Shown here: piece by piece, positions 1 to 52,340 of the stretch
Layout of the letters: every line of letters starts with the position of its first letter
Numbering within the stretch: position 1 is the first letter of the stretch
Assembly: GCA_035654555.1 (NCBI GenBank)
Contig: DASRWO010000288.1
Span: forward strand, 1-52,340
Origin: Candidatus Deferrimicrobiaceae bacterium
Lineage (GTDB): Bacteria; Acidobacteriota; Terriglobia; Terriglobales; Acidobacteriaceae
DNA length: 52,340 bases
Direction of reading: 5' to 3'
Translations under genes and position numbers: made by a program
Notes under the pieces: model-generated
The model's database searches: none
Told to the model about the DNA's origin: nothing
What the model saw: the letters and a program-made list of their open reading frames with translations, nothing else

Positions 1-1128
1 AACAATGCCGGCCAGATGTATCCCGACCAAAGCCTGTATCCGGCGGATAGCGTTCCCAATCTTTGCCGGCGCATCAACAACGCATTGCAGCGCGCCGATC
101 AGGTTCATCATGCGGAGGGCAAAGTTGCACCGGGCCAAACCTGGTTCGCGCCGCTGGTGGCCGATGCGGAGGCCGGCTTTGGCGGGACGCTGAATGCTTT
201 TGAATTGATGAAGTCGATGATCGAGTCAGGTGCTGCCTGCGTGCATTTTGAGGATCAACTTTCGTCCGCCAAGAAATGCGGCCATCTCGGTGGCAAGGTG
301 CTGGTCTCGACCACCGAAGCGGTGCAGAAATTAGTCGCTGCGCGTCTTGCTGCCGACGTAATGGGAGTGCCGACGCTGATCATGGCTCGCACCGACGCCG
401 ACAGCGCGCACCTGCTGACTAGCGACATCGATATGCAGGACCGCAAGTTCTGCACCGGCGAACGCACTGCGGAAGGCTTCTTCCGCATTCGTGGCGGAAT
501 GGAATCGGCCACTGCGCGCGGATTGGCCTATGCGCCCTATGCTGATTTGATCTGGTGCGAGACCTCACACCCCGATCTGGAAGAGGCGCGCTTGTTCGCC
601 GAAGCGATTCACGCGAAATATCCCGAGAAGATGCTGGCTTACAACTGTTCGCCAAGTTTTAACTGGCGTAAAAAACTCGATGAAGAAACGATCGCTCGCT
701 TCCAACTCGAATTAGCCCGCATGGGATATAAATTCCAATTCGTAACTCTGGCGGGATTTCATGCTCTGAATTTAAGCATGTTTGAACTAGCGCGCGGTTA
801 CAACCAAACGGGAATGGCCGCTTATTCGGAGTTACAGGAAAGAGAGTTTGCCAGCGAACGCGAGCATGGCTACCAGGCGGTAAAACATCAGCGCTTCGTG
901 GGAACCGGATATTTCGACGAAGTGCAGCAAGTGATCAGCGGCGGCTTGGCTTCTACAACGGCATTGAACGGATCGACGGAAGCGGAGCAGTTCGGCGGAT
1001 CGAAACCACTGATCCATCCGCAACACCGCCCTGATGCGGCTTGCCAACCGGTTCTAGGCGATTGCCCGCAAATGCCGGTTCCAATCGAAGTTAGGCCGGA
1101 AGAAATGTTGCTGCCGTCTGGAGACTAG
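1..1128 (+). CDS. aceA: isocitrate lyase, 5' end cut by window edge
   Basis: Frame 1 is open from base 1. The translation contains [13 protein letters not shown] and the ICL signature KKCGHLGGK. It carries a 44-aa tail after the usual GSTExxQF end. Confidence 0.9.
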
Positions 1129-1159
1129 ACGATTGCATTGAGAGCATCACACAGCGCGA

Positions 1160-1187
1160 GGGTCAACCGCTCAGGTTGGCCCTTTAT
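1160..1187 (+). terminator. Rho-independent terminator candidate after aceA
   Basis: 9-bp stem GGGTCAACC/GGTTGGCCC (one G-U pair), 5-nt loop, then TTTAT. It starts 32 nt after the aceA stop and lies between convergent genes. Confidence 0.5.
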
Positions 1188-1289
1188 CCTTCCCCTTTTA
1201 GCGCGTACGCTCTCGAACCAGTTGTAAACTTGACCCCTAAACAAGCTCAGGTGTTATTGGACCCAAGCCAATTAAGACACCCGCTGAGG

Positions 1290-1535
1290 TCAAGGCTGAT
1301 AGCCGTCGCTTCTCCACTGCCGGTAAAGAGACAACTGCGAGTCACTCCAGTAGGGCCCGCCCGGCGGCATGGATTGGTTGGCCAACGTATCTTCCACGGC
1401 CTGGGCATTGCGGTAATCGTTCGCAGAATTCGACATATACGAATAGTCGTCCAGAGCCACGCCGCCCCTCTTCATGTGATCGATGTCAATTTGTCGAAAC
1501 AACGGTCGGATGTCCTTCGCAAAGGAGACCGGCAT
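1290..1535 (-). CDS. small hypothetical protein (81 aa)
   Basis: ATG at 1535 is preceded by GGGGAGGAC. The translation MPVSFAKDIRPLFRQIDIDHMK...MPPGGPYWSDSQL looks like a globular protein. I do not recognise the family. Confidence 0.55.
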   Translation of the reverse strand: MPVSFAKDIRPLFRQIDIDHMKRGGVALDDYSYMSNSANDYRNAQAVEDTLANQSMPPGGPYWSDSQLSLYRQWRSDGYQP

Positions 1536-1662
1536 TTTTTTTGTCCTCCCCAATGATATTGGATTAGCAACAGGTGCAAATCGCTTGCGCGCCAGACTAG
1601 CACATTGCCGATTCCTGGACATCGCCGCCAAGACGCAACCGGATAGCTGCCCTAAATGTCTC

Positions 1663-1671
1663 TGCTATAAT
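1663..1671 (+). promoter_or_regulatory. extended -10 (TGcTATAAT) candidate promoter for tRNA-Leu
   Basis: TGCTATAAT lies 34 nt upstream of the tRNA 5' end. No good -35 is present. Confidence 0.3.
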
Positions 1672-1704
1672 CGAGGCTCCCCAATGGTTTCGTTTCACAT
1701 CCGT

Positions 1705-1789
1705 GCGGAAGTGGTGGAACTGGCAGACACACCATCTTGAGGGGGTGGCGCCGAAAGGCGTGGGGGTTCAAATCCCCCCTTCCGCACCA
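1705..1789 (+). tRNA. tRNA-Leu (anticodon GAG)
   Basis: 85-nt cloverleaf. Acceptor stem GCGGAAG/CTTCCGC. Anticodon stem CCATC/GGTGG with loop TTGAGGG. Long variable arm CGCCGAAAGGCG. T arm GGGGG-TTCAAAT-CCCCC. CCA is encoded. Confidence 0.93.
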
Positions 1790-2122
1790 ATTTGTCAATC
1801 CTTTACAACCTATCTCAATGTAGTTACCGAGGCCTTGGGGCGAATCGTTAACCACGTGTGATGAATCGTAGCGGCCATAAGTCAGGGTTTCGGACCGAGG
1901 TCTCGCATCAGCCTAGATTCCCGACAGAGGATGTGTCCCGCCTGAAACTTCGATGCCGAATTTTGTGCTATCTGATTCGCCGAGCAGTCTTCGATTACGC
2001 AAGGCAACAGCAGACGAGGACGAGCACGATCACAGTCAGGAACATGGGCGGCCCGTGTTATGGCGGTGGGACGTGCCTGCATGTGACGGCCTCGTGGCTA
2101 AATGCCGGAGGGGCGACAGCGG

Positions 2123-2668
2123 CTATGCCGCTAGCCTTTCCCTCGCCGCCACTTCTTCAAGCATCCGCAAAGTCTTGAATGCATTGTTGAGTGCGCGCTG
2201 TTCGCTTCCTGGCGGGAAAGTCAGTATTTCTTCCGCTCTGTTCAGAATCGCGTGGCGCGCCTCGGTAATTCGTTCCGGCAATTTCGTTTGATCAAGTTCC
2301 ACCGTGGCCGACTGGTAGAGTTGTTGCCATGTTGGACCCGAAGGTGTGGCACTGGGAAGCGCTCTACTTACGGCCGGCCCACTGAAAAGATCTCTGTTGA
2401 ACTGACTCATAAAATTCCTTTTCTGACAAAGAGAAGTGATGGCTGAGCGCTCCTGGGTAACTTGTGGCGGCTCGCAGTTTCCGCAAATCGGCAACGGAAG
2501 AGTCCACGACTTTCCGCTATCCGAGAAAAATGTGGCGTGCACATGTAATAGTTTATTGCGGCACTTAGGGCAATAGATCAACGGTGGCTGTGCTGACAGA
2601 GTGTCGAAGAGTTCGTCGATGATTTCGGATGACACGACCGGACGCGGAGCGGAGAGTTTATCCCCCAT
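2123..2668 (-). CDS. hypothetical protein with CxxC...CxxC zinc-ribbon-like N-part and helical C-part
   Basis: ATG at 2668 has GAGGA 7 nt upstream. CPKC and CGNC motifs are present. The C-terminal half (also startable at ATG 2410) has the pattern LPERITEARHAILNRAEEI. The ORF track extends it to 2818. Confidence 0.5.
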   Translation of the reverse strand: MGDKLSAPRPVVSSEIIDELFDTLSAQPPLIYCPKCRNKLLHVHATFFSDSGKSWTLPLPICGNCEPPQVTQERSAITSLCQKRNFMSQFNRDLFSGPAVSRALPSATPSGPTWQQLYQSATVELDQTKLPERITEARHAILNRAEEILTFPPGSEQRALNNAFKTLRMLEEVAARERLAA

Positions 2669-2842
2669 AATGAAATCCTCACTGTTTGAACCGGCTGGCT
2701 TTCGCAGGAGCCCGTCACCTAGAACAAGGTGCGCGGCGGAAAGATGCGTTGAAAGCTGTCTGGCGATTACCCTAGTGGCTGAAAGGATAACAATCTGTCT
2801 AATATGGGACAATTCCACATATTTTATGTCCGATCGCGCGTG

Positions 2843-3013
2843 TCAATGGCGCGGAGGAGACTGCCGTCCCTCGAGCTTCGCCACTTGATCCTCTATCAAG
2901 TTCAGAAGCACATTAATATTGATCACGAGTTCACGCAGCTTTTCGGAATCAGTCTCTCCGGCTATCTGCTGCCGCAAATCGTGCAATGCTTGTGACCCGA
3001 GCTCCTCTGACAT
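2843..3013 (-). CDS. small helical hypothetical protein (56 aa)
   Basis: The ORF is MSEELGSQALHDLRQQIAGETDSEKLRELVININVLLNLIEDQVAKLE. The SD is weak and the ORF track allows an alternative start at 3052. Confidence 0.4.
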   Translation of the reverse strand: MSEELGSQALHDLRQQIAGETDSEKLRELVININVLLNLIEDQVAKLEGRQSPPRH

Positions 3014-4282
3014 TTTTCCCAGTGGACAACTTTGGAGTTTGAGGGATGCCACAGGGTATTACGAACAGGACGCACCGGCCAGATGACATTAGGGCAGATT
3101 GAGAGAGGACTTTCGTAATAAAAGCTGCCTCCTGCCGTTAAGCACTCCAGTCTTCGGATGCGATTGCTACGATTCGGTGTTCGTTCTAATACGCGGTTTA
3201 CATTACTCGTAGCTTGGTACGACCGCTTCTCGCGCACGTTGAAGTTTGTTATAACTATCCTTCTGCAGCTTTACATTACTAGCCTTATATCACTTACACG
3301 ACGAATCGTTTCTGGTATCTGCAGTTACTATCGTTTAAAATGCAGACATAGTCCGGCTAACATTATCAAAGTTGGACGCGGAACAGAGAAGACCTTCACC
3401 ACGTGGGCTCGCTTTGCGCCCTGGAACGAATTGCTGGTCGCCCGGTGAAGACCTTCGGGGGACGGGCAAAGGCGATCGGCCACGACGACCAGCAAACTGT
3501 TAACTCGCTTCAGGACGCCTTTTTCGCGCCCGATGTCCGCCGACGCGGATTTCTCTTCGTCCGTTTTCGACGAGGTAGATTGAGCCGAGCCTGTAGCTTG
3601 CAGCGAGCCTAAGGTCTCGATTGGAACCTGACGTTCGTTTCCTTCTTCCCATGCCACTCGGGCGATTATTTGCAACACTCCACCGTTAAACTACCCCTCG
3701 CGGCGATCTAAGAAAACAATCTTAGCCACTCAACCTTGTGAGAACAATTCGTCCTGAGGAGGAATTTAGTCTTCGAAGGGAAAAGTAGAAATGAGTGAGT
3801 CGCCGGTCAGAGAGTCGCCTAAGACTTTGGTGGTAGAAGCGCTGGGGCTCATGAATGGCACAGCCCGCTTGGCGCTGACGACTGGGGGCTAGGGGAAACG
3901 TCTAATGAGATGTCTAATGAGACCGTGGCTGATTTCGAAACACGTAAACGTGTTTTTCATCAGAACACGTGTCTGCTGCTAAGGCTTTCAATTGCCTCGG
4001 CCAGAAAAACAGATGGAAAATATGACGGCGCAGTTTGTTGCCTGTCGTTTTTCAGCCGATTCTTTCCTGCCGCAGATTCGAGAAGGATGCAGCACCGTAT
4101 CCGCCCGTAGTGTCCCGCTCAGACATCTACCCGCTTCGCATCTCATCCAACCTGCGGGTGGATACGCCTTAGTTTGTATGCCCGCGTCTGACTGCTGAAC
4201 TTTGTTTTCGAATTTCGCAACTCTTCTTGACAGGGGTCATCGTATCGATTACTCATTAGCTAACCAAAGAGGGTCGTTGTAA

Positions 4283-4927
4283 ATGCCACTCCCCCCTGCC
4301 AAATCTTTCGACACCGCCGCTTTTTTGACTTTTATCAGCCGGGAGAAAAAGGCTGTATACTTTCCCGAGAAGCAGATCATTTTCTCGGAGGGCGAACGCG
4401 GCGACTCGGTCTTCTACATTGAGAGAGGCACTGTGAAGCTGACGGTGACTTCCAAACAAGGTAAGGAAGCGATTATCGGGGTCTTCTCCCGCGGAGATTT
4501 TTTCGGCGAGAGCTGCATCGCTTCAAATCAACCTGTCCGTCTTCACAATGCTGTAACGCTCACTGAAGTGCGGGTAGTGAAAATCGGCCGCTCAGCAATC
4601 ATACGCGTTTTGGTTGGAGGGGGCGACGCGTGTTATGGATTCGTTACTTATCTGCTGGGCCGTAACACGCAAATGTCGACGGACCTGGTTAACAATCTTA
4701 TGGACTCCAGCGAAGAACGACTCGCTCGCGCCCTGTTCTTCCTGGCACAGCCGGGCAGAATTGATTCTGAAGCCAAAGTCAGTCAGCAGACCCTGGCAGA
4801 GATGATTGGTACAACTCGGCAACGCGTTAACGTTCTAATGAAACGTTTTAAGAAGTTGGGGCTCATTGAATACGGACATGGATTGAAAGTTCACACTTCT
4901 CTCCGCAGTATTTTTAGAAATGAGTGA
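4283..4927 (+). CDS. Crp/Fnr family transcriptional regulator
   Basis: cNMP-binding-like beta-roll (FSEGERGDSVFYIERGTVKL...RGDFFGE) plus a C-terminal HTH (SQQTLAEMIGTTRQRVNVLMKRFKKLGLI). Confidence 0.9.
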   Translation: MPLPPAKSFDTAAFLTFISREKKAVYFPEKQIIFSEGERGDSVFYIERGTVKLTVTSKQGKEAIIGVFSRGDFFGESCIASNQPVRLHNAVTLTEVRVVKIGRSAIIRVLVGGGDACYGFVTYLLGRNTQMSTDLVNNLMDSSEERLARALFFLAQPGRIDSEAKVSQQTLAEMIGTTRQRVNVLMKRFKKLGLIEYGHGLKVHTSLRSIFRNE

Positions 4928-5060
4928 TCAACTGTCCGCTTTGTGACTGCGTCGCGTGATTGGGAGTGGTCAAATGGTGGGCGACCCAGGGACGGCAAAA
5001 CCGAGGCGGTTCCGCAGACACCTCTTCCAAAAGAGGCAAGTAACCGAGACGACCGCAGGA

Positions 5061-5100
5061 ATGATGACTTCATCGAACAATGAAGTCTCATTGTTTCTCG
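5061..5100 (+). terminator. hairpin plus T-rich tract, terminator candidate downstream of crp/fnr
   Basis: GACTTCAT-cgaaca-ATGAAGTC forms an 8-bp perfect stem, extendable to about 12 bp with one bulge. It is followed by TCATTGTTTCTCGTTTC. Confidence 0.4.
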
Positions 5101-5210
5101 TTTCACCCCGAACAGCGAGCGAGTGCTGGCGCAACTCTTCTATTGCTGACAGGCGAAGGACTCGAATGTCTTGGTAGTCCTCTGCGCGCGCAGGAGAATA
5201 CAAGTGTTAT

Positions 5211-7235
5211 TTGGAGGGTTCCGTGCAACTCTTGAGGGATTTGTTCTCTCCAGGCAATTTCATGCCTCACGGCTATTGCTATTTGTGGAACACAGGGCTG
5301 GTGCGGCTGCATCTGGTTTCGGACTCGCTGATCGCACTGTCCTACTTCTCCATTCCCGTCACCCTTGTCTTTTTCATCCGCAAAAGACGTGACCTACCGT
5401 TTAGTTGGATATTCGTGTGTTTTGGCGTATCCATTCTGGCATGTGGCGCCGCTCATGGCATGGAGGTCTGGAACCTGTGGCACGCCAGTTATTGGCTGTC
5501 CGGCGGCGTGAAGGCGATTACTGCCTTGGCCTCGGCGGCCACCGCCATATTGCTGGTGCGTCTGACTCCTCCCGCTCTTGCGCTTCCCAGTCCAGACGCC
5601 TTGCGGCATGAAATCGCGGAACGGCGGCTCGCCCAGGAAGCTCTCCATCGGGCAAAAACCGAACTCGAATTTCGCGTCGAGGAACGAACCGCGGAGCTAA
5701 GGAATGCGAATGAGGTTTTAGTCCGTGAGATTGCGCGGCGCCGGCAGACCGAAGAGGAACTACGGCACAGCGAAGAGTGGTCTCGCTTGCTGGTGGAGAG
5801 CGTTCAGGACTATGCCATCTTTATGCTGGATCCCTCGGGGCGAATTACCAGTTGGAACGCGGGGGCGGAAAAAATCAACGGCTACCGAGCAGAGGAGATT
5901 CTCGGTCAGCACTTCTCGATCTTTTATTTCCCCGATTCTGATCGGCGGACGGCGCAAATGGAGCTCGAGACGGCGGCGAGGGAAGGCCGATTCGAAAGCG
6001 AGGCATGGCGGATACGCAAAGACGGCTCACGCTTCTGGGCCAATATTTTGATCACGGCAGTACGTGATCAAAATGGCAAACTCATCGGATTCTCGAAGAT
6101 CACTCGCGATCTTTCTGACCGCACGCATGCAGAAGAAGAGCTCCAGAAGCTGGCCTCGCTGATTGAACACAGCAGCGACTTTATCGGCATCTCTTCCCTC
6201 GACGGTGACGTGCTGTTCCTCAATCCCTCCGGTCAATCCCTGGTTGGGCTAGATGGAGATGAGGCTGTGCGCGCCACCAAGGTAGCTGGTTATATATTCG
6301 AGCACGATCAAGATAAATTCTTGCACGAGGTCCGCCCCGCCGTTCTGCAGTATGGGGAGTGGGAAGGCGAGATGAGATTCCGACATTTTAAAACCGGAGC
6401 CGCGATACCTATGCTGCAGAAAGTCTTCTGCATCAAGGAAGCGGACAGTGATCGTCCCCTGGCTCTGGCGACGATCAGCCGTGACATCACCGAGCGCAAG
6501 CACGCCGAAGACGAGTTGCGCCTGGCACAGACTGAATTGGCACATGTGGCGCGAGTCATGACAATGGGTGAGCTGACGGCCTCGATTGCCCATGAGATCA
6601 ACCAGCCGCTAGCCGCTATCGCAAACAATGCCAACGCCTGTGGACGGTTGCTCGCCTGCCAACCGCCCGACCTGGAAGAAGTTCGGCTGGCTGTTGCAGA
6701 CATTGCCCAGTCTGGCAAAAGAGCGGCGGAGGTCATCACCCGCGTTCGCGCGCTCCTGAAGAAAACAACTACGCCCAGAGACCGAGTGAACATCAATGAG
6801 ATCATCCTGGACGTGCTCGCACTCGTGGCTGGAGAACTGGAAAAGAATCGCATCTCCACACAGACCGATTTGCTTCCAGACTTAACGGCCGTGCTGGCGG
6901 ATCGGGTCCAGTTGCAGCAGGTTGTCTTGAACCTCATTATGAATGGCATTGAGGCAATGACTTCAGTCACCGGCTGGCCGCGCCGGCTGTTGATCCGATC
7001 AAAGATGCACGAGTCCGGCAACGTGTTGGTAGCCGTGCAGGATACGGGTGCGGGACTCGATCCGCAAAATACATCCCATATTTTCGACGCCTTCTTTACG
7101 ACCAAACCGGCGGGGATGGGCATGGGATTGCCGATTTGCCGTTCCATTGTCGAAGCCCACGGCGGCCGCTTGTCACTCGCTCCGAATAAGAGTGAGGGAG
7201 CAATCTTCGAATTCACACTTCCTGCCTGCGCGTGA
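5211..7235 (+). CDS. membrane-anchored PAS-PAS sensor histidine kinase (FixL-like H-box)
   Basis: N-terminal hydrophobic segments follow the motif MPHGYCYLWN. Two PAS-like blocks are present. H-box is ASIAHEINQPL. HATPase N/G boxes are NLIMNGIEAM and DTGAGL...GMGMGL. Confidence 0.9.
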   Translation: MEGSVQLLRDLFSPGNFMPHGYCYLWNTGLVRLHLVSDSLIALSYFSIPVTLVFFIRKRRDLPFSWIFVCFGVSILACGAAHGMEVWNLWHASYWLSGGVKAITALASAATAILLVRLTPPALALPSPDALRHEIAERRLAQEALHRAKTELEFRVEERTAELRNANEVLVREIARRRQTEEELRHSEEWSRLLVESVQDYAIFMLDPSGRITSWNAGAEKINGYRAEEILGQHFSIFYFPDSDRRTAQMELETAAREGRFESEAWRIRKDGSRFWANILITAVRDQNGKLIGFSKITRDLSDRTHAEEELQKLASLIEHSSDFIGISSLDGDVLFLNPSGQSLVGLDGDEAVRATKVAGYIFEHDQDKFLHEVRPAVLQYGEWEGEMRFRHFKTGAAIPMLQKVFCIKEADSDRPLALATISRDITERKHAEDELRLAQTELAHVARVMTMGELTASIAHEINQPLAAIANNANACGRLLACQPPDLEEVRLAVADIAQSGKRAAEVITRVRALLKKTTTPRDRVNINEIILDVLALVAGELEKNRISTQTDLLPDLTAVLADRVQLQQVVLNLIMNGIEAMTSVTGWPRRLLIRSKMHESGNVLVAVQDTGAGLDPQNTSHIFDAFFTTKPAGMGMGLPICRSIVEAHGGRLSLAPNKSEGAIFEFTLPACA

Positions 7236-7867
7236 AAGCCATGAACGAAGTCGCACCTGTGGTTTTTGTTGTGGATGACGACCCGATCGTCTGCGTTTCC
7301 ATGCAAAGACTTATTCGATCTTTGGGTCTTGAAGTCCAAACCTTTATTTCGGCTCGGGATTTTTTGCACGCCACGCGCCCCGATGCGCCGGGCTGTCTGG
7401 TACTCGATGTCCGTCTGCCCGATTTGAGCGGTTTGGACCTGCAACAAGAGCTTGCCAAAGCGAACGTCGACCTCCCCATTATCTTTGTCACTGGTCATGC
7501 CGATGTCCTCATGTCGGTTCGAGCCATGAAGGCCGGTGCTGTGGAGTTTCTAACCAAGCCCTTTCGAGAGCAGGATCTGTTGGAGGCGATTCAACACGGC
7601 ATTGCGCAACACCGGGCGGCGAGAGAACGCCGCGCTGTAATTTCAGAGCTACAGCAACGTCTGGCTTCGTTAACTCCTCGCGAGCAGGAAGTTTTTTCCC
7701 TAGTCGTAAGCGGATTGCTGAACAAACAAATTGCTGATCACCTGGGTGCGAGTGAGAAGACCATTAAGATTCATCGCGGGCAACTGATGCGGAAAATGCA
7801 AGCTGAATCCCTGGCTGATCTGGTTCGCATGAGCGAACAGCTGAAAATCTATTCCCCAAAGTACTAG
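7232..7867 (+). CDS. response regulator, REC + LuxR/FixJ-type HTH
   Basis: ATGA overlap with the kinase stop. The receiver reads VFVVDDD...LVLDVRLPDLSGL...K. The C-terminal part reads LTPREQEVFSLVVSGLLNKQIADHLGASEKTIKIHR. Confidence 0.9.
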   Translation: MKAMNEVAPVVFVVDDDPIVCVSMQRLIRSLGLEVQTFISARDFLHATRPDAPGCLVLDVRLPDLSGLDLQQELAKANVDLPIIFVTGHADVLMSVRAMKAGAVEFLTKPFREQDLLEAIQHGIAQHRAARERRAVISELQQRLASLTPREQEVFSLVVSGLLNKQIADHLGASEKTIKIHRGQLMRKMQAESLADLVRMSEQLKIYSPKY

Positions 7868-8049
7868 AAGGTTGAGACCAAGGCCTGATAGACACGAGGG
7901 CCTCTCGGAGCTACTTTTCTTGCATGTGGAGATAAAGTATGAACGCTTCAAGCCCTGACGCAGTCTCCTTTCGGGTCACAGTAGATCCGCTGGTCCATGC
8001 ACTCTTGTCAGCAAAGTCACTTCCGCACTGGCGGCTGGCCACGACTCCC

Positions 8050-8409
8050 ATGGACGGCCCAATAGCCATTGTGGACGATGACAAGTGGGTTCTGAAATCC
8101 CTCGAACGGCTGGTCAAGTCCGCGGGTTTCAGAGTTGAAACCTTCATTTCCGCGGAAGAGTTTCTCGAGGCAGGTAAGGATTCAACAACCGTGTGCGTCA
8201 TTCTAGACATTGGACTGCCCGGAATGAGTGGACTTGATTTGCAGCGTCACCTGGCTGCTGAAAACTCTCAAGTGCCGATCATTTTCGTTTCAGCGCATGA
8301 TGAGACAGAGATGCGAACTCAGGCCCTGGCGGGAGGAGCGATAGCTTTTCTCACCAAACCCGTCAACGATAAAGCGCTACTCGATGCAGTTGATTCGGCA
8401 GTGAAATAG
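8050..8409 (+). CDS. single-domain response regulator (REC only)
   Basis: IAIVDDDKWVLKSL...ILDIGLPGMSGLDL...FLTKP. I place the start at ATG 8050. The ORF track allows 7939. Confidence 0.8.
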   Translation: MDGPIAIVDDDKWVLKSLERLVKSAGFRVETFISAEEFLEAGKDSTTVCVILDIGLPGMSGLDLQRHLAAENSQVPIIFVSAHDETEMRTQALAGGAIAFLTKPVNDKALLDAVDSAVK

Positions 8410-8537
8410 AACGAGAGGCTGAAATCGAAATAGGGTCGATCTCTTACCCTGGTATGTGTTTCTAAGAGTGCGCTTGGGATCACTCGTCAGACTGTAGACA
8501 GCAAACTGATGCACAAAGACGCAGAAACCCTCGACTA

Positions 8538-9404
8538 ATGGAGAAAGTGATGCCTACGAATAAAGCAAGGGATTATCGCCCGCGCAGTCCGCGAAACCTA
8601 ATCAAGCTTCCGAGCAAAGTTGTAGCCAGATTCCAGGAATCAGAAATCAATCAGATTCTGCAAAGAGGGTTGCGGCTCACCGGAAAGCCGCCTTACGGTG
8701 AAAACCAGGCCGAGATTGCCTCCCTCCAACCGGAGTGCGGGTTGCTGCCAGCGGAGATTGGTCCCAAAGAACCTTGCACCCTCATGGTTGCCGACGATCA
8801 TCCGGTAGTCCGGGAAGGCCTGGTAGCGATGATTGAACGTCAATCCGATATGCGGGTCGTGGCTCAAGCCAGCAACGGACGAGAAGCAGTCGACCAATTC
8901 ATGGCTCGCCGCCCGGATGTCGGAATTCTGGATTTACGGATGCCTGGAATGAATGGTGTTGATGCAGTCATCGCGATATGCGAGAAGGAACCGGCAGCCC
9001 GCCTGATTATTCTCACTACCTATGAGGGTCAGGAAGAAATCTATCGTGCGCTGCGAGCCGGGGCGCTTGGCTATCTTCTAAAAGATGCACCGGCACAAGA
9101 GCTGGTCGAATCCATCCACGCGGTAAGCAGTGGAAGGACCTGGATCCCGCCTGCCGTCGGAGCAAAGTTGGCACAGCGCATCACCGATCGTGAACTGACC
9201 GCACGCGAAATGGAAGTTCTCCGAATATTGGCGGTTGGCAGGAGTAACAAGGAAATTGGAGTGGCCTTCAATATCAGCGAAGCTACCGTCAAAGTACACG
9301 TAACTCATATCCTCGAGAAACTAAAGGTGACCGGACGCACCGAAGCGATCAATGTCGCGGTAAGGCGTGGACTGGTGAATATGGACTCCACAGCAGCGGC
9401 CTGA
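8538..9404 (+). CDS. response regulator, NarL/LuxR family
   Basis: The receiver (MVADDHPVVREGL...ILDLRMPGMNG) plus LuxR HTH (LTAREMEVLRILAVGRSNKEIGVAFNISEATVKVH). About 80 aa at the N-terminus are unassigned. ATG 8784 is an alternative start. Confidence 0.85.
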   Translation: MEKVMPTNKARDYRPRSPRNLIKLPSKVVARFQESEINQILQRGLRLTGKPPYGENQAEIASLQPECGLLPAEIGPKEPCTLMVADDHPVVREGLVAMIERQSDMRVVAQASNGREAVDQFMARRPDVGILDLRMPGMNGVDAVIAICEKEPAARLIILTTYEGQEEIYRALRAGALGYLLKDAPAQELVESIHAVSSGRTWIPPAVGAKLAQRITDRELTAREMEVLRILAVGRSNKEIGVAFNISEATVKVHVTHILEKLKVTGRTEAINVAVRRGLVNMDSTAAA

Positions 9405-9467
9405 CTCAACTCGCCGTCGCCGAATCTCTCTTGTAATTTCGACTGGAATGCCAGCCGAATAACTGCT

Positions 9468-9490
9468 CCGGCCGCCGTATCGGCGGCCGG
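9468..9490 (+). other. GC-rich perfect hairpin between the response regulator and kinase genes
   Basis: CCGGCCGCCG-tat-CGGCGGCCGG forms a 10-bp stem. There is no trailing T tract. Confidence 0.4.
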
Positions 9491-9532
9491 GCTCGATTGC
9501 CAAAAGCTTGATCAGCAAGCAAGGAACACCTA

Positions 9533-10678
9533 ATGAAAGCAAATGGTAACTTTAACATCTCCCACGTTACTCCCTCCGAACATGTGAAACGGATTGTGAG
9601 CCATTCCAAATTGAAAGCCGTCGCGAGGTTTGGGAGTAGCAATGTCGCCGGTGGTTGGATGCAGAGCTCCTCGATGGAGACGGTGCTGCGTCACGTACAG
9701 GACGGCATCGTGGTATGCGATGCGCAAGGCCTGATCGTGCTGGCGAACGCGAGCGCCAAACAATTGGCCCAGCAAAGTCCCGAAGGCAAACCGCTGAATC
9801 ACTGCGAGAACATTTGGGGGGAATTGTTCGATCACAATGGCGCTTACATTGCCGCGGATGAATGGCCTCTCGGAAGAGCTTTACGCGGGGAAACTATCTC
9901 TTCTCAGGAATGTCGTCTGGTCCGGTCGAGTGGCCTCGCTTTTGATCTTTTGTTGAGTGCCAGTCCCATCGTCGATCTCGGACGGCGAATCGTGGGGGCT
10001 ATAGCCACGCTTACTGATATCAGCCAACAGAAACGCAATGAGGAATTGCAACACGAACAGGCCATGGAGAGAGAACGTAGCCGAATGGCTACACACATTC
10101 ACGATACAATCTCACAAAGCTTGACTGCGATCAGTCTTCAGTTACAGGCCGTTGAGCGAGAGCTTTCTCAAAAGTCTGACAACGCCGGCGTCTACTTGCA
10201 ACGCGCAATGAGTGTGGCTCGCGACACTCTGGCCGATCTCCGGCGCTGCATTTGGACTTTGTCCCATGAATCGCTGGAGGGAGAAGATCTAGCTGAGGCT
10301 TTATCGTTCCTTGCGGAGCGGCTTTTTGCCTCCACTCCAGTCGAGCTGAAGCTGTCTCTTCAACCGGAGACCAATGCCCTGCCGCGGCAGATCCGGCATG
10401 AGATCTTGTGGATCAGCAAGGAGGCTCTGGCCAATGTCCTTAAGCATGCCCACGCAACCAAAGTTCACATCGAATTGCTTTATGGAAATAATGATGTGCA
10501 ACTCCGCATTGACGACAACGGTCAGGGATTCGGTCCGATTCGGCTGCCGCGCAATGGCAGTTTTGGTCTGATCAGCATGCGAAAACGGGCGGAGCGATTA
10601 GGAGGCCGTATCGCGGTTGTCAGCCATCCTCGACGAGGCACTCGCGTTGTTGCCACTGTTCCCTGCCCGCATCATTAA
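9533..10678 (+). CDS. cytoplasmic PAS sensor histidine kinase, HisKA_3 (NarX/DegS-like) type
   Basis: PAS-like block (VLRHVQDGIVVCDAQG...). HisKA_3 H-box is ATHIHDTISQSLTAISLQL. HATPase part reads EALANVLKHA...DDNGQGF...GLISMRKRA. No TM segments. ATG 9659 is an alternative start. Confidence 0.85.
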   Translation: MKANGNFNISHVTPSEHVKRIVSHSKLKAVARFGSSNVAGGWMQSSSMETVLRHVQDGIVVCDAQGLIVLANASAKQLAQQSPEGKPLNHCENIWGELFDHNGAYIAADEWPLGRALRGETISSQECRLVRSSGLAFDLLLSASPIVDLGRRIVGAIATLTDISQQKRNEELQHEQAMERERSRMATHIHDTISQSLTAISLQLQAVERELSQKSDNAGVYLQRAMSVARDTLADLRRCIWTLSHESLEGEDLAEALSFLAERLFASTPVELKLSLQPETNALPRQIRHEILWISKEALANVLKHAHATKVHIELLYGNNDVQLRIDDNGQGFGPIRLPRNGSFGLISMRKRAERLGGRIAVVSHPRRGTRVVATVPCPHH

Positions 10679-10886
10679 CACCGAGGCGTGAATACTGTCG
10701 ACACCGGCAGGTGTGACGCCTGACGAAAATTCTTAGGCGAAGGTGGTAGAACCACATGGAACGTTGGCGCAAGCGGTTGCTACCTTTATTTGCGCAATTC
10801 CACTTCATCCTCGCGATGGATTGTGGCGGTCGTTCCCTATCGCTAGGATTGCTTTTTCCGAAACTAAAATAGGAGACTTTCCCGTG

Positions 10887-11201
10887 ATGTCATCGTGGGA
10901 TTTAGCTACGCGGCCTAACGGTAGTCCAGACATGGCCTGGGCGACATATGAACAAATTGAACGGGAAGCGTATGGAGGTAGCTTTGTGAACACGCACAAT
11001 CTGAGACTCGCCGGAAATATAAGCGCCATTTCTCGGCCTGGGCTGTATGAAGATTATCAGGAGCGGGTGACCGTCTCGGTGGAGGGAGCGGAACCGTTGT
11101 ATGCGGAACTTCGCTTGCCCAATCGCGCGGGATGGGTCGTAGGGCAAAAAGTGCTGGTCGTGATCATTCCGGCTCCGCCCGAAGGTGGCGGCGCGCACTG
11201 A
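10887..11201 (+). CDS. hypothetical protein (104 aa)
   Basis: AGGAG lies 8-12 nt upstream of GTGATG at 10884/10887. I do not recognise a family. Confidence 0.4.
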   Translation: MSSWDLATRPNGSPDMAWATYEQIEREAYGGSFVNTHNLRLAGNISAISRPGLYEDYQERVTVSVEGAEPLYAELRLPNRAGWVVGQKVLVVIIPAPPEGGGAH

Positions 11202-11535
11202 GCAGGAGTGTTATTTCGATGCTTGGATTCATCGCTCCTGGTCGGGGCACACCGCGAACCGATGCGAGCATTCAAATGGATGATGGATACGCAGTCGAGG
11301 AACGCGAAAACGAGATCGCCGTTCTGTGCGATCTAAGGAAACAGAGAAGACGCAAAAGGCAAGGCCCTCCGCCGAAGACCTTGCTTGAGTCTGTGCAAGA
11401 TGGGGCCTGTCTGTCGATCGAAGACGTAAAGCAACTTTCCGAGGCACAGCGCCAAAATTCAGCCGTCAGCTTTTACATGCGGCTCAAAGCATTGAAAGCG
11501 GCGCCCCAGGAGAAGGTCTCTGGCCGGTTTTTTCG

Positions 11536-11754
11536 TTAGCGGTTTAATCGCTGGCGGGTGTTTTCGAACTCCGCCTGCGTGCGGGCCAGGCGGTCAGGTA
11601 ATTCGTCGCGCTCTGCTTTTGTTTTTTCCCAGGCAGCGAACGAATCGACGGGATGTGCCAGCGTCTGTTCCCCTTGGCCCGAGGCAACTTCTGGACGCGG
11701 GTTTTGACCGATGCCCGATGGTTCGGTGTGCGATACGACGCCAGCCTTGTCCAT
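11536..11754 (-). CDS. small hypothetical coiled-coil protein (72 aa)
   Basis: ATG 11754 has GGAG upstream and lies 20 nt after the HdeD stop. The C-terminus reads ...RLARTQAEFENTRQRLNR. Confidence 0.3.
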   Translation of the reverse strand: MDKAGVVSHTEPSGIGQNPRPEVASGQGEQTLAHPVDSFAAWEKTKAERDELPDRLARTQAEFENTRQRLNR

Positions 11755-11774
11755 GACTTCTCCAATCAACTGCC

Positions 11775-12353
11775 TCAAGCCGCGCGCCTAAGCTGGATGG
11801 GTACCGGCAGGCTGTGGACCGCAAACGCAAACATCAAATAAGCCCATCCGCGCAGGACCAATGAAATCCCGACGGCGATTCCTAGAAACCAAAAGCCGGA
11901 CCAGGGCCACTCCGCCCAAAGTAAAATCCCCAGCAGAAGCGTAACTACCCCGTCAAACGCGGCCCAACCCCAGTTGGGAAATTTCAGCCGTATGGCGGCC
12001 ATCAGGCGAAAAATACCAATGACAGTAAAGAACGAGGCAAACAGCAACGTCCATGCCAGCGCCCCAGCGACAGGGTGCGTAACAACCAGGAGCCCAATGA
12101 GTATTCCAAGAATTCCGGCCACCGCGTGCAGAAAGATTCCTCTCCAGTTCCTCATGCGAAACGCCTGGATCCCTTCCACCACACCACTCACCACCAGTAA
12201 CCAGCCCAACACCAACACGGTTCCTACGGTCGCCGCGGGAGCGATAAGAAATGCTACTGTACCCAGAACCACCATGACGATTCCCAGCGCTAGAAACCAT
12301 CCCCATCTGTGGCGGAGATTTTCGAATTCTAGAGTCAATGGAGTTGTTATCAT
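11775..12353 (-). CDS. HdeD-family (DUF308) membrane protein
   Basis: Six hydrophobic helices with the repeated pattern WGWFLALGIVMVVLG...GWLLVVSGV...IGIFRLMAA. I place the start at ATG 12353. The ORF track allows 12491. Confidence 0.8.
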   Translation of the reverse strand: MITTPLTLEFENLRHRWGWFLALGIVMVVLGTVAFLIAPAATVGTVLVLGWLLVVSGVVEGIQAFRMRNWRGIFLHAVAGILGILIGLLVVTHPVAGALAWTLLFASFFTVIGIFRLMAAIRLKFPNWGWAAFDGVVTLLLGILLWAEWPWSGFWFLGIAVGISLVLRGWAYLMFAFAVHSLPVPIQLRRAA

Positions 12354-12703
12354 TAATGCCCTGCCAATGATTACCGGCTGACCACCGAAAACGGAGATGG
12401 GGGACAGTAGAACATTTCTCACCTGCTGAGAAAAACTATCCCCCCACTTTGCTCGCTTGTTCTGGCTCTCGTTCCCAGGACATGCGCACAAAGTGCATCT
12501 CTTGTTTTCGGATGCTAGTGAACATACACCTTAGCCGCAATTCCTCATGAGAATGAATCGAACCTCCTAGACGAGCGCTACAAATTGTTACGCCACGAGC
12601 GACACCCGGTTGTACGACTTTCGCATGATGAACAACTTTGCGCGACGCAACAGCATCGGAAACGACAGTCATCGATTACCGGCTCCGGTGCTGGTCGACG
12701 GCA

Positions 12704-12731
12704 TTACAATGACAGCATTACAACTTAGGAT
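12704..12731 (+). promoter_or_regulatory. candidate sigma-70 promoter for the thioredoxin gene
   Basis: TTACAA-16 nt-TAGGAT ends 20 nt before ATG 12751. It overlaps a direct repeat, GCATTACAA at 12701 and 12715. Confidence 0.3.
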
Positions 12732-12750
12732 AAGCACACCAGAGGAAATT

Positions 12751-13197
12751 ATGCCGGTTATTCGAGGCTGCAAAGTTTGTGGACGGATGAATCGCATTCC
12801 CGCGGCACACCTTGCCGATACTGGGCGGTGTGGCGCTTGCAAAGCCCCATTGCCGCCGGTGGACGAGCCATTGGAAGTTGATCCTCAGCTGTTCGATGAA
12901 ATCGTTCAGACTGCTCGCGTGCCAGTGCTGGTGGATTTCTGGGCTGCATGGTGTGGCCCGTGCAAAATGGCAGCGCCCGAAGTTGCGCGTACTGCCGCCG
13001 ATATGGCGGGGCGGGCCATAGTCGTCAAGCTCGATACCGAACGCTATCCGGAAGTTGCATCCCGATTTAATGTGCGAGGTATTCCAAACTTCGTCGTCTT
13101 CAACGCCGGTCATCCCGTGACGCAGCAGGCGGGAGTGGTCGGCCACGAACAGATGGAGGCTTGGTTGAAGTCCGCGATTCCGGCATCGGTCGCATAG
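12751..13197 (+). CDS. trxC: thioredoxin with N-terminal zinc-finger (Trx2/TrxC type)
   Basis: GAGGAA SD. N-terminal CKVCGR...CGAC. Active site WAAWCGPCK. Confidence 0.88.
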   Translation: MPVIRGCKVCGRMNRIPAAHLADTGRCGACKAPLPPVDEPLEVDPQLFDEIVQTARVPVLVDFWAAWCGPCKMAAPEVARTAADMAGRAIVVKLDTERYPEVASRFNVRGIPNFVVFNAGHPVTQQAGVVGHEQMEAWLKSAIPASVA

Positions 13198-13240
13198 TCA
13201 GGAGCCAATCTACCAAACAACAGGTCTGCGCAAGGATCAG

Positions 13241-14395
13241 TCAAGCCGCACGCGGCAGGTGCGAGGCGGTCGAAAATTCCGAACGTGATTGCAGCGCTTC
13301 CAGAATGTGAGCGCGACTGACCACTCCCATAATCTTGCTATTGGACAGAACCGGAAGCTGGTGAACATCTTCGCGGCTCATGATTTCCAGCGCTTCCAAC
13401 GCCGGCGTGTCCGGCGAGACGAAATGAATGCTGTTAACCGGGCGCATCACGTCACTCACCGTCTTGAACGGCCACGTGTTCACCTCTACCCCGCGGATTT
13501 CTTTAGGGGTTACCATTCCAAGCAGCTGGCCGTTTTCCATAACCAGGAAACAGCGCTGGCCGCTTCGCATTAATCGCTGATTCACGAACTCCTGGAGAGA
13601 CATATTAGGACTTACGGTTTCGTAACTGGTCGACATCAAATCTTTTACTTGCAATCCGCTGAGAATCGTTCCCGTGCGAACCTGCAGATAGGTCGCGCTG
13701 GCGGCTTGCAGCAGGAACCAGCCAATGAAGGCGAGCCAAAGTCCTCCGAGCCCGGCGCCTTCGAAAAAGCGAAAGATGCCAAGACCAATGAAGACAACCG
13801 CAATCGTCTGGCCCACGCGTGCGGCCACGCGGGTGGCTCGCTCCACGTTACCCATAGCCCACCACAAAATAGCTCGCAGCACGCGCCCACCATCCAGCGG
13901 AAAGCCGGGAATCATGTTGAAGGCGGCCAAAGCGAGATTGATATACCCCAGCCAGACCAGCAGCGCCGTTCCAGGAGTTGCAGGCGAACTGCCTCGGGTC
14001 CAACCAGAGGCGGAAGCCAGAGCTAGCAGAACGACCCCCAGCACCGCACTGGTGATGGGCCCTGCAATCGCCATCCAGAACTCGGTCTTAGGATCGGTCG
14101 CTTCCTTCTCCATCTGGGCGACTCCGCCCAACAAGAATAAGGTGATCTTGTGGATCGGCAGTCCGCGCATTCTGGCCACCAAGGCATGCGACAACTCGTG
14201 AGCGAACAGACAGGCAAAAAAAAGCACACCGGTAAGGATCGCCGTGCCCCAGACTACTGTTTCACTCCACGCCAGATTCGTGGCATGAAACTCGCCCGCT
14301 AACGAGAATGTTATGAGCAGCGCGATGACAAGCCAGCTGTAATGAAGACCCAACTCCACGCCGAAGATAGTACCGATCTTAATTTGAGATTTCAC
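13241..14395 (-). CDS. site-2 protease family (M50) metalloprotease with tandem CBS domains
   Basis: HELSHAL in a TM helix, a later [11 protein letters not shown] motif, and a C-terminal CBS pair ([11 protein letters not shown]...; [13 protein letters not shown]...). Confidence 0.88.
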
Positions 14396-14751
14396 AGTGC
14401 TTGCCTCACTTAGAGCTGCTATGTCCTGAAGATGTTTCTAGGTTGGCGAACGAGCCAGGTCGAAGCAGCTCTTCTTCTCTATCTCTTTAGATGCCGGCAC
14501 CCGCACTCGTGGTGGCAAGGATTCCGCATGTAATCGGGCCCGCGTCACGCCTCGCTCGCAATGGGGCTCCACCTAATCAAATGTTCCCTCACTGCCGATG
14601 GAGAGTTGTTGAGGGTTACACCCCCAGTTTCCGGGATAGCCTCTCTCAGAAAACCAAAAAACCAGGAAACGTAAGAAAAACAATTTGGAGACGGTGGATT
14701 GAGAGTGGTCGCATGCTTTGACGACATTCTCAGCTCGGAAAGAAGGCAACC

Positions 14752-14883
14752 ATGAGCCAGAGTGAGATCGTTAAAGATTTCTTATTAGCCCAGGAAATCA
14801 CTCGTCGTGTGTTGGAGAGCCGCTTACCTCGCTCTATTCGGAATCAGATTTCTTCCCTCACCCTGGAGACTCGAGTCAAATGA
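14752..14883 (+). CDS. 43-aa ORF translationally coupled to cheR (hypothetical)
   Basis: The ORF reads MSQSEIVKDFLLAQEITRRVLESRLPRSIRNQISSLTLETRVK. AGAAGG lies 5 nt upstream. Its stop overlaps the cheR ATG (AAATGA). It is below the ORF-track size cutoff. Confidence 0.3.
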   Translation: MSQSEIVKDFLLAQEITRRVLESRLPRSIRNQISSLTLETRVK

Positions 14884-15776
14884 CGAGCGCAACAACTGCC
14901 GCAGCCCCTGCCAAGACCAGCGCACCTGTCGACCCGATCTTTCGACAAATCCGTGACCTCGTCTACAAAGTGTGCGGAATTTTTCAGCTTGAAGAAAAAC
15001 TCTATCTCATGGCAGATGCCTGCGCACGGCGTATGAAGGTGCTTGAGGTCCGCACGTCCCGCGAGTATTGGGACCTGTTGACCGCGCACTCCAGCCACGA
15101 GGCGGAATTGCGGCAGCTGCTCAATGAAGTGACGATTGGAGAAACCGTTCTGTTCCGCAGTCCGCCCCAGCTCGAGGCGCTGCGAAAAGTGATTCTCCCG
15201 GAACTGGTGGAGGAAAAAAGTAAGCAGGTGGTGAAGAGACTGCGGGTCTGGAGCGCTGGCTGCTCCACCGGCGAGGAATCCTATACCCTGGCGATGGCCA
15301 TGTTAGAGGAGAGCGATCGTTTACTGAAAGGCTGGACTGTGGAGATTCTCGCCACCGATTTGAATGACCGTTCCGTAGACACGGCCAAAGCCGGTATCTA
15401 TGGCGACTATGCGCTGCGCTCCACATCCGATTACTTCAAGCGCAAATACTTCTCCCAACTTGACGAGAAGAAGCTGGAAATTCGTCCCGAGGTGAAAAAA
15501 CTTATTACCTTCAGCCGCCTCAATTTGCAGGATGACTCTCGGATGCTCCTCATGAAGGGAATGGATTTGATTTTCTGCTGCAACGTCCTCATTTACTTCG
15601 ACGGGCCTTCAAAAGCTAAAGTGGTCAACCATTACTACAGCAACCTTAATTTCGGTGGTTATTTCTTTTTGGGCACGTCGGAGTCCCTGTTGAACTTAAA
15701 TGACAAATTCCATCTTGTCCATTTTCCGGGCACAATCGCGTATTGGAAACCATCCCTGAAAAGCGGAAAGCTATGA
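14880..15776 (+). CDS. cheR: CheR-type protein-glutamate O-methyltransferase
   Basis: N-terminal helical CheR_N-like part. SAM fold motifs LRVWSAGCSTGEESYTLAM and FCCNVLIYFD. Confidence 0.9.
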   Translation: MTSATTAAAPAKTSAPVDPIFRQIRDLVYKVCGIFQLEEKLYLMADACARRMKVLEVRTSREYWDLLTAHSSHEAELRQLLNEVTIGETVLFRSPPQLEALRKVILPELVEEKSKQVVKRLRVWSAGCSTGEESYTLAMAMLEESDRLLKGWTVEILATDLNDRSVDTAKAGIYGDYALRSTSDYFKRKYFSQLDEKKLEIRPEVKKLITFSRLNLQDDSRMLLMKGMDLIFCCNVLIYFDGPSKAKVVNHYYSNLNFGGYFFLGTSESLLNLNDKFHLVHFPGTIAYWKPSLKSGKL

Positions 15777-16687
15777 CTGCATCCATTGCTAAAACAATCC
15801 GCGAGCGAGTGGCGAGCATCGAGACCACGCCATCCATACCCACAGTTTTTCTACCTTTGCTGAAACTCCTGAATCTGCCGCCCGAGCGCGTCAAACTGGA
15901 TGAGGTCGTGAAGCTAGTCTCGTATGACAACACCATCGCCGCACAATGCCTGCGCGTGGCCAGTTCACCACTATTTGGACTGGCGAAGTCGCCTGAAACC
16001 ATCCGAGCGGCGATGATCAGCCTCGGCCTGCGCCGCGTCGAAACAATTCTTCTCACATGCTGCCTGGGAAGTGCCTTCCCTACCGGCAACTGGGCGCTCG
16101 ACCCCACGATCTTTTGGATGCACTCCTTGGGCTGCGCTATGGTGTGCCGGAAGTTCAGCGAAAAGCTGGCCGAGGGCGATGGAGACAGAGCCTATATGGC
16201 GGGACTGCTCCACGATATCGGCTTCATGGTGAACTGTATCGCGTTTCCGAAAGAGTTTGCTGTGGCTGCCGCTAAGGCTTCTCAAGAACAGATTCCCTTC
16301 GACGTAGCAGAGCGCGCTACTATGGGATTCACCCACTGCGACTCGGGAAAGGCGCTTGCTGAAAAGTGGCACATGGCGGACGATATGGCTCACGTGATCG
16401 CCCATCACCATGCGCCCGAGCAGAGCGCGATATCCCAGCCTTTGATTGCTCTGGTTCACTTGAGCGATTTGCTTTGCCGCATGCGCGGAATGGGATACGG
16501 ATATTATGAAAAGCAAAAAGTGGATTTGGTCGGCGACCCAGCCTGGTCGATTCTCCTCAAAGAACACCGCGACCTCGCCAAGGTTGACTTGGCTCTTTTC
16601 TCGTTTGAGCTGGATGAAGCGGTCGATGAAGTCTCCAAACTCGTATCCACTATTTTTGGAGGCAAACGCGCCACAGCAGCAAGTTAA
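15773..16687 (+). CDS. HDOD domain signalling protein
   Basis: ATGA overlap with the cheR stop. The pattern LPPERVKLDEVVKLVSYDNTIAAQCLRVASSPLFG...GLLHDIGF...HH is typical of HDOD. Confidence 0.85.
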   Translation: MTASIAKTIRERVASIETTPSIPTVFLPLLKLLNLPPERVKLDEVVKLVSYDNTIAAQCLRVASSPLFGLAKSPETIRAAMISLGLRRVETILLTCCLGSAFPTGNWALDPTIFWMHSLGCAMVCRKFSEKLAEGDGDRAYMAGLLHDIGFMVNCIAFPKEFAVAAAKASQEQIPFDVAERATMGFTHCDSGKALAEKWHMADDMAHVIAHHHAPEQSAISQPLIALVHLSDLLCRMRGMGYGYYEKQKVDLVGDPAWSILLKEHRDLAKVDLALFSFELDEAVDEVSKLVSTIFGGKRATAAS

Positions 16688-16802
16688 CGCCAAGCGTAAG
16701 AAACCTTTAGCAAGAAGCGACAGTCCCTCCTCACGGCTGCTCCCTCAGCCGAACCGAGATCTGAATTTGAATGCTTTCCTGTCCAGCAAGTAACATCTAT
16801 TT

Positions 16803-18479
<1,677 letters not shown>

Positions 18480-18552
18480 CTGCCGGACTGATTCACGAAC
18501 GCGACGTTCGGAAAGAAGCTGAAACCGTCTCACCTGCTAGACTGTTCACTGC

Positions 18553-19881
18553 TTGAAATCAAACAGCAAGTTCAAAACATCTGTGCAGCCGCTGCTATTG
18601 ATCAATATCAGCCAACTGCTGACGCTTCGGTCTACCTCTGATCTAGCTGGTCCACGTCGAGCTTCCAGCCTGCAAGAACTCGGCATCATTCAAGATGGCG
18701 CTGTCTTGTGCCTTGGGGGGAAGTTTGTTTCCGTCGGCACAACCAAAGACGCGCTCCGCGATCCCTGGTTGAAGAAGAACCGCAAGAAAATTATCGAGAT
18801 CGAGTGCGCGAATAAAGTCGTGCTGCCCGGATTTGTCGATTCCCACACTCATCCGGTCTTTGTCAGCCCGCGACTGCTCGATTTTGAAAAGCGAATTGAG
18901 GGTGCGTCGTACGAAGAGATCGCTGCAGCCGGAGGCGGAATCCGCTCAAGTGTGGAAGGCGTCCGCAGCGCGACCACCAGGATTCTGGCGGAAAAAGTTC
19001 TGGCCGCCCTGCGCTGCATGGCCGCGCAAGGCACCACGACAGTCGAAGCCAAGTCAGGATATGGCCTGACGATTGAATCGGAAATAAAGTCTCTGCAGGC
19101 CATCCGTGCCGCCGCTTCTCAATGGCCAGGGACGGTCGTTCCCACCTTGCTCGGCGCGCACGTGGTGCCAAGAGAATTTCAAGGTCGTTCACAACAGTAT
19201 GTTGATCTCGTCTGTAAGGAAATGATCCCGGAAACGGCGAAACGCAAACTCGCGCAGTTTGTCGATGTATTTTGCGACAAAGGTGCTTTTACAACGGCTG
19301 AGACAGCGCAGATTTTCGCAGCCGCGAGAAAACACGGCCTCCATGTCCGGGCCCACATGGGCCAGCTTTCAGAAACTTCGCTGCGTCCGTTTTTGGGTTT
19401 CCACCCTGCATCTTTCGACCACATGGATCACGTGAGCGAAGATGATATCAGCGAATTGGCGAAACACGATACTGTCGCCACTCTCGTGCCCGGAGCAAAT
19501 TATTTCTTGGGGCTGAGGGATTATCCGCAAGCGCGGAAGTTTGTCGATGCCGGCGTGCCGCTCGCATTGGCTACGGATTACAATCCCGGCACGTCGCCAA
19601 CTTTGAGCATGCCGATGGCGATGTCGTTGGCGTGCACGCATATGAAAATGTCTCCCGCAGAGGCGATCTCTGCGGCGACGATCAACGGGGCATGGGCCTT
19701 GCGGTTGGGGGATCGAAAGGGCTCGATCGAAGCCGGTAAAGATGCTGACTTAGCGGTCTTCGCAGTGAAAGATTACCGTGAGATCCCTTACTGGTTCGGG
19801 GCGAACCGCTGTGAAATGACAGTCATGAGCGGAGCGGCGGTCCATCCGCAATGCTCTTGCGACCAACTTTCCGGAAATTAG
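18553..19881 (+). CDS. hutI: imidazolonepropionase
   Basis: TTG start. Motifs PGFVDSHTHPVF, GGGI, KSGYGL and ALATDYNPGTSP are present. Confidence 0.92.
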   Translation: MKSNSKFKTSVQPLLLINISQLLTLRSTSDLAGPRRASSLQELGIIQDGAVLCLGGKFVSVGTTKDALRDPWLKKNRKKIIEIECANKVVLPGFVDSHTHPVFVSPRLLDFEKRIEGASYEEIAAAGGGIRSSVEGVRSATTRILAEKVLAALRCMAAQGTTTVEAKSGYGLTIESEIKSLQAIRAAASQWPGTVVPTLLGAHVVPREFQGRSQQYVDLVCKEMIPETAKRKLAQFVDVFCDKGAFTTAETAQIFAAARKHGLHVRAHMGQLSETSLRPFLGFHPASFDHMDHVSEDDISELAKHDTVATLVPGANYFLGLRDYPQARKFVDAGVPLALATDYNPGTSPTLSMPMAMSLACTHMKMSPAEAISAATINGAWALRLGDRKGSIEAGKDADLAVFAVKDYREIPYWFGANRCEMTVMSGAAVHPQCSCDQLSGN

Positions 19882-19906
19882 GCAGCGTTCAAGCCGAACG
19901 AAACTT

Positions 19907-20923
19907 TCAGGCGTGCGACTTAGTTGAGACCTGGGCAAGCTTGCGGCGCGCATAGATCAGACCAACCGCTACACCGAGCACTTGAGCACATGCCCGCGCC
20001 GCTAGCAGCGCCGGGGAAAGCACTCCAACAATCGGATCTTTCCTAGTCGCCCGTAGCACGAATGGCAGAGTACTAGCCAGAAACGCAGCCAGCACGATTA
20101 CCGACGCTGGCACCGACGGCCTGACTACCAGATCAATCGCAATAGCAAGAAGAAGTGCGGGCGCGAAGAGCAATTGGAGCTTCATCAGCTGCGGCGTGTG
20201 ACTATCCTTCATGGCCTTGCCCGGATTCTTGCGTACAGCCAGCACACGCCAGAAAGCGAACTTGTATTTCTTCTTGAGATATTTCGAGAGCGTGTCCGGA
20301 TGCGTGTGATAGACGATGGCGTTGGGAACGAACCTCATCTTCCAGCCGCGCGCAGACATACGGAAGGAGAGCTCAATGTCCTCCGCGCATGCCAGCGGAA
20401 AAGAAGTATCGTAACCAGTCATCTCCAGAAAGCGGTCGCGGCGAAAAGCCGCCGAGTACGTGTCGACAAAGTCGATGGAGTCGTGAGCCGCCATCAGCCG
20501 GTAACGGTCTTCATAGTCGATCTGCACGAAACGAGCAACTAAACTCTTTTGACGCGTGCGGTAGACTCCCTTTGCTCCAACAATATCCGCATCCTCGAAA
20601 GGCTCGAGCATCGCATCCAGCCAGTCTGGCATGGGTACGCAATCGTCATCGGTAAATAGAATAATCGTTCCCCGAGCCTCGCCAGCGCCGCGATTGCGCG
20701 CCGCAGCCGGACCCGCATTGGCCTGAGTAATGAGGCGAACACCAGAATAGCTCTCGACAACTCCCGCGGTGTCGTCGGTTGACCCATCATTGACAACCAG
20801 GATTTCCGCGTTCTGTCCGGCCGTCTGCTTCAACAGCGCGTCGAGACAGTAGCCTATGCGGGCACTCCCATTAAAAGTCGGAATGATAATCGATACAGAT
20901 CTAGCGTCGATGGGACACCCCAC
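19907..20923 (-). CDS. family 2 glycosyltransferase with C-terminal TM helices
   Basis: GTG start. Reads SIIIPTFNGS...VVNDGSTDDT...FTDDDC, with hydrophobic C-terminal segments. Confidence 0.88.
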   Translation of the reverse strand: MGCPIDARSVSIIIPTFNGSARIGYCLDALLKQTAGQNAEILVVNDGSTDDTAGVVESYSGVRLITQANAGPAAARNRGAGEARGTIILFTDDDCVPMPDWLDAMLEPFEDADIVGAKGVYRTRQKSLVARFVQIDYEDRYRLMAAHDSIDFVDTYSAAFRRDRFLEMTGYDTSFPLACAEDIELSFRMSARGWKMRFVPNAIVYHTHPDTLSKYLKKKYKFAFWRVLAVRKNPGKAMKDSHTPQLMKLQLLFAPALLLAIAIDLVVRPSVPASVIVLAAFLASTLPFVLRATRKDPIVGVLSPALLAARACAQVLGVAVGLIYARRKLAQVSTKSHA

Positions 20924-21036
20924 TTGCCGCCCACGCTGCCGACGGTGCTGGTAATAATACCTCTCTGGGAAACGGTGGATGAGAGGCAGCCCGCAAGCGC
21001 GCTTCAGGCTTCGTAACGCACGGCATGAGATGGGCT

Positions 21037-22596
21037 CTAGTCGCCGGCTTGAGGACTCGCCGCCGCTGTCATGCCCGGCCGTCGCGGCGTTTGAGGAGCG
21101 GGAGCATTCTTTTCGTGCTGGGATCCGCGCAAGAGATACTTCGAGAGTGTGATGAATCCCTTAAGGTTGCGCTGCAACTCGCGGCGATCTCGCAGCGACT
21201 GCTTCAGCTTGTAGACCAGATAGGAAGGACTGAGATAAAAGCTGCGTCGCGCTCGGTCGCAGAAGCTCACCAACTGCTCGTGCGTAATGTTGGGTAGCGT
21301 AACCACGCTGTTGTGCAGACCGTCTTTGGTCAACCACGCGCCCCAGTCTTCAATCTGAATGTAATCCCGTTTCTTCGCTTCCTCATACGCGGTCGTACCC
21401 GGATAGACCATGATGGGGAAAAACTGCGCCGTATCGGGCTGAAGCTTCTTGGCAAAGTTCAGCGTCTTCTCCATGCTGGCCGGCGTCTCATTCAGGTTGC
21501 CAACCATGAAGCAGCCGTGCACCATGATGCCTGAGTCCTGACAAATGCGGACGAAGCGAAGCGCTTCTTCGTGATACTTGGCATCACGCCGGTCATCATT
21601 GTTCTTCTTCATGCCGTTGATCACTTCGACGTCACCACTCTCGAAGCCGACGCAGAACAGACGGGCACCGGCCTGATGCAGCGTGGAGAGCAACTCGCTT
21701 TCCGCGCCGATGTCGGCACGGCAGTTGGCGTCGAACGGCAGCTTATTGCCACGGCGAATCAGTTCCTTGGCTAGCTCCAGCGTGCGCGGCTTGCTGATGA
21801 TGAAGGTGTCATCCTCTAGCATGACGGTCTTGATCGCGGGCATTTCGCGGGAGACGAAATCGAACTCGTCGGCCACATTCGCCACCGAGCGGTAGCGCAT
21901 CTTATGCCCGCTGAAAGTTTGCGGATAAACACAAAACGAACAATGATACGGGCATCCCCGGCTGCTGTCGAAGACCACCAGCGGCCACAACGAGTGGCCA
22001 TAAAAATAATCCGGCGTATGTAGGAAGCGCTTATAAACTTCGGAGACGAAGGGCAGTTCATCAAGATTGGCGATGGCTTCGCGCGGCTTGTTGCTGACGA
22101 CTTCGCCTGTGGAAGCCCGGCGCCATACCAACCCGTCGACGCCAGAAAGATCCGCGCCGCAGGCTTTCGCTTCCAGCCAATCGCGCACGGTATATTCGTA
22201 CTCTCGTATGGCTACAGCTTCCAACGCAACTGACATTGCGAGCGTTTCTTTTGGCAGCGATGACACGTGCCGCCCGACCAGCAGGACATGCAAAGATGGT
22301 CTAGCCGCAACCAGTGACTCGATAACGCTGACGTCGTTCAGAATACTGGGCGTTGAAGTATCACATACGACCGCTTGGATGTTCTTTGCGGCGATTCGGT
22401 CGATGACCGCCTGGACGGAATAACCCGCGGCGGGCGCATCGACCAGGTCCACGTCGTGTCCATTTTTAAGTGCAACACCGGCGGCATGAGCCAGCCACTT
22501 GGGGTAATACAACGTTCCACTCTTAGTAACCGCAGGACTGCGCTGCTCCCGAGAAAATCTGGGATGGAAGGGTGGATTCAAAAACAAAACATGCAT
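21037..22596 (-). CDS. B12-binding-domain radical SAM enzyme
   Basis: N-terminal Rossmann-like B12 domain (VLFLNPP...TSTPS). CxxxCxxC appears as SRGCPYHCSFCVYP. I place the start at ATG 22596. The ORF track allows 22656. Confidence 0.88.
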   Translation of the reverse strand: MHVLFLNPPFHPRFSREQRSPAVTKSGTLYYPKWLAHAAGVALKNGHDVDLVDAPAAGYSVQAVIDRIAAKNIQAVVCDTSTPSILNDVSVIESLVAARPSLHVLLVGRHVSSLPKETLAMSVALEAVAIREYEYTVRDWLEAKACGADLSGVDGLVWRRASTGEVVSNKPREAIANLDELPFVSEVYKRFLHTPDYFYGHSLWPLVVFDSSRGCPYHCSFCVYPQTFSGHKMRYRSVANVADEFDFVSREMPAIKTVMLEDDTFIISKPRTLELAKELIRRGNKLPFDANCRADIGAESELLSTLHQAGARLFCVGFESGDVEVINGMKKNNDDRRDAKYHEEALRFVRICQDSGIMVHGCFMVGNLNETPASMEKTLNFAKKLQPDTAQFFPIMVYPGTTAYEEAKKRDYIQIEDWGAWLTKDGLHNSVVTLPNITHEQLVSFCDRARRSFYLSPSYLVYKLKQSLRDRRELQRNLKGFITLSKYLLRGSQHEKNAPAPQTPRRPGMTAAASPQAGD

Positions 22597-22725
22597 TCGT
22601 GAAGTATATCTCAAGGTCTCAAACCTTTCCGCAAATACTCCACACCCGGCTATCAACTTTGATTACCAAAGGGTCTCAGTATCAATCCCGACGAAGAAAG
22701 CGCGAAACTAGATTTGGCCAAAAAC

Positions 22726-23988
22726 TTACACAGCTTCGCGTTTTCTCCCCCACAGCGCCTTGATAGTTCGGAGACGCTGGCGGTTCTCCGGAAGCTCGAA
22801 GGCACTGTCCAGATTTTTCCGCAGCCAGACCCAAAACACGGCGACAAAGAAAGCTAGAATCGTGGCTCCCAGGACAATCAGAGTTCGGTGCGGGGAGGAC
22901 TTCGTATCTGGAGGCACGGCCGCATCCACCACTTGAATAATTGAGCCTTCGCGCGCCTCATCGAGCTTTGCGACCTCATATTCCTTCGCCAGCAATTCGA
23001 ATACGGTCTCCTGGTATTTGAGATCGCGATACCGGCGGAGATATTCCATCCCCGATCCGGTCACTCTTCCCTTGGATAGATTGATGTCGGAGCCGGCATC
23101 GCTTTGCGATCCCGCAACTCGTGCAAGTTGTGCCTGCAATGCCGCGAGTTCCTGTTTCGCGAGCACGAGATTAGGATTATCGTCGGTCGCGAAGGATCGC
23201 ATGCCTTCAATCTGTACCTCCTTGGCCACAACCTGGGCACGCAATACGGCCGCGGATTCGATCAGCGCTCGCGCCTGGCTATCGATTTGCAAGACGCCGG
23301 TAGCTTGTTGAGTCTTCGCCATGGCGTCCTCCGCCGCGGTCAGACTCTGTTTCGCTTGTTCAACTTGCTGCTCAAAGAAAAGCCGGCGCCGGGCGGCCTC
23401 AGTTATCGCTAGTGAGGCGGAGAGCCGTCGAAATTCCTCCACGTAGCCATTGGCCAGTTCGGCAGCGCGTTTCGGGTTATGGTCCTCAACCGTAAGGCGG
23501 ATCAATCCGTCCTTCGTTCCGGCCACCGCCGTAGTGCGGTGCTCGAAAGCTTTGCGCGCTTCCGACATCTTTTTGGCATGATACTCCTGCATCAGGCCAA
23601 AACGCTGGATCATCGAGTCTTCGACGGTGCGGCTTGTGAGCAAAGAAACGTACATGTCGGCGGGGTTCTTGATGCCGAGACTACCCCCAGCCAGAGAGGC
23701 TAGCGAACCCAAAGCACCAATATTTCCGAGCTGCCCTAACAATGACGAACCAATGGATGAATTCTGAGCCGGAGGAAGCAGCACAATCTTGGCTTCATAT
23801 TGAACTGGCAACAGTAGGGAAACTATAGCCGCCAACACCGCCGCACCCAGCACGAAGCGCACAATGAAGCGCTTGCGCTCGAGAAGAAGAACGAGAATAT
23901 CCAGCACCGAAACCTCTGCCTCGACTCGGGATGGGTCTGTGGGTGTTTCCTCGATAATCGGTTCGGCCTGGATCTCTGTCTGAATCAT
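22726..23988 (-). CDS. polysaccharide chain-length determinant (Wzz/GumC-like PCP) without kinase domain
   Basis: N-terminal TM after LDILVLLLERKRFI, a long coiled-coil periplasmic part, and a C-terminal TM (LIVLGATILAFFVAVFWVWL). No Walker motifs. Confidence 0.8.
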   Translation of the reverse strand: MIQTEIQAEPIIEETPTDPSRVEAEVSVLDILVLLLERKRFIVRFVLGAAVLAAIVSLLLPVQYEAKIVLLPPAQNSSIGSSLLGQLGNIGALGSLASLAGGSLGIKNPADMYVSLLTSRTVEDSMIQRFGLMQEYHAKKMSEARKAFEHRTTAVAGTKDGLIRLTVEDHNPKRAAELANGYVEEFRRLSASLAITEAARRRLFFEQQVEQAKQSLTAAEDAMAKTQQATGVLQIDSQARALIESAAVLRAQVVAKEVQIEGMRSFATDDNPNLVLAKQELAALQAQLARVAGSQSDAGSDINLSKGRVTGSGMEYLRRYRDLKYQETVFELLAKEYEVAKLDEAREGSIIQVVDAAVPPDTKSSPHRTLIVLGATILAFFVAVFWVWLRKNLDSAFELPENRQRLRTIKALWGRKREAV

Positions 23989-24300
23989 CGTATTCGCGCG
24001 ATTTGCAATTTTACTATTATGCCATCCCGACCGAGAGTGATTCTATCAGGCTGCTTCAAAGTGAATGTTGGCTTTTCCAACACCTTGATGGCAACCCGCT
24101 TGCGCCTCCAGCGAGGGGCGGCGGATACTGAGTCCGTTTCGTGCTAGCTTTGAATGGATTCCAGATTCTGCTAAGAAATGCCAGGGGGCAGTGTACGCGC
24201 TTGCGGGGTGCGCGGCGGTTAATGATATCCGTAATACCCTAAGAGCTATCTATTCGAACGAACTTGAGTTACGGCGCGTCAGTCATGGAAAGGACGGGAA

Positions 24301-26877
24301 ATGAAGTTTGCCGAAGCCGCTGGCAGGAGGGATAAGACTGAAAACTATCGTGGGAACCTTCTGCGGACCGCGTGGCTCTTGCCCACACTGGCATTGGGTC
24401 TGACAACAAGTTATTTGACTGCTGGCGGTTTGATGGCGCGAGCCCAGACGGCCGGGGACGAAAAACCCGCACCGGCTTCATCTCCAAAGCCTGCGTCAAA
24501 ACCTCTCCAACTTCCGCCGGAACCTGTAGACTTGAAATCGCTTCCCCGCAACCTTTTTGTCGATCAGAAGAAGTTCTGGACGACCCCGTTCCACATGACC
24601 ACGGCGGAGTGGCAGTGGACCGTCCCATTGGCTTTTGTCGGCGCGGGAATGTTGGCGAGTGATACAGCCATAGAAAAACATGTTCCCACGAACCCGACAA
24701 CTGTATCTCACGCAGTAACCGCTTCCAATGCTGGACTCGGCGCTATGGCCGGAGTGGGCGCAGGAATGTTTCTTTTGGGGCATTTCGCGAACAATGATCA
24801 GGAACGTGAGACCGGACTTCTCAGCGGAGAAGCAGGCATCGACGCATTCTTAGATACCGAGGTTCTTAAATATGCATTCGGGAGGGACCGGCCGTTCACA
24901 GGAGACGGCCGGGGACGTTTTTTTCAGGGCGGAGACTCTTTTCCTTCGCAGCACGCAGCCATCAGTTGGGCGATTGCCAGTGTGATTGCTCATGAATATC
25001 CCGGGCCGCTTACGCAGCTGCTCGCCTACGGCGCGGCGGGAGGAATCACCGCGGCGCGGTTTGTGGGCCAGCAGCACTTCGCCACGGACCTGTTGGTTGG
25101 CAGCGCTCTAGGCTGGTATATGGGCCGGCAGGTTTTCCGGTCGCGCTCGCATTACAGCGATGCGGAGATCGCCAAATGGGGCACATTCAGCAAGAACGAG
25201 GAAGGGAGTACTGGCCGTGATCCAGGAAATATGGGATCGCCTTATGTTCCCATGGATAGTTGGGTGTATCCCGCGATGGAACGCCTGATCGCCTTCGGCT
25301 ATATTCACTCCGCCGACCTCGGAATGCGCCCGTGGACGCGCATGGAGTGTGCGCGTTTGCTGGTGGAGGAGGCGGACGAGCAATTTCAAGAAAGAACTGA
25401 GAAGAATACCGGTGCGCAGAAAATATATGCTGCTCTACAAGATGAGTTCAGCGACGAGATTGCCCGCTTAGGCGGCGACGCCAATCTCGGGGTGAACCTG
25501 GATTCGGTCTACACCCGTGGGACCCAGATTGTCGGCGGACCGTTGCGCGATGGGCTCCATTACGGCCAGACCATCATTAATGACTTCGGTCGCCCCTACG
25601 GACAGGGTTTCAACAACGTGACCGGGCTTTCAGGTCACGCGGTCGTGGGTCCCCTTTCATTCTATGTTCGCACCGAATACCAGCATGCGGCCTCGCTTTC
25701 CGGACTGCCTCCGGCAGCGGCGCAGGCGATCTCGGCAGTGGACGCCATCCCTTCCGTCCCCCCGACCACTCCTGTTCCAGCCGTAGATCGGGTCGATTTG
25801 CTGGAGGGCTACGTGGGGATGCAACTCGACAACTGGCAGATCAGCGTTGGCAAACAGTCCCTTTGGTGGGGTGCGGATAAGAGCGGACCGATGATGTTCA
25901 GCACCAATGCCGAACCCATCCTCATGCTGCAAATCAATCGCGTAAAGCCGTTCCACCTACCTTTGCTGGGAGCGATCCGCGTGGATTACCTCATAGGGCG
26001 CTTGAGCGGCTACCACTGGGTGTACGGCGTAAACACTGGCTTGGTGGGATCATGGACGCAGTCGCTGAGTGACCAGCCGTTCATCGTAGGCGAGAAGGTC
26101 ACTCTTAAGCCCACATCCGATCTGGAACTGGGCATTAGCATCACCGCGCTCTTCGGGGGTCCGGGAGTTCCAGCCACGGCGCACAAGCTTTTCCAGGCGG
26201 GTTTCTCCACCGGAAACGGGCTGCCTGGAACTCCCGGAGACCCGGGTGACCGCCGCGGCGGATTTGACTTTGCCTATCGGGTTCCCGGGCTGCGGGATTG
26301 GCTCACATTTTATGCGGATGCCTTTACGGACGATGAACCTAACCCCTGGCTTGCCTGGAACAAGACCGCCCTCACATCCGGTCTCTACCTGTCTAAAGTC
26401 CCAGGAATATCGAAACTTGACCTCCGCGTCGAGGGAGTTTACACCGACCCACCCGGCGGTGGAACGACGGTACAACACGGTTTCTTTTATTTCAACGACC
26501 GGTTCAAGAGTGGTTATACGAACGAAGGAAATCTGATCGGAAGCTGGATTGGCAGGGAGGGTCAGGGCGCCGAAGCCTGGACCTCCTACTGGCTTAACCC
26601 TAAGAGCAAAGTACAGTTGAATTTCAGGCACCAGAAGGTGAGCCCGCAGTTCATTCCGGGCGGGGGAACGGTGACCGATTTCGGCGTCTCCGGCGATTAT
26701 CGGCTGCGTTCAGATGTGGATCTTTCCGCGTGGGTGCAGCACGAACGGTGGCTTTTTCCGGTGATTCAATCCAATCCCTCCCGAAACGTAACTGCGGCCT
26801 TGCAAATTCAGTTTGAGCCGCATAAGCTGTTCCAGCATTCCCATTCCTCCGCCAATGCACCAGGAAGCCAGCCGTGA
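24301..26877 (+). CDS. fusion protein: PAP2 phosphatase domain + Wzi-like outer-membrane capsule-assembly domain
   Basis: Signal-like N-terminus. PAP2 motifs are KYAFGRDRP, PSQH and RFVGQQHFATD (roughly aa 85-280). From about aa 312 it reads YVPMDSWVYPAMERLIAFGYI and has a long beta-rich region typical of Wzi-like proteins. Confidence 0.75.
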   Translation: MKFAEAAGRRDKTENYRGNLLRTAWLLPTLALGLTTSYLTAGGLMARAQTAGDEKPAPASSPKPASKPLQLPPEPVDLKSLPRNLFVDQKKFWTTPFHMTTAEWQWTVPLAFVGAGMLASDTAIEKHVPTNPTTVSHAVTASNAGLGAMAGVGAGMFLLGHFANNDQERETGLLSGEAGIDAFLDTEVLKYAFGRDRPFTGDGRGRFFQGGDSFPSQHAAISWAIASVIAHEYPGPLTQLLAYGAAGGITAARFVGQQHFATDLLVGSALGWYMGRQVFRSRSHYSDAEIAKWGTFSKNEEGSTGRDPGNMGSPYVPMDSWVYPAMERLIAFGYIHSADLGMRPWTRMECARLLVEEADEQFQERTEKNTGAQKIYAALQDEFSDEIARLGGDANLGVNLDSVYTRGTQIVGGPLRDGLHYGQTIINDFGRPYGQGFNNVTGLSGHAVVGPLSFYVRTEYQHAASLSGLPPAAAQAISAVDAIPSVPPTTPVPAVDRVDLLEGYVGMQLDNWQISVGKQSLWWGADKSGPMMFSTNAEPILMLQINRVKPFHLPLLGAIRVDYLIGRLSGYHWVYGVNTGLVGSWTQSLSDQPFIVGEKVTLKPTSDLELGISITALFGGPGVPATAHKLFQAGFSTGNGLPGTPGDPGDRRGGFDFAYRVPGLRDWLTFYADAFTDDEPNPWLAWNKTALTSGLYLSKVPGISKLDLRVEGVYTDPPGGGTTVQHGFFYFNDRFKSGYTNEGNLIGSWIGREGQGAEAWTSYWLNPKSKVQLNFRHQKVSPQFIPGGGTVTDFGVSGDYRLRSDVDLSAWVQHERWLFPVIQSNPSRNVTAALQIQFEPHKLFQHSHSSANAPGSQP

Positions 26878-27132
26878 TCTCTGTACTCTCACAGGCCGAT
26901 GCGCACTTTTCTTTTCGCGTCAATTTCTCAAGAGAAGCTCAAAAGCGACGCAACTCGCTTGATATTTCTCGCCTGCAGAACATTCCGGTTAACCCTGGGT
27001 TGGTTACTGTAAGGATTCTTCTCGATCGGCAACGAAGGTCACCACGGATATTATTAGGTGCTAGACAAACGTCATTGGAATAGGTTGATATATACAACGA
27101 TCATTTTTGCCGGGGGGCAGAATTGAGAAGGT

Positions 27133-28527
27133 ATGATTCGCAGTCGCCTTAGCTTTGCGCGTTTGTACTTGAAAATCGTCACCCTGCTGTTGCCTGCCTG
27201 CGCCTATTTCATCGCGGTCAAGGTGCGCTTCGGTTTCAATTTACTATTCTCCCGCACTCCTCCGGATGGCCTGCCTTCTTACTGGAGCATTCTCCTGTTG
27301 ACCACGATCGTCTGGGCGATTGCTGCGGAAGAATCGGGTCTGTGGAACGTCGAGCAATTGTATGCACCCGGCGGCAAAAGCCGCCGGCTGCTGGAAGCCT
27401 TGGCATTCACCTACGCGGTGGTAATGGCCGGCGGGTTCATTTACCGCCAGGCGAGTTATTCCCGGCTGGTCGTCGGTATCAGTGCTGTAACGTTGTTTAT
27501 CCTGGCCACCATTGCCCGGGTGATTTTTCGGGTCACTCTGGAAGTGTTACGCAAGGACGGCCGAAACGAAGTGAAGATTCTGATCGTTGGAACCGATCGC
27601 TTCGCGCGTCGCGTGGGGACCTCGCTATTGCATGGTGAGGTGCTGCCCTGCAGGATAATGGGCTTTGTGCGGCTTCCGGATCAGGAGGTCGCGGTGGAGG
27701 GCCCGGTATACGAACTGGATCAGATTCCCGCATTTTCTAACGGGAGTTCCATCAACGATATTATTATTGCCCTGCCTGCGGCCCGGCTAAGCGAAGTTCA
27801 GAAAATCGCGCCCGTGCTGGAAAAACTTTGCGTTCCCACCAGAGTCGTAGTCGACTTGGGCGAAGGCATTGTGCTGCGCGACCGCTTGATCGACCTGGGC
27901 GGAATCCACATGCTCGATCTCCGGCCCACCCTGGCCGAGACTGGCCCTTATCTATTCCAAAAGCGAATATTTGACGTCGGCTTCTCACTTCTCATTTTGT
28001 TGCTCACACTGCCTTTCACTCTGCTCATCGCTTTGGCGACAAAACTAGGAAGCCGTGGTCCGGTTTTTTTTGTTCAGGATCGTGTGGGATTAAACGGACG
28101 GGTTTTCCGCATGTTCAAGTTCCGTACCATGAAAGTGGGCAGCCGTGAGGAAGGAGACACGCGCTGGACTTGCGACAAGGATCCACGCCGAACCGCGGTG
28201 GGCACGTTCCTCCGCCGGACGAATCTGGACGAACTCCCGCAGTTTTTCAACGTTCTCCGCGGCGACATGAGCATTGTGGGTCCGCGCCCGGAGCGGCCGT
28301 ATTTCGTGGAGCGTTTTCTGCAGGAGTTTGAGCGTTACAATTCCCGCCATTTGTTCAAAGCTGGGATCACTGGATGGGCTCAAGTAAACGGCTGGCGCGG
28401 GGACACATCCATTGCCAAGCGCGTGGAATACGATCTGTATTATCTTCGCAACTGGAGTCTGACTTTTGATCTGCAAATCATTACCATGACCCTGCTACGA
28501 TTTTTTACCAGCAAAAATGCGTACTGA
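27133..28527 (+). CDS. polyprenyl-phosphate sugar phosphotransferase (WcaJ/EpsB-like priming enzyme)
   Basis: N-terminal TM helices. The C-terminal bacterial sugar transferase domain reads KRIFDV...GPVFFVQDRVGLNGRVFRMFKFRTM...DELPQFFNVLRGDMSIVGPRP. Confidence 0.9.
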   Translation: MIRSRLSFARLYLKIVTLLLPACAYFIAVKVRFGFNLLFSRTPPDGLPSYWSILLLTTIVWAIAAEESGLWNVEQLYAPGGKSRRLLEALAFTYAVVMAGGFIYRQASYSRLVVGISAVTLFILATIARVIFRVTLEVLRKDGRNEVKILIVGTDRFARRVGTSLLHGEVLPCRIMGFVRLPDQEVAVEGPVYELDQIPAFSNGSSINDIIIALPAARLSEVQKIAPVLEKLCVPTRVVVDLGEGIVLRDRLIDLGGIHMLDLRPTLAETGPYLFQKRIFDVGFSLLILLLTLPFTLLIALATKLGSRGPVFFVQDRVGLNGRVFRMFKFRTMKVGSREEGDTRWTCDKDPRRTAVGTFLRRTNLDELPQFFNVLRGDMSIVGPRPERPYFVERFLQEFERYNSRHLFKAGITGWAQVNGWRGDTSIAKRVEYDLYYLRNWSLTFDLQIITMTLLRFFTSKNAY

Positions 28528-28610
28528 TTTTTAAGCTCATTCAACTAACGCGCGATGTTTCCTCAGGGCAATTTCTGCCGGCCCCAGGATCTCAAGAGAG
28601 ATACGGTGGC

Positions 28611-30122
28611 GTGACTATCCGGGCGACCATGGCTCGCCGAATTCTGCTTGCTGCTGTCGTGTTCCTCGCGCCGGGATGCAGCTTAGGCCAGCTGATACAA
28701 ATTGGCTGCGATGACTTTTACAAGCGACTTGGCGATTGCAACACACCACAGAGAAACGCTCTTGCTGTCTACCCAACCTTTTTGAGCAGTACGTCGCCAC
28801 GGAGGCTTTGGAACGATGGCAATCTGAGCGGGCAAGAATCTTCGGTGTCATGTGACGACGCGTCCAGCCCTGCCTCGTCGCAGCCGGAGAAAGAAGGTTT
28901 CCATTGGGGCCGCGCTTTGACCGAATCTCTGACTTTTCTTCTCATCGAGCAAGCCTATGTCGTCCACACCGACTTCCGCTGGGTAGTATCCGAAAACGGA
29001 ATACCGTTCAATCATTATTGGCGAGACTACAAACAGTCGCTCTCCGAATGGACGCACTCTGGCTGGAACGATGGCGATCCCAACTGGTTCGGCTATGTGG
29101 GCCATCCCATCCAGGGAGCTCTCACCGGCTTCATCCAAATTCAGAATGATCCGAAATCTCAGAGGCTCGAGTTCTCGCGGACGAAAGCCTATTGGAAGAG
29201 TCGCTTAAAAGCTGCGCTGTGGAATGCGGTTTATAGCACGCAGTGGAACCTTGGGCCTTTAGGAGAGGTCACAGTTGAAAAGTACGGTACCAAGGACCGG
29301 CCGCCTTGGAACTCGAATGGATCCTATCCTTGCAACACCAACCATTGCTACACCGGAGTTGGCCAAATTGATATTGTGATGACGCCCTTAGGTGGCACAG
29401 GTTGGTTGATCGGCGAAGATTTTCTCGACAAAAATGTTGTGAGGCGTTTCGAGAACTCCACCCAGAACCGTTTTTTGATCGACACCGTGCGAGTTGCTCT
29501 CAATCCGATCCGCTCAGGCGCAAACATGCTTCATGGAGAGCATCCTTGGTATCGTGCCTCCCGCGAAAACGATGAAGGAATGAACTTCTCCACTGATCAG
29601 AAAGCCGCAGCGCAACCGAATGAGACTTCGCAACCACTGTTTCCCAACCATGGAAGTGTATATTTCGGATACACCCACGCGGGTGTGTCCCATTGCGAAG
29701 TGCCCGCCTTCGGCACAACAACTACCTGTGATCCGCTTTCCAGCGCAAGCTCTAACCTCGGCGGCTGGGACACATCGGTTGAGAAAATGTACCTTCGCTA
29801 TTTTGGCGCGATTGCCGATTTCAGTGGACAGTATGGCGGCGTGAGCCAGACTAATTTCTTGTTTGGTCTACGCGGCGGCGCCTGGGCAGGAAGGTTCCGG
29901 CCCTTCGGGCAGGCCATGATCGGAGCGGTGCGGGTTCACGAAGATGCCTCCACGGGATCCATATCCGAAACATCTTTCGCTGAAGACCTGGGACTCGGAA
30001 TCGATTTCCGAGTGGTGCGCCTGGTGAGTTGGCGCAATCAAGTGGACGAACTTAAGACCGGATCGCCAGATTTCGAGCGCCGCAACCTTCGTTTGTCTTC
30101 CGGATTCGCGGTACGATTTTAG
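28611..30122 (+). CDS. secreted / outer-membrane hypothetical protein
   Basis: Signal peptide MARRILLAAVVFLAPGCS (ATG 28629 is an alternative start). The beta-rich C-terminus ends in ...GFAVRF. The mid region reads WNDGDPNWFGYVGHPIQG. Confidence 0.6.
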   Translation: MTIRATMARRILLAAVVFLAPGCSLGQLIQIGCDDFYKRLGDCNTPQRNALAVYPTFLSSTSPRRLWNDGNLSGQESSVSCDDASSPASSQPEKEGFHWGRALTESLTFLLIEQAYVVHTDFRWVVSENGIPFNHYWRDYKQSLSEWTHSGWNDGDPNWFGYVGHPIQGALTGFIQIQNDPKSQRLEFSRTKAYWKSRLKAALWNAVYSTQWNLGPLGEVTVEKYGTKDRPPWNSNGSYPCNTNHCYTGVGQIDIVMTPLGGTGWLIGEDFLDKNVVRRFENSTQNRFLIDTVRVALNPIRSGANMLHGEHPWYRASRENDEGMNFSTDQKAAAQPNETSQPLFPNHGSVYFGYTHAGVSHCEVPAFGTTTTCDPLSSASSNLGGWDTSVEKMYLRYFGAIADFSGQYGGVSQTNFLFGLRGGAWAGRFRPFGQAMIGAVRVHEDASTGSISETSFAEDLGLGIDFRVVRLVSWRNQVDELKTGSPDFERRNLRLSSGFAVRF

Positions 30123-30162
30123 CGAGATTTTAGGGACTCGTTTAGCGACCTGGATTACGACG

Positions 30163-30816
30163 ATGGAAAGCCAATCCGCCGTTCCCACGCCACCCTGCAG
30201 AGACCCACGATCGCTGGCAGCCTCCGTGCCGATTCGAAAGTTTACTTTATTTCTCGTGCTCGTCTCCTCCGTGGCGTTCACCCAGAATCTTCCCATGGCG
30301 AGACAGAAAGGGAGTCTGGACCTCAGCGTGTCAACCTCCGCAGAAACCGGCGAAGAACTCACTAACTCCTTTACGGAGGTGCAGATCTTCTCCATTGGCG
30401 CATCTGCCGGATGGCAGATCACGGGCGAACACGGCAGCGGGTGGCGACGTGGCAATCTCGAGTACGCATTCGATTTCTTCCCGCTCTTCAAGACCTTCGG
30501 AAATCAGCGCACTCACGGTATCGGTTTCGATCCCGTGATACTCCGCTGGAACTCGGCGCTGCATTCGTCTCGCATTTCGCCCTATATCGACCTAGCGGGA
30601 GGCGGCGTCAGCACGCCTGTGAATCTGCCGCCGGGTAATACGTCCAGCTTTAATTTTATGGCGAAAGGGGGTGGAGGGATTTACTTACGAACGCGAAAAC
30701 GGCAGGCTTTCGACATTGGCTTTCGCTGGTCGCACATCTCCAGCGCGAACCTGGGCGTGCAGAATCCAGAGTTTAACGGGGTGCAACTGAGCCTCGCTTA
30801 CCATTGGTTCAAGTAA
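30163..30816 (+). CDS. PagL-like acyloxyacyl hydrolase / small OM beta-barrel
   Basis: Signal peptide PIRKFTLFLVLVSSVAFTQN (GTG 30226 is an alternative start). The C-terminal WSHISSANLG...NGVQLSLAYHWF resembles lipid A deacylase-type barrels. Confidence 0.55.
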   Translation: MESQSAVPTPPCRDPRSLAASVPIRKFTLFLVLVSSVAFTQNLPMARQKGSLDLSVSTSAETGEELTNSFTEVQIFSIGASAGWQITGEHGSGWRRGNLEYAFDFFPLFKTFGNQRTHGIGFDPVILRWNSALHSSRISPYIDLAGGGVSTPVNLPPGNTSSFNFMAKGGGGIYLRTRKRQAFDIGFRWSHISSANLGVQNPEFNGVQLSLAYHWFK

Positions 30817-30924
30817 CGCGATTCAAATGCCAGCAGGGCCCCGGCGTCGGCCTTGACCGATCGGAGGCGTGGATGTCAAACTGTTGTTTGTACTCATTCT
30901 GTTCAGCCTAGGATCTCCCGTTTC

Positions 30925-31248
30925 ATGATTATTCTCGTTACTATCGTCCATGTAATCGTCTGCCTGTTTCTGATCATTGTCGTGCTCCTGCAAAGCGGTA
31001 AGGCGGGGGACATCTCGGCGGCCTTTGGCGGCCAGGGCAGCCAGGCGGCGTTTGGTCCGCGCGGCGCGGCCACAGCTCTTTCCAAGGCCACTACCATTTC
31101 CGCCGTTGTCTTCATGTTGACCTCCGTGACCCTTTCTATCAACGCCATCAAACATGAAGGCCCTCGCTCCGTTTTACAGGGAGAAAAATCAGCTCCGGTC
31201 AAAACCCAGCCTGCCACGCCAACACCTGCCAATCCCACACAGAAATAA
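30925..31248 (+). CDS. secG: preprotein translocase subunit SecG
   Basis: MIILVTIVHVIVCLFLIIVVLLQSGKAGDISAAFGG...FGPRG plus a second TM helix. I place the start at ATG 30925. Confidence 0.85.
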   Translation: MIILVTIVHVIVCLFLIIVVLLQSGKAGDISAAFGGQGSQAAFGPRGAATALSKATTISAVVFMLTSVTLSINAIKHEGPRSVLQGEKSAPVKTQPATPTPANPTQK

Positions 31249-31376
31249 AATCAAATTACCGGCGATGTGCGGTCTCGCGGATACGATTTTAGGGGTTCTG
31301 CCGTAATTGTATTTCCAGTATGCGGGTGCTACCATCCGACTAGTAATGCGGCACTTATATAAGGGGGAGGGGTTCC

Positions 31377-31685
31377 ATGTCTGATAACGACGGCAGCAGC
31401 TTCGTATGGTTTTTAGCGGGTCTCGCTGTGGGCGGTTTGGTCGGAGTCCTTTATGCGCCGCGAGCGGGAAGTGAAACCCGCGAGGAGATAAAGGCCCGCG
31501 CAGAACAGGGACGCGAATACATGCGTACCAGAGCGCGCGAGGCCCGTGAGCAAGCTTCCGATTGGGTCGACAAAGGTCGCGATGTAGTGAGTCAGCAGAA
31601 GGATCAGTTCAAAGCCGCATATGAGGCTGGTCGACAGGCCTATCAGGAGGCGACGACAGAAACAGCCCCTCCGAAGGGCGTGTAG
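31377..31685 (+). CDS. YtxH domain protein
   Basis: GGGGGAGGGG SD. Reads FLAGLAVGGLVGVLYAPRAGSETREEI followed by a charged helical tail. Confidence 0.8.
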   Translation: MSDNDGSSFVWFLAGLAVGGLVGVLYAPRAGSETREEIKARAEQGREYMRTRAREAREQASDWVDKGRDVVSQQKDQFKAAYEAGRQAYQEATTETAPPKGV

Positions 31686-31724
31686 AAAGCGCTTTTAGTT
31701 TGGGCTCTCTCCCAGGAGCTTACT

Positions 31725-32333
31725 ATGATGGAAAATCTCGTTCCGATCTTCATTGCCGTGACTGCGGCCGCGGTGGTTTTACAGGCCGGGATACTCGTAG
31801 GCTTGTATGTCGCGGTTCGAAAAACCACTGCCAAACTCGAGAGTGAAGTAACGGAGTTGAAGGGCAAAACTCTCCCGATCATCAACTCGACGGATGCGAT
31901 GCTGATTGAGTTACGCCCCAAGGTAGACAAGATTGTTGACAACCTGGTGCAGTTGCATCCCAAAATTTTGCAGATTGTCGACGCACTCGTGGAATTGCGC
32001 CCCAAAGTAAACGTCGTTGTTGATAACTTAGCGGAGACGTCAGCGAATGTGCGTTCCGAAATCCAACGCGTCGATGCGACGGTGAGCGACGTTATGGATC
32101 GTGCTCGTTTACAAGTGATTCGCGCCGATGAGATGCTAACCCGCACCTTCGACCGCGTGGAGCATACGTCAGACGTAGTGGCTAAGACAGTGGTTTCACC
32201 CGTACGACAGGTTTCCGGTATCGTCCGCGGCGTGACTGCAGGCGTCGAGTTTTTCTTGGGAAATAGGGGTCGTAAGAATGGCGATAGTCGAAGCCAGCGG
32301 CAACCCGTGCCCCAGGACGAAATGTTCATCTGA
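31725..32333 (+). CDS. membrane-anchored helical-repeat protein (DUF948-like)
   Basis: One N-terminal TM helix, then repeated ELRPKVDKIVDNL / ELRPKVNVVVDNL units. Confidence 0.65.
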   Translation: MMENLVPIFIAVTAAAVVLQAGILVGLYVAVRKTTAKLESEVTELKGKTLPIINSTDAMLIELRPKVDKIVDNLVQLHPKILQIVDALVELRPKVNVVVDNLAETSANVRSEIQRVDATVSDVMDRARLQVIRADEMLTRTFDRVEHTSDVVAKTVVSPVRQVSGIVRGVTAGVEFFLGNRGRKNGDSRSQRQPVPQDEMFI

Positions 32334-32399
32334 CGAGGTTCCTCCGACGTGGCGGCCTGGTAGCCAAGCCCAGAGCTCAAGCCTCTTCGTGTCATTCCT

Positions 32400-32786
32400 A
32401 TGCGGTACCTGGTTCACGCCCGTATTAAATCCGGTTGCGCAGCGAATCTTCTCCATGCAATCAAAAGTGAAAAGCTTGGCCAAGGCTCGGTGGCCGAAGG
32501 CGAATACCTTCGTAATATGGGAGAAGCCCGTATCGCCGAGGATGGAACTGTTCGTTGGGTGGAAGTCTGCTATTGTCCCGCACCGCTACAGGAAGAGCGC
32601 TCTTACTGGGACGACTATTTCCATCTCACCAAGGTGCAGGACGCGCACGACCGCCGCAAATGTCGTGACCACAACGGGAACGAGCCCTGGGCATGCGGCG
32701 ACTGCGATTGCACCGCGCGCCTGGAACAGAAGCTGAAAGAGCGCGGCCAGCCGTTCCTGGATTCCCTCTGCTCGGACAAACAATAA
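32400..32786 (+). CDS. hypothetical Cys-rich protein (128 aa)
   Basis: The ORF looks like a globular protein. The C-terminal cluster is RRKCRDHNGNEPWACGDCDC. I cannot name a family. Confidence 0.55.
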   Translation: MRYLVHARIKSGCAANLLHAIKSEKLGQGSVAEGEYLRNMGEARIAEDGTVRWVEVCYCPAPLQEERSYWDDYFHLTKVQDAHDRRKCRDHNGNEPWACGDCDCTARLEQKLKERGQPFLDSLCSDKQ

Positions 32787-32797
32787 AAACCTGGGGT

Positions 32798-33478
32798 TCA
32801 GCGAATATCCACTTCGCGAAAACCAAAACCTTGCAACATCCCCGCGATTGTGGCTCGCGCATTATCAGCCGCTGTTTTGAGAATCCCGTCCTGTAGCGCA
32901 GCCTGCTGTAGCTGGCGTTCCGCTTCTTCGCGGACTTCGCTTTCGAGATTCGGGTCCGGAGACGAGAACAATCCGGTGTCGCGTGAATATACTCTAGTTC
33001 TGGCATTATCGATTCGCGTGCTGAACACTTCCGCCGCAGGCAAGTGAATCGACACACTCTGACCCTTTATCAGCACATCGCCCGGCCCCAGACTCGCCAG
33101 GTTGATTCCGCCCACGACCTCGCCGTGAACCACCAGCAGCAGCCGGTCACCCGCCATAAACTTGGGCAGGTAAGCGTTGGAGTGTTCGCCAGAAATAATT
33201 TTATCCATCGTGTAGCTCACCGTTTCCAGACGCTGAAGCTTCTGAATCTGGCGCACCACCGTTGGCTGATCCACGTTGAGACGAGTAGGCCCACTCCGCA
33301 AAATGCCCATCAGGCGAGCCATCCCGAGGCCGCTCGAGAACCACAGTGCACCTACCAGGATCAATGCAAGAACTGCGCCGATGAAAATGCCGAGCACCCA
33401 TGAAGATGTGTTCTTCGACGGGCCTGGAGTTCGGCTCAGTGTGGATTCTTCGGCAGATGCGGGATGGTCAATTGTCAT
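32798..33478 (-). CDS. DUF4230-like membrane-anchored protein
   Basis: N-terminal TM helix, then IQKLQRLETVSYTMDKII...INLASL, the pattern I associate with DUF4230. Confidence 0.6.
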   Translation of the reverse strand: MTIDHPASAEESTLSRTPGPSKNTSSWVLGIFIGAVLALILVGALWFSSGLGMARLMGILRSGPTRLNVDQPTVVRQIQKLQRLETVSYTMDKIISGEHSNAYLPKFMAGDRLLLVVHGEVVGGINLASLGPGDVLIKGQSVSIHLPAAEVFSTRIDNARTRVYSRDTGLFSSPDPNLESEVREEAERQLQQAALQDGILKTAADNARATIAGMLQGFGFREVDIR

Positions 33479-33514
33479 TTAACTTGTCCGCAAACGCAGG
33501 CATATCGAGTTGTC

Positions 33515-34627
33515 TTACGCGATCCAGGCTCCGCCCACAACAACGTCATCCTGATAGAACACCGCGGCCTGGCCTGGCGTGATGGCGCGCTGAGGCTCAT
33601 CGAAGGTCACTAAGACCTCATCGGTTCCGGTCTTCTCGAGCATGGCCGGTGCTGGTTCGTGTCGATGCCGAATTTTTACGGACACGCGCATAGACTCGCG
33701 AAGGTCATCGACCGCAATCAGGTTGGCTCGCCGCGCGCGCAGCGTCCGTGAATAAAGATGCTCGTTGCCGCCGACCACCACTCGTTTGTCGGCTCCGTTA
33801 ATCTGAATCACATAGAGCGGCGATCCCGTAGCCACACCCAACCCCTTGCGCTGGCCCACGGTGAAGTTGTGCACGCCGCTATGTTCGCCGATCACTTCCC
33901 CGCTTGTGGTCACCAGTTCGCCCGCCGTATCCGGCAAGCCCTCACCACGCTCCGCGAGATAAGCGTCGATGAAGCGCTTATAATCGCCGCCCGGCACAAA
34001 ACAAATCTCCTGCGAATCCGGCTTCTCTGCCAGGGCCAGACCGTGCCTGCGCGCAAGTTCGCGGACTTCGGCCTTAGTCATGTTGCCTAAAGGAAAATGC
34101 GTTCGACTCAATTGCTCTTGTGTCAGTCCAAAGAGGAAATACGTTTGATCCTTGCCGCGATCAGCCGGACGCTTAAGCAGCCAGCGTCCGCGGCTATCGT
34201 CATATTCAACGCGCGCATAATGACCGGTAGCCACATAACCGGCCCCGATCTGCTGCGCGACAACGAGCAACTGATCAAACTTCAAGTGGTTATTGCAGAG
34301 GCTGCAAGGAATCGGCGTGCGTCCCGATAAATATTCCGCGACAAAAGGACGCACCACATCGCGCTCGAAACGCTCTTCATGATTCACTACGTAATAAGGA
34401 ATGCCGATGTGCTCGGCCACGCGGCGAGCGTCATAAACATCATCGAGCGAGCAACATCGCCCGGTTACCTGTTCCGGCATGCCCTCGCGTCCAGCCATCC
34501 GCCGTTGGTTCCAGAGCTGCATGGTCAATCCGATGATGTTGTGTCCTTCGGCGCGCAGCATCGCCGCAACGGTGGAAGAATCCACACCGCCCGACATGGC
34601 TACGGCGATAGTTTGAGGACTGGTCAT
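33515..34627 (-). CDS. mnmA: tRNA 2-thiouridine(34) synthase
   Basis: PP-loop [12 protein letters not shown]. Colinear with MnmA, including catalytic Cys regions. The start ATG 34627 is 1 nt after the upstream stop. The ORF-track N-terminal extension to 34822 overlaps the previous gene. Confidence 0.93.
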
Positions 34628-34628
34628 G

Positions 34629-35798
34629 CTACGAATGAACCGCTTGCTTCTTATATGCCGGCGACAACTCTCGCAACCGCGCCACTGATTCCGGCACCAG
34701 CGCGAGCGCGAAATCGAGATCTTCCTCTGAATTTTGCTTCCCCAGACTGAAGCGGATACTGGCGCGAGCGCGGTCGCCGCGCAGCCCCATTGCCGTAAGC
34801 ACATGCGATGGTTCAATCGCACCCGACGAACACGCAGCCCCGGTAGAAACTGCCAGTCCCTTCAGATCGAGGGAAATAACCATCGCTTCGCCATCGATGT
34901 GATCGAAATAAATATTTGTCGTATTCGGAACGCGCGGCGCGCCTTCACCGTTCACACCAGCCTCCTCCACCTGAGAAATAATTCCCTGCTGCAGACGGTC
35001 ACGCAATGCGGACATTTGCTTACCGTCACCACGTTCGAAACCTTGCGTGGCCAGCTCCGCGGCCTTGCCCAGCGCGACAATTCCAGGCACATTCTCGGTC
35101 CCGGCACGGCGCGAACGCTCGTGCCGTCCCCCGTAAAACAGAGGCTGCAGATGTGTTCCTCTGCGCACGTAAAGTGCGCCCACTCCCTGCGGCGCGTGCA
35201 TCTTGTGGCCGGAGATCGAAAGCACATCGCAACCAATTTTCTTCACATCCATCGGAACTTTACCTGCGGCCTGAACCGCATCGGTATGAAAAAAGACGTC
35301 GGCCTCGGCGGCAATTTTTCCAATCTCCTCAACCGGCTGCACGACTCCGGTTTCGTTATTCGCCATCATGATCGTGATCAGCTTGGTATTGGGCCGCAAA
35401 GCGCGCCGGACGTCACCCGGATCGACCAGGCTCCGGCCATCCACCGGAAGATATGTGACCTCACATCCCATTTCCTCCAGATGTCTGCAGGCATGCAGCA
35501 CGGCATGGTGCTCAATAGCGGAGGTTATGATGTGATCGCCTTCGCCGGTCAATCCTGAAACTGCCAGGTTATCCCCCTCGGTTCCGCCGCTGGTGAACAC
35601 AATCTCCTGAGCCCTGCAACCCAGCAGCGCTGCCACCGAGTCGCGGGCGCGCTCGACCGCTGCACGGGTTTCCTGCCCATGATGGTGAATCGACGATGCA
35701 TTGCCAAAGTGCTCGCCAAAATACGGACGCATCGCCTCCAACACCTCCGGCAGAACCGGTGTAGTGGCGTTGTTGTCGAGATATATGCGCCGAATCAT
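34629..35798 (-). CDS. cysteine desulfurase (NifS/YrvO-like, class V aminotransferase)
   Basis: PLP-Lys motif [12 protein letters not shown] and active-site loop STGAACSSG. 389 aa. Confidence 0.92.
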
Positions 35799-35860
35799 CC
35801 TTAAGCTATTCTACCTTCTTCTATTGGATGCCCGGCGGGAATCCTTCAGGCCAAAGGAAT

Positions 35861-35879
35861 GGCGCCCCGAAAGGGCGCC
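35861..35879 (-). terminator. hairpin terminator candidate after citrate synthase
   Basis: GGCGCCC-cgaaa-GGGCGCC lies 33 nt downstream of the stop. On the minus strand it is followed by ATTCCTTTGG. Confidence 0.45.
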
Positions 35880-35911
35880 CATTATATCGCTCGCGTCTCC
35901 GAATGATCGAT

Positions 35912-37072
35912 CTATCCGCGCTTCTCCATTGTTACGTAGTGATTGGGATAGTCCGGCCCCAGATATTCCGCCCGCGGACGAATCAGGCGATTATCGTCCA
36001 GTTGCTCGATTACGTGCGCCGTCCAGCCACTGATGCGCGAAACTGCAAACACGGGTGTAAACAAATCCTCATCGATGCCCAGCGTGTGGTAAGTGGACGC
36101 CGAATAAAAATCAACATTCGCGTTCAGCTTCTTTTCCGACTTGACGAATCGTTCGATTTTTTCCGACATGTCATACCACTGCGGCTGTCCGCTGGAACGG
36201 CCTAAATCACGCGACATGGCGCGAAGATGCGTGGCCCGGGGATCTTCTGTGTGATACACGCGATGACCAAAGCCGGGAATTTTTTTCTTTTGTGCCAGCA
36301 TGCTGCGCACGTAATCAACCGGGTCAGCCTTTTCTCGATCGATCGCGCTCAGAATACGAAAAACCGCTTCGTTGGCCCCTCCGTGCAGGGGTCCCTTCAG
36401 CGCACCGATGGCGGAAGTAATCGCCGAATGCATGTCAGACAAAGTAGCCGCGGTCACCCGCGCTGCGAAAGTGGAAGCGTTAAGCTCATGGTCGGCATGC
36501 AAGATGAGCGCAATATCCAGAGCGCGTTCCGCGGTTGCGGAAGGCTTGGTTCCGTTCAGTTGCAGCAGAAAATTAGCGGCATGCGAGATCAAGCGGTCCG
36601 CTTCAACCACCGGCTTACCTTTGCGAATCCGGTCATAGGCAGCCACGATCATTGCGATCTGCGAAGTCAACCGGATCGCTTTCCGAACGTTGGCATCGTG
36701 ATCGTTCTTCTTATCGTCCGTATCGTAAAATGCCAGCGCCGAAACCGCCGTGCGCAAAACGTCCATGGGCAGTGCGCTTCGTGGAACATCACGCAGAAAC
36801 TGGATGATCGCCGAATCAAGATGACGCTCTTGTGCCAGACGCTCCCGCAGTTCGCTCAGCTCCCCACGCTTTGGTAACCGGCCGAACCACAGCAGATAGC
36901 ACGTCTCTTCAAAGTTGGAGTGCTTAGCTAATTCATGAATGTCGATACCGCGATACGCAAGGACGCCGCGATTGCCGTCGATATAGCAAATGCTGGAATT
37001 GGTGGCAACAATGCCTTCCATTCCTTTTGTGGCGGGAGTGCTGGTAGCGGGAGTGCTGGTCACGCTGGACAT
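35912..37072 (-). CDS. gltA: citrate synthase (short, about 380-aa type)
   Basis: GPLHGGANE, GFGHRVY and the C-terminal R-containing motifs are present. Confidence 0.92.
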   Translation of the reverse strand: MSSVTSTPATSTPATKGMEGIVATNSSICYIDGNRGVLAYRGIDIHELAKHSNFEETCYLLWFGRLPKRGELSELRERLAQERHLDSAIIQFLRDVPRSALPMDVLRTAVSALAFYDTDDKKNDHDANVRKAIRLTSQIAMIVAAYDRIRKGKPVVEADRLISHAANFLLQLNGTKPSATAERALDIALILHADHELNASTFAARVTAATLSDMHSAITSAIGALKGPLHGGANEAVFRILSAIDREKADPVDYVRSMLAQKKKIPGFGHRVYHTEDPRATHLRAMSRDLGRSSGQPQWYDMSEKIERFVKSEKKLNANVDFYSASTYHTLGIDEDLFTPVFAVSRISGWTAHVIEQLDDNRLIRPRAEYLGPDYPNHYVTMEKRG

Positions 37073-37231
37073 AGATTCTCGCTCAGTGACATCAATAACG
37101 TTGCCGAGCCACGCCAGGGGACGGGGAAGCGCAACTTTCTTTTATACGCCTAGAGGCGTCTGCCTTCCAAGTGGAGGCAGCACTTCTGAAAGGTCTGCGA
37201 ATGGTCTGACCATATGACGTTTGCCACCTCG

Positions 37232-38074
37232 CTAGGCAGGCCAGATGCTGAGCGCCGTCTTGCTCAGGATCTGCTCGTGCAACTCGACCCTTAGCGGAAG
37301 CGCGCGGAATTCGTCCAAGTTTTTCTTGACGTCAGGCACGCCCGGCCCTGGCCAGTCCGTGCCGAATAAAGTCTTGTGAGCAATCTCTTCGACGCGGGGA
37401 AAATACTTCAGCAAAGTCTTGGGCGGTATGCCGCTGATGTCGAGATAGACATTAGGATGCCGACGCACGAGAAAGAATGCAGTCTGCATCCATAAAGGCC
37501 GCCCGCCATGGGCCAGCAGGATTTTCAGTTTCGGGAAATCGACGGCCACATCATCCACGTAGATGGGATCGCCATATTTGTTGCGCGCCCCTGGGAAAAT
37601 AGAGGTCCCCGTATGAAACATCACCGGGACACCATTGGCCTCAGCGGCCCGATAAATAATCTCGAGCTCCTTTACGCCGTTCAAATAATCATTCGGAAAC
37701 AGAAGCTGGTGCGGAGGATGAATCTTGATCATGCGAATTCCCAGCCGCAGGATCTGCTCCATATCAGCAAGAACATTCGTGGTGTGCCTCGGATGAAGGC
37801 TGCCGCACGAGAGCAGCCGTTTGGGATTTTCTTTGACGTAGTCCGCAATAAACTGATTTACGCCGTTCGTAAAGCCGATCACTTCAGGAGCCACATAATT
37901 GATCAACACGGCGCGGTCAATACCGCAGGCGTCCAGATAGCTGAGAAACTTCTTTGGGGAATGACAGAACTCGACAATCTGCTCGAAGTTCGGACGCTTC
38001 TTTTTCATCAGCTCCAGTGCGTGGGGCTTGAACATCTCCATCGGCTGGATGTGGATGTGGCAATCGGTGATCAT
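37232..38074 (-). CDS. amidohydrolase_2 family metal-dependent hydrolase/decarboxylase
   Basis: N-terminal DCHIHI (HxH), and later HGG and FGTDWP. I place the start at ATG 38074. Confidence 0.8.
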   Translation of the reverse strand: MITDCHIHIQPMEMFKPHALELMKKKRPNFEQIVEFCHSPKKFLSYLDACGIDRAVLINYVAPEVIGFTNGVNQFIADYVKENPKRLLSCGSLHPRHTTNVLADMEQILRLGIRMIKIHPPHQLLFPNDYLNGVKELEIIYRAAEANGVPVMFHTGTSIFPGARNKYGDPIYVDDVAVDFPKLKILLAHGGRPLWMQTAFFLVRRHPNVYLDISGIPPKTLLKYFPRVEEIAHKTLFGTDWPGPGVPDVKKNLDEFRALPLRVELHEQILSKTALSIWPA

Positions 38075-38096
38075 TCGTTCAGGCTCACCTGTTTGT

Positions 38097-39080
38097 TCAA
38101 TTGCTGGCCGCAGCCAGCACCGCACGCTTTGTGAATACCCGGATCATTTCTCGCCGGTACTCCGGGGTTAGCGCTGAAGTTGTTAGAGGCTTGGCGGTGC
38201 GCGCCGCTACTTCGCCAACAGCATCGGCCAAAGCTTCATCCACAGCTTTGCCGATTAACATTTCGCTCGCCCGCTGTACCAGCAGAGGCGCAGGATTCAC
38301 CGCCGTGATCGCCAGCCGCGCATCCGCAACTTGCCCATTCGATCGCTTCATCACGACTGCAACCCCGGCCAAAGGATAATCGATCGATCCCCGCACCCGC
38401 AGTTTGCGATAAACTCCGCGATAATCGGCCGAGTCAGCTGGCAGGAAAACGCGTGTGACTAATTCTGAGGACAACAGCCTGCGGTAGTTTTCTCCGTCTC
38501 CGGTGTAGAACTCTTGCAACGGAAGCCGCCGCGGGCCGTCTATCCCGACAATCTCAATTTCCGCGTTGAGGCAGAGCAACGCGGGCGGCGTGTCGCCGCA
38601 GAATGCCGCCCAGCACTTTGTACCACCCGGAGCGACGTGGCAGAGATCGCCGTCCTTCTTGATGCAAAACCCGCATCCCTTTCGCCAGGTGAGCGACTGG
38701 TTGTACCAAAGGCAGCGGGTATCGAGACAAATGTTTCCACCGACCGTTCCCATATTGCGCAGCACCGGCGAAGCCACCGTCGCCACAGCTTCGGTGAGCA
38801 CCGGAAAATGCTGGCGTAAATAGGTCGATTTCTCAATCGCGCTGAGCGTAGTTAGCGCGCCAATTTCCACTCCACCATCGGCTTGTGGTCGGACTCCACG
38901 CAACTCAGCATTGCCGCGCAGATCGAGTACATACTCCGGCTCAAACAATTTCTGCCGCATCGACGGAATTAAATCAGTTCCCCCCGCAAGCACGCGAACA
39001 TTGCCCGAATATCTTGCGAGATTCGTAACTGCCTCATCGACTGAGCGCGGCCGAAGCAATCGGAATTGCGGAAGGCTCAA
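38097..39080 (-). CDS. FAD-binding subunit of xanthine dehydrogenase family enzyme, with extra 4-Cys loop (HcrB-like)
   Basis: TTG start overlaps the upstream stop (TTGA). Reads LAGGTDLIP, GTVGGNI, then the insert CLDTRCLWYNQSLTWRKGCGFCIKKDGDLCHVAPGGTKCWAAFCGD. Confidence 0.85.
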   Translation of the reverse strand: MSLPQFRLLRPRSVDEAVTNLARYSGNVRVLAGGTDLIPSMRQKLFEPEYVLDLRGNAELRGVRPQADGGVEIGALTTLSAIEKSTYLRQHFPVLTEAVATVASPVLRNMGTVGGNICLDTRCLWYNQSLTWRKGCGFCIKKDGDLCHVAPGGTKCWAAFCGDTPPALLCLNAEIEIVGIDGPRRLPLQEFYTGDGENYRRLLSSELVTRVFLPADSADYRGVYRKLRVRGSIDYPLAGVAVVMKRSNGQVADARLAITAVNPAPLLVQRASEMLIGKAVDEALADAVGEVAARTAKPLTTSALTPEYRREMIRVFTKRAVLAAASN

Positions 39081-41662
39081 TCTGCACCTCCGGCCACAGC
39101 CGGCGCTTCGCGGCGCGCCGGATCCAGCGCATGCCGCTCCGGCCCTTTGCCCTTAAAGCAAAGCGCTCCGCCATGCTCGCGAAAGCGCGCGGGCGCAGTT
39201 GGATCCACACCTTCCGTCAGATTCAATGCTTTATCGCGTCGCTGAGCCCGGAGCGCGGCCAACACGCGCTCCGGCGTAAATGGAGATTCATGCAGGCGCA
39301 CACCAACCGCGTCGAAAATCGCGTTTGAAATTGCCGGGATGGTCGCCGCCAGCGATCCTTCGCTGCATTCCTTGGCGCCAAAGGGACCTTCGGGATCGAT
39401 ACTCTCCACAATAATAGGCTCGACTTCGGGGGACTCCACTGACGATGGACTGCGGTATTCGAGCATGCCGGCATTCATCAGCATCCCGTCTTTCCACACC
39501 ATTTCTTCCGTCAGCGCTTGCCCCATGCCCATCCACACCGAACCGATAATCTGCCCTTCCACCGAAACCGGATTCAGTGCGCGTCCGCAATCGTGTGCGG
39601 CCCAAATTTTATGTACCGTGACTTCGCCCGTGTCCTTATCCACGCTGACTTCGGCGATCTGCGCCGAATACGAATAGGCCGGCGACGGCCCCACTCCGCC
39701 ACCTTTGTGTTTGCCGCCGCGCGCTTCCGGCGGAGGCGCATAGGAACCAGTCCCGGTCAGAGCACCGTGAAAGTCTATCGCCGCCACAACTGCTTCCTCG
39801 AATGTCATCCATTCCTTCGCGCCTTCTTCTTTGCGCTTCTGCTGTAACGAGCCTCGCAGAATCTGCCCCTCGACGCGGCCGCTCACCGACGCGCCTGTTT
39901 GCGTGACTTCCGCTTCTTCCGATTGATCTTTCTTCGCGCTCGGCGGAGCACTTCCCTTCTTGAATACAAGATCGTCACGAAATACCAGATCATCCGCCGC
40001 ACAATTCATTTTCTTCGCGGCTGCCGCGGCAATTCTCTTCTTCACATCTTCCGCGGCACGCAGAGTCGCATTCCCCGCCATGAAGGTGACCCGGCTGGAA
40101 TACGATCCAATGTCGATGGGAGTGAGATCGGTGTCGGCAGCAATCACTCGTACCCGCGGCAGCGAGCAGCCAAGAATTTCAGCGGCCACCTGCGCCGTCA
40201 TCGTATCCGATCCTTGACCGATCTCCGACGCCCCCGTGTAGACCACGACCCCGCCATCCCGGTCGATCTTGATATTCACCGTCGAATGCGGCATGTCGGA
40301 GCGGATAATCGAATTCGCCGCTCCACTTACATAATGGCTGCACGCAATGCCCAGGCCGCGTCCTCTGGGTAGTTTTCCTCTGCGTTGTTTCCAGCTCGAG
40401 CGCTCGACGATTTTCTCGATGCATTCCGGCAGTCCATAACTTTGCACGCGCAGGCCATTCACGGTGATACACGGAGGCTTGAGGAGATTCCGCCGGCGAA
40501 TCTCGGCTGGATCCATTCCAATCGCCGCCGCGAGTTCGTCCAGCTGCGATTCGAAAGCAAAGCGCACGTTCACCGTGCCATGGCCTCGCATGGCGCCGCA
40601 CGCGGGCTTGTTAGTGAGAACGCGATAACCATCATATTGAATGTGCGGAATATCGTAGAGCGCGCCGAGCAGCGCTCCGGAGTAAAGAATTGTGACCACG
40701 CCGTAGGAACAATAAGCGCCGCCATCCTGCACTACGCGCGCCTTCACCGCGGTAATTCGGCCGTCATTCTTTACCCCAGTTTTCAAATCGATAATCGTCC
40801 GCGGCCGTCCTCGATGCGCCCAGAAAACTTCTTCGCGCGTGTAAGTAATCTTCACAGGAGCCTGCGCCTTGCGCGCCGCCACCGCGGCGATAATCTCCAG
40901 CGGAATCACTTCACTCTTACCGCCGAACCCACCGCCCACCAAAGGCTTGATCACTCGAATCTGCGCCATCGGCATTTCCAGCACCAGCGAGAGCTTATGT
41001 TGCAGGTAATACGGGACTTGCGTAGAAGACCACACCGTCAGCCTTCCGAGCTTTCCTGTGTGTGGATCCAATTCAAACGAAGCCAGCGTGGAATGCGGCT
41101 CCATGGCAGCATGCGTCACTTCATTGGCAATGAATCGTGCTTCCGCCACACGATCAGCCTCGGCAAAACCTTTATCCGGATCGCCAAAAACATGGTGATA
41201 ATCTTTTTCCACATTGCCCGGCTTGTTGTCGTGAATCAGATCGGTCTGCGCCTTCATCGACTCTTCAGGATCGAAGTAAGCAGGCAACACCTCGTATTGA
41301 ACATCGACAAGTTCTAGCGCTTTTTCGGCAACTGCCTCAGAAATCGCAACCACACACGCAACGTTATCGCCAACGTAGCGAACCTTATCGAGCGCGAGCG
41401 CATGCTCATCGTGACCGACGGGAAGAATTCCGTAAGGATTCGGAGCGTCTTTACCAATAACGACGGCCACGACTCCGTCTAGCATTTCGGCGCGCGTGGT
41501 ATCGATATGTTTAATGCGCGCGTGCGGATATGGTGAATGCAGAATCTTGCCAACCAGCATGCCGGGGACGCTGAGATCGTCGGTGTATTTGCCGCCGCCG
41601 GTAGTCTTCTCCGCCGCATCCACCATCGCAGTGGGCTTGCCGATAACGCTGAAGTCGCTCAT
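39077..41662 (-). CDS. molybdopterin-binding large subunit of xanthine dehydrogenase family enzyme (HcrA-like)
   Basis: Colinear with aldehyde oxidase/xanthine dehydrogenase a/b-hammerhead and Mo-binding domains (GGGFGGK, EIGQG, PFGAKE). I place the start at ATG 41662. Confidence 0.88.
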   Translation of the reverse strand: MSDFSVIGKPTAMVDAAEKTTGGGKYTDDLSVPGMLVGKILHSPYPHARIKHIDTTRAEMLDGVVAVVIGKDAPNPYGILPVGHDEHALALDKVRYVGDNVACVVAISEAVAEKALELVDVQYEVLPAYFDPEESMKAQTDLIHDNKPGNVEKDYHHVFGDPDKGFAEADRVAEARFIANEVTHAAMEPHSTLASFELDPHTGKLGRLTVWSSTQVPYYLQHKLSLVLEMPMAQIRVIKPLVGGGFGGKSEVIPLEIIAAVAARKAQAPVKITYTREEVFWAHRGRPRTIIDLKTGVKNDGRITAVKARVVQDGGAYCSYGVVTILYSGALLGALYDIPHIQYDGYRVLTNKPACGAMRGHGTVNVRFAFESQLDELAAAIGMDPAEIRRRNLLKPPCITVNGLRVQSYGLPECIEKIVERSSWKQRRGKLPRGRGLGIACSHYVSGAANSIIRSDMPHSTVNIKIDRDGGVVVYTGASEIGQGSDTMTAQVAAEILGCSLPRVRVIAADTDLTPIDIGSYSSRVTFMAGNATLRAAEDVKKRIAAAAAKKMNCAADDLVFRDDLVFKKGSAPPSAKKDQSEEAEVTQTGASVSGRVEGQILRGSLQQKRKEEGAKEWMTFEEAVVAAIDFHGALTGTGSYAPPPEARGGKHKGGGVGPSPAYSYSAQIAEVSVDKDTGEVTVHKIWAAHDCGRALNPVSVEGQIIGSVWMGMGQALTEEMVWKDGMLMNAGMLEYRSPSSVESPEVEPIIVESIDPEGPFGAKECSEGSLAATIPAISNAIFDAVGVRLHESPFTPERVLAALRAQRRDKALNLTEGVDPTAPARFREHGGALCFKGKGPERHALDPARREAPAVAGGAD

Positions 41663-41711
41663 TGTGGTCTTCTCATTCCGAGTGAAAAGATGAATCGGCC
41701 TCTTGCCGGCA

Positions 41712-42200
41712 TCACTTCGCAGCCGTCCCCTGCTGTTCCGCCGCAATGGCAGAACGGATGGCGGCATACATCTGGCTGTAACCGGTACATCGGCACAGAT
41801 TGCTGCTCAAGGCAGCGCGAACATCGTCTTCCGATGGATCAGGATTTTCCGCGAGAAGCGATTTCACCGTCATGATGAAACCGGGAGTGCAAAACCCACA
41901 CTGCGCGCCACCCCAATCGCCATAGGCTTTCTGAATCGCGGCCAGACTTCCATGCTGACTCACTCCCTCAACGGTGGTAATCTCCTGGCCTTCGCAACTC
42001 GCCGCCAGCAGCGTGCAAGACATCATCGCAACCCCATCAACCAGAACCGTACAAGCTCCGCATGAAGATTCGTCGCACCCGCGCTTCGACCCGGTGAGGC
42101 CCAGATCCTGACGCAGTACGTCGAGCAACAGCGCGCTGGGCTCGATAGCTAATTCGTGAGTGCGTCCATTCACCTTCAGTTCAACCAGTTCTTTCTTCAT
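41712..42200 (-). CDS. [2Fe-2S]-binding small subunit (HcrC/CoxS-like)
   Basis: GCDESSCGACTV and CGFCTPG...CRCTGY motifs. 162 aa. Confidence 0.9.
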   Translation of the reverse strand: MKKELVELKVNGRTHELAIEPSALLLDVLRQDLGLTGSKRGCDESSCGACTVLVDGVAMMSCTLLAASCEGQEITTVEGVSQHGSLAAIQKAYGDWGGAQCGFCTPGFIMTVKSLLAENPDPSEDDVRAALSSNLCRCTGYSQMYAAIRSAIAAEQQGTAAK

Positions 42201-42235
42201 TCAAAAACCAGCTTCTCGCCTCTAGCTACAGAACC

Positions 42236-42559
42236 TCAATACGTTGGGACTTTCCCGTCCACCTGCCGCGACCAGGCATCGATGCCTCCTCGCATGGATT
42301 GAGCCTTCTCAAACCCCTGTTGCCGCAACCATGCAGTCACATTCATCGAGCGCACGCCGTGATGGCAGACGACCACGATATGTTCTTCCGGATCCAGTTC
42401 CTGATGAGCCCGCGAAGGTACGTCTCCCATCGGCAACAGCTTGGCGCCGTCCATGCGGGCAGTCTCGAACTCCCACGGCTCACGGACATCGATCAGCGTA
42501 ACTCCCTCGCCTCGGTCGAGCTTGATCTTTACTTCTTCGGGAGTGATTTCGTAATCCAT
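42236..42559 (-). CDS. single-domain rhodanese sulfurtransferase
   Basis: LIDVREPWEF...active-site loop CHHGVRS. I place the start at ATG 42559. ATG 42604 would overlap the upstream gene. Confidence 0.8.
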   Translation of the reverse strand: MDYEITPEEVKIKLDRGEGVTLIDVREPWEFETARMDGAKLLPMGDVPSRAHQELDPEEHIVVVCHHGVRSMNVTAWLRQQGFEKAQSMRGGIDAWSRQVDGKVPTY

Positions 42560-42588
42560 ATTCTTCGGAACGTCTCGCCATCCATGAT

Positions 42589-43377
42589 CTATTTTGCTTC
42601 CCATTTCGGCTCGCGCTTCTCGATAAAGGCACGAATGCCCTCCTGCGCGTCTGCAGTCTTCATCAACTCTTCCAGATAAATCTTTTCGGCGCGCGCCAAG
42701 CCTTTGTCGAAGTGCGCGGCATCCCATGCATAGATGGCTTTCTTGGTGATCGCCAGCGAGGTCGAACTCGCGCTGAGCACTTCCCGCACAGTTTCATCGA
42801 CAGAGGCCTGCAGCCGTTCTTCCGCCACAGCATGATTGGCCAATCCGATTTCCGCTGCCTCGGTCCCGGTGATCGTTCTCCCGGTCAGAATCAATTCCGA
42901 AGCACGCTTCTGTCCGACCAGCGCGGCCAACGCCGTGCACGCCACTGGCGGATAACATCCCAGTTTGATCTCGGGAAATCCCCACCGGGCCGAGGTTGTG
43001 GTGTAAACCACATCGCACACCATCGCTAGTTCCGCGCCTCCGCCAAGACAATTCCCATGCACGACCGCTATCGTCACCTTCTTGGTGTTGAGCAGCATAC
43101 GAATCACGGCATGGAACTTAGTCAGCATCCCTTCGACTCGCTCAGGCGTGTGGGCGGCAACATCGACTCCAGCGGAAAACGCCTTGCCTTCGCCGCTAAT
43201 CACAACCACCGAAACATCGGGCCGCACGTCGATATCAGCCAGCGCCTGCGCCAACTCCTCCATCATTGGAATGTCGATGACGTTCAGCGGAGCATTGCGC
43301 AGAACAATCCGGGCCGCCGAGGAACCGACATCAACGGTCAGCCGAGCTAGATTAGATTCCACCAAACCGGTCGCCAT
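42589..43377 (-). CDS. enoyl-CoA hydratase/isomerase (crotonase) family protein
   Basis: VVISGEGKAFSAGVDV and GNCLGGGAELAMVCD oxyanion-hole motifs. 262 aa. Confidence 0.88.
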   Translation of the reverse strand: MATGLVESNLARLTVDVGSSAARIVLRNAPLNVIDIPMMEELAQALADIDVRPDVSVVVISGEGKAFSAGVDVAAHTPERVEGMLTKFHAVIRMLLNTKKVTIAVVHGNCLGGGAELAMVCDVVYTTTSARWGFPEIKLGCYPPVACTALAALVGQKRASELILTGRTITGTEAAEIGLANHAVAEERLQASVDETVREVLSASSTSLAITKKAIYAWDAAHFDKGLARAEKIYLEELMKTADAQEGIRAFIEKREPKWEAK

Positions 43378-43420
43378 ACTTCCCTGCGTCTCTGTAACTC
43401 CCTAGTGAAAGTCTTTTAAG

Positions 43421-44596
43421 TCACAAATTAATGGCCGACTTCCGGACCTCGCCGATGCTTGCCAGCGGATCGCGCGCTCCCGCCTTTTCGGCGATCCACT
43501 TCTTTTCGTTAGCGATAATTTCCAGCAGCAGTTTTTTGTCTTGCGTTGACGGCATGATCTCTTTCACGTGCTCTTCGTAAGCCCGGTCACCCAGCGGCTC
43601 ACCGGTTTGCGCGTGAAACTTTTGTCCCTTCCAGCGTCCGATTTCGCGATTAAACTTAATGTCCGGAGCGTACAATTTCGGCTGGCCCGACTTCAAAGAA
43701 CCATTGAATCGCTCGATCAGCCCCGCCACTTCGTTGCGATACAAATTCCGGTTGTAGTCGTTCAAATCGTCCAGGTCCGGAGCTTGCTCATTCTTCGGCT
43801 CATCGTATCGTCCCTTGACTCCCCATACATATGCCCAATGCGCCGACGAGGAATGATCCGTACCGAACAAATCATAGGAACTCGAAATCCATTTATTGAG
43901 ATACTTCTGAATCAGCCAGCCCGGAATGATGCCCGCTTCCACAATGCGACGCAAGCCGTCATTGCCAGTGCCCATATGGAAAGCCTCTTCGCGCAACATG
44001 TAAGACATCGATCGACCGAGCGGCGCAAACGCGGAATATTTCAGCATCTGCAGCTGGAATTTCCCGTCGCGATCCACGAAGTCGGTGTAGGTAAAAAAAT
44101 CCATCCAGTTGTCCACATCCACATTGAAAGCGCCAAGCAGCCGTTTGTTGTCAAAAGCTCGGCGTTCCAGCATTTTCTGCGCCTCAACCTTGCCCGAATA
44201 ACCGAAATGATCCACCAGCAGCGCGCACATCTGCCAGCCGTGGCGCATCTCTTCGATCATGACTCGCGTGATGGCGCGGCGGTCCCAATCCGTGGGCGCA
44301 TTCTCCAGGAGATTGCGCTGCTGCTCTACGCTCGCGAACTCGGTATCGCCTTGATACACGATCATGTTCATCAACGCATCGCGCATCTGCTGCGTGGGAA
44401 TCTGCCGCAGGTTTTCCCACTTGCGCCGCCCTTTGTACGAACCGAATTCAATCTCCTCGGTATCGATCGCGCCATAGAGAGTATCGAACTGAAACGCTTC
44501 AATGTCCTTGGTGTTGACGCCAATGTCTTTGCGCCAATCGTTGAACATGCCGATCCAGTCGCTGAACGTGCCGATTTTTGCTACTTTTCCTGGCAT
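43421..44596 (-). CDS. BoxB/PaaA-family di-iron acyl-CoA oxygenase (short BoxB-like)
   Basis: Two ExxH motifs (IEEMRHGWQM and LREEAFHMGTG). The blocks YQGDTEFASVEQQRNL, DRDGKFQLQML and IQKYLNKW match my recollection of benzoyl-CoA epoxidase BoxB. 391 aa. Confidence 0.72.
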   Translation of the reverse strand: MPGKVAKIGTFSDWIGMFNDWRKDIGVNTKDIEAFQFDTLYGAIDTEEIEFGSYKGRRKWENLRQIPTQQMRDALMNMIVYQGDTEFASVEQQRNLLENAPTDWDRRAITRVMIEEMRHGWQMCALLVDHFGYSGKVEAQKMLERRAFDNKRLLGAFNVDVDNWMDFFTYTDFVDRDGKFQLQMLKYSAFAPLGRSMSYMLREEAFHMGTGNDGLRRIVEAGIIPGWLIQKYLNKWISSSYDLFGTDHSSSAHWAYVWGVKGRYDEPKNEQAPDLDDLNDYNRNLYRNEVAGLIERFNGSLKSGQPKLYAPDIKFNREIGRWKGQKFHAQTGEPLGDRAYEEHVKEIMPSTQDKKLLLEIIANEKKWIAEKAGARDPLASIGEVRKSAINL

Positions 44597-44629
44597 AACT
44601 CCCTCGAAATTGCTGGTTCACTCAGTCCG

Positions 44630-45451
44630 CTATTTTGCTTTGAAAGCTGCCGGGCGCTTCTCGACATAAGCCGCCAAGCCTTCTTTTGCATCGTCACTTT
44701 GAAACAGAATCTGCTGGTTCTCGCGCTCCACCGCCAACGCTGATTCCATAGGAATTTCCCATCCCGTCTGCACCGCTCGCTTGATGCGTCCCACAGCCTT
44801 GGCAGCTTTGTTCGGCGGGCAGAATTGCTTCGCGTACTCCATCATGTTTTCCATGAAACCATCACGCTCGTAAATATCGTTGATAATTCCGAGCTCTTGC
44901 GCTTCTTCAAACGAGAAAGTGTTTCCCGTCACCATCAGTTCAATCGCCTTGCTCTTCCCTACCAGCCGCGACAGCCGCTGTGTGCCGCCAGTGCCGGGAA
45001 GCACGCCCAGGTTCACCTCAGGCAAACCGATCTTGCCCGCGTCTTTGCGTGCGATGCGAATGTCTGCCGCCATCGCAATTTCCAAGCCGCCACCCACGCA
45101 GTGGCCGTTGATGGCCGCGATCACCAGCTTAGGAGTGTGCTCCAGGCGCAGCAGCATTTCATTAGCATGCAGGCAAAAGTAATACTTGAAGGTCGGATCG
45201 ACGCTCGACAGCATCTTGATATTTGCACCCGCGGAGAAAAACTTGTCACCGGCACCAGTCAACAAAATGACGTAGACGTCGTTCTCCATGCGCGCGCGCA
45301 GGATTGCTTCATCGAGTTGACGGTTCATCTCGTAGGTGTAGGTGTTGGCTGGCGGATCGCACATCTCAATCACCGCTACGCCGCCGTCCGTGCGGTAGTT
45401 GACAAGCTGTCTGGTCGTTTCGCCGGTCGTCGGCTGCATCGTGGTCGCCAT
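44630..45451 (-). CDS. enoyl-CoA hydratase/isomerase (crotonase) family protein
   Basis: ILLTGAGDKFFSAGANI and GHCVGGGLEIAMAADIRIA. 273 aa. Confidence 0.88.
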   Translation of the reverse strand: MATTMQPTTGETTRQLVNYRTDGGVAVIEMCDPPANTYTYEMNRQLDEAILRARMENDVYVILLTGAGDKFFSAGANIKMLSSVDPTFKYYFCLHANEMLLRLEHTPKLVIAAINGHCVGGGLEIAMAADIRIARKDAGKIGLPEVNLGVLPGTGGTQRLSRLVGKSKAIELMVTGNTFSFEEAQELGIINDIYERDGFMENMMEYAKQFCPPNKAAKAVGRIKRAVQTGWEIPMESALAVERENQQILFQSDDAKEGLAAYVEKRPAAFKAK

Positions 45452-45489
45452 ATTTATAACTCCTTTTATCGAATTGTCTCTTTGTCATT

Positions 45490-45521
45490 CCGAGCAAAGC
45501 GAGGAATCTCGGCTTTGCCGG
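45490..45521. repeat. intergenic hairpin inside a GTCATTCCGAGC...GAGGAATC-type element
   Basis: CCGAGCAAAGCGAG-gaat-CTCGGCTTTGCCGG forms a stem with two bulges. It lies between the tetR stop and the first crotonase start. The flanking TGTCATTCCGAGCAAAGCGAGGAATC resembles a short repeat I recall from soil-bacterial genomes. Confidence 0.45.
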
Positions 45522-45539
45522 AACCAAAACTAATACAGC

Positions 45540-46202
45540 TCACCGTCCGACTTTGCGCGCCTTACTACCATTCATCGCACCGCGCAAAAAAATGTCGCTC
45601 ATTTCTCGCGCTATGTGTTCAGCATCGGCATCCACGCGCGGATTATGCCAGGTGTATATCCAGTTCATCATGCCAAACAAACTCAAAACTGCAATGCGGG
45701 TGGAAAATTGCAACCCACGGTCCCGCTTCAAGTCATCCAGTAATCCTACGCAGATGCGGTAATACTCGCGCTTAATGGCGGCTACTTCCGAAGCAAAACC
45801 ATTTTTTAGCGCCTCCGCCTCGTGCGAGAGCACCTTCATTGCCGCCGGGTTCGCTAGAAAATAATCCAGGTGATTGAGAATGAAGATTCGTATCTGCTCT
45901 TCCGGATCACCTACTCCTTCTAACCGCCCCTTCAGCCGCTGCACGATGGTCGTGAAGGTGTGTTTCTGAATTAGAAAAAGTAAACGTTCCTTTGATTCGA
46001 AGTAGTAATAAAGCCCCGCCAGCGACATGCCGCTGGCGCGGGAAAGATCACGCATCGAAGCGCCCGCGTATCCTTTTTCGCAAAAGACGTTGGTGGCGTG
46101 GATGAGGATCTCGGATAGCCGCCGGTCGAAGCGCGTGGCTGGCGCGATCACTGTGCGACGTCGGCCTGAGGAAACTCGGGTTGCGGTGGATGGACTGGCC
46201 AT
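45540..46202 (-). CDS. TetR/AcrR family transcriptional regulator
   Basis: N-terminal HTH reads ILIHATNVFCEKGYAGASMRDLSRASGMSLAGLYYYFESKERLL. Confidence 0.88.
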   Translation of the reverse strand: MASPSTATRVSSGRRRTVIAPATRFDRRLSEILIHATNVFCEKGYAGASMRDLSRASGMSLAGLYYYFESKERLLFLIQKHTFTTIVQRLKGRLEGVGDPEEQIRIFILNHLDYFLANPAAMKVLSHEAEALKNGFASEVAAIKREYYRICVGLLDDLKRDRGLQFSTRIAVLSLFGMMNWIYTWHNPRVDADAEHIAREMSDIFLRGAMNGSKARKVGR

Positions 46203-46226
46203 AAAGCGAGAGCCGGAAGTGGCCTA

Positions 46227-46244
46227 TTCGAACGTTCGTTCGAA
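46227..46244. promoter_or_regulatory. perfect inverted repeat, candidate TetR operator
   Basis: TTCGAACG-TT-CGTTCGAA has 8-bp arms and lies 25-42 nt upstream of the tetR ATG. Confidence 0.45.
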
Positions 46245-46299
46245 ACTAGTATACGGCAATTGAATTGCAATCACAACTACCGGTCCTGTCGGTAGTGGA

Positions 46300-46455
46300 C
46301 TACTTTGAATCGGGCGCCTTGGGGAACAAGAAATGTGTTAGAAGACAGAACACCGCTATGGATAAAACCGCGGCCCACCAAGGATGAAAAACAACGGGGA
46401 AAAGGATGAAGACGACGATGAACACGCCCCATTCCCACGTAGGCGTCTTTGTCAT
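46300..46455 (-). CDS. 51-aa two-helix hydrophobic ORF (hypothetical)
   Basis: The ORF reads MTKTPTWEWGVFIVVFILFPVVFHPWWAAVLSIAVFCLLTHFLFPKAPDSK. The SD (AAAGAG) is weak. It is below the ORF-track cutoff. Confidence 0.3.
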   Translation of the reverse strand: MTKTPTWEWGVFIVVFILFPVVFHPWWAAVLSIAVFCLLTHFLFPKAPDSK

Positions 46456-46595
46456 TTATGCCGCTCTTTCTGCCCCTCGCGCTTCGTATGACGTAGCCCG
46501 CTACCGGTCCTGTTTGATGTTTTAAAGCCAATGGGCGGAAAGCTTAGGCCCCCTGGTTCTCTCGCCGATCGGCCATTTCACTTCCAATCTTCTAG

Positions 46596-47684
46596 TTAGT
46601 TTCTTACATCCGCCAGCAGCCGCTCCACCTCGGCTTTTTGATTGCCGGTAAGCGGCAGCAATGGCAGGCGCGCTGGGCCGCCAAAATAGCCGTTCATATC
46701 CATGCCGTATTTCACGCCGGGAATTCCCAACTCGCTCACCACACGTTGCGAAGCCTGCACGATACGCCGTTGCTTCAACGTGGCCAACCCGGTGTCGTTC
46801 TCTTTCCACGCCGCATAGATCTCGTAGCACGCCGTAGGCGCCACGCAAGCGAACGCGAGAATCGCGCCGGCGGCTCCTACATCCAGCGAAGCCTGCAATT
46901 TGTCGGCAGCCCCTACCATCACCTGGAAGCCAACTTCCTTTTGCCGCGTTTTCATCTTGCCAACCACAGTGACCGCGGCCGAAGAGGGTTTGGCAACGGA
47001 CGCCGAACCAGCCAACGCGCCAACCTGCACCAGTTCTCCTCCCTCTGCATTCGAAGCGCCAGCGGCTGCTGCCAGCATGCGCGGTGTCACCGCTTCAAAC
47101 GTTTCCGTTACGGTAGTGGTGCGCCGAATTTGCCGCGTGCCTTCCACCATCGTACGGACCTTTTCCACGTCCCCACTCGATTCCTTGATTCCGATCAGGT
47201 TCGGATGCCCCGCGAGTTCGATCACAAGCTCGGCGGGAATGTTATAGCCGGTCGCCTGCGGAAAGTTGTAAATAATGACAGGCAACGGCGAGCGATCGGC
47301 TACCGTTCGGTAAAATGCCAAAATATTCTCCGGCTGCATTTGCTTTTTGTAGTAATGCGGAGTGCGCACCATGGCGACGTCGTATCCGAGTTCGGCTGCA
47401 TATTCGGTAAGCCGCAGAGTCTCGACCGCCGACTCGACCCCTGTGCCCGCGATGAGCACCTTATTCGGAGCAGCCGCCTCGCGCGCAATCTTTAGCACAC
47501 CGCGTCTCTCTTCGTCAGAGAGCATGATCGCTTCGCCGGTGGAACCGAGCGCGACGATTCCCGCACAGGGTGTGCGCGAATAGCGCTCAACATTGCTTTC
47601 GAGCTTCTTGTAAAACACCTTCCCGTCAGGATAGAAGGGTGTCGTAACGGGAGGGAAAATTCCGTGTAGGAGCATCACGTTCAC
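46596..47684 (-). CDS. dihydrodipicolinate synthase (DapA) family class I aldolase with an internal insertion
   Basis: GSTGE, IIYNFP and the Schiff-base Lys in IGIKESSG are present. An Ala/Ser/Thr-rich insert of about 65 aa lies between the Lys strand and the next core strand. 362 aa, against roughly 290-300 for typical members as I recall them. Confidence 0.85.
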   Translation of the reverse strand: MNVMLLHGIFPPVTTPFYPDGKVFYKKLESNVERYSRTPCAGIVALGSTGEAIMLSDEERRGVLKIAREAAAPNKVLIAGTGVESAVETLRLTEYAAELGYDVAMVRTPHYYKKQMQPENILAFYRTVADRSPLPVIIYNFPQATGYNIPAELVIELAGHPNLIGIKESSGDVEKVRTMVEGTRQIRRTTTVTETFEAVTPRMLAAAAGASNAEGGELVQVGALAGSASVAKPSSAAVTVVGKMKTRQKEVGFQVMVGAADKLQASLDVGAAGAILAFACVAPTACYEIYAAWKENDTGLATLKQRRIVQASQRVVSELGIPGVKYGMDMNGYFGGPARLPLLPLTGNQKAEVERLLADVRN

Positions 47685-47699
47685 CTGCGTCTTAGCCTA

Positions 47700-48107
47700 T
47701 CATCTCTTCGGCGGACAGAGCAGCGGGATGGCTTCGCGTTTATTGCGCCGATAGACGCGGAAATCCTCTTCGTCGACCGTGATGACGATGTGCCGCGGGT
47801 ACAACTCGCTCATTCGGATAAGGCAGAGATCGGCCAAGTCCGGTTTGCGGTCCTGGTATCGCGTAGCAAGGCCGTAAAGTTGCTCCTGATGACTCGCGCA
47901 ATCGAGCGCCACGCGAACAAGATTGTCGCGCAGCATTCCAAGCACTTCCTTGCTGGATTGTAGGTGAAACGCGGTTTCCGCCAATACCGCCTCACAAGTC
48001 AAGACCGGCCAATTGATTTGCTCGCCGACTTCTGCGGCCCACTCATGATATTGGTCGTTGCTCCGCGCCAGGGCCACAAGCAAGCCAGTATCGGCAATGG
48101 CTTTCAT
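47700..48107 (-). CDS. vapC: PIN-domain toxin (VapC-like)
   Basis: Reads MKAIADTGLLVAL..., with acidic residues spaced as in PIN domains. 135 aa. 4-nt overlap with the upstream small gene. Confidence 0.8.
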   Translation of the reverse strand: MKAIADTGLLVALARSNDQYHEWAAEVGEQINWPVLTCEAVLAETAFHLQSSKEVLGMLRDNLVRVALDCASHQEQLYGLATRYQDRKPDLADLCLIRMSELYPRHIVITVDEEDFRVYRRNKREAIPLLCPPKR

Positions 48108-48331
48108 TCTCGCGAAAATCCCTTACGGCTGGAAACGTCTCGCGGACCGCCCTTGATAATTCCTACATGCTTCCGCCACGCCTGATTGCCCTTAGCGGGG
48201 CGGTCGCTTGAGAGCCCGTTCTCCACACACTGTCGCACGACCCGCCCGACCGGCAACCCGGTGCGGTGGGCCTTGGCGCGAAGACGCTCCAACAGCTCTT
48301 CTGGAAGGCGAATTGTGAGTGTGTTACTCAT
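48104..48331 (-). CDS. vapB: ribbon-helix-helix antitoxin (VapB/CopG-like)
   Basis: MSNTLTIRLPEELLERLRAKAHRTGLPVGRVVRQCVE. The alternative in-frame GTG at 48349 has a better SD (AGGATGG). Confidence 0.7.
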   Translation of the reverse strand: MSNTLTIRLPEELLERLRAKAHRTGLPVGRVVRQCVENGLSSDRPAKGNQAWRKHVGIIKGGPRDVSSRKGFSRE

Positions 48332-48387
48332 GTTACAGAATTGTAACACAATCCATCCTTTTATCTTAAAACCTGAAGCAGGGATAA

Positions 48388-51300
48388 TCACCGACGCACC
48401 GTCCGCTCCGCGTGCAACTGCTGCAGCGCCCGGATGGTCACTTCGCCACGCTGGAGCGCTGCGATTCCTTCCGCCGCCGCGCGTGCAGCCGAAAGCGTAG
48501 TGATGGTAGGAACGCGCGCCATCACGGCAGCGCGCCGGATTGCCTTCTCGTCAAACCATGGCTCTGGCCCTGTAGGGGTATTGACGATGAGATGAATGCG
48601 CTGTCCCTTGATGAAGTCGACAACGTTCGGACGTCCTTCTTTTACTTTGTAGACGCGCTCGACTCTCATGCCCGCGGCTTCGATCACATCCCCCGTTCCG
48701 GAGGTAGCCACCAGCTTGAAACCCATGTCGACGAATTTTCGAGCGACTTCGGCCACGTGGCGCTTATCATGATCGGTCACGCTGATGAAAACCGTACCTT
48801 GGGTTGGCAGCTTTTGGCCCGCAGCCAATTGCGCTTTTCCAAAAGCCTCACCAAAACTGTCGCCCACGCCCATCACTTCGCCAGTCGATTTCATCTCCGG
48901 TCCTAGAACCGTATCGACACCAGGGAATTTGTTCCACGGAAAAACCGGCGACTTCACGTAGTAGCAGCTCCCCGTGCCGAGATCGGCGCGGCGCTCGATA
49001 TTTTCCGGGAGAAATTCGCGCAACTTCCGCCCCGTCATGAGCCGCGCCGCAATCTTCGCCAGCGGCACACCGGTCGCCTTCGAAACGTACGGCACAGTGC
49101 GCGATGCGCGCGGGTTCACTTCCAGGACATAAACTTTTCCACCCTCTGGGCCGCTAATTTCGCCGCGTGGGAGGGCGAACTGAATATTCATCAGCCCCAC
49201 CACTTTCAGTGCCCGGGCCAGCTTGAAAGTGTAGTCGCGCATGCGCTCCATGAGCGGCTGAGGAATATCCACTGCCGGCAGCACGCACGACGAATCGCCC
49301 GAGTGAATCCCGGCTTCTTCGATATGCTGCATGATTCCGCCGATCACCACATCTTCCCCATCGGAAAGCGCATCCACGTCCACTTCAATCGCGTCTTCCA
49401 GAAAGTGGTCGATCAACACCGGACGATCGTGCGAATACTCGACTGCTTCTTTCATGTAACGCGTCACGGACTCTTCGTCGTAGGCAATTACCATCGCGCG
49501 CCCGCCCAGTACGTAGGAAGGCCGCACCACCACTGGATACCCCACGCGCTTCGCGCCTTCGACGGCTTCCTCCAGCGACGTCGCCATCACTCCGGCTGCC
49601 TGCGGAATTTCTAATTCTTCCAACAGCTTGTTGAAGTGCTTGCGATCTTCAGCCAGATCAATCGACTCCGGAGATGTGCCGATAATATTCACCCCCGCAG
49701 CCTTCAGCGGCAGAGCCAGATTCAGCGGCGTCTGTCCGCCGAACTGCACGATCACTCCACACGGTGCGCCCTTTGAAGTTTCGTGCTGATAAATCGCCCA
49801 CACATCCTCAAACGTGAGCGGTTCGAAGTAGAGGCGATCACTCGTGTCGTAATCGGTCGAGACCGTTTCAGGATTGCAATTGATCATGATCGTCTCGTAA
49901 CCGTCTTCGTGCAACGCGAACGAAGCGTGACAGCAGCAGTAATCGAACTCAATTCCCTGACCGATGCGGTTCGGCCCGCTGCCGAGGATAATGATTTTCT
50001 TTTTCTCCGTCGGCGCAGCTTCGTCTTCATCCTCGTAAGTCGAATAGAGGTACGGCGTAAAGCTTTCGAACTCTGCCGCGCACGTATCCACGCGCTTGTA
50101 GACGGGCAGCACGCCGTGCTTCCGGCGTGCGTGTCGAACTTTCTCCTGCCCCTCCAGCCGCCACGCGTTTGCCAACCGGCCGTCCGAGAAACCCATGCGC
50201 TTGGCCTCGCGTAGCACCTCCGTTGGGATCGATTCCATCGGATGCTTCTCCACCTCAAGCTGCATGTCATTAATTTCTTTGAGCTGATAGAGAAACCATG
50301 GATCCATCGAAGTCATCTTCGCCAATTGCTTCACCGTGTGCCCTTGGCGTAGAGCGTATTGCACATAGGCCAACCGCTCTGGATGCGGCGTGACCAGCCG
50401 TTGCGTCAGAATCTTCGGCTCGATCTTGTCGGCGCCCATGCGCTTGCCAGTATCGAGCGACCGAATGCCTTTCATCAATGCTTCCTTGAAAGTGCGGCCG
50501 ATGGCCATCACTTCGCCCACCGACTTCATCTGCACGCCAAGGCTCTCATCGGCGCCGGGAAACTTTTCAAACTGCCACTTGGGAATTTTTACGACCACAT
50601 AATCGAGCGTCGGCTCAAAACATGCCGGAGTTTTGCGCGTGATGTCATTAGGAATTTCGTCGAGCGTGTAGCCGACTGCAAGTTTCGCGGCAATTTTAGC
50701 AATCGGAAAACCCGTAGCTTTCGAGGCCAGCGCCGACGAGCGCGAGACGCGCGGGTTCATCTCAATCACTACCATGCGCCCGGTTTCAGGGTTTACGCCG
50801 AACTGAATATTTGATCCGCCCGTGTCCACGCCGATTTCACGGATCACTGCGATCGATGCATCGCGCATCGCCTGATACTCGCGGTCAGTCAAAGTCTGCG
50901 CGGGCGCCACTGTGATCGAATCGCCGGTGTGCACGCCCATGGGATCGAAATTTTCGATCGAGCAGATGATGATCACGTTATCTTTCGTATCGCGCATCAC
51001 CTCGAGCTCGAACTCTTTCCATCCCAGCACCGACTCTTCAATCAGCGCCTCGTGCACGGGAGACATATCCAACCCGCGCGTGAGGACTTCAAGCAATTCT
51101 TCGCGGTTGTAAGCAATGCCGCCGCCGGAACCTCCCAGCGTGAAGGATGGCCGCACGATCACTGGGAATCCGATCTTGCCCGCGAACTCCACGCCATCTT
51201 TTGTGCTGTTCACCAGCGCCGACTTCGGCACGTCGAGGCCGATTTTCTGCATCGCATCTTTGAAGAAGAGACGATCTTCGGCCTTCTTGATAGCCGCGAC

Positions 51301-51675
51301 ATTCGCGCCGATCAAACTCACGTCATATTTTTCCAGAACGCCGCCATCTGAGAGTTCAATCGCCAGGTTGAGCGCAGTCTGCCCGCCTACGGTAGGCAAC
51401 ACGGCAAAACCAGCGCCCAACGAGAGCTCCCGCTCGATGCGGATAATCTCTTCCAGATACTCCAGCGTCATCGGCTCGATGTAAGTGCGGTCGGCAATCT
51501 CCGGATCGGTCATGATGGTCGCAGGATTGGAGTTCGCCAGCACCACCTCATACCCCTCAGACTTGAGCGCCTTGCAAGCCTGCGTGCCAGAGTAATCAAA
51601 CTCCGCCGACTGGCCGATGACGATGGGGCCGGAGCCGAGAATCAGAATTTTCGAAATGTCAGTGCGTTTGGGCAT
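48388..51675 (-). CDS. carB: carbamoyl-phosphate synthase large subunit
   Basis: 1095 aa. Two ATP-grasp halves ([22 protein letters not shown]...; [16 protein letters not shown]...) and a C-terminal MGS-like domain. Confidence 0.97.
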
Positions 51676-51698
51676 TTCTCTATGCTTTCACTTCATCT

Positions 51699-51854
51699 CT
51701 GTCATCCAGACCAAGTGAGTTGAGCGCGAAGCGATCGACTCGCACGTGGAGGGACCTGCTTTTGGCCAGCATTGTCGATGATGCAGGCAAACAGCAGGTC
51801 CCCGACTGCGAAGATCGTTCGCTTCGCGGACGAACTTCCTCCCTCGGGTGACAG
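51699..51854. repeat. 156-bp imperfect palindromic intergenic element
   Basis: Arms 51699-51760 and 51793-51854 are inverted copies. Conserved blocks are CTGTCAYCC, CGCGAAGCGAWCGA and GGGACCTGCT. The loop is 32 nt. It lies directly upstream of carB. Confidence 0.55.
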
Positions 51855-51868
51855 GACCTAATTCCATC

Positions 51869-52309
51869 TCATCGCGTCGCGCCGCCTTGAACAAGGACCG
51901 GCAACCCTGGCTCTAGAACCGGCAGCGCAAGCCGTAGGTCGCCCGATCCCTCCTTCGTCACCTCGAAGCGTACAGCCTCAGCGCGGAATCCTTGGGAATG
52001 AACGATCCCGAGATAAAGACCGTCCGGCAGTTGTGCGGAGAAATTCCCGGCTGAGTCTGCCCGGAGTCGAAGGACGACAGCCCTGCCTTCAGGCTCGCTC
52101 TTGATGACCCGGATGCCAGCTCCTGCTAATACGGCCCCGACGACATCCACTATGACGCCTTGAAATGCCTGCACCCGATCGCGAATGGGCAGCCCTTCCG
52201 CTCGCTTTACTGCCTCCTGAATCTCGCGAGCCTGTTGAACCGAGTCCGTCAGGTCGATCATGGAAAGGGTCGTCATCTCTGTGTGTTCGTCAATAACGCT
52301 CAGCCACAA
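51869..52309 (-). CDS. hypothetical protein with carboxypeptidase-regulatory-like beta-sandwich C-terminus
   Basis: The pattern GVIVDVVGAVLAGAGIRV...ADSAGNFSAQLPDGLYLGIVHSQGF is typical of CarboxypepD_reg-like folds. The start is uncertain: TTG 52309 or ATG 52276. Confidence 0.45.
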   Translation of the reverse strand: MWLSVIDEHTEMTTLSMIDLTDSVQQAREIQEAVKRAEGLPIRDRVQAFQGVIVDVVGAVLAGAGIRVIKSEPEGRAVVLRLRADSAGNFSAQLPDGLYLGIVHSQGFRAEAVRFEVTKEGSGDLRLALPVLEPGLPVLVQGGATR

Positions 52310-52340
52310 AAAAGTGCCCGCATCGCCGGCGAGAACGTGG

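Follow-up and report, generated by a model that had tools for sequence, protein, structure and literature searches.

A predicted acidobacterial operon joins a 4-hydroxybenzoyl-CoA reductase homologue to a BoxB-like di-iron oxygenase

Organisation of the locus

Nine minus-strand ORFs lie together in the window, the whole 52,340-nucleotide stretch of DNA analysed here, which belongs to a Terriglobales bacterium resembling Candidatus Sulfotelmatobacter, and our ORF check placed them at the coordinates of the original prediction, bearing out its run of co-directional genes with short or overlapping junctions. The intergenic distances along the run are 88, 33, 43, 29, 35, 49, -4 and 22 nt, the largest gap being 88 nt and the negative value an overlap of the hcrA and hcrB reading frames. 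Profiles from Pfam and NCBIfam back all nine of the family calls made previously. Upstream of tetR lies a putative promoter-like site, TTGTGA-17 nt-TATACT (46248..46276, minus strand), which is a consensus match only and the sole sigma-70-like match within 36900-46700. With one promoter-like site, one operator, no gap above 88 nt and the hcrA/hcrB overlap, the nine genes are predicted to form a single transcription unit.

By comparison with related loci, a PaaR-type TetR regulator with its operator, a crotonase (ECH273), the BoxB-like oxygenase, a second crotonase (ECH262), a rhodanese and an Amidohydro_2 protein make up one module (module A), and the three HcrCAB-like genes form module B. The window had been thought to lack genes for an aryl-CoA ligase, BoxA, BoxC and BoxD, and none of the four was found among its larger ORFs, which were the ones profiled.

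The TetR regulator and its operator

The regulator encoded by tetR (45540..46202, minus strand; Pfam TetR_N and TetR_C_24) probably belongs to an acyl-CoA-sensing subgroup of TetR repressors (PaaR/FadR/AibR-like). Its NCBIfam matches to FadR, the fatty-acid regulator of Bacillus type (NF053878), are weak, its top PDB matches are 3dcf, 3vpr and 5k7f, of which we take the last two to be acyl-CoA-responsive regulators, and it shares 48% identity with the TetR of a Gemmatimonadaceae cluster (locus L088).

Immediately downstream of the promoter-like site, a palindrome of the form TTCGAACG-NN-CGTTCGAA reads TTCGAACG-TT-CGTTCGAA (46227..46244), a perfect 8+8 inverted repeat with no other match in the window. 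The palindrome noticed earlier upstream of tetR is real, and it has a counterpart in the same place in 77 of 78 related loci at a threshold of three mismatches or fewer, nearly all of them with one mismatch at most. Exact matches in loci L001-L095 number 71, of which 70 lie directly upstream of tetR; the motif also precedes tetR in both Gemmatimonadaceae-type clusters checked (L088 and L090) and the BoxB-like gene in all 30 Binatia-type loci. It agrees at every specified position with the PaaR consensus of Thermus thermophilus, CNAACGNNCGTTNG, as quoted in PMC6651687, and the effector of that regulator is phenylacetyl-CoA (PMC6651687). By comparison, the window TetR is predicted to repress its own promoter via CGAACG-NN-CGTTCG. 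Its likeness to PaaR (TTHA0973) lies in the operator and in gene position, not in a comparison with the PaaR sequence; here tetR opens the operon and is predicted to be autoregulated.

An operator typical of a phenylacetyl-CoA-responsive regulator counts against a benzoyl-CoA substrate, and together with the PDB matches 3vpr and 5k7f it favours an alternative that we consider unlikely, though worth weighing, in which module A degrades another aryl- or acyl-CoA, for example phenylacetyl-CoA by a single-subunit epoxidase replacing PaaABCDE. The Hcr complex would then share the promoter and have its product used elsewhere, or would act on another para-hydroxylated aroyl-CoA.

The HcrCAB-like reductase

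Module B encodes a three-subunit homologue of 4-hydroxybenzoyl-CoA reductase (4-HBCR) in which the Cys ligands of all Fe-S clusters are retained. The HcrC-like subunit (41712..42200, minus strand; Fer2 and Fer2_2) carries the cysteines for two [2Fe-2S] clusters (42, 47, 50 and 62, and 101, 104, 136 and 138) and scores 185.6 bits against TIGR03193, below the cutoff of 257.8. The HcrA-like molybdopterin subunit (39077..41662, minus strand) scores 1032 bits against TIGR03194, exceeding the equivalog cutoff of 994.55, and matches 1rm6_A at 3e-244 (816 bits), with all other PDB Mo-hydroxylases at 287 bits or less, which agrees with its earlier description as HcrA-like and not CoxL-like. The HcrB-like FAD subunit (38097..39080, minus strand; FAD_binding_5 and CO_deh_flav_C) matches 1rm6_B at 3e-65 and TIGR03195 at 326.7 bits, below the cutoff of 404.55. 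The additional Cys loop that had been proposed for this subunit is present, C123, C139, C147 and C156 aligning with C122, C138, C146 and C155 of Thauera aromatica HcrB; to our knowledge this [4Fe-4S] loop is confined to 4-HBCR, where it is associated with inverted electron flow.

The complex thus shares with HcrCAB of T. aromatica (PDB 1RM6) and with HbaBCD the gamma-alpha-beta subunit order, the cysteines for the two [2Fe-2S] clusters and the beta-subunit loop, and matching Mo and FAD Pfam families. It differs in its alpha subunit, which reaches just 51% identity with Thauera HcrA (60-70% with other BoxB-linked HcrAs) and bears two features not seen outside the clade, a Terriglobales-specific insertion (about 45 aa) and a C-terminal tail (about 54 aa); in its beta and gamma subunits, which score under their cutoffs; in the absence of a ferredoxin gene nearby; and in its predicted co-transcription with an oxygenase of O2-dependent type, not with anaerobic benzoyl-CoA reductase genes, in a lineage presumed to be mostly aerobic or facultative. 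The sub-cutoff subunits and the distance from the characterised enzyme count against a 4-HBCR assignment. The Thauera 4-HBCR is oxygen-sensitive, and the predicted O2 need of the BoxB-like protein is a point against pairing the two.

Hydroxylases make up most of the xanthine-oxidase family, and the complex could accordingly be oxidative, hydroxylating a heteroaromatic or activated acyl-CoA as furoyl-CoA dehydrogenase does before the BoxB-like enzyme oxygenates the product. The modest identity of HcrA to the characterised reductase, the greater similarity of BoxB-linked HcrAs to each other than of any of them to Thauera HcrA, and the sub-cutoff beta and gamma scores are all in its favour. We nonetheless regard this as improbable, given an alpha subunit above the 4-HBCR cutoff and the four-Cys loop, whose specificity for 4-HBCR also speaks against a heteroaromatic acid. 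HmfABC/HmfE likewise places a Mo/FAD/Fe-S enzyme of CoA thioesters, as the present complex appears to be, beside a crotonase-family gene; the two are set apart by the loop and the HcrA profile score, not by an alignment with HmfA. The mechanism of 4-HBCR depends on conjugation between the thioester carbonyl and the ring, so its product would be an aroyl-CoA and not an arylacetyl-CoA, which argues against phenylacetyl-CoA as the substrate of the module.

The BoxB-like oxygenase and its partner enzymes

The BoxB-like di-iron oxygenase (43421..44596, minus strand; Pfam PaaA_PaaC) is a short form of 391 aa, about 80 aa shorter than BoxB and about 28% identical to it overall in a structural alignment. 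It scores 221 bits against the BoxB equivalog TIGR03225 (cutoff 499), a shortfall that counts against benzoyl-CoA and is compatible with phenylacetyl-CoA. Against this, it lies far nearer to BoxB than to PaaA, both in sequence (8e-49 to PDB 3per, 9e-6 to PaaA) and in its AF2 model (pLDDT 91), which superposes with TM 0.86 on BoxB with bound benzoyl-CoA and with 0.51 on PaaA. All six di-iron ligands of BoxB are kept (E86, E116, H119, D175, E204 and H207), in keeping with the earlier assignment, and together with second-shell Q82, T85, S89 and F157 they are invariant among 37 diverse members. Seven BoxB residues orient benzoyl-CoA, including Q116, T119, S123 and F193 (PMC5489048). These named four are kept family-wide, and F203 corresponds to F167 of the window protein, the same residue being the family majority; the pocket departs from BoxB at two sites, where F206 is replaced by Y and T210 by V. 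Retention of most of the benzoyl-orienting residues is a further point against phenylacetyl-CoA.

The invariant partner of the oxygenase is ECH273 (273 aa; 44630..45451, minus strand; ECH_1, 7e-56), which none of the 65 genomes lacks; its identity there, 87-98%, equals the conservation of carB, and it is 74% identical to its Gemmatimonadaceae orthologue in L088. Both catalytic Glu are present (E124 and E145) and the top PDB match is 2ppy (6e-67); it looks like an ordinary two-Glu hydratase with no special similarity to BoxC, which counts against a BoxC role. The second crotonase, ECH262 (262 aa; 42589..43377, minus strand; ECH_1, 4e-49), also has its Glu pair (E116 and E136), occurs in 97% of loci at only 58-85% identity, and has cyclohexa-1,5-dienecarbonyl-CoA hydratase as its best specific NCBIfam match (157 bits, cutoff 292).

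The single-domain rhodanese (42236..42559, minus strand; Pfam Rhodanese, 1.5e-16) has active-site C65 in CHHGVR and resembles the MoeZ C-terminus; an alternative start further upstream is possible. The Amidohydro_2 protein (37232..38074, minus strand; 9e-34; H6, H8, H154 and D240) has the uncharacterised BB4693 as its sole PDB relative and is 48% identical to the protein encoded by the final gene of the L088 Gemmatimonadaceae cluster. Its start may be a GTG at 38125, giving 297 aa, as called in relatives. Each of these two genes occurs in 75% of loci, Hcr-less loci included, and in other clades the rhodanese gene adjoins that of the BoxB-like protein without Hcr; both go with the BoxB-like module and not with Hcr.

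Distribution and modularity

Instead of one fixed unit, the nine genes represent a pared-down version of a modular locus. The recurrence of gene order that had been anticipated was found, the exact nine-gene order being the commonest single architecture (15 of 65 species-level Terriglobales genomes), but HcrCAB is facultative: it lies within module A in 47-48 of the 65 (about 74%), always between the rhodanese and amidohydrolase genes, and is missing from about 26%. We count at least 13 gains or losses, with one visible deletion scar. Judged from sequence, module A represents a cross-phylum regulon of Acidobacteriota, Gemmatimonadota, Binatia and Zixibacteria.

Sister genomes add to the same operon an aldehyde dehydrogenase and a CoA-transferase of two subunits, and also a thiolase and a 3-hydroxyacyl-CoA dehydrogenase. 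The CoA-activating and BoxD-like functions that had seemed to be missing are present in these sister operons, as the CoA-transferase pair and the aldehyde dehydrogenase. The 10-gene cluster of Gemmatimonadaceae/Gemmatimonadales loci, which lacks Hcr, contains genes for three crotonases, aldehyde dehydrogenase, thiolase and 3-hydroxyacyl-CoA dehydrogenase, and in mirroring the lower Paa pathway it favours the phenylacetyl-CoA alternative. Taken together, the enzymes of the sister and out-phylum clusters (these and the CoA-transferase) would fit the lower-pathway needs of a Box- or a Paa-type route equally well. Genes for PaaB, PaaC, PaaD, PaaE and PaaK are absent here, and the resemblance to PaaA is remote.

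With the BoxABCD pathway of Aromatoleum/Azoarcus evansii the locus would share a substrate bound as CoA thioester and a predicted di-iron oxygenase. A crotonase-family gene adjoins that of the oxygenase, as does, in sister genomes, an aldehyde dehydrogenase gene, here of generic betaine-aldehyde or phenylacetaldehyde-dehydrogenase type. The locus differs in having a TetR regulator in place of the XRE-type BoxR, in its additional Amidohydro_2 and rhodanese genes, in its carriers, which are not Proteobacteria, and in the absence of BoxA and a BoxC-sized dihydrolase from all loci examined.

The window and 80 related loci yielded neither BoxA nor any other reductase, which favours a reading in which the modules share electrons and not a substrate, the Fe-S/FAD chain of HcrCB feeding the di-iron centre in place of BoxA. 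The order BoxB-like-NuoE-NuoF is conserved in the Binatia clade, sufficiently long contigs showing both genes; this pair is a candidate reductase for the oxygenase there, and its flavin/[4Fe-4S]/[2Fe-2S] cofactor set resembles that of HcrB plus HcrC. We nevertheless consider such coupling very improbable, since the Hcr-less close relatives keep the BoxB-like protein and ECH273 at 83-98% identity and the Gemmatimonadaceae/Gemmatimonadales clusters also do without Hcr; another reductase must therefore exist.

The patchiness of Hcr could also mean that the juxtaposition is meaningless, Hcr being a mobile accessory cassette in a permissive intergenic spot and the BoxB-like protein and ECH273 housekeeping enzymes unrelated to aromatics. 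That both are as conserved as carB, and that the BoxB-like gene occurs as an orphan in Zixibacteria and other lineages, or in some lineages alone or with tetR only, fits this reading; it is unusual for a peripheral catabolic gene and counts against benzoyl-CoA. We give this little probability, because Hcr keeps a constant position inside the operon, set off by short gaps and served by no separate promoter, because the flanking stretches examined contain no mobile-element genes, and because Hcr is linked to the BoxB-like gene in three further deeply diverged clades (four in total) whose BoxB-like proteins are only 52-58% identical. This recurrence favours functional coupling, and it also argues against phenylacetyl-CoA as the module's substrate.

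Proposed route and significance

The explanation we favour, tentatively and at somewhat below even probability, is an acyl-CoA-inducible operon built from the two modules, in which HcrCAB converts 4-hydroxybenzoyl-CoA to benzoyl-CoA and a Box-type epoxidation and ring opening independent of BoxA and BoxC follow. The original prediction had suggested such a hybrid route; the four-clade linkage supports it, but its nine genes did not prove to be a unit. A ligase or transferase encoded elsewhere in the genome would supply 4-hydroxybenzoyl-CoA, which HcrCAB would reductively dehydroxylate with a low-potential donor. The BoxB-like protein would then epoxidise the ring with O2 and two electrons from a reductase not encoded at the locus (NuoE/NuoF-like in Binatia), ECH273 would open it hydrolytically in place of BoxC, and aldehyde dehydrogenase, ECH262 and beta-oxidation enzymes would carry the product to central metabolism, with Amidohydro_2 and the rhodanese contributing further steps. 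That an aldehyde dehydrogenase, a CoA-activating enzyme and a reductase are all missing from the window counts against this route. Hcr would be an optional funnel for para-hydroxylated substrates, which may be why it is so frequently lost.

We found no published account of an HcrCAB-type reductase and an O2-dependent BoxB-like oxygenase in one operon. If the proposed route is correct, a peat-soil acidobacterium joins an "anaerobic-type" dehydroxylating reductase to O2-dependent ring attack in one repressor-controlled operon, and the Hcr/BoxB-like pairing, recurrent in several bacterial lineages, may be a common soil route for plant phenolics.

Gene content of the operon

Nine open reading frames lie on the minus strand between positions 37232 and 46244, separated in order by intervals of 88, 33, 43, 29, 35, 49, -4, and 22 nt, and profile searches of the nine proteins against Pfam and NCBIfam bore out every family named in the original prediction. 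These are a regulator with TetR_N and TetR_C_24 domains, a crotonase of 273 aa (ECH273), a BoxB-like protein of 391 aa in the PaaA_PaaC family with BoxB (TIGR03225) as its best specific match, a second crotonase of 262 aa (ECH262), a rhodanese of 107 aa, an HcrC-like subunit with two [2Fe-2S] clusters, an HcrA-like molybdopterin subunit, an HcrB-like FAD subunit, and a final Amidohydro_2 protein. The remaining larger window ORFs that were profiled encoded housekeeping or envelope functions (urocanase, capsule genes, carB, citrate synthase, cysteine desulfurase, mnmA), and none was a ligase, BoxA, BoxC, or BoxD, in agreement with the absences first noted from the sequence. The nearest genomes were MAGs of Candidatus Sulfotelmatobacter and Terriglobales. 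The window BoxB-like protein had no exact match in the contig index, and a full-text literature search returned no description of the cluster.

Both crotonases look like ordinary two-Glu hydratases, with both catalytic Glu residues present in ECH273, and BoxC was absent among their listed matches (the best 25 NCBIfam families, and PDB matches at cuts of 1e-30 and 1e-25). For the Amidohydro_2 protein, neither the sequence alone nor a profile of five members hit any NCBIfam family, and the one PDB match was BB4693, itself uncharacterised. A possible role for Amidohydro_2 and the rhodanese is a decarboxylase or hydrolase step in place of the formate release of BoxC.

Upstream of tetR, a DHDPS-family protein of 362 aa (46596-47684, minus strand) keeps its synteny with the BoxB-like locus in almost every Terriglobales genome examined, and its Pfam match falls into two stretches, which points to an internal insertion. 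Between this gene and carB is a minus-strand pair with a 4-nt overlap, a PIN-domain (VapC-like) toxin of 135 aa (47700-48107) and a CopG/RHH antitoxin of 95 aa (48104-48391); relatives have a SnoaL-like gene or nothing at this place, and in one relative the SnoaL-like gene is accompanied by a GIY-YIG gene upstream of carB. Elsewhere in the window, a plus-strand histidine kinase (5211-7235) has an N-terminal ETR1_N domain (plant ethylene-receptor-like, 4e-38), with PAS, HisKA, and HATPase domains after it; as a possible ethylene-binding-type sensor in an acidobacterium, it may be worth separate study.

The BoxB-like oxygenase

The di-iron ligands expected of a BoxB-like protein were all found in alignment, with E86, E116, H119, D175, E204, and H207 corresponding to E120, E150, H153, D211, E240, and H243 of BoxB, and the six were invariant in 37 of 37 diverse family members. 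Benzoyl-CoA is oriented in BoxB by Q116, T119, S123, F193, F203/F206, and T210 (PMC5489048). The first four correspond to Q82, T85, S89, and F157, also invariant across the 37 members, while F203 is retained as F167 in the window protein, Y170 takes the place of F206, and V174 that of T210, at a position that varies in the family. An AF2 model (pLDDT 91.2, pTM 0.89) predicts the BoxB fold over the whole chain, and Foldseek aligned it to BoxB (3q1g/3pm5) with a TMq of 0.86 and an rmsd of 2.5 A.

Nevertheless, the score of 221.3 bits against TIGR03225 is below the equivalog cutoff of 499.1, and the protein is ~80 residues shorter than BoxB (about 473 aa). It belongs to a distinct short form of about 350-391 aa, with identities between members down to 35-52%, which is represented in soil phyla by no fewer than 590 loci from species-level genomes as well as by clusters of thousands of metagenome sequences. 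BoxA and BoxC were found neither among the window ORFs profiled nor in the Pfam gene tables of 15 related loci, nor in the remaining related loci, for which the search used our own query set only. By its score and its neighbors the protein thus stands outside canonical BoxB. It is also distinct from the oxygenase of PaaABCDE, since it matched PaaA at only 9e-6, with a TM of 0.51, and genes for the partners PaaB, PaaC, PaaD, and PaaE are absent.

The HcrCAB complex

By domain content (Pfam/NCBIfam) and gene order, the three Hcr subunits follow the gamma-alpha-beta arrangement (2x[2Fe-2S], Mo, FAD) of 4-hydroxybenzoyl-CoA reductase (4-HBCR). The alpha subunit passed the equivalog score of TIGR03194 (1032.2 bits, cutoff 994.55) and was 51% identical to HcrA of Thauera aromatica, its best match in the PDB (1RM6_A, E = 3e-244). 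As the score to 1RM6_A was 816 bits, compared with 287 bits for the next best Mo hydroxylase and 248-267 bits for CO dehydrogenase, the large subunit is HcrA-like, as predicted, and does not group with CoxL. Neither the beta nor the gamma subunit reached its equivalog score (TIGR03195, 326.7 vs 404.55, and TIGR03193, 185.6 vs 257.8), although these families were still their best or nearly best matches. The FAD subunit matched 1RM6_B at 3e-65, and the extra Cys loop reported originally was confirmed, with C123, C139, C147, and C156 aligned to C122, C138, C146, and C155 of Thauera, so that all four Cys residues of the [4Fe-4S] loop are kept. Both four-Cys motifs are present in the small subunit. 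The complex is therefore assigned to 4-HBCR only in part, by the alpha subunit, the Cys loop, and the gene order. The proposal that Hcr works oxidatively on a heteroaryl-CoA is disfavoured, as the [4Fe-4S] loop speaks against it. A large subunit of the HmfA type, as in furoyl-CoA dehydrogenase (HmfABC), is likewise disfavoured, though only indirectly, by the TIGR03194 score and the Cys loop.

HcrA carries an insertion of ~45 aa (core SGRVEGQILRGSLQQKRK, residues about 575-618) and a C-terminal tail of ~54 aa (about 808-861) with the conserved core NLTEGVDPTAP.RFREHGG. Both are confined to the Terriglobales clade and absent from Thauera HcrA and from the BoxB-linked HcrAs of other clades; they might be related to partner docking or oxygen tolerance. 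The homologue search with HcrA returned only relatives of 92-100% identity, and outgroup HcrAs were taken from metagenome loci and the 1RM6 alignment. At one related locus (L086), HcrA and HcrB read as a single 1256-aa ORF joined via the C-terminal tail, the result of a natural fusion or else of a frameshift in the assembly.

Regulator and operator

The similarity of the window TetR protein is at the family level only (TetR_C_24; acyl-CoA-sensing TetRs), and its nearest solved structures include 3vpr and 5k7f, which we take to be acyl-CoA-sensing regulators. Reading of the sequence upstream of tetR revealed a perfect palindrome, TTCGAACG-NN-CGTTCGAA, at 46227-46244, just past a promoter-like TTGTGA-17-TATACT. 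In the minus-strand reading the site is CGAACGAACGTTCG, and it agrees at every specified position, with an identical core, with the palindrome CNAACGNNCGTTNG, given in PMC6651687, after Sakamoto et al. 2011, as the consensus for PaaR of Thermus thermophilus, a TetR repressor with phenylacetyl-CoA as its effector. An operator-like match was located upstream of tetR in 77 of 78 loci with three or fewer mismatches (one or none in nearly all). The loci, about 1.8 Mb in total, contain 71 exact matches to [CT]GAACGNNCGTTC[GA], of which 70 lie upstream of tetR and the remaining one directly upstream of the BoxB-like gene in a Binatia locus; the operator was present in all 30 testable contigs of the Binatia type, 31-45 nt upstream of the BoxB-like start. 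The window locus thus resembles the PaaR-type TetR regulon in having this palindrome at the tetR promoter, and the operator is conserved across loci and phyla.

Such an operator favors a rival reading in which the genes other than Hcr act on another substrate, for example phenylacetyl-CoA, and the set of lower-pathway genes points the same way. The oxygenase, however, is nearer to BoxB than to PaaA, and the chemistry of Hcr also speaks against a substrate of this type. An operator so well defined offers a direct way to find the other members of the regulon, the missing reductase and CoA-activating enzyme among them.

Variation among related loci

Gene content was scored by tblastn in 80 species-level genome loci, all from Terriglobales, and percentages are based on the 65 with enough flank. 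The locus was always next to carB-DHDPS, with citrate synthase usually on the other side where the flank reached. ECH273 and the BoxB-like gene were present in 100% of the 65 loci, with 83-98% identity across loci, which is the conservation level of carB. They were followed by ECH262 (97%), tetR (92%), rhodanese and Amidohydro_2 (75% each), HcrCAB (72-74%), an aldehyde dehydrogenase between ECH273 and the BoxB-like gene (35%), and CoA-transferase subunits flanking ECH262 (23-25%). According to this survey, the 'missing' genes for CoA activation and aldehyde oxidation are operon members in sister genomes. The CoA-transferase subunits, split round the ECH262 gene in the order B-ECH-A in the sister locus L004 (11291-13765) and its equivalents, are distant from PcaIJ/ScoAB (about 50 bits).

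The nine-gene order did recur, as the commonest single architecture (15/65), but the cluster is not a fixed unit, with HcrCAB in fewer than three-quarters of the loci. Loci lacking Hcr mostly have a clean rhodanese-amidohydrolase junction. In one of them (L044), remnants of hcrC (the N-terminal 23 aa) and hcrB persist between the rhodanese and the amidohydrolase (6254-6937), a scar left by the internal deletion through which HcrCAB was lost. The presence of Hcr required at least 13 changes on an NJ tree of ech273 and boxB-like DNA, and Hcr is an optional insert. We consider it quite probable that the locus in general is made up of two modules, HcrCAB and the remainder. A role for the rhodanese solely as an Hcr accessory in sulfuration of the Mo cofactor was rejected because the gene persists in loci without Hcr.

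BoxB-like clusters were also found in other lineages. Loci from Gemmatimonadaceae/Gemmatimonadales and related contigs have the order TetR-ECH-Aldh-thiolase-ECH-BoxB-like-GDPD-HADH-ECH-Amidohydro_2 with no Hcr; in one of these (L088), the proteins were identical to those of the window at 74% (ECH, to ECH273), 53% (BoxB-like), 48% (amidohydrolase), and 48% (TetR), and the Aldh was 59% identical to that of L004. The glycerophosphodiester-phosphodiesterase-family (GDPD) gene is constant in this 10-gene cluster (L088 11232-11945, L090 11125-11868, and L093 11143-11802). In a Candidatus Binatia clade, the BoxB-like gene is followed by NuoE-like ([2Fe-2S]) and NuoF-like (FMN, [4Fe-4S]) genes, NuoE-like in 29 of 31 contigs of this type and both genes on contigs long enough, the two exceptions ending directly after the BoxB-like gene; the pair is plausibly a dedicated reductase of the Binatia oxygenase. 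TetR is the sole companion of BoxB-like in one further lineage, and BoxB-like stands alone in Zixibacteria and two others. In two unrelated lineages with an orphan BoxB-like gene, the region 2-3 kb downstream of it encodes a fused E1 alpha/beta 2-oxoacid dehydrogenase of ~700 aa (L087 14069-16168 and L092 12875-15013), which may be a clue to the origin of the acyl-CoA substrate there.

Linkage of Hcr and the BoxB-like module

Where present in Terriglobales, Hcr occupies one fixed operon position, rhodanese-Hcr-amidohydrolase, and lacks a separate promoter; in operons without the rhodanese, its neighbor on that side is ECH262 or a CoA-transferase gene. Metagenome loci added three more BoxB-like clades with linked hcr genes (L157/L159, L166, and L127/L130), whose BoxB-like proteins are only 52-58% identical to that of the window. 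In these clades hcrC and hcrA follow the same module, as does hcrB where the contig reaches (e.g. L159), and the BoxB-linked HcrAs are 60-70% identical among themselves and 45-53% identical to the Thauera enzyme. The recurrence of the linkage over such divergence suggests function rather than accident, and a meaningless adjacency of the two modules is further opposed by the fixed position of Hcr.

The mechanism of 4-HBCR requires a ring-conjugated thioester, and the sole characterised reaction of an Hcr-type enzyme known to us yields benzoyl-CoA, so that the simplest link would be the supply of benzoyl-CoA by Hcr to the BoxB-like oxygenase. Transfer of electrons from Hcr to the di-iron centre is a weakened alternative given the genomes without Hcr, and for the same reason a role for Hcr as the obligatory reductase of BoxB-like is largely rejected.

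Proposed pathway and implications

We infer the substrates, the direction of the reactions, and the order of the steps as follows. TetR would repress the operon until an aryl-CoA accumulates. 4-Hydroxybenzoyl-CoA, made by an enzyme encoded elsewhere in the source genome (in sister genomes the operon CoA-transferase is a candidate), would be dehydroxylated by HcrCAB, and the benzoyl-CoA formed would be epoxidised by the BoxB-like protein with O2 and an unlinked reductase. ECH273, with its two catalytic Glu residues, would open the ring, and the aldehyde dehydrogenase, ECH262, and beta-oxidation enzymes would complete the route. The locus would then function like a Box-type route fed by 4-HBCR. 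We propose this full sequence tentatively, with somewhat less than even confidence, and with the caveats that 4-HBCR is likely oxygen-sensitive and that some BoxB-like genes are orphans.

To our knowledge, only two CoA-dependent epoxidase routes, Box and Paa, are established for aerobic ring opening, mainly through work on Proteobacteria. In a far more speculative reading, which we think very improbable, BoxB-like would be the oxygenase of a third such system whose redox partner is swapped between lineages, the NuoE/NuoF-like pair serving in Binatia. In Terriglobales and the three other clades, the [2Fe-2S]/FAD/[4Fe-4S] chain of HcrCAB would feed both Mo, for dehydroxylation of 4-hydroxybenzoyl-CoA, and the di-iron centre, where the resulting benzoyl-CoA would be epoxidised, as a self-contained reductase-oxygenase machine.

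We class the locus as a BoxA/BoxC-independent, PaaR-operator-controlled family of BoxB-like pathways of soil phyla, in which the 4-HBCR module is optional. This family of BoxB homologues lacks BoxA and BoxC and comes with a regulator, an operator, and partner enzymes that are conserved and particular to it, and an "anaerobic-type" 4-hydroxybenzoyl-CoA reductase is attached to it in Terriglobales and in three further clades. JGI labels for these genes read 'benzoyl-CoA 2,3-dioxygenase/epoxidase component B' and '4-hydroxybenzoyl-CoA reductase subunit alpha', so metagenome surveys based on such labels may mislead by counting them as evidence for the canonical aerobic box pathway and for anaerobic aromatic degradation. 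If the preferred route from 4-hydroxybenzoyl-CoA is true, abundant Acidobacteria of peat and soil take off the para-hydroxyl reductively and then open the ring oxidatively, a strategy that would fit microoxic soils with abundant phenolics from lignin and Sphagnum.
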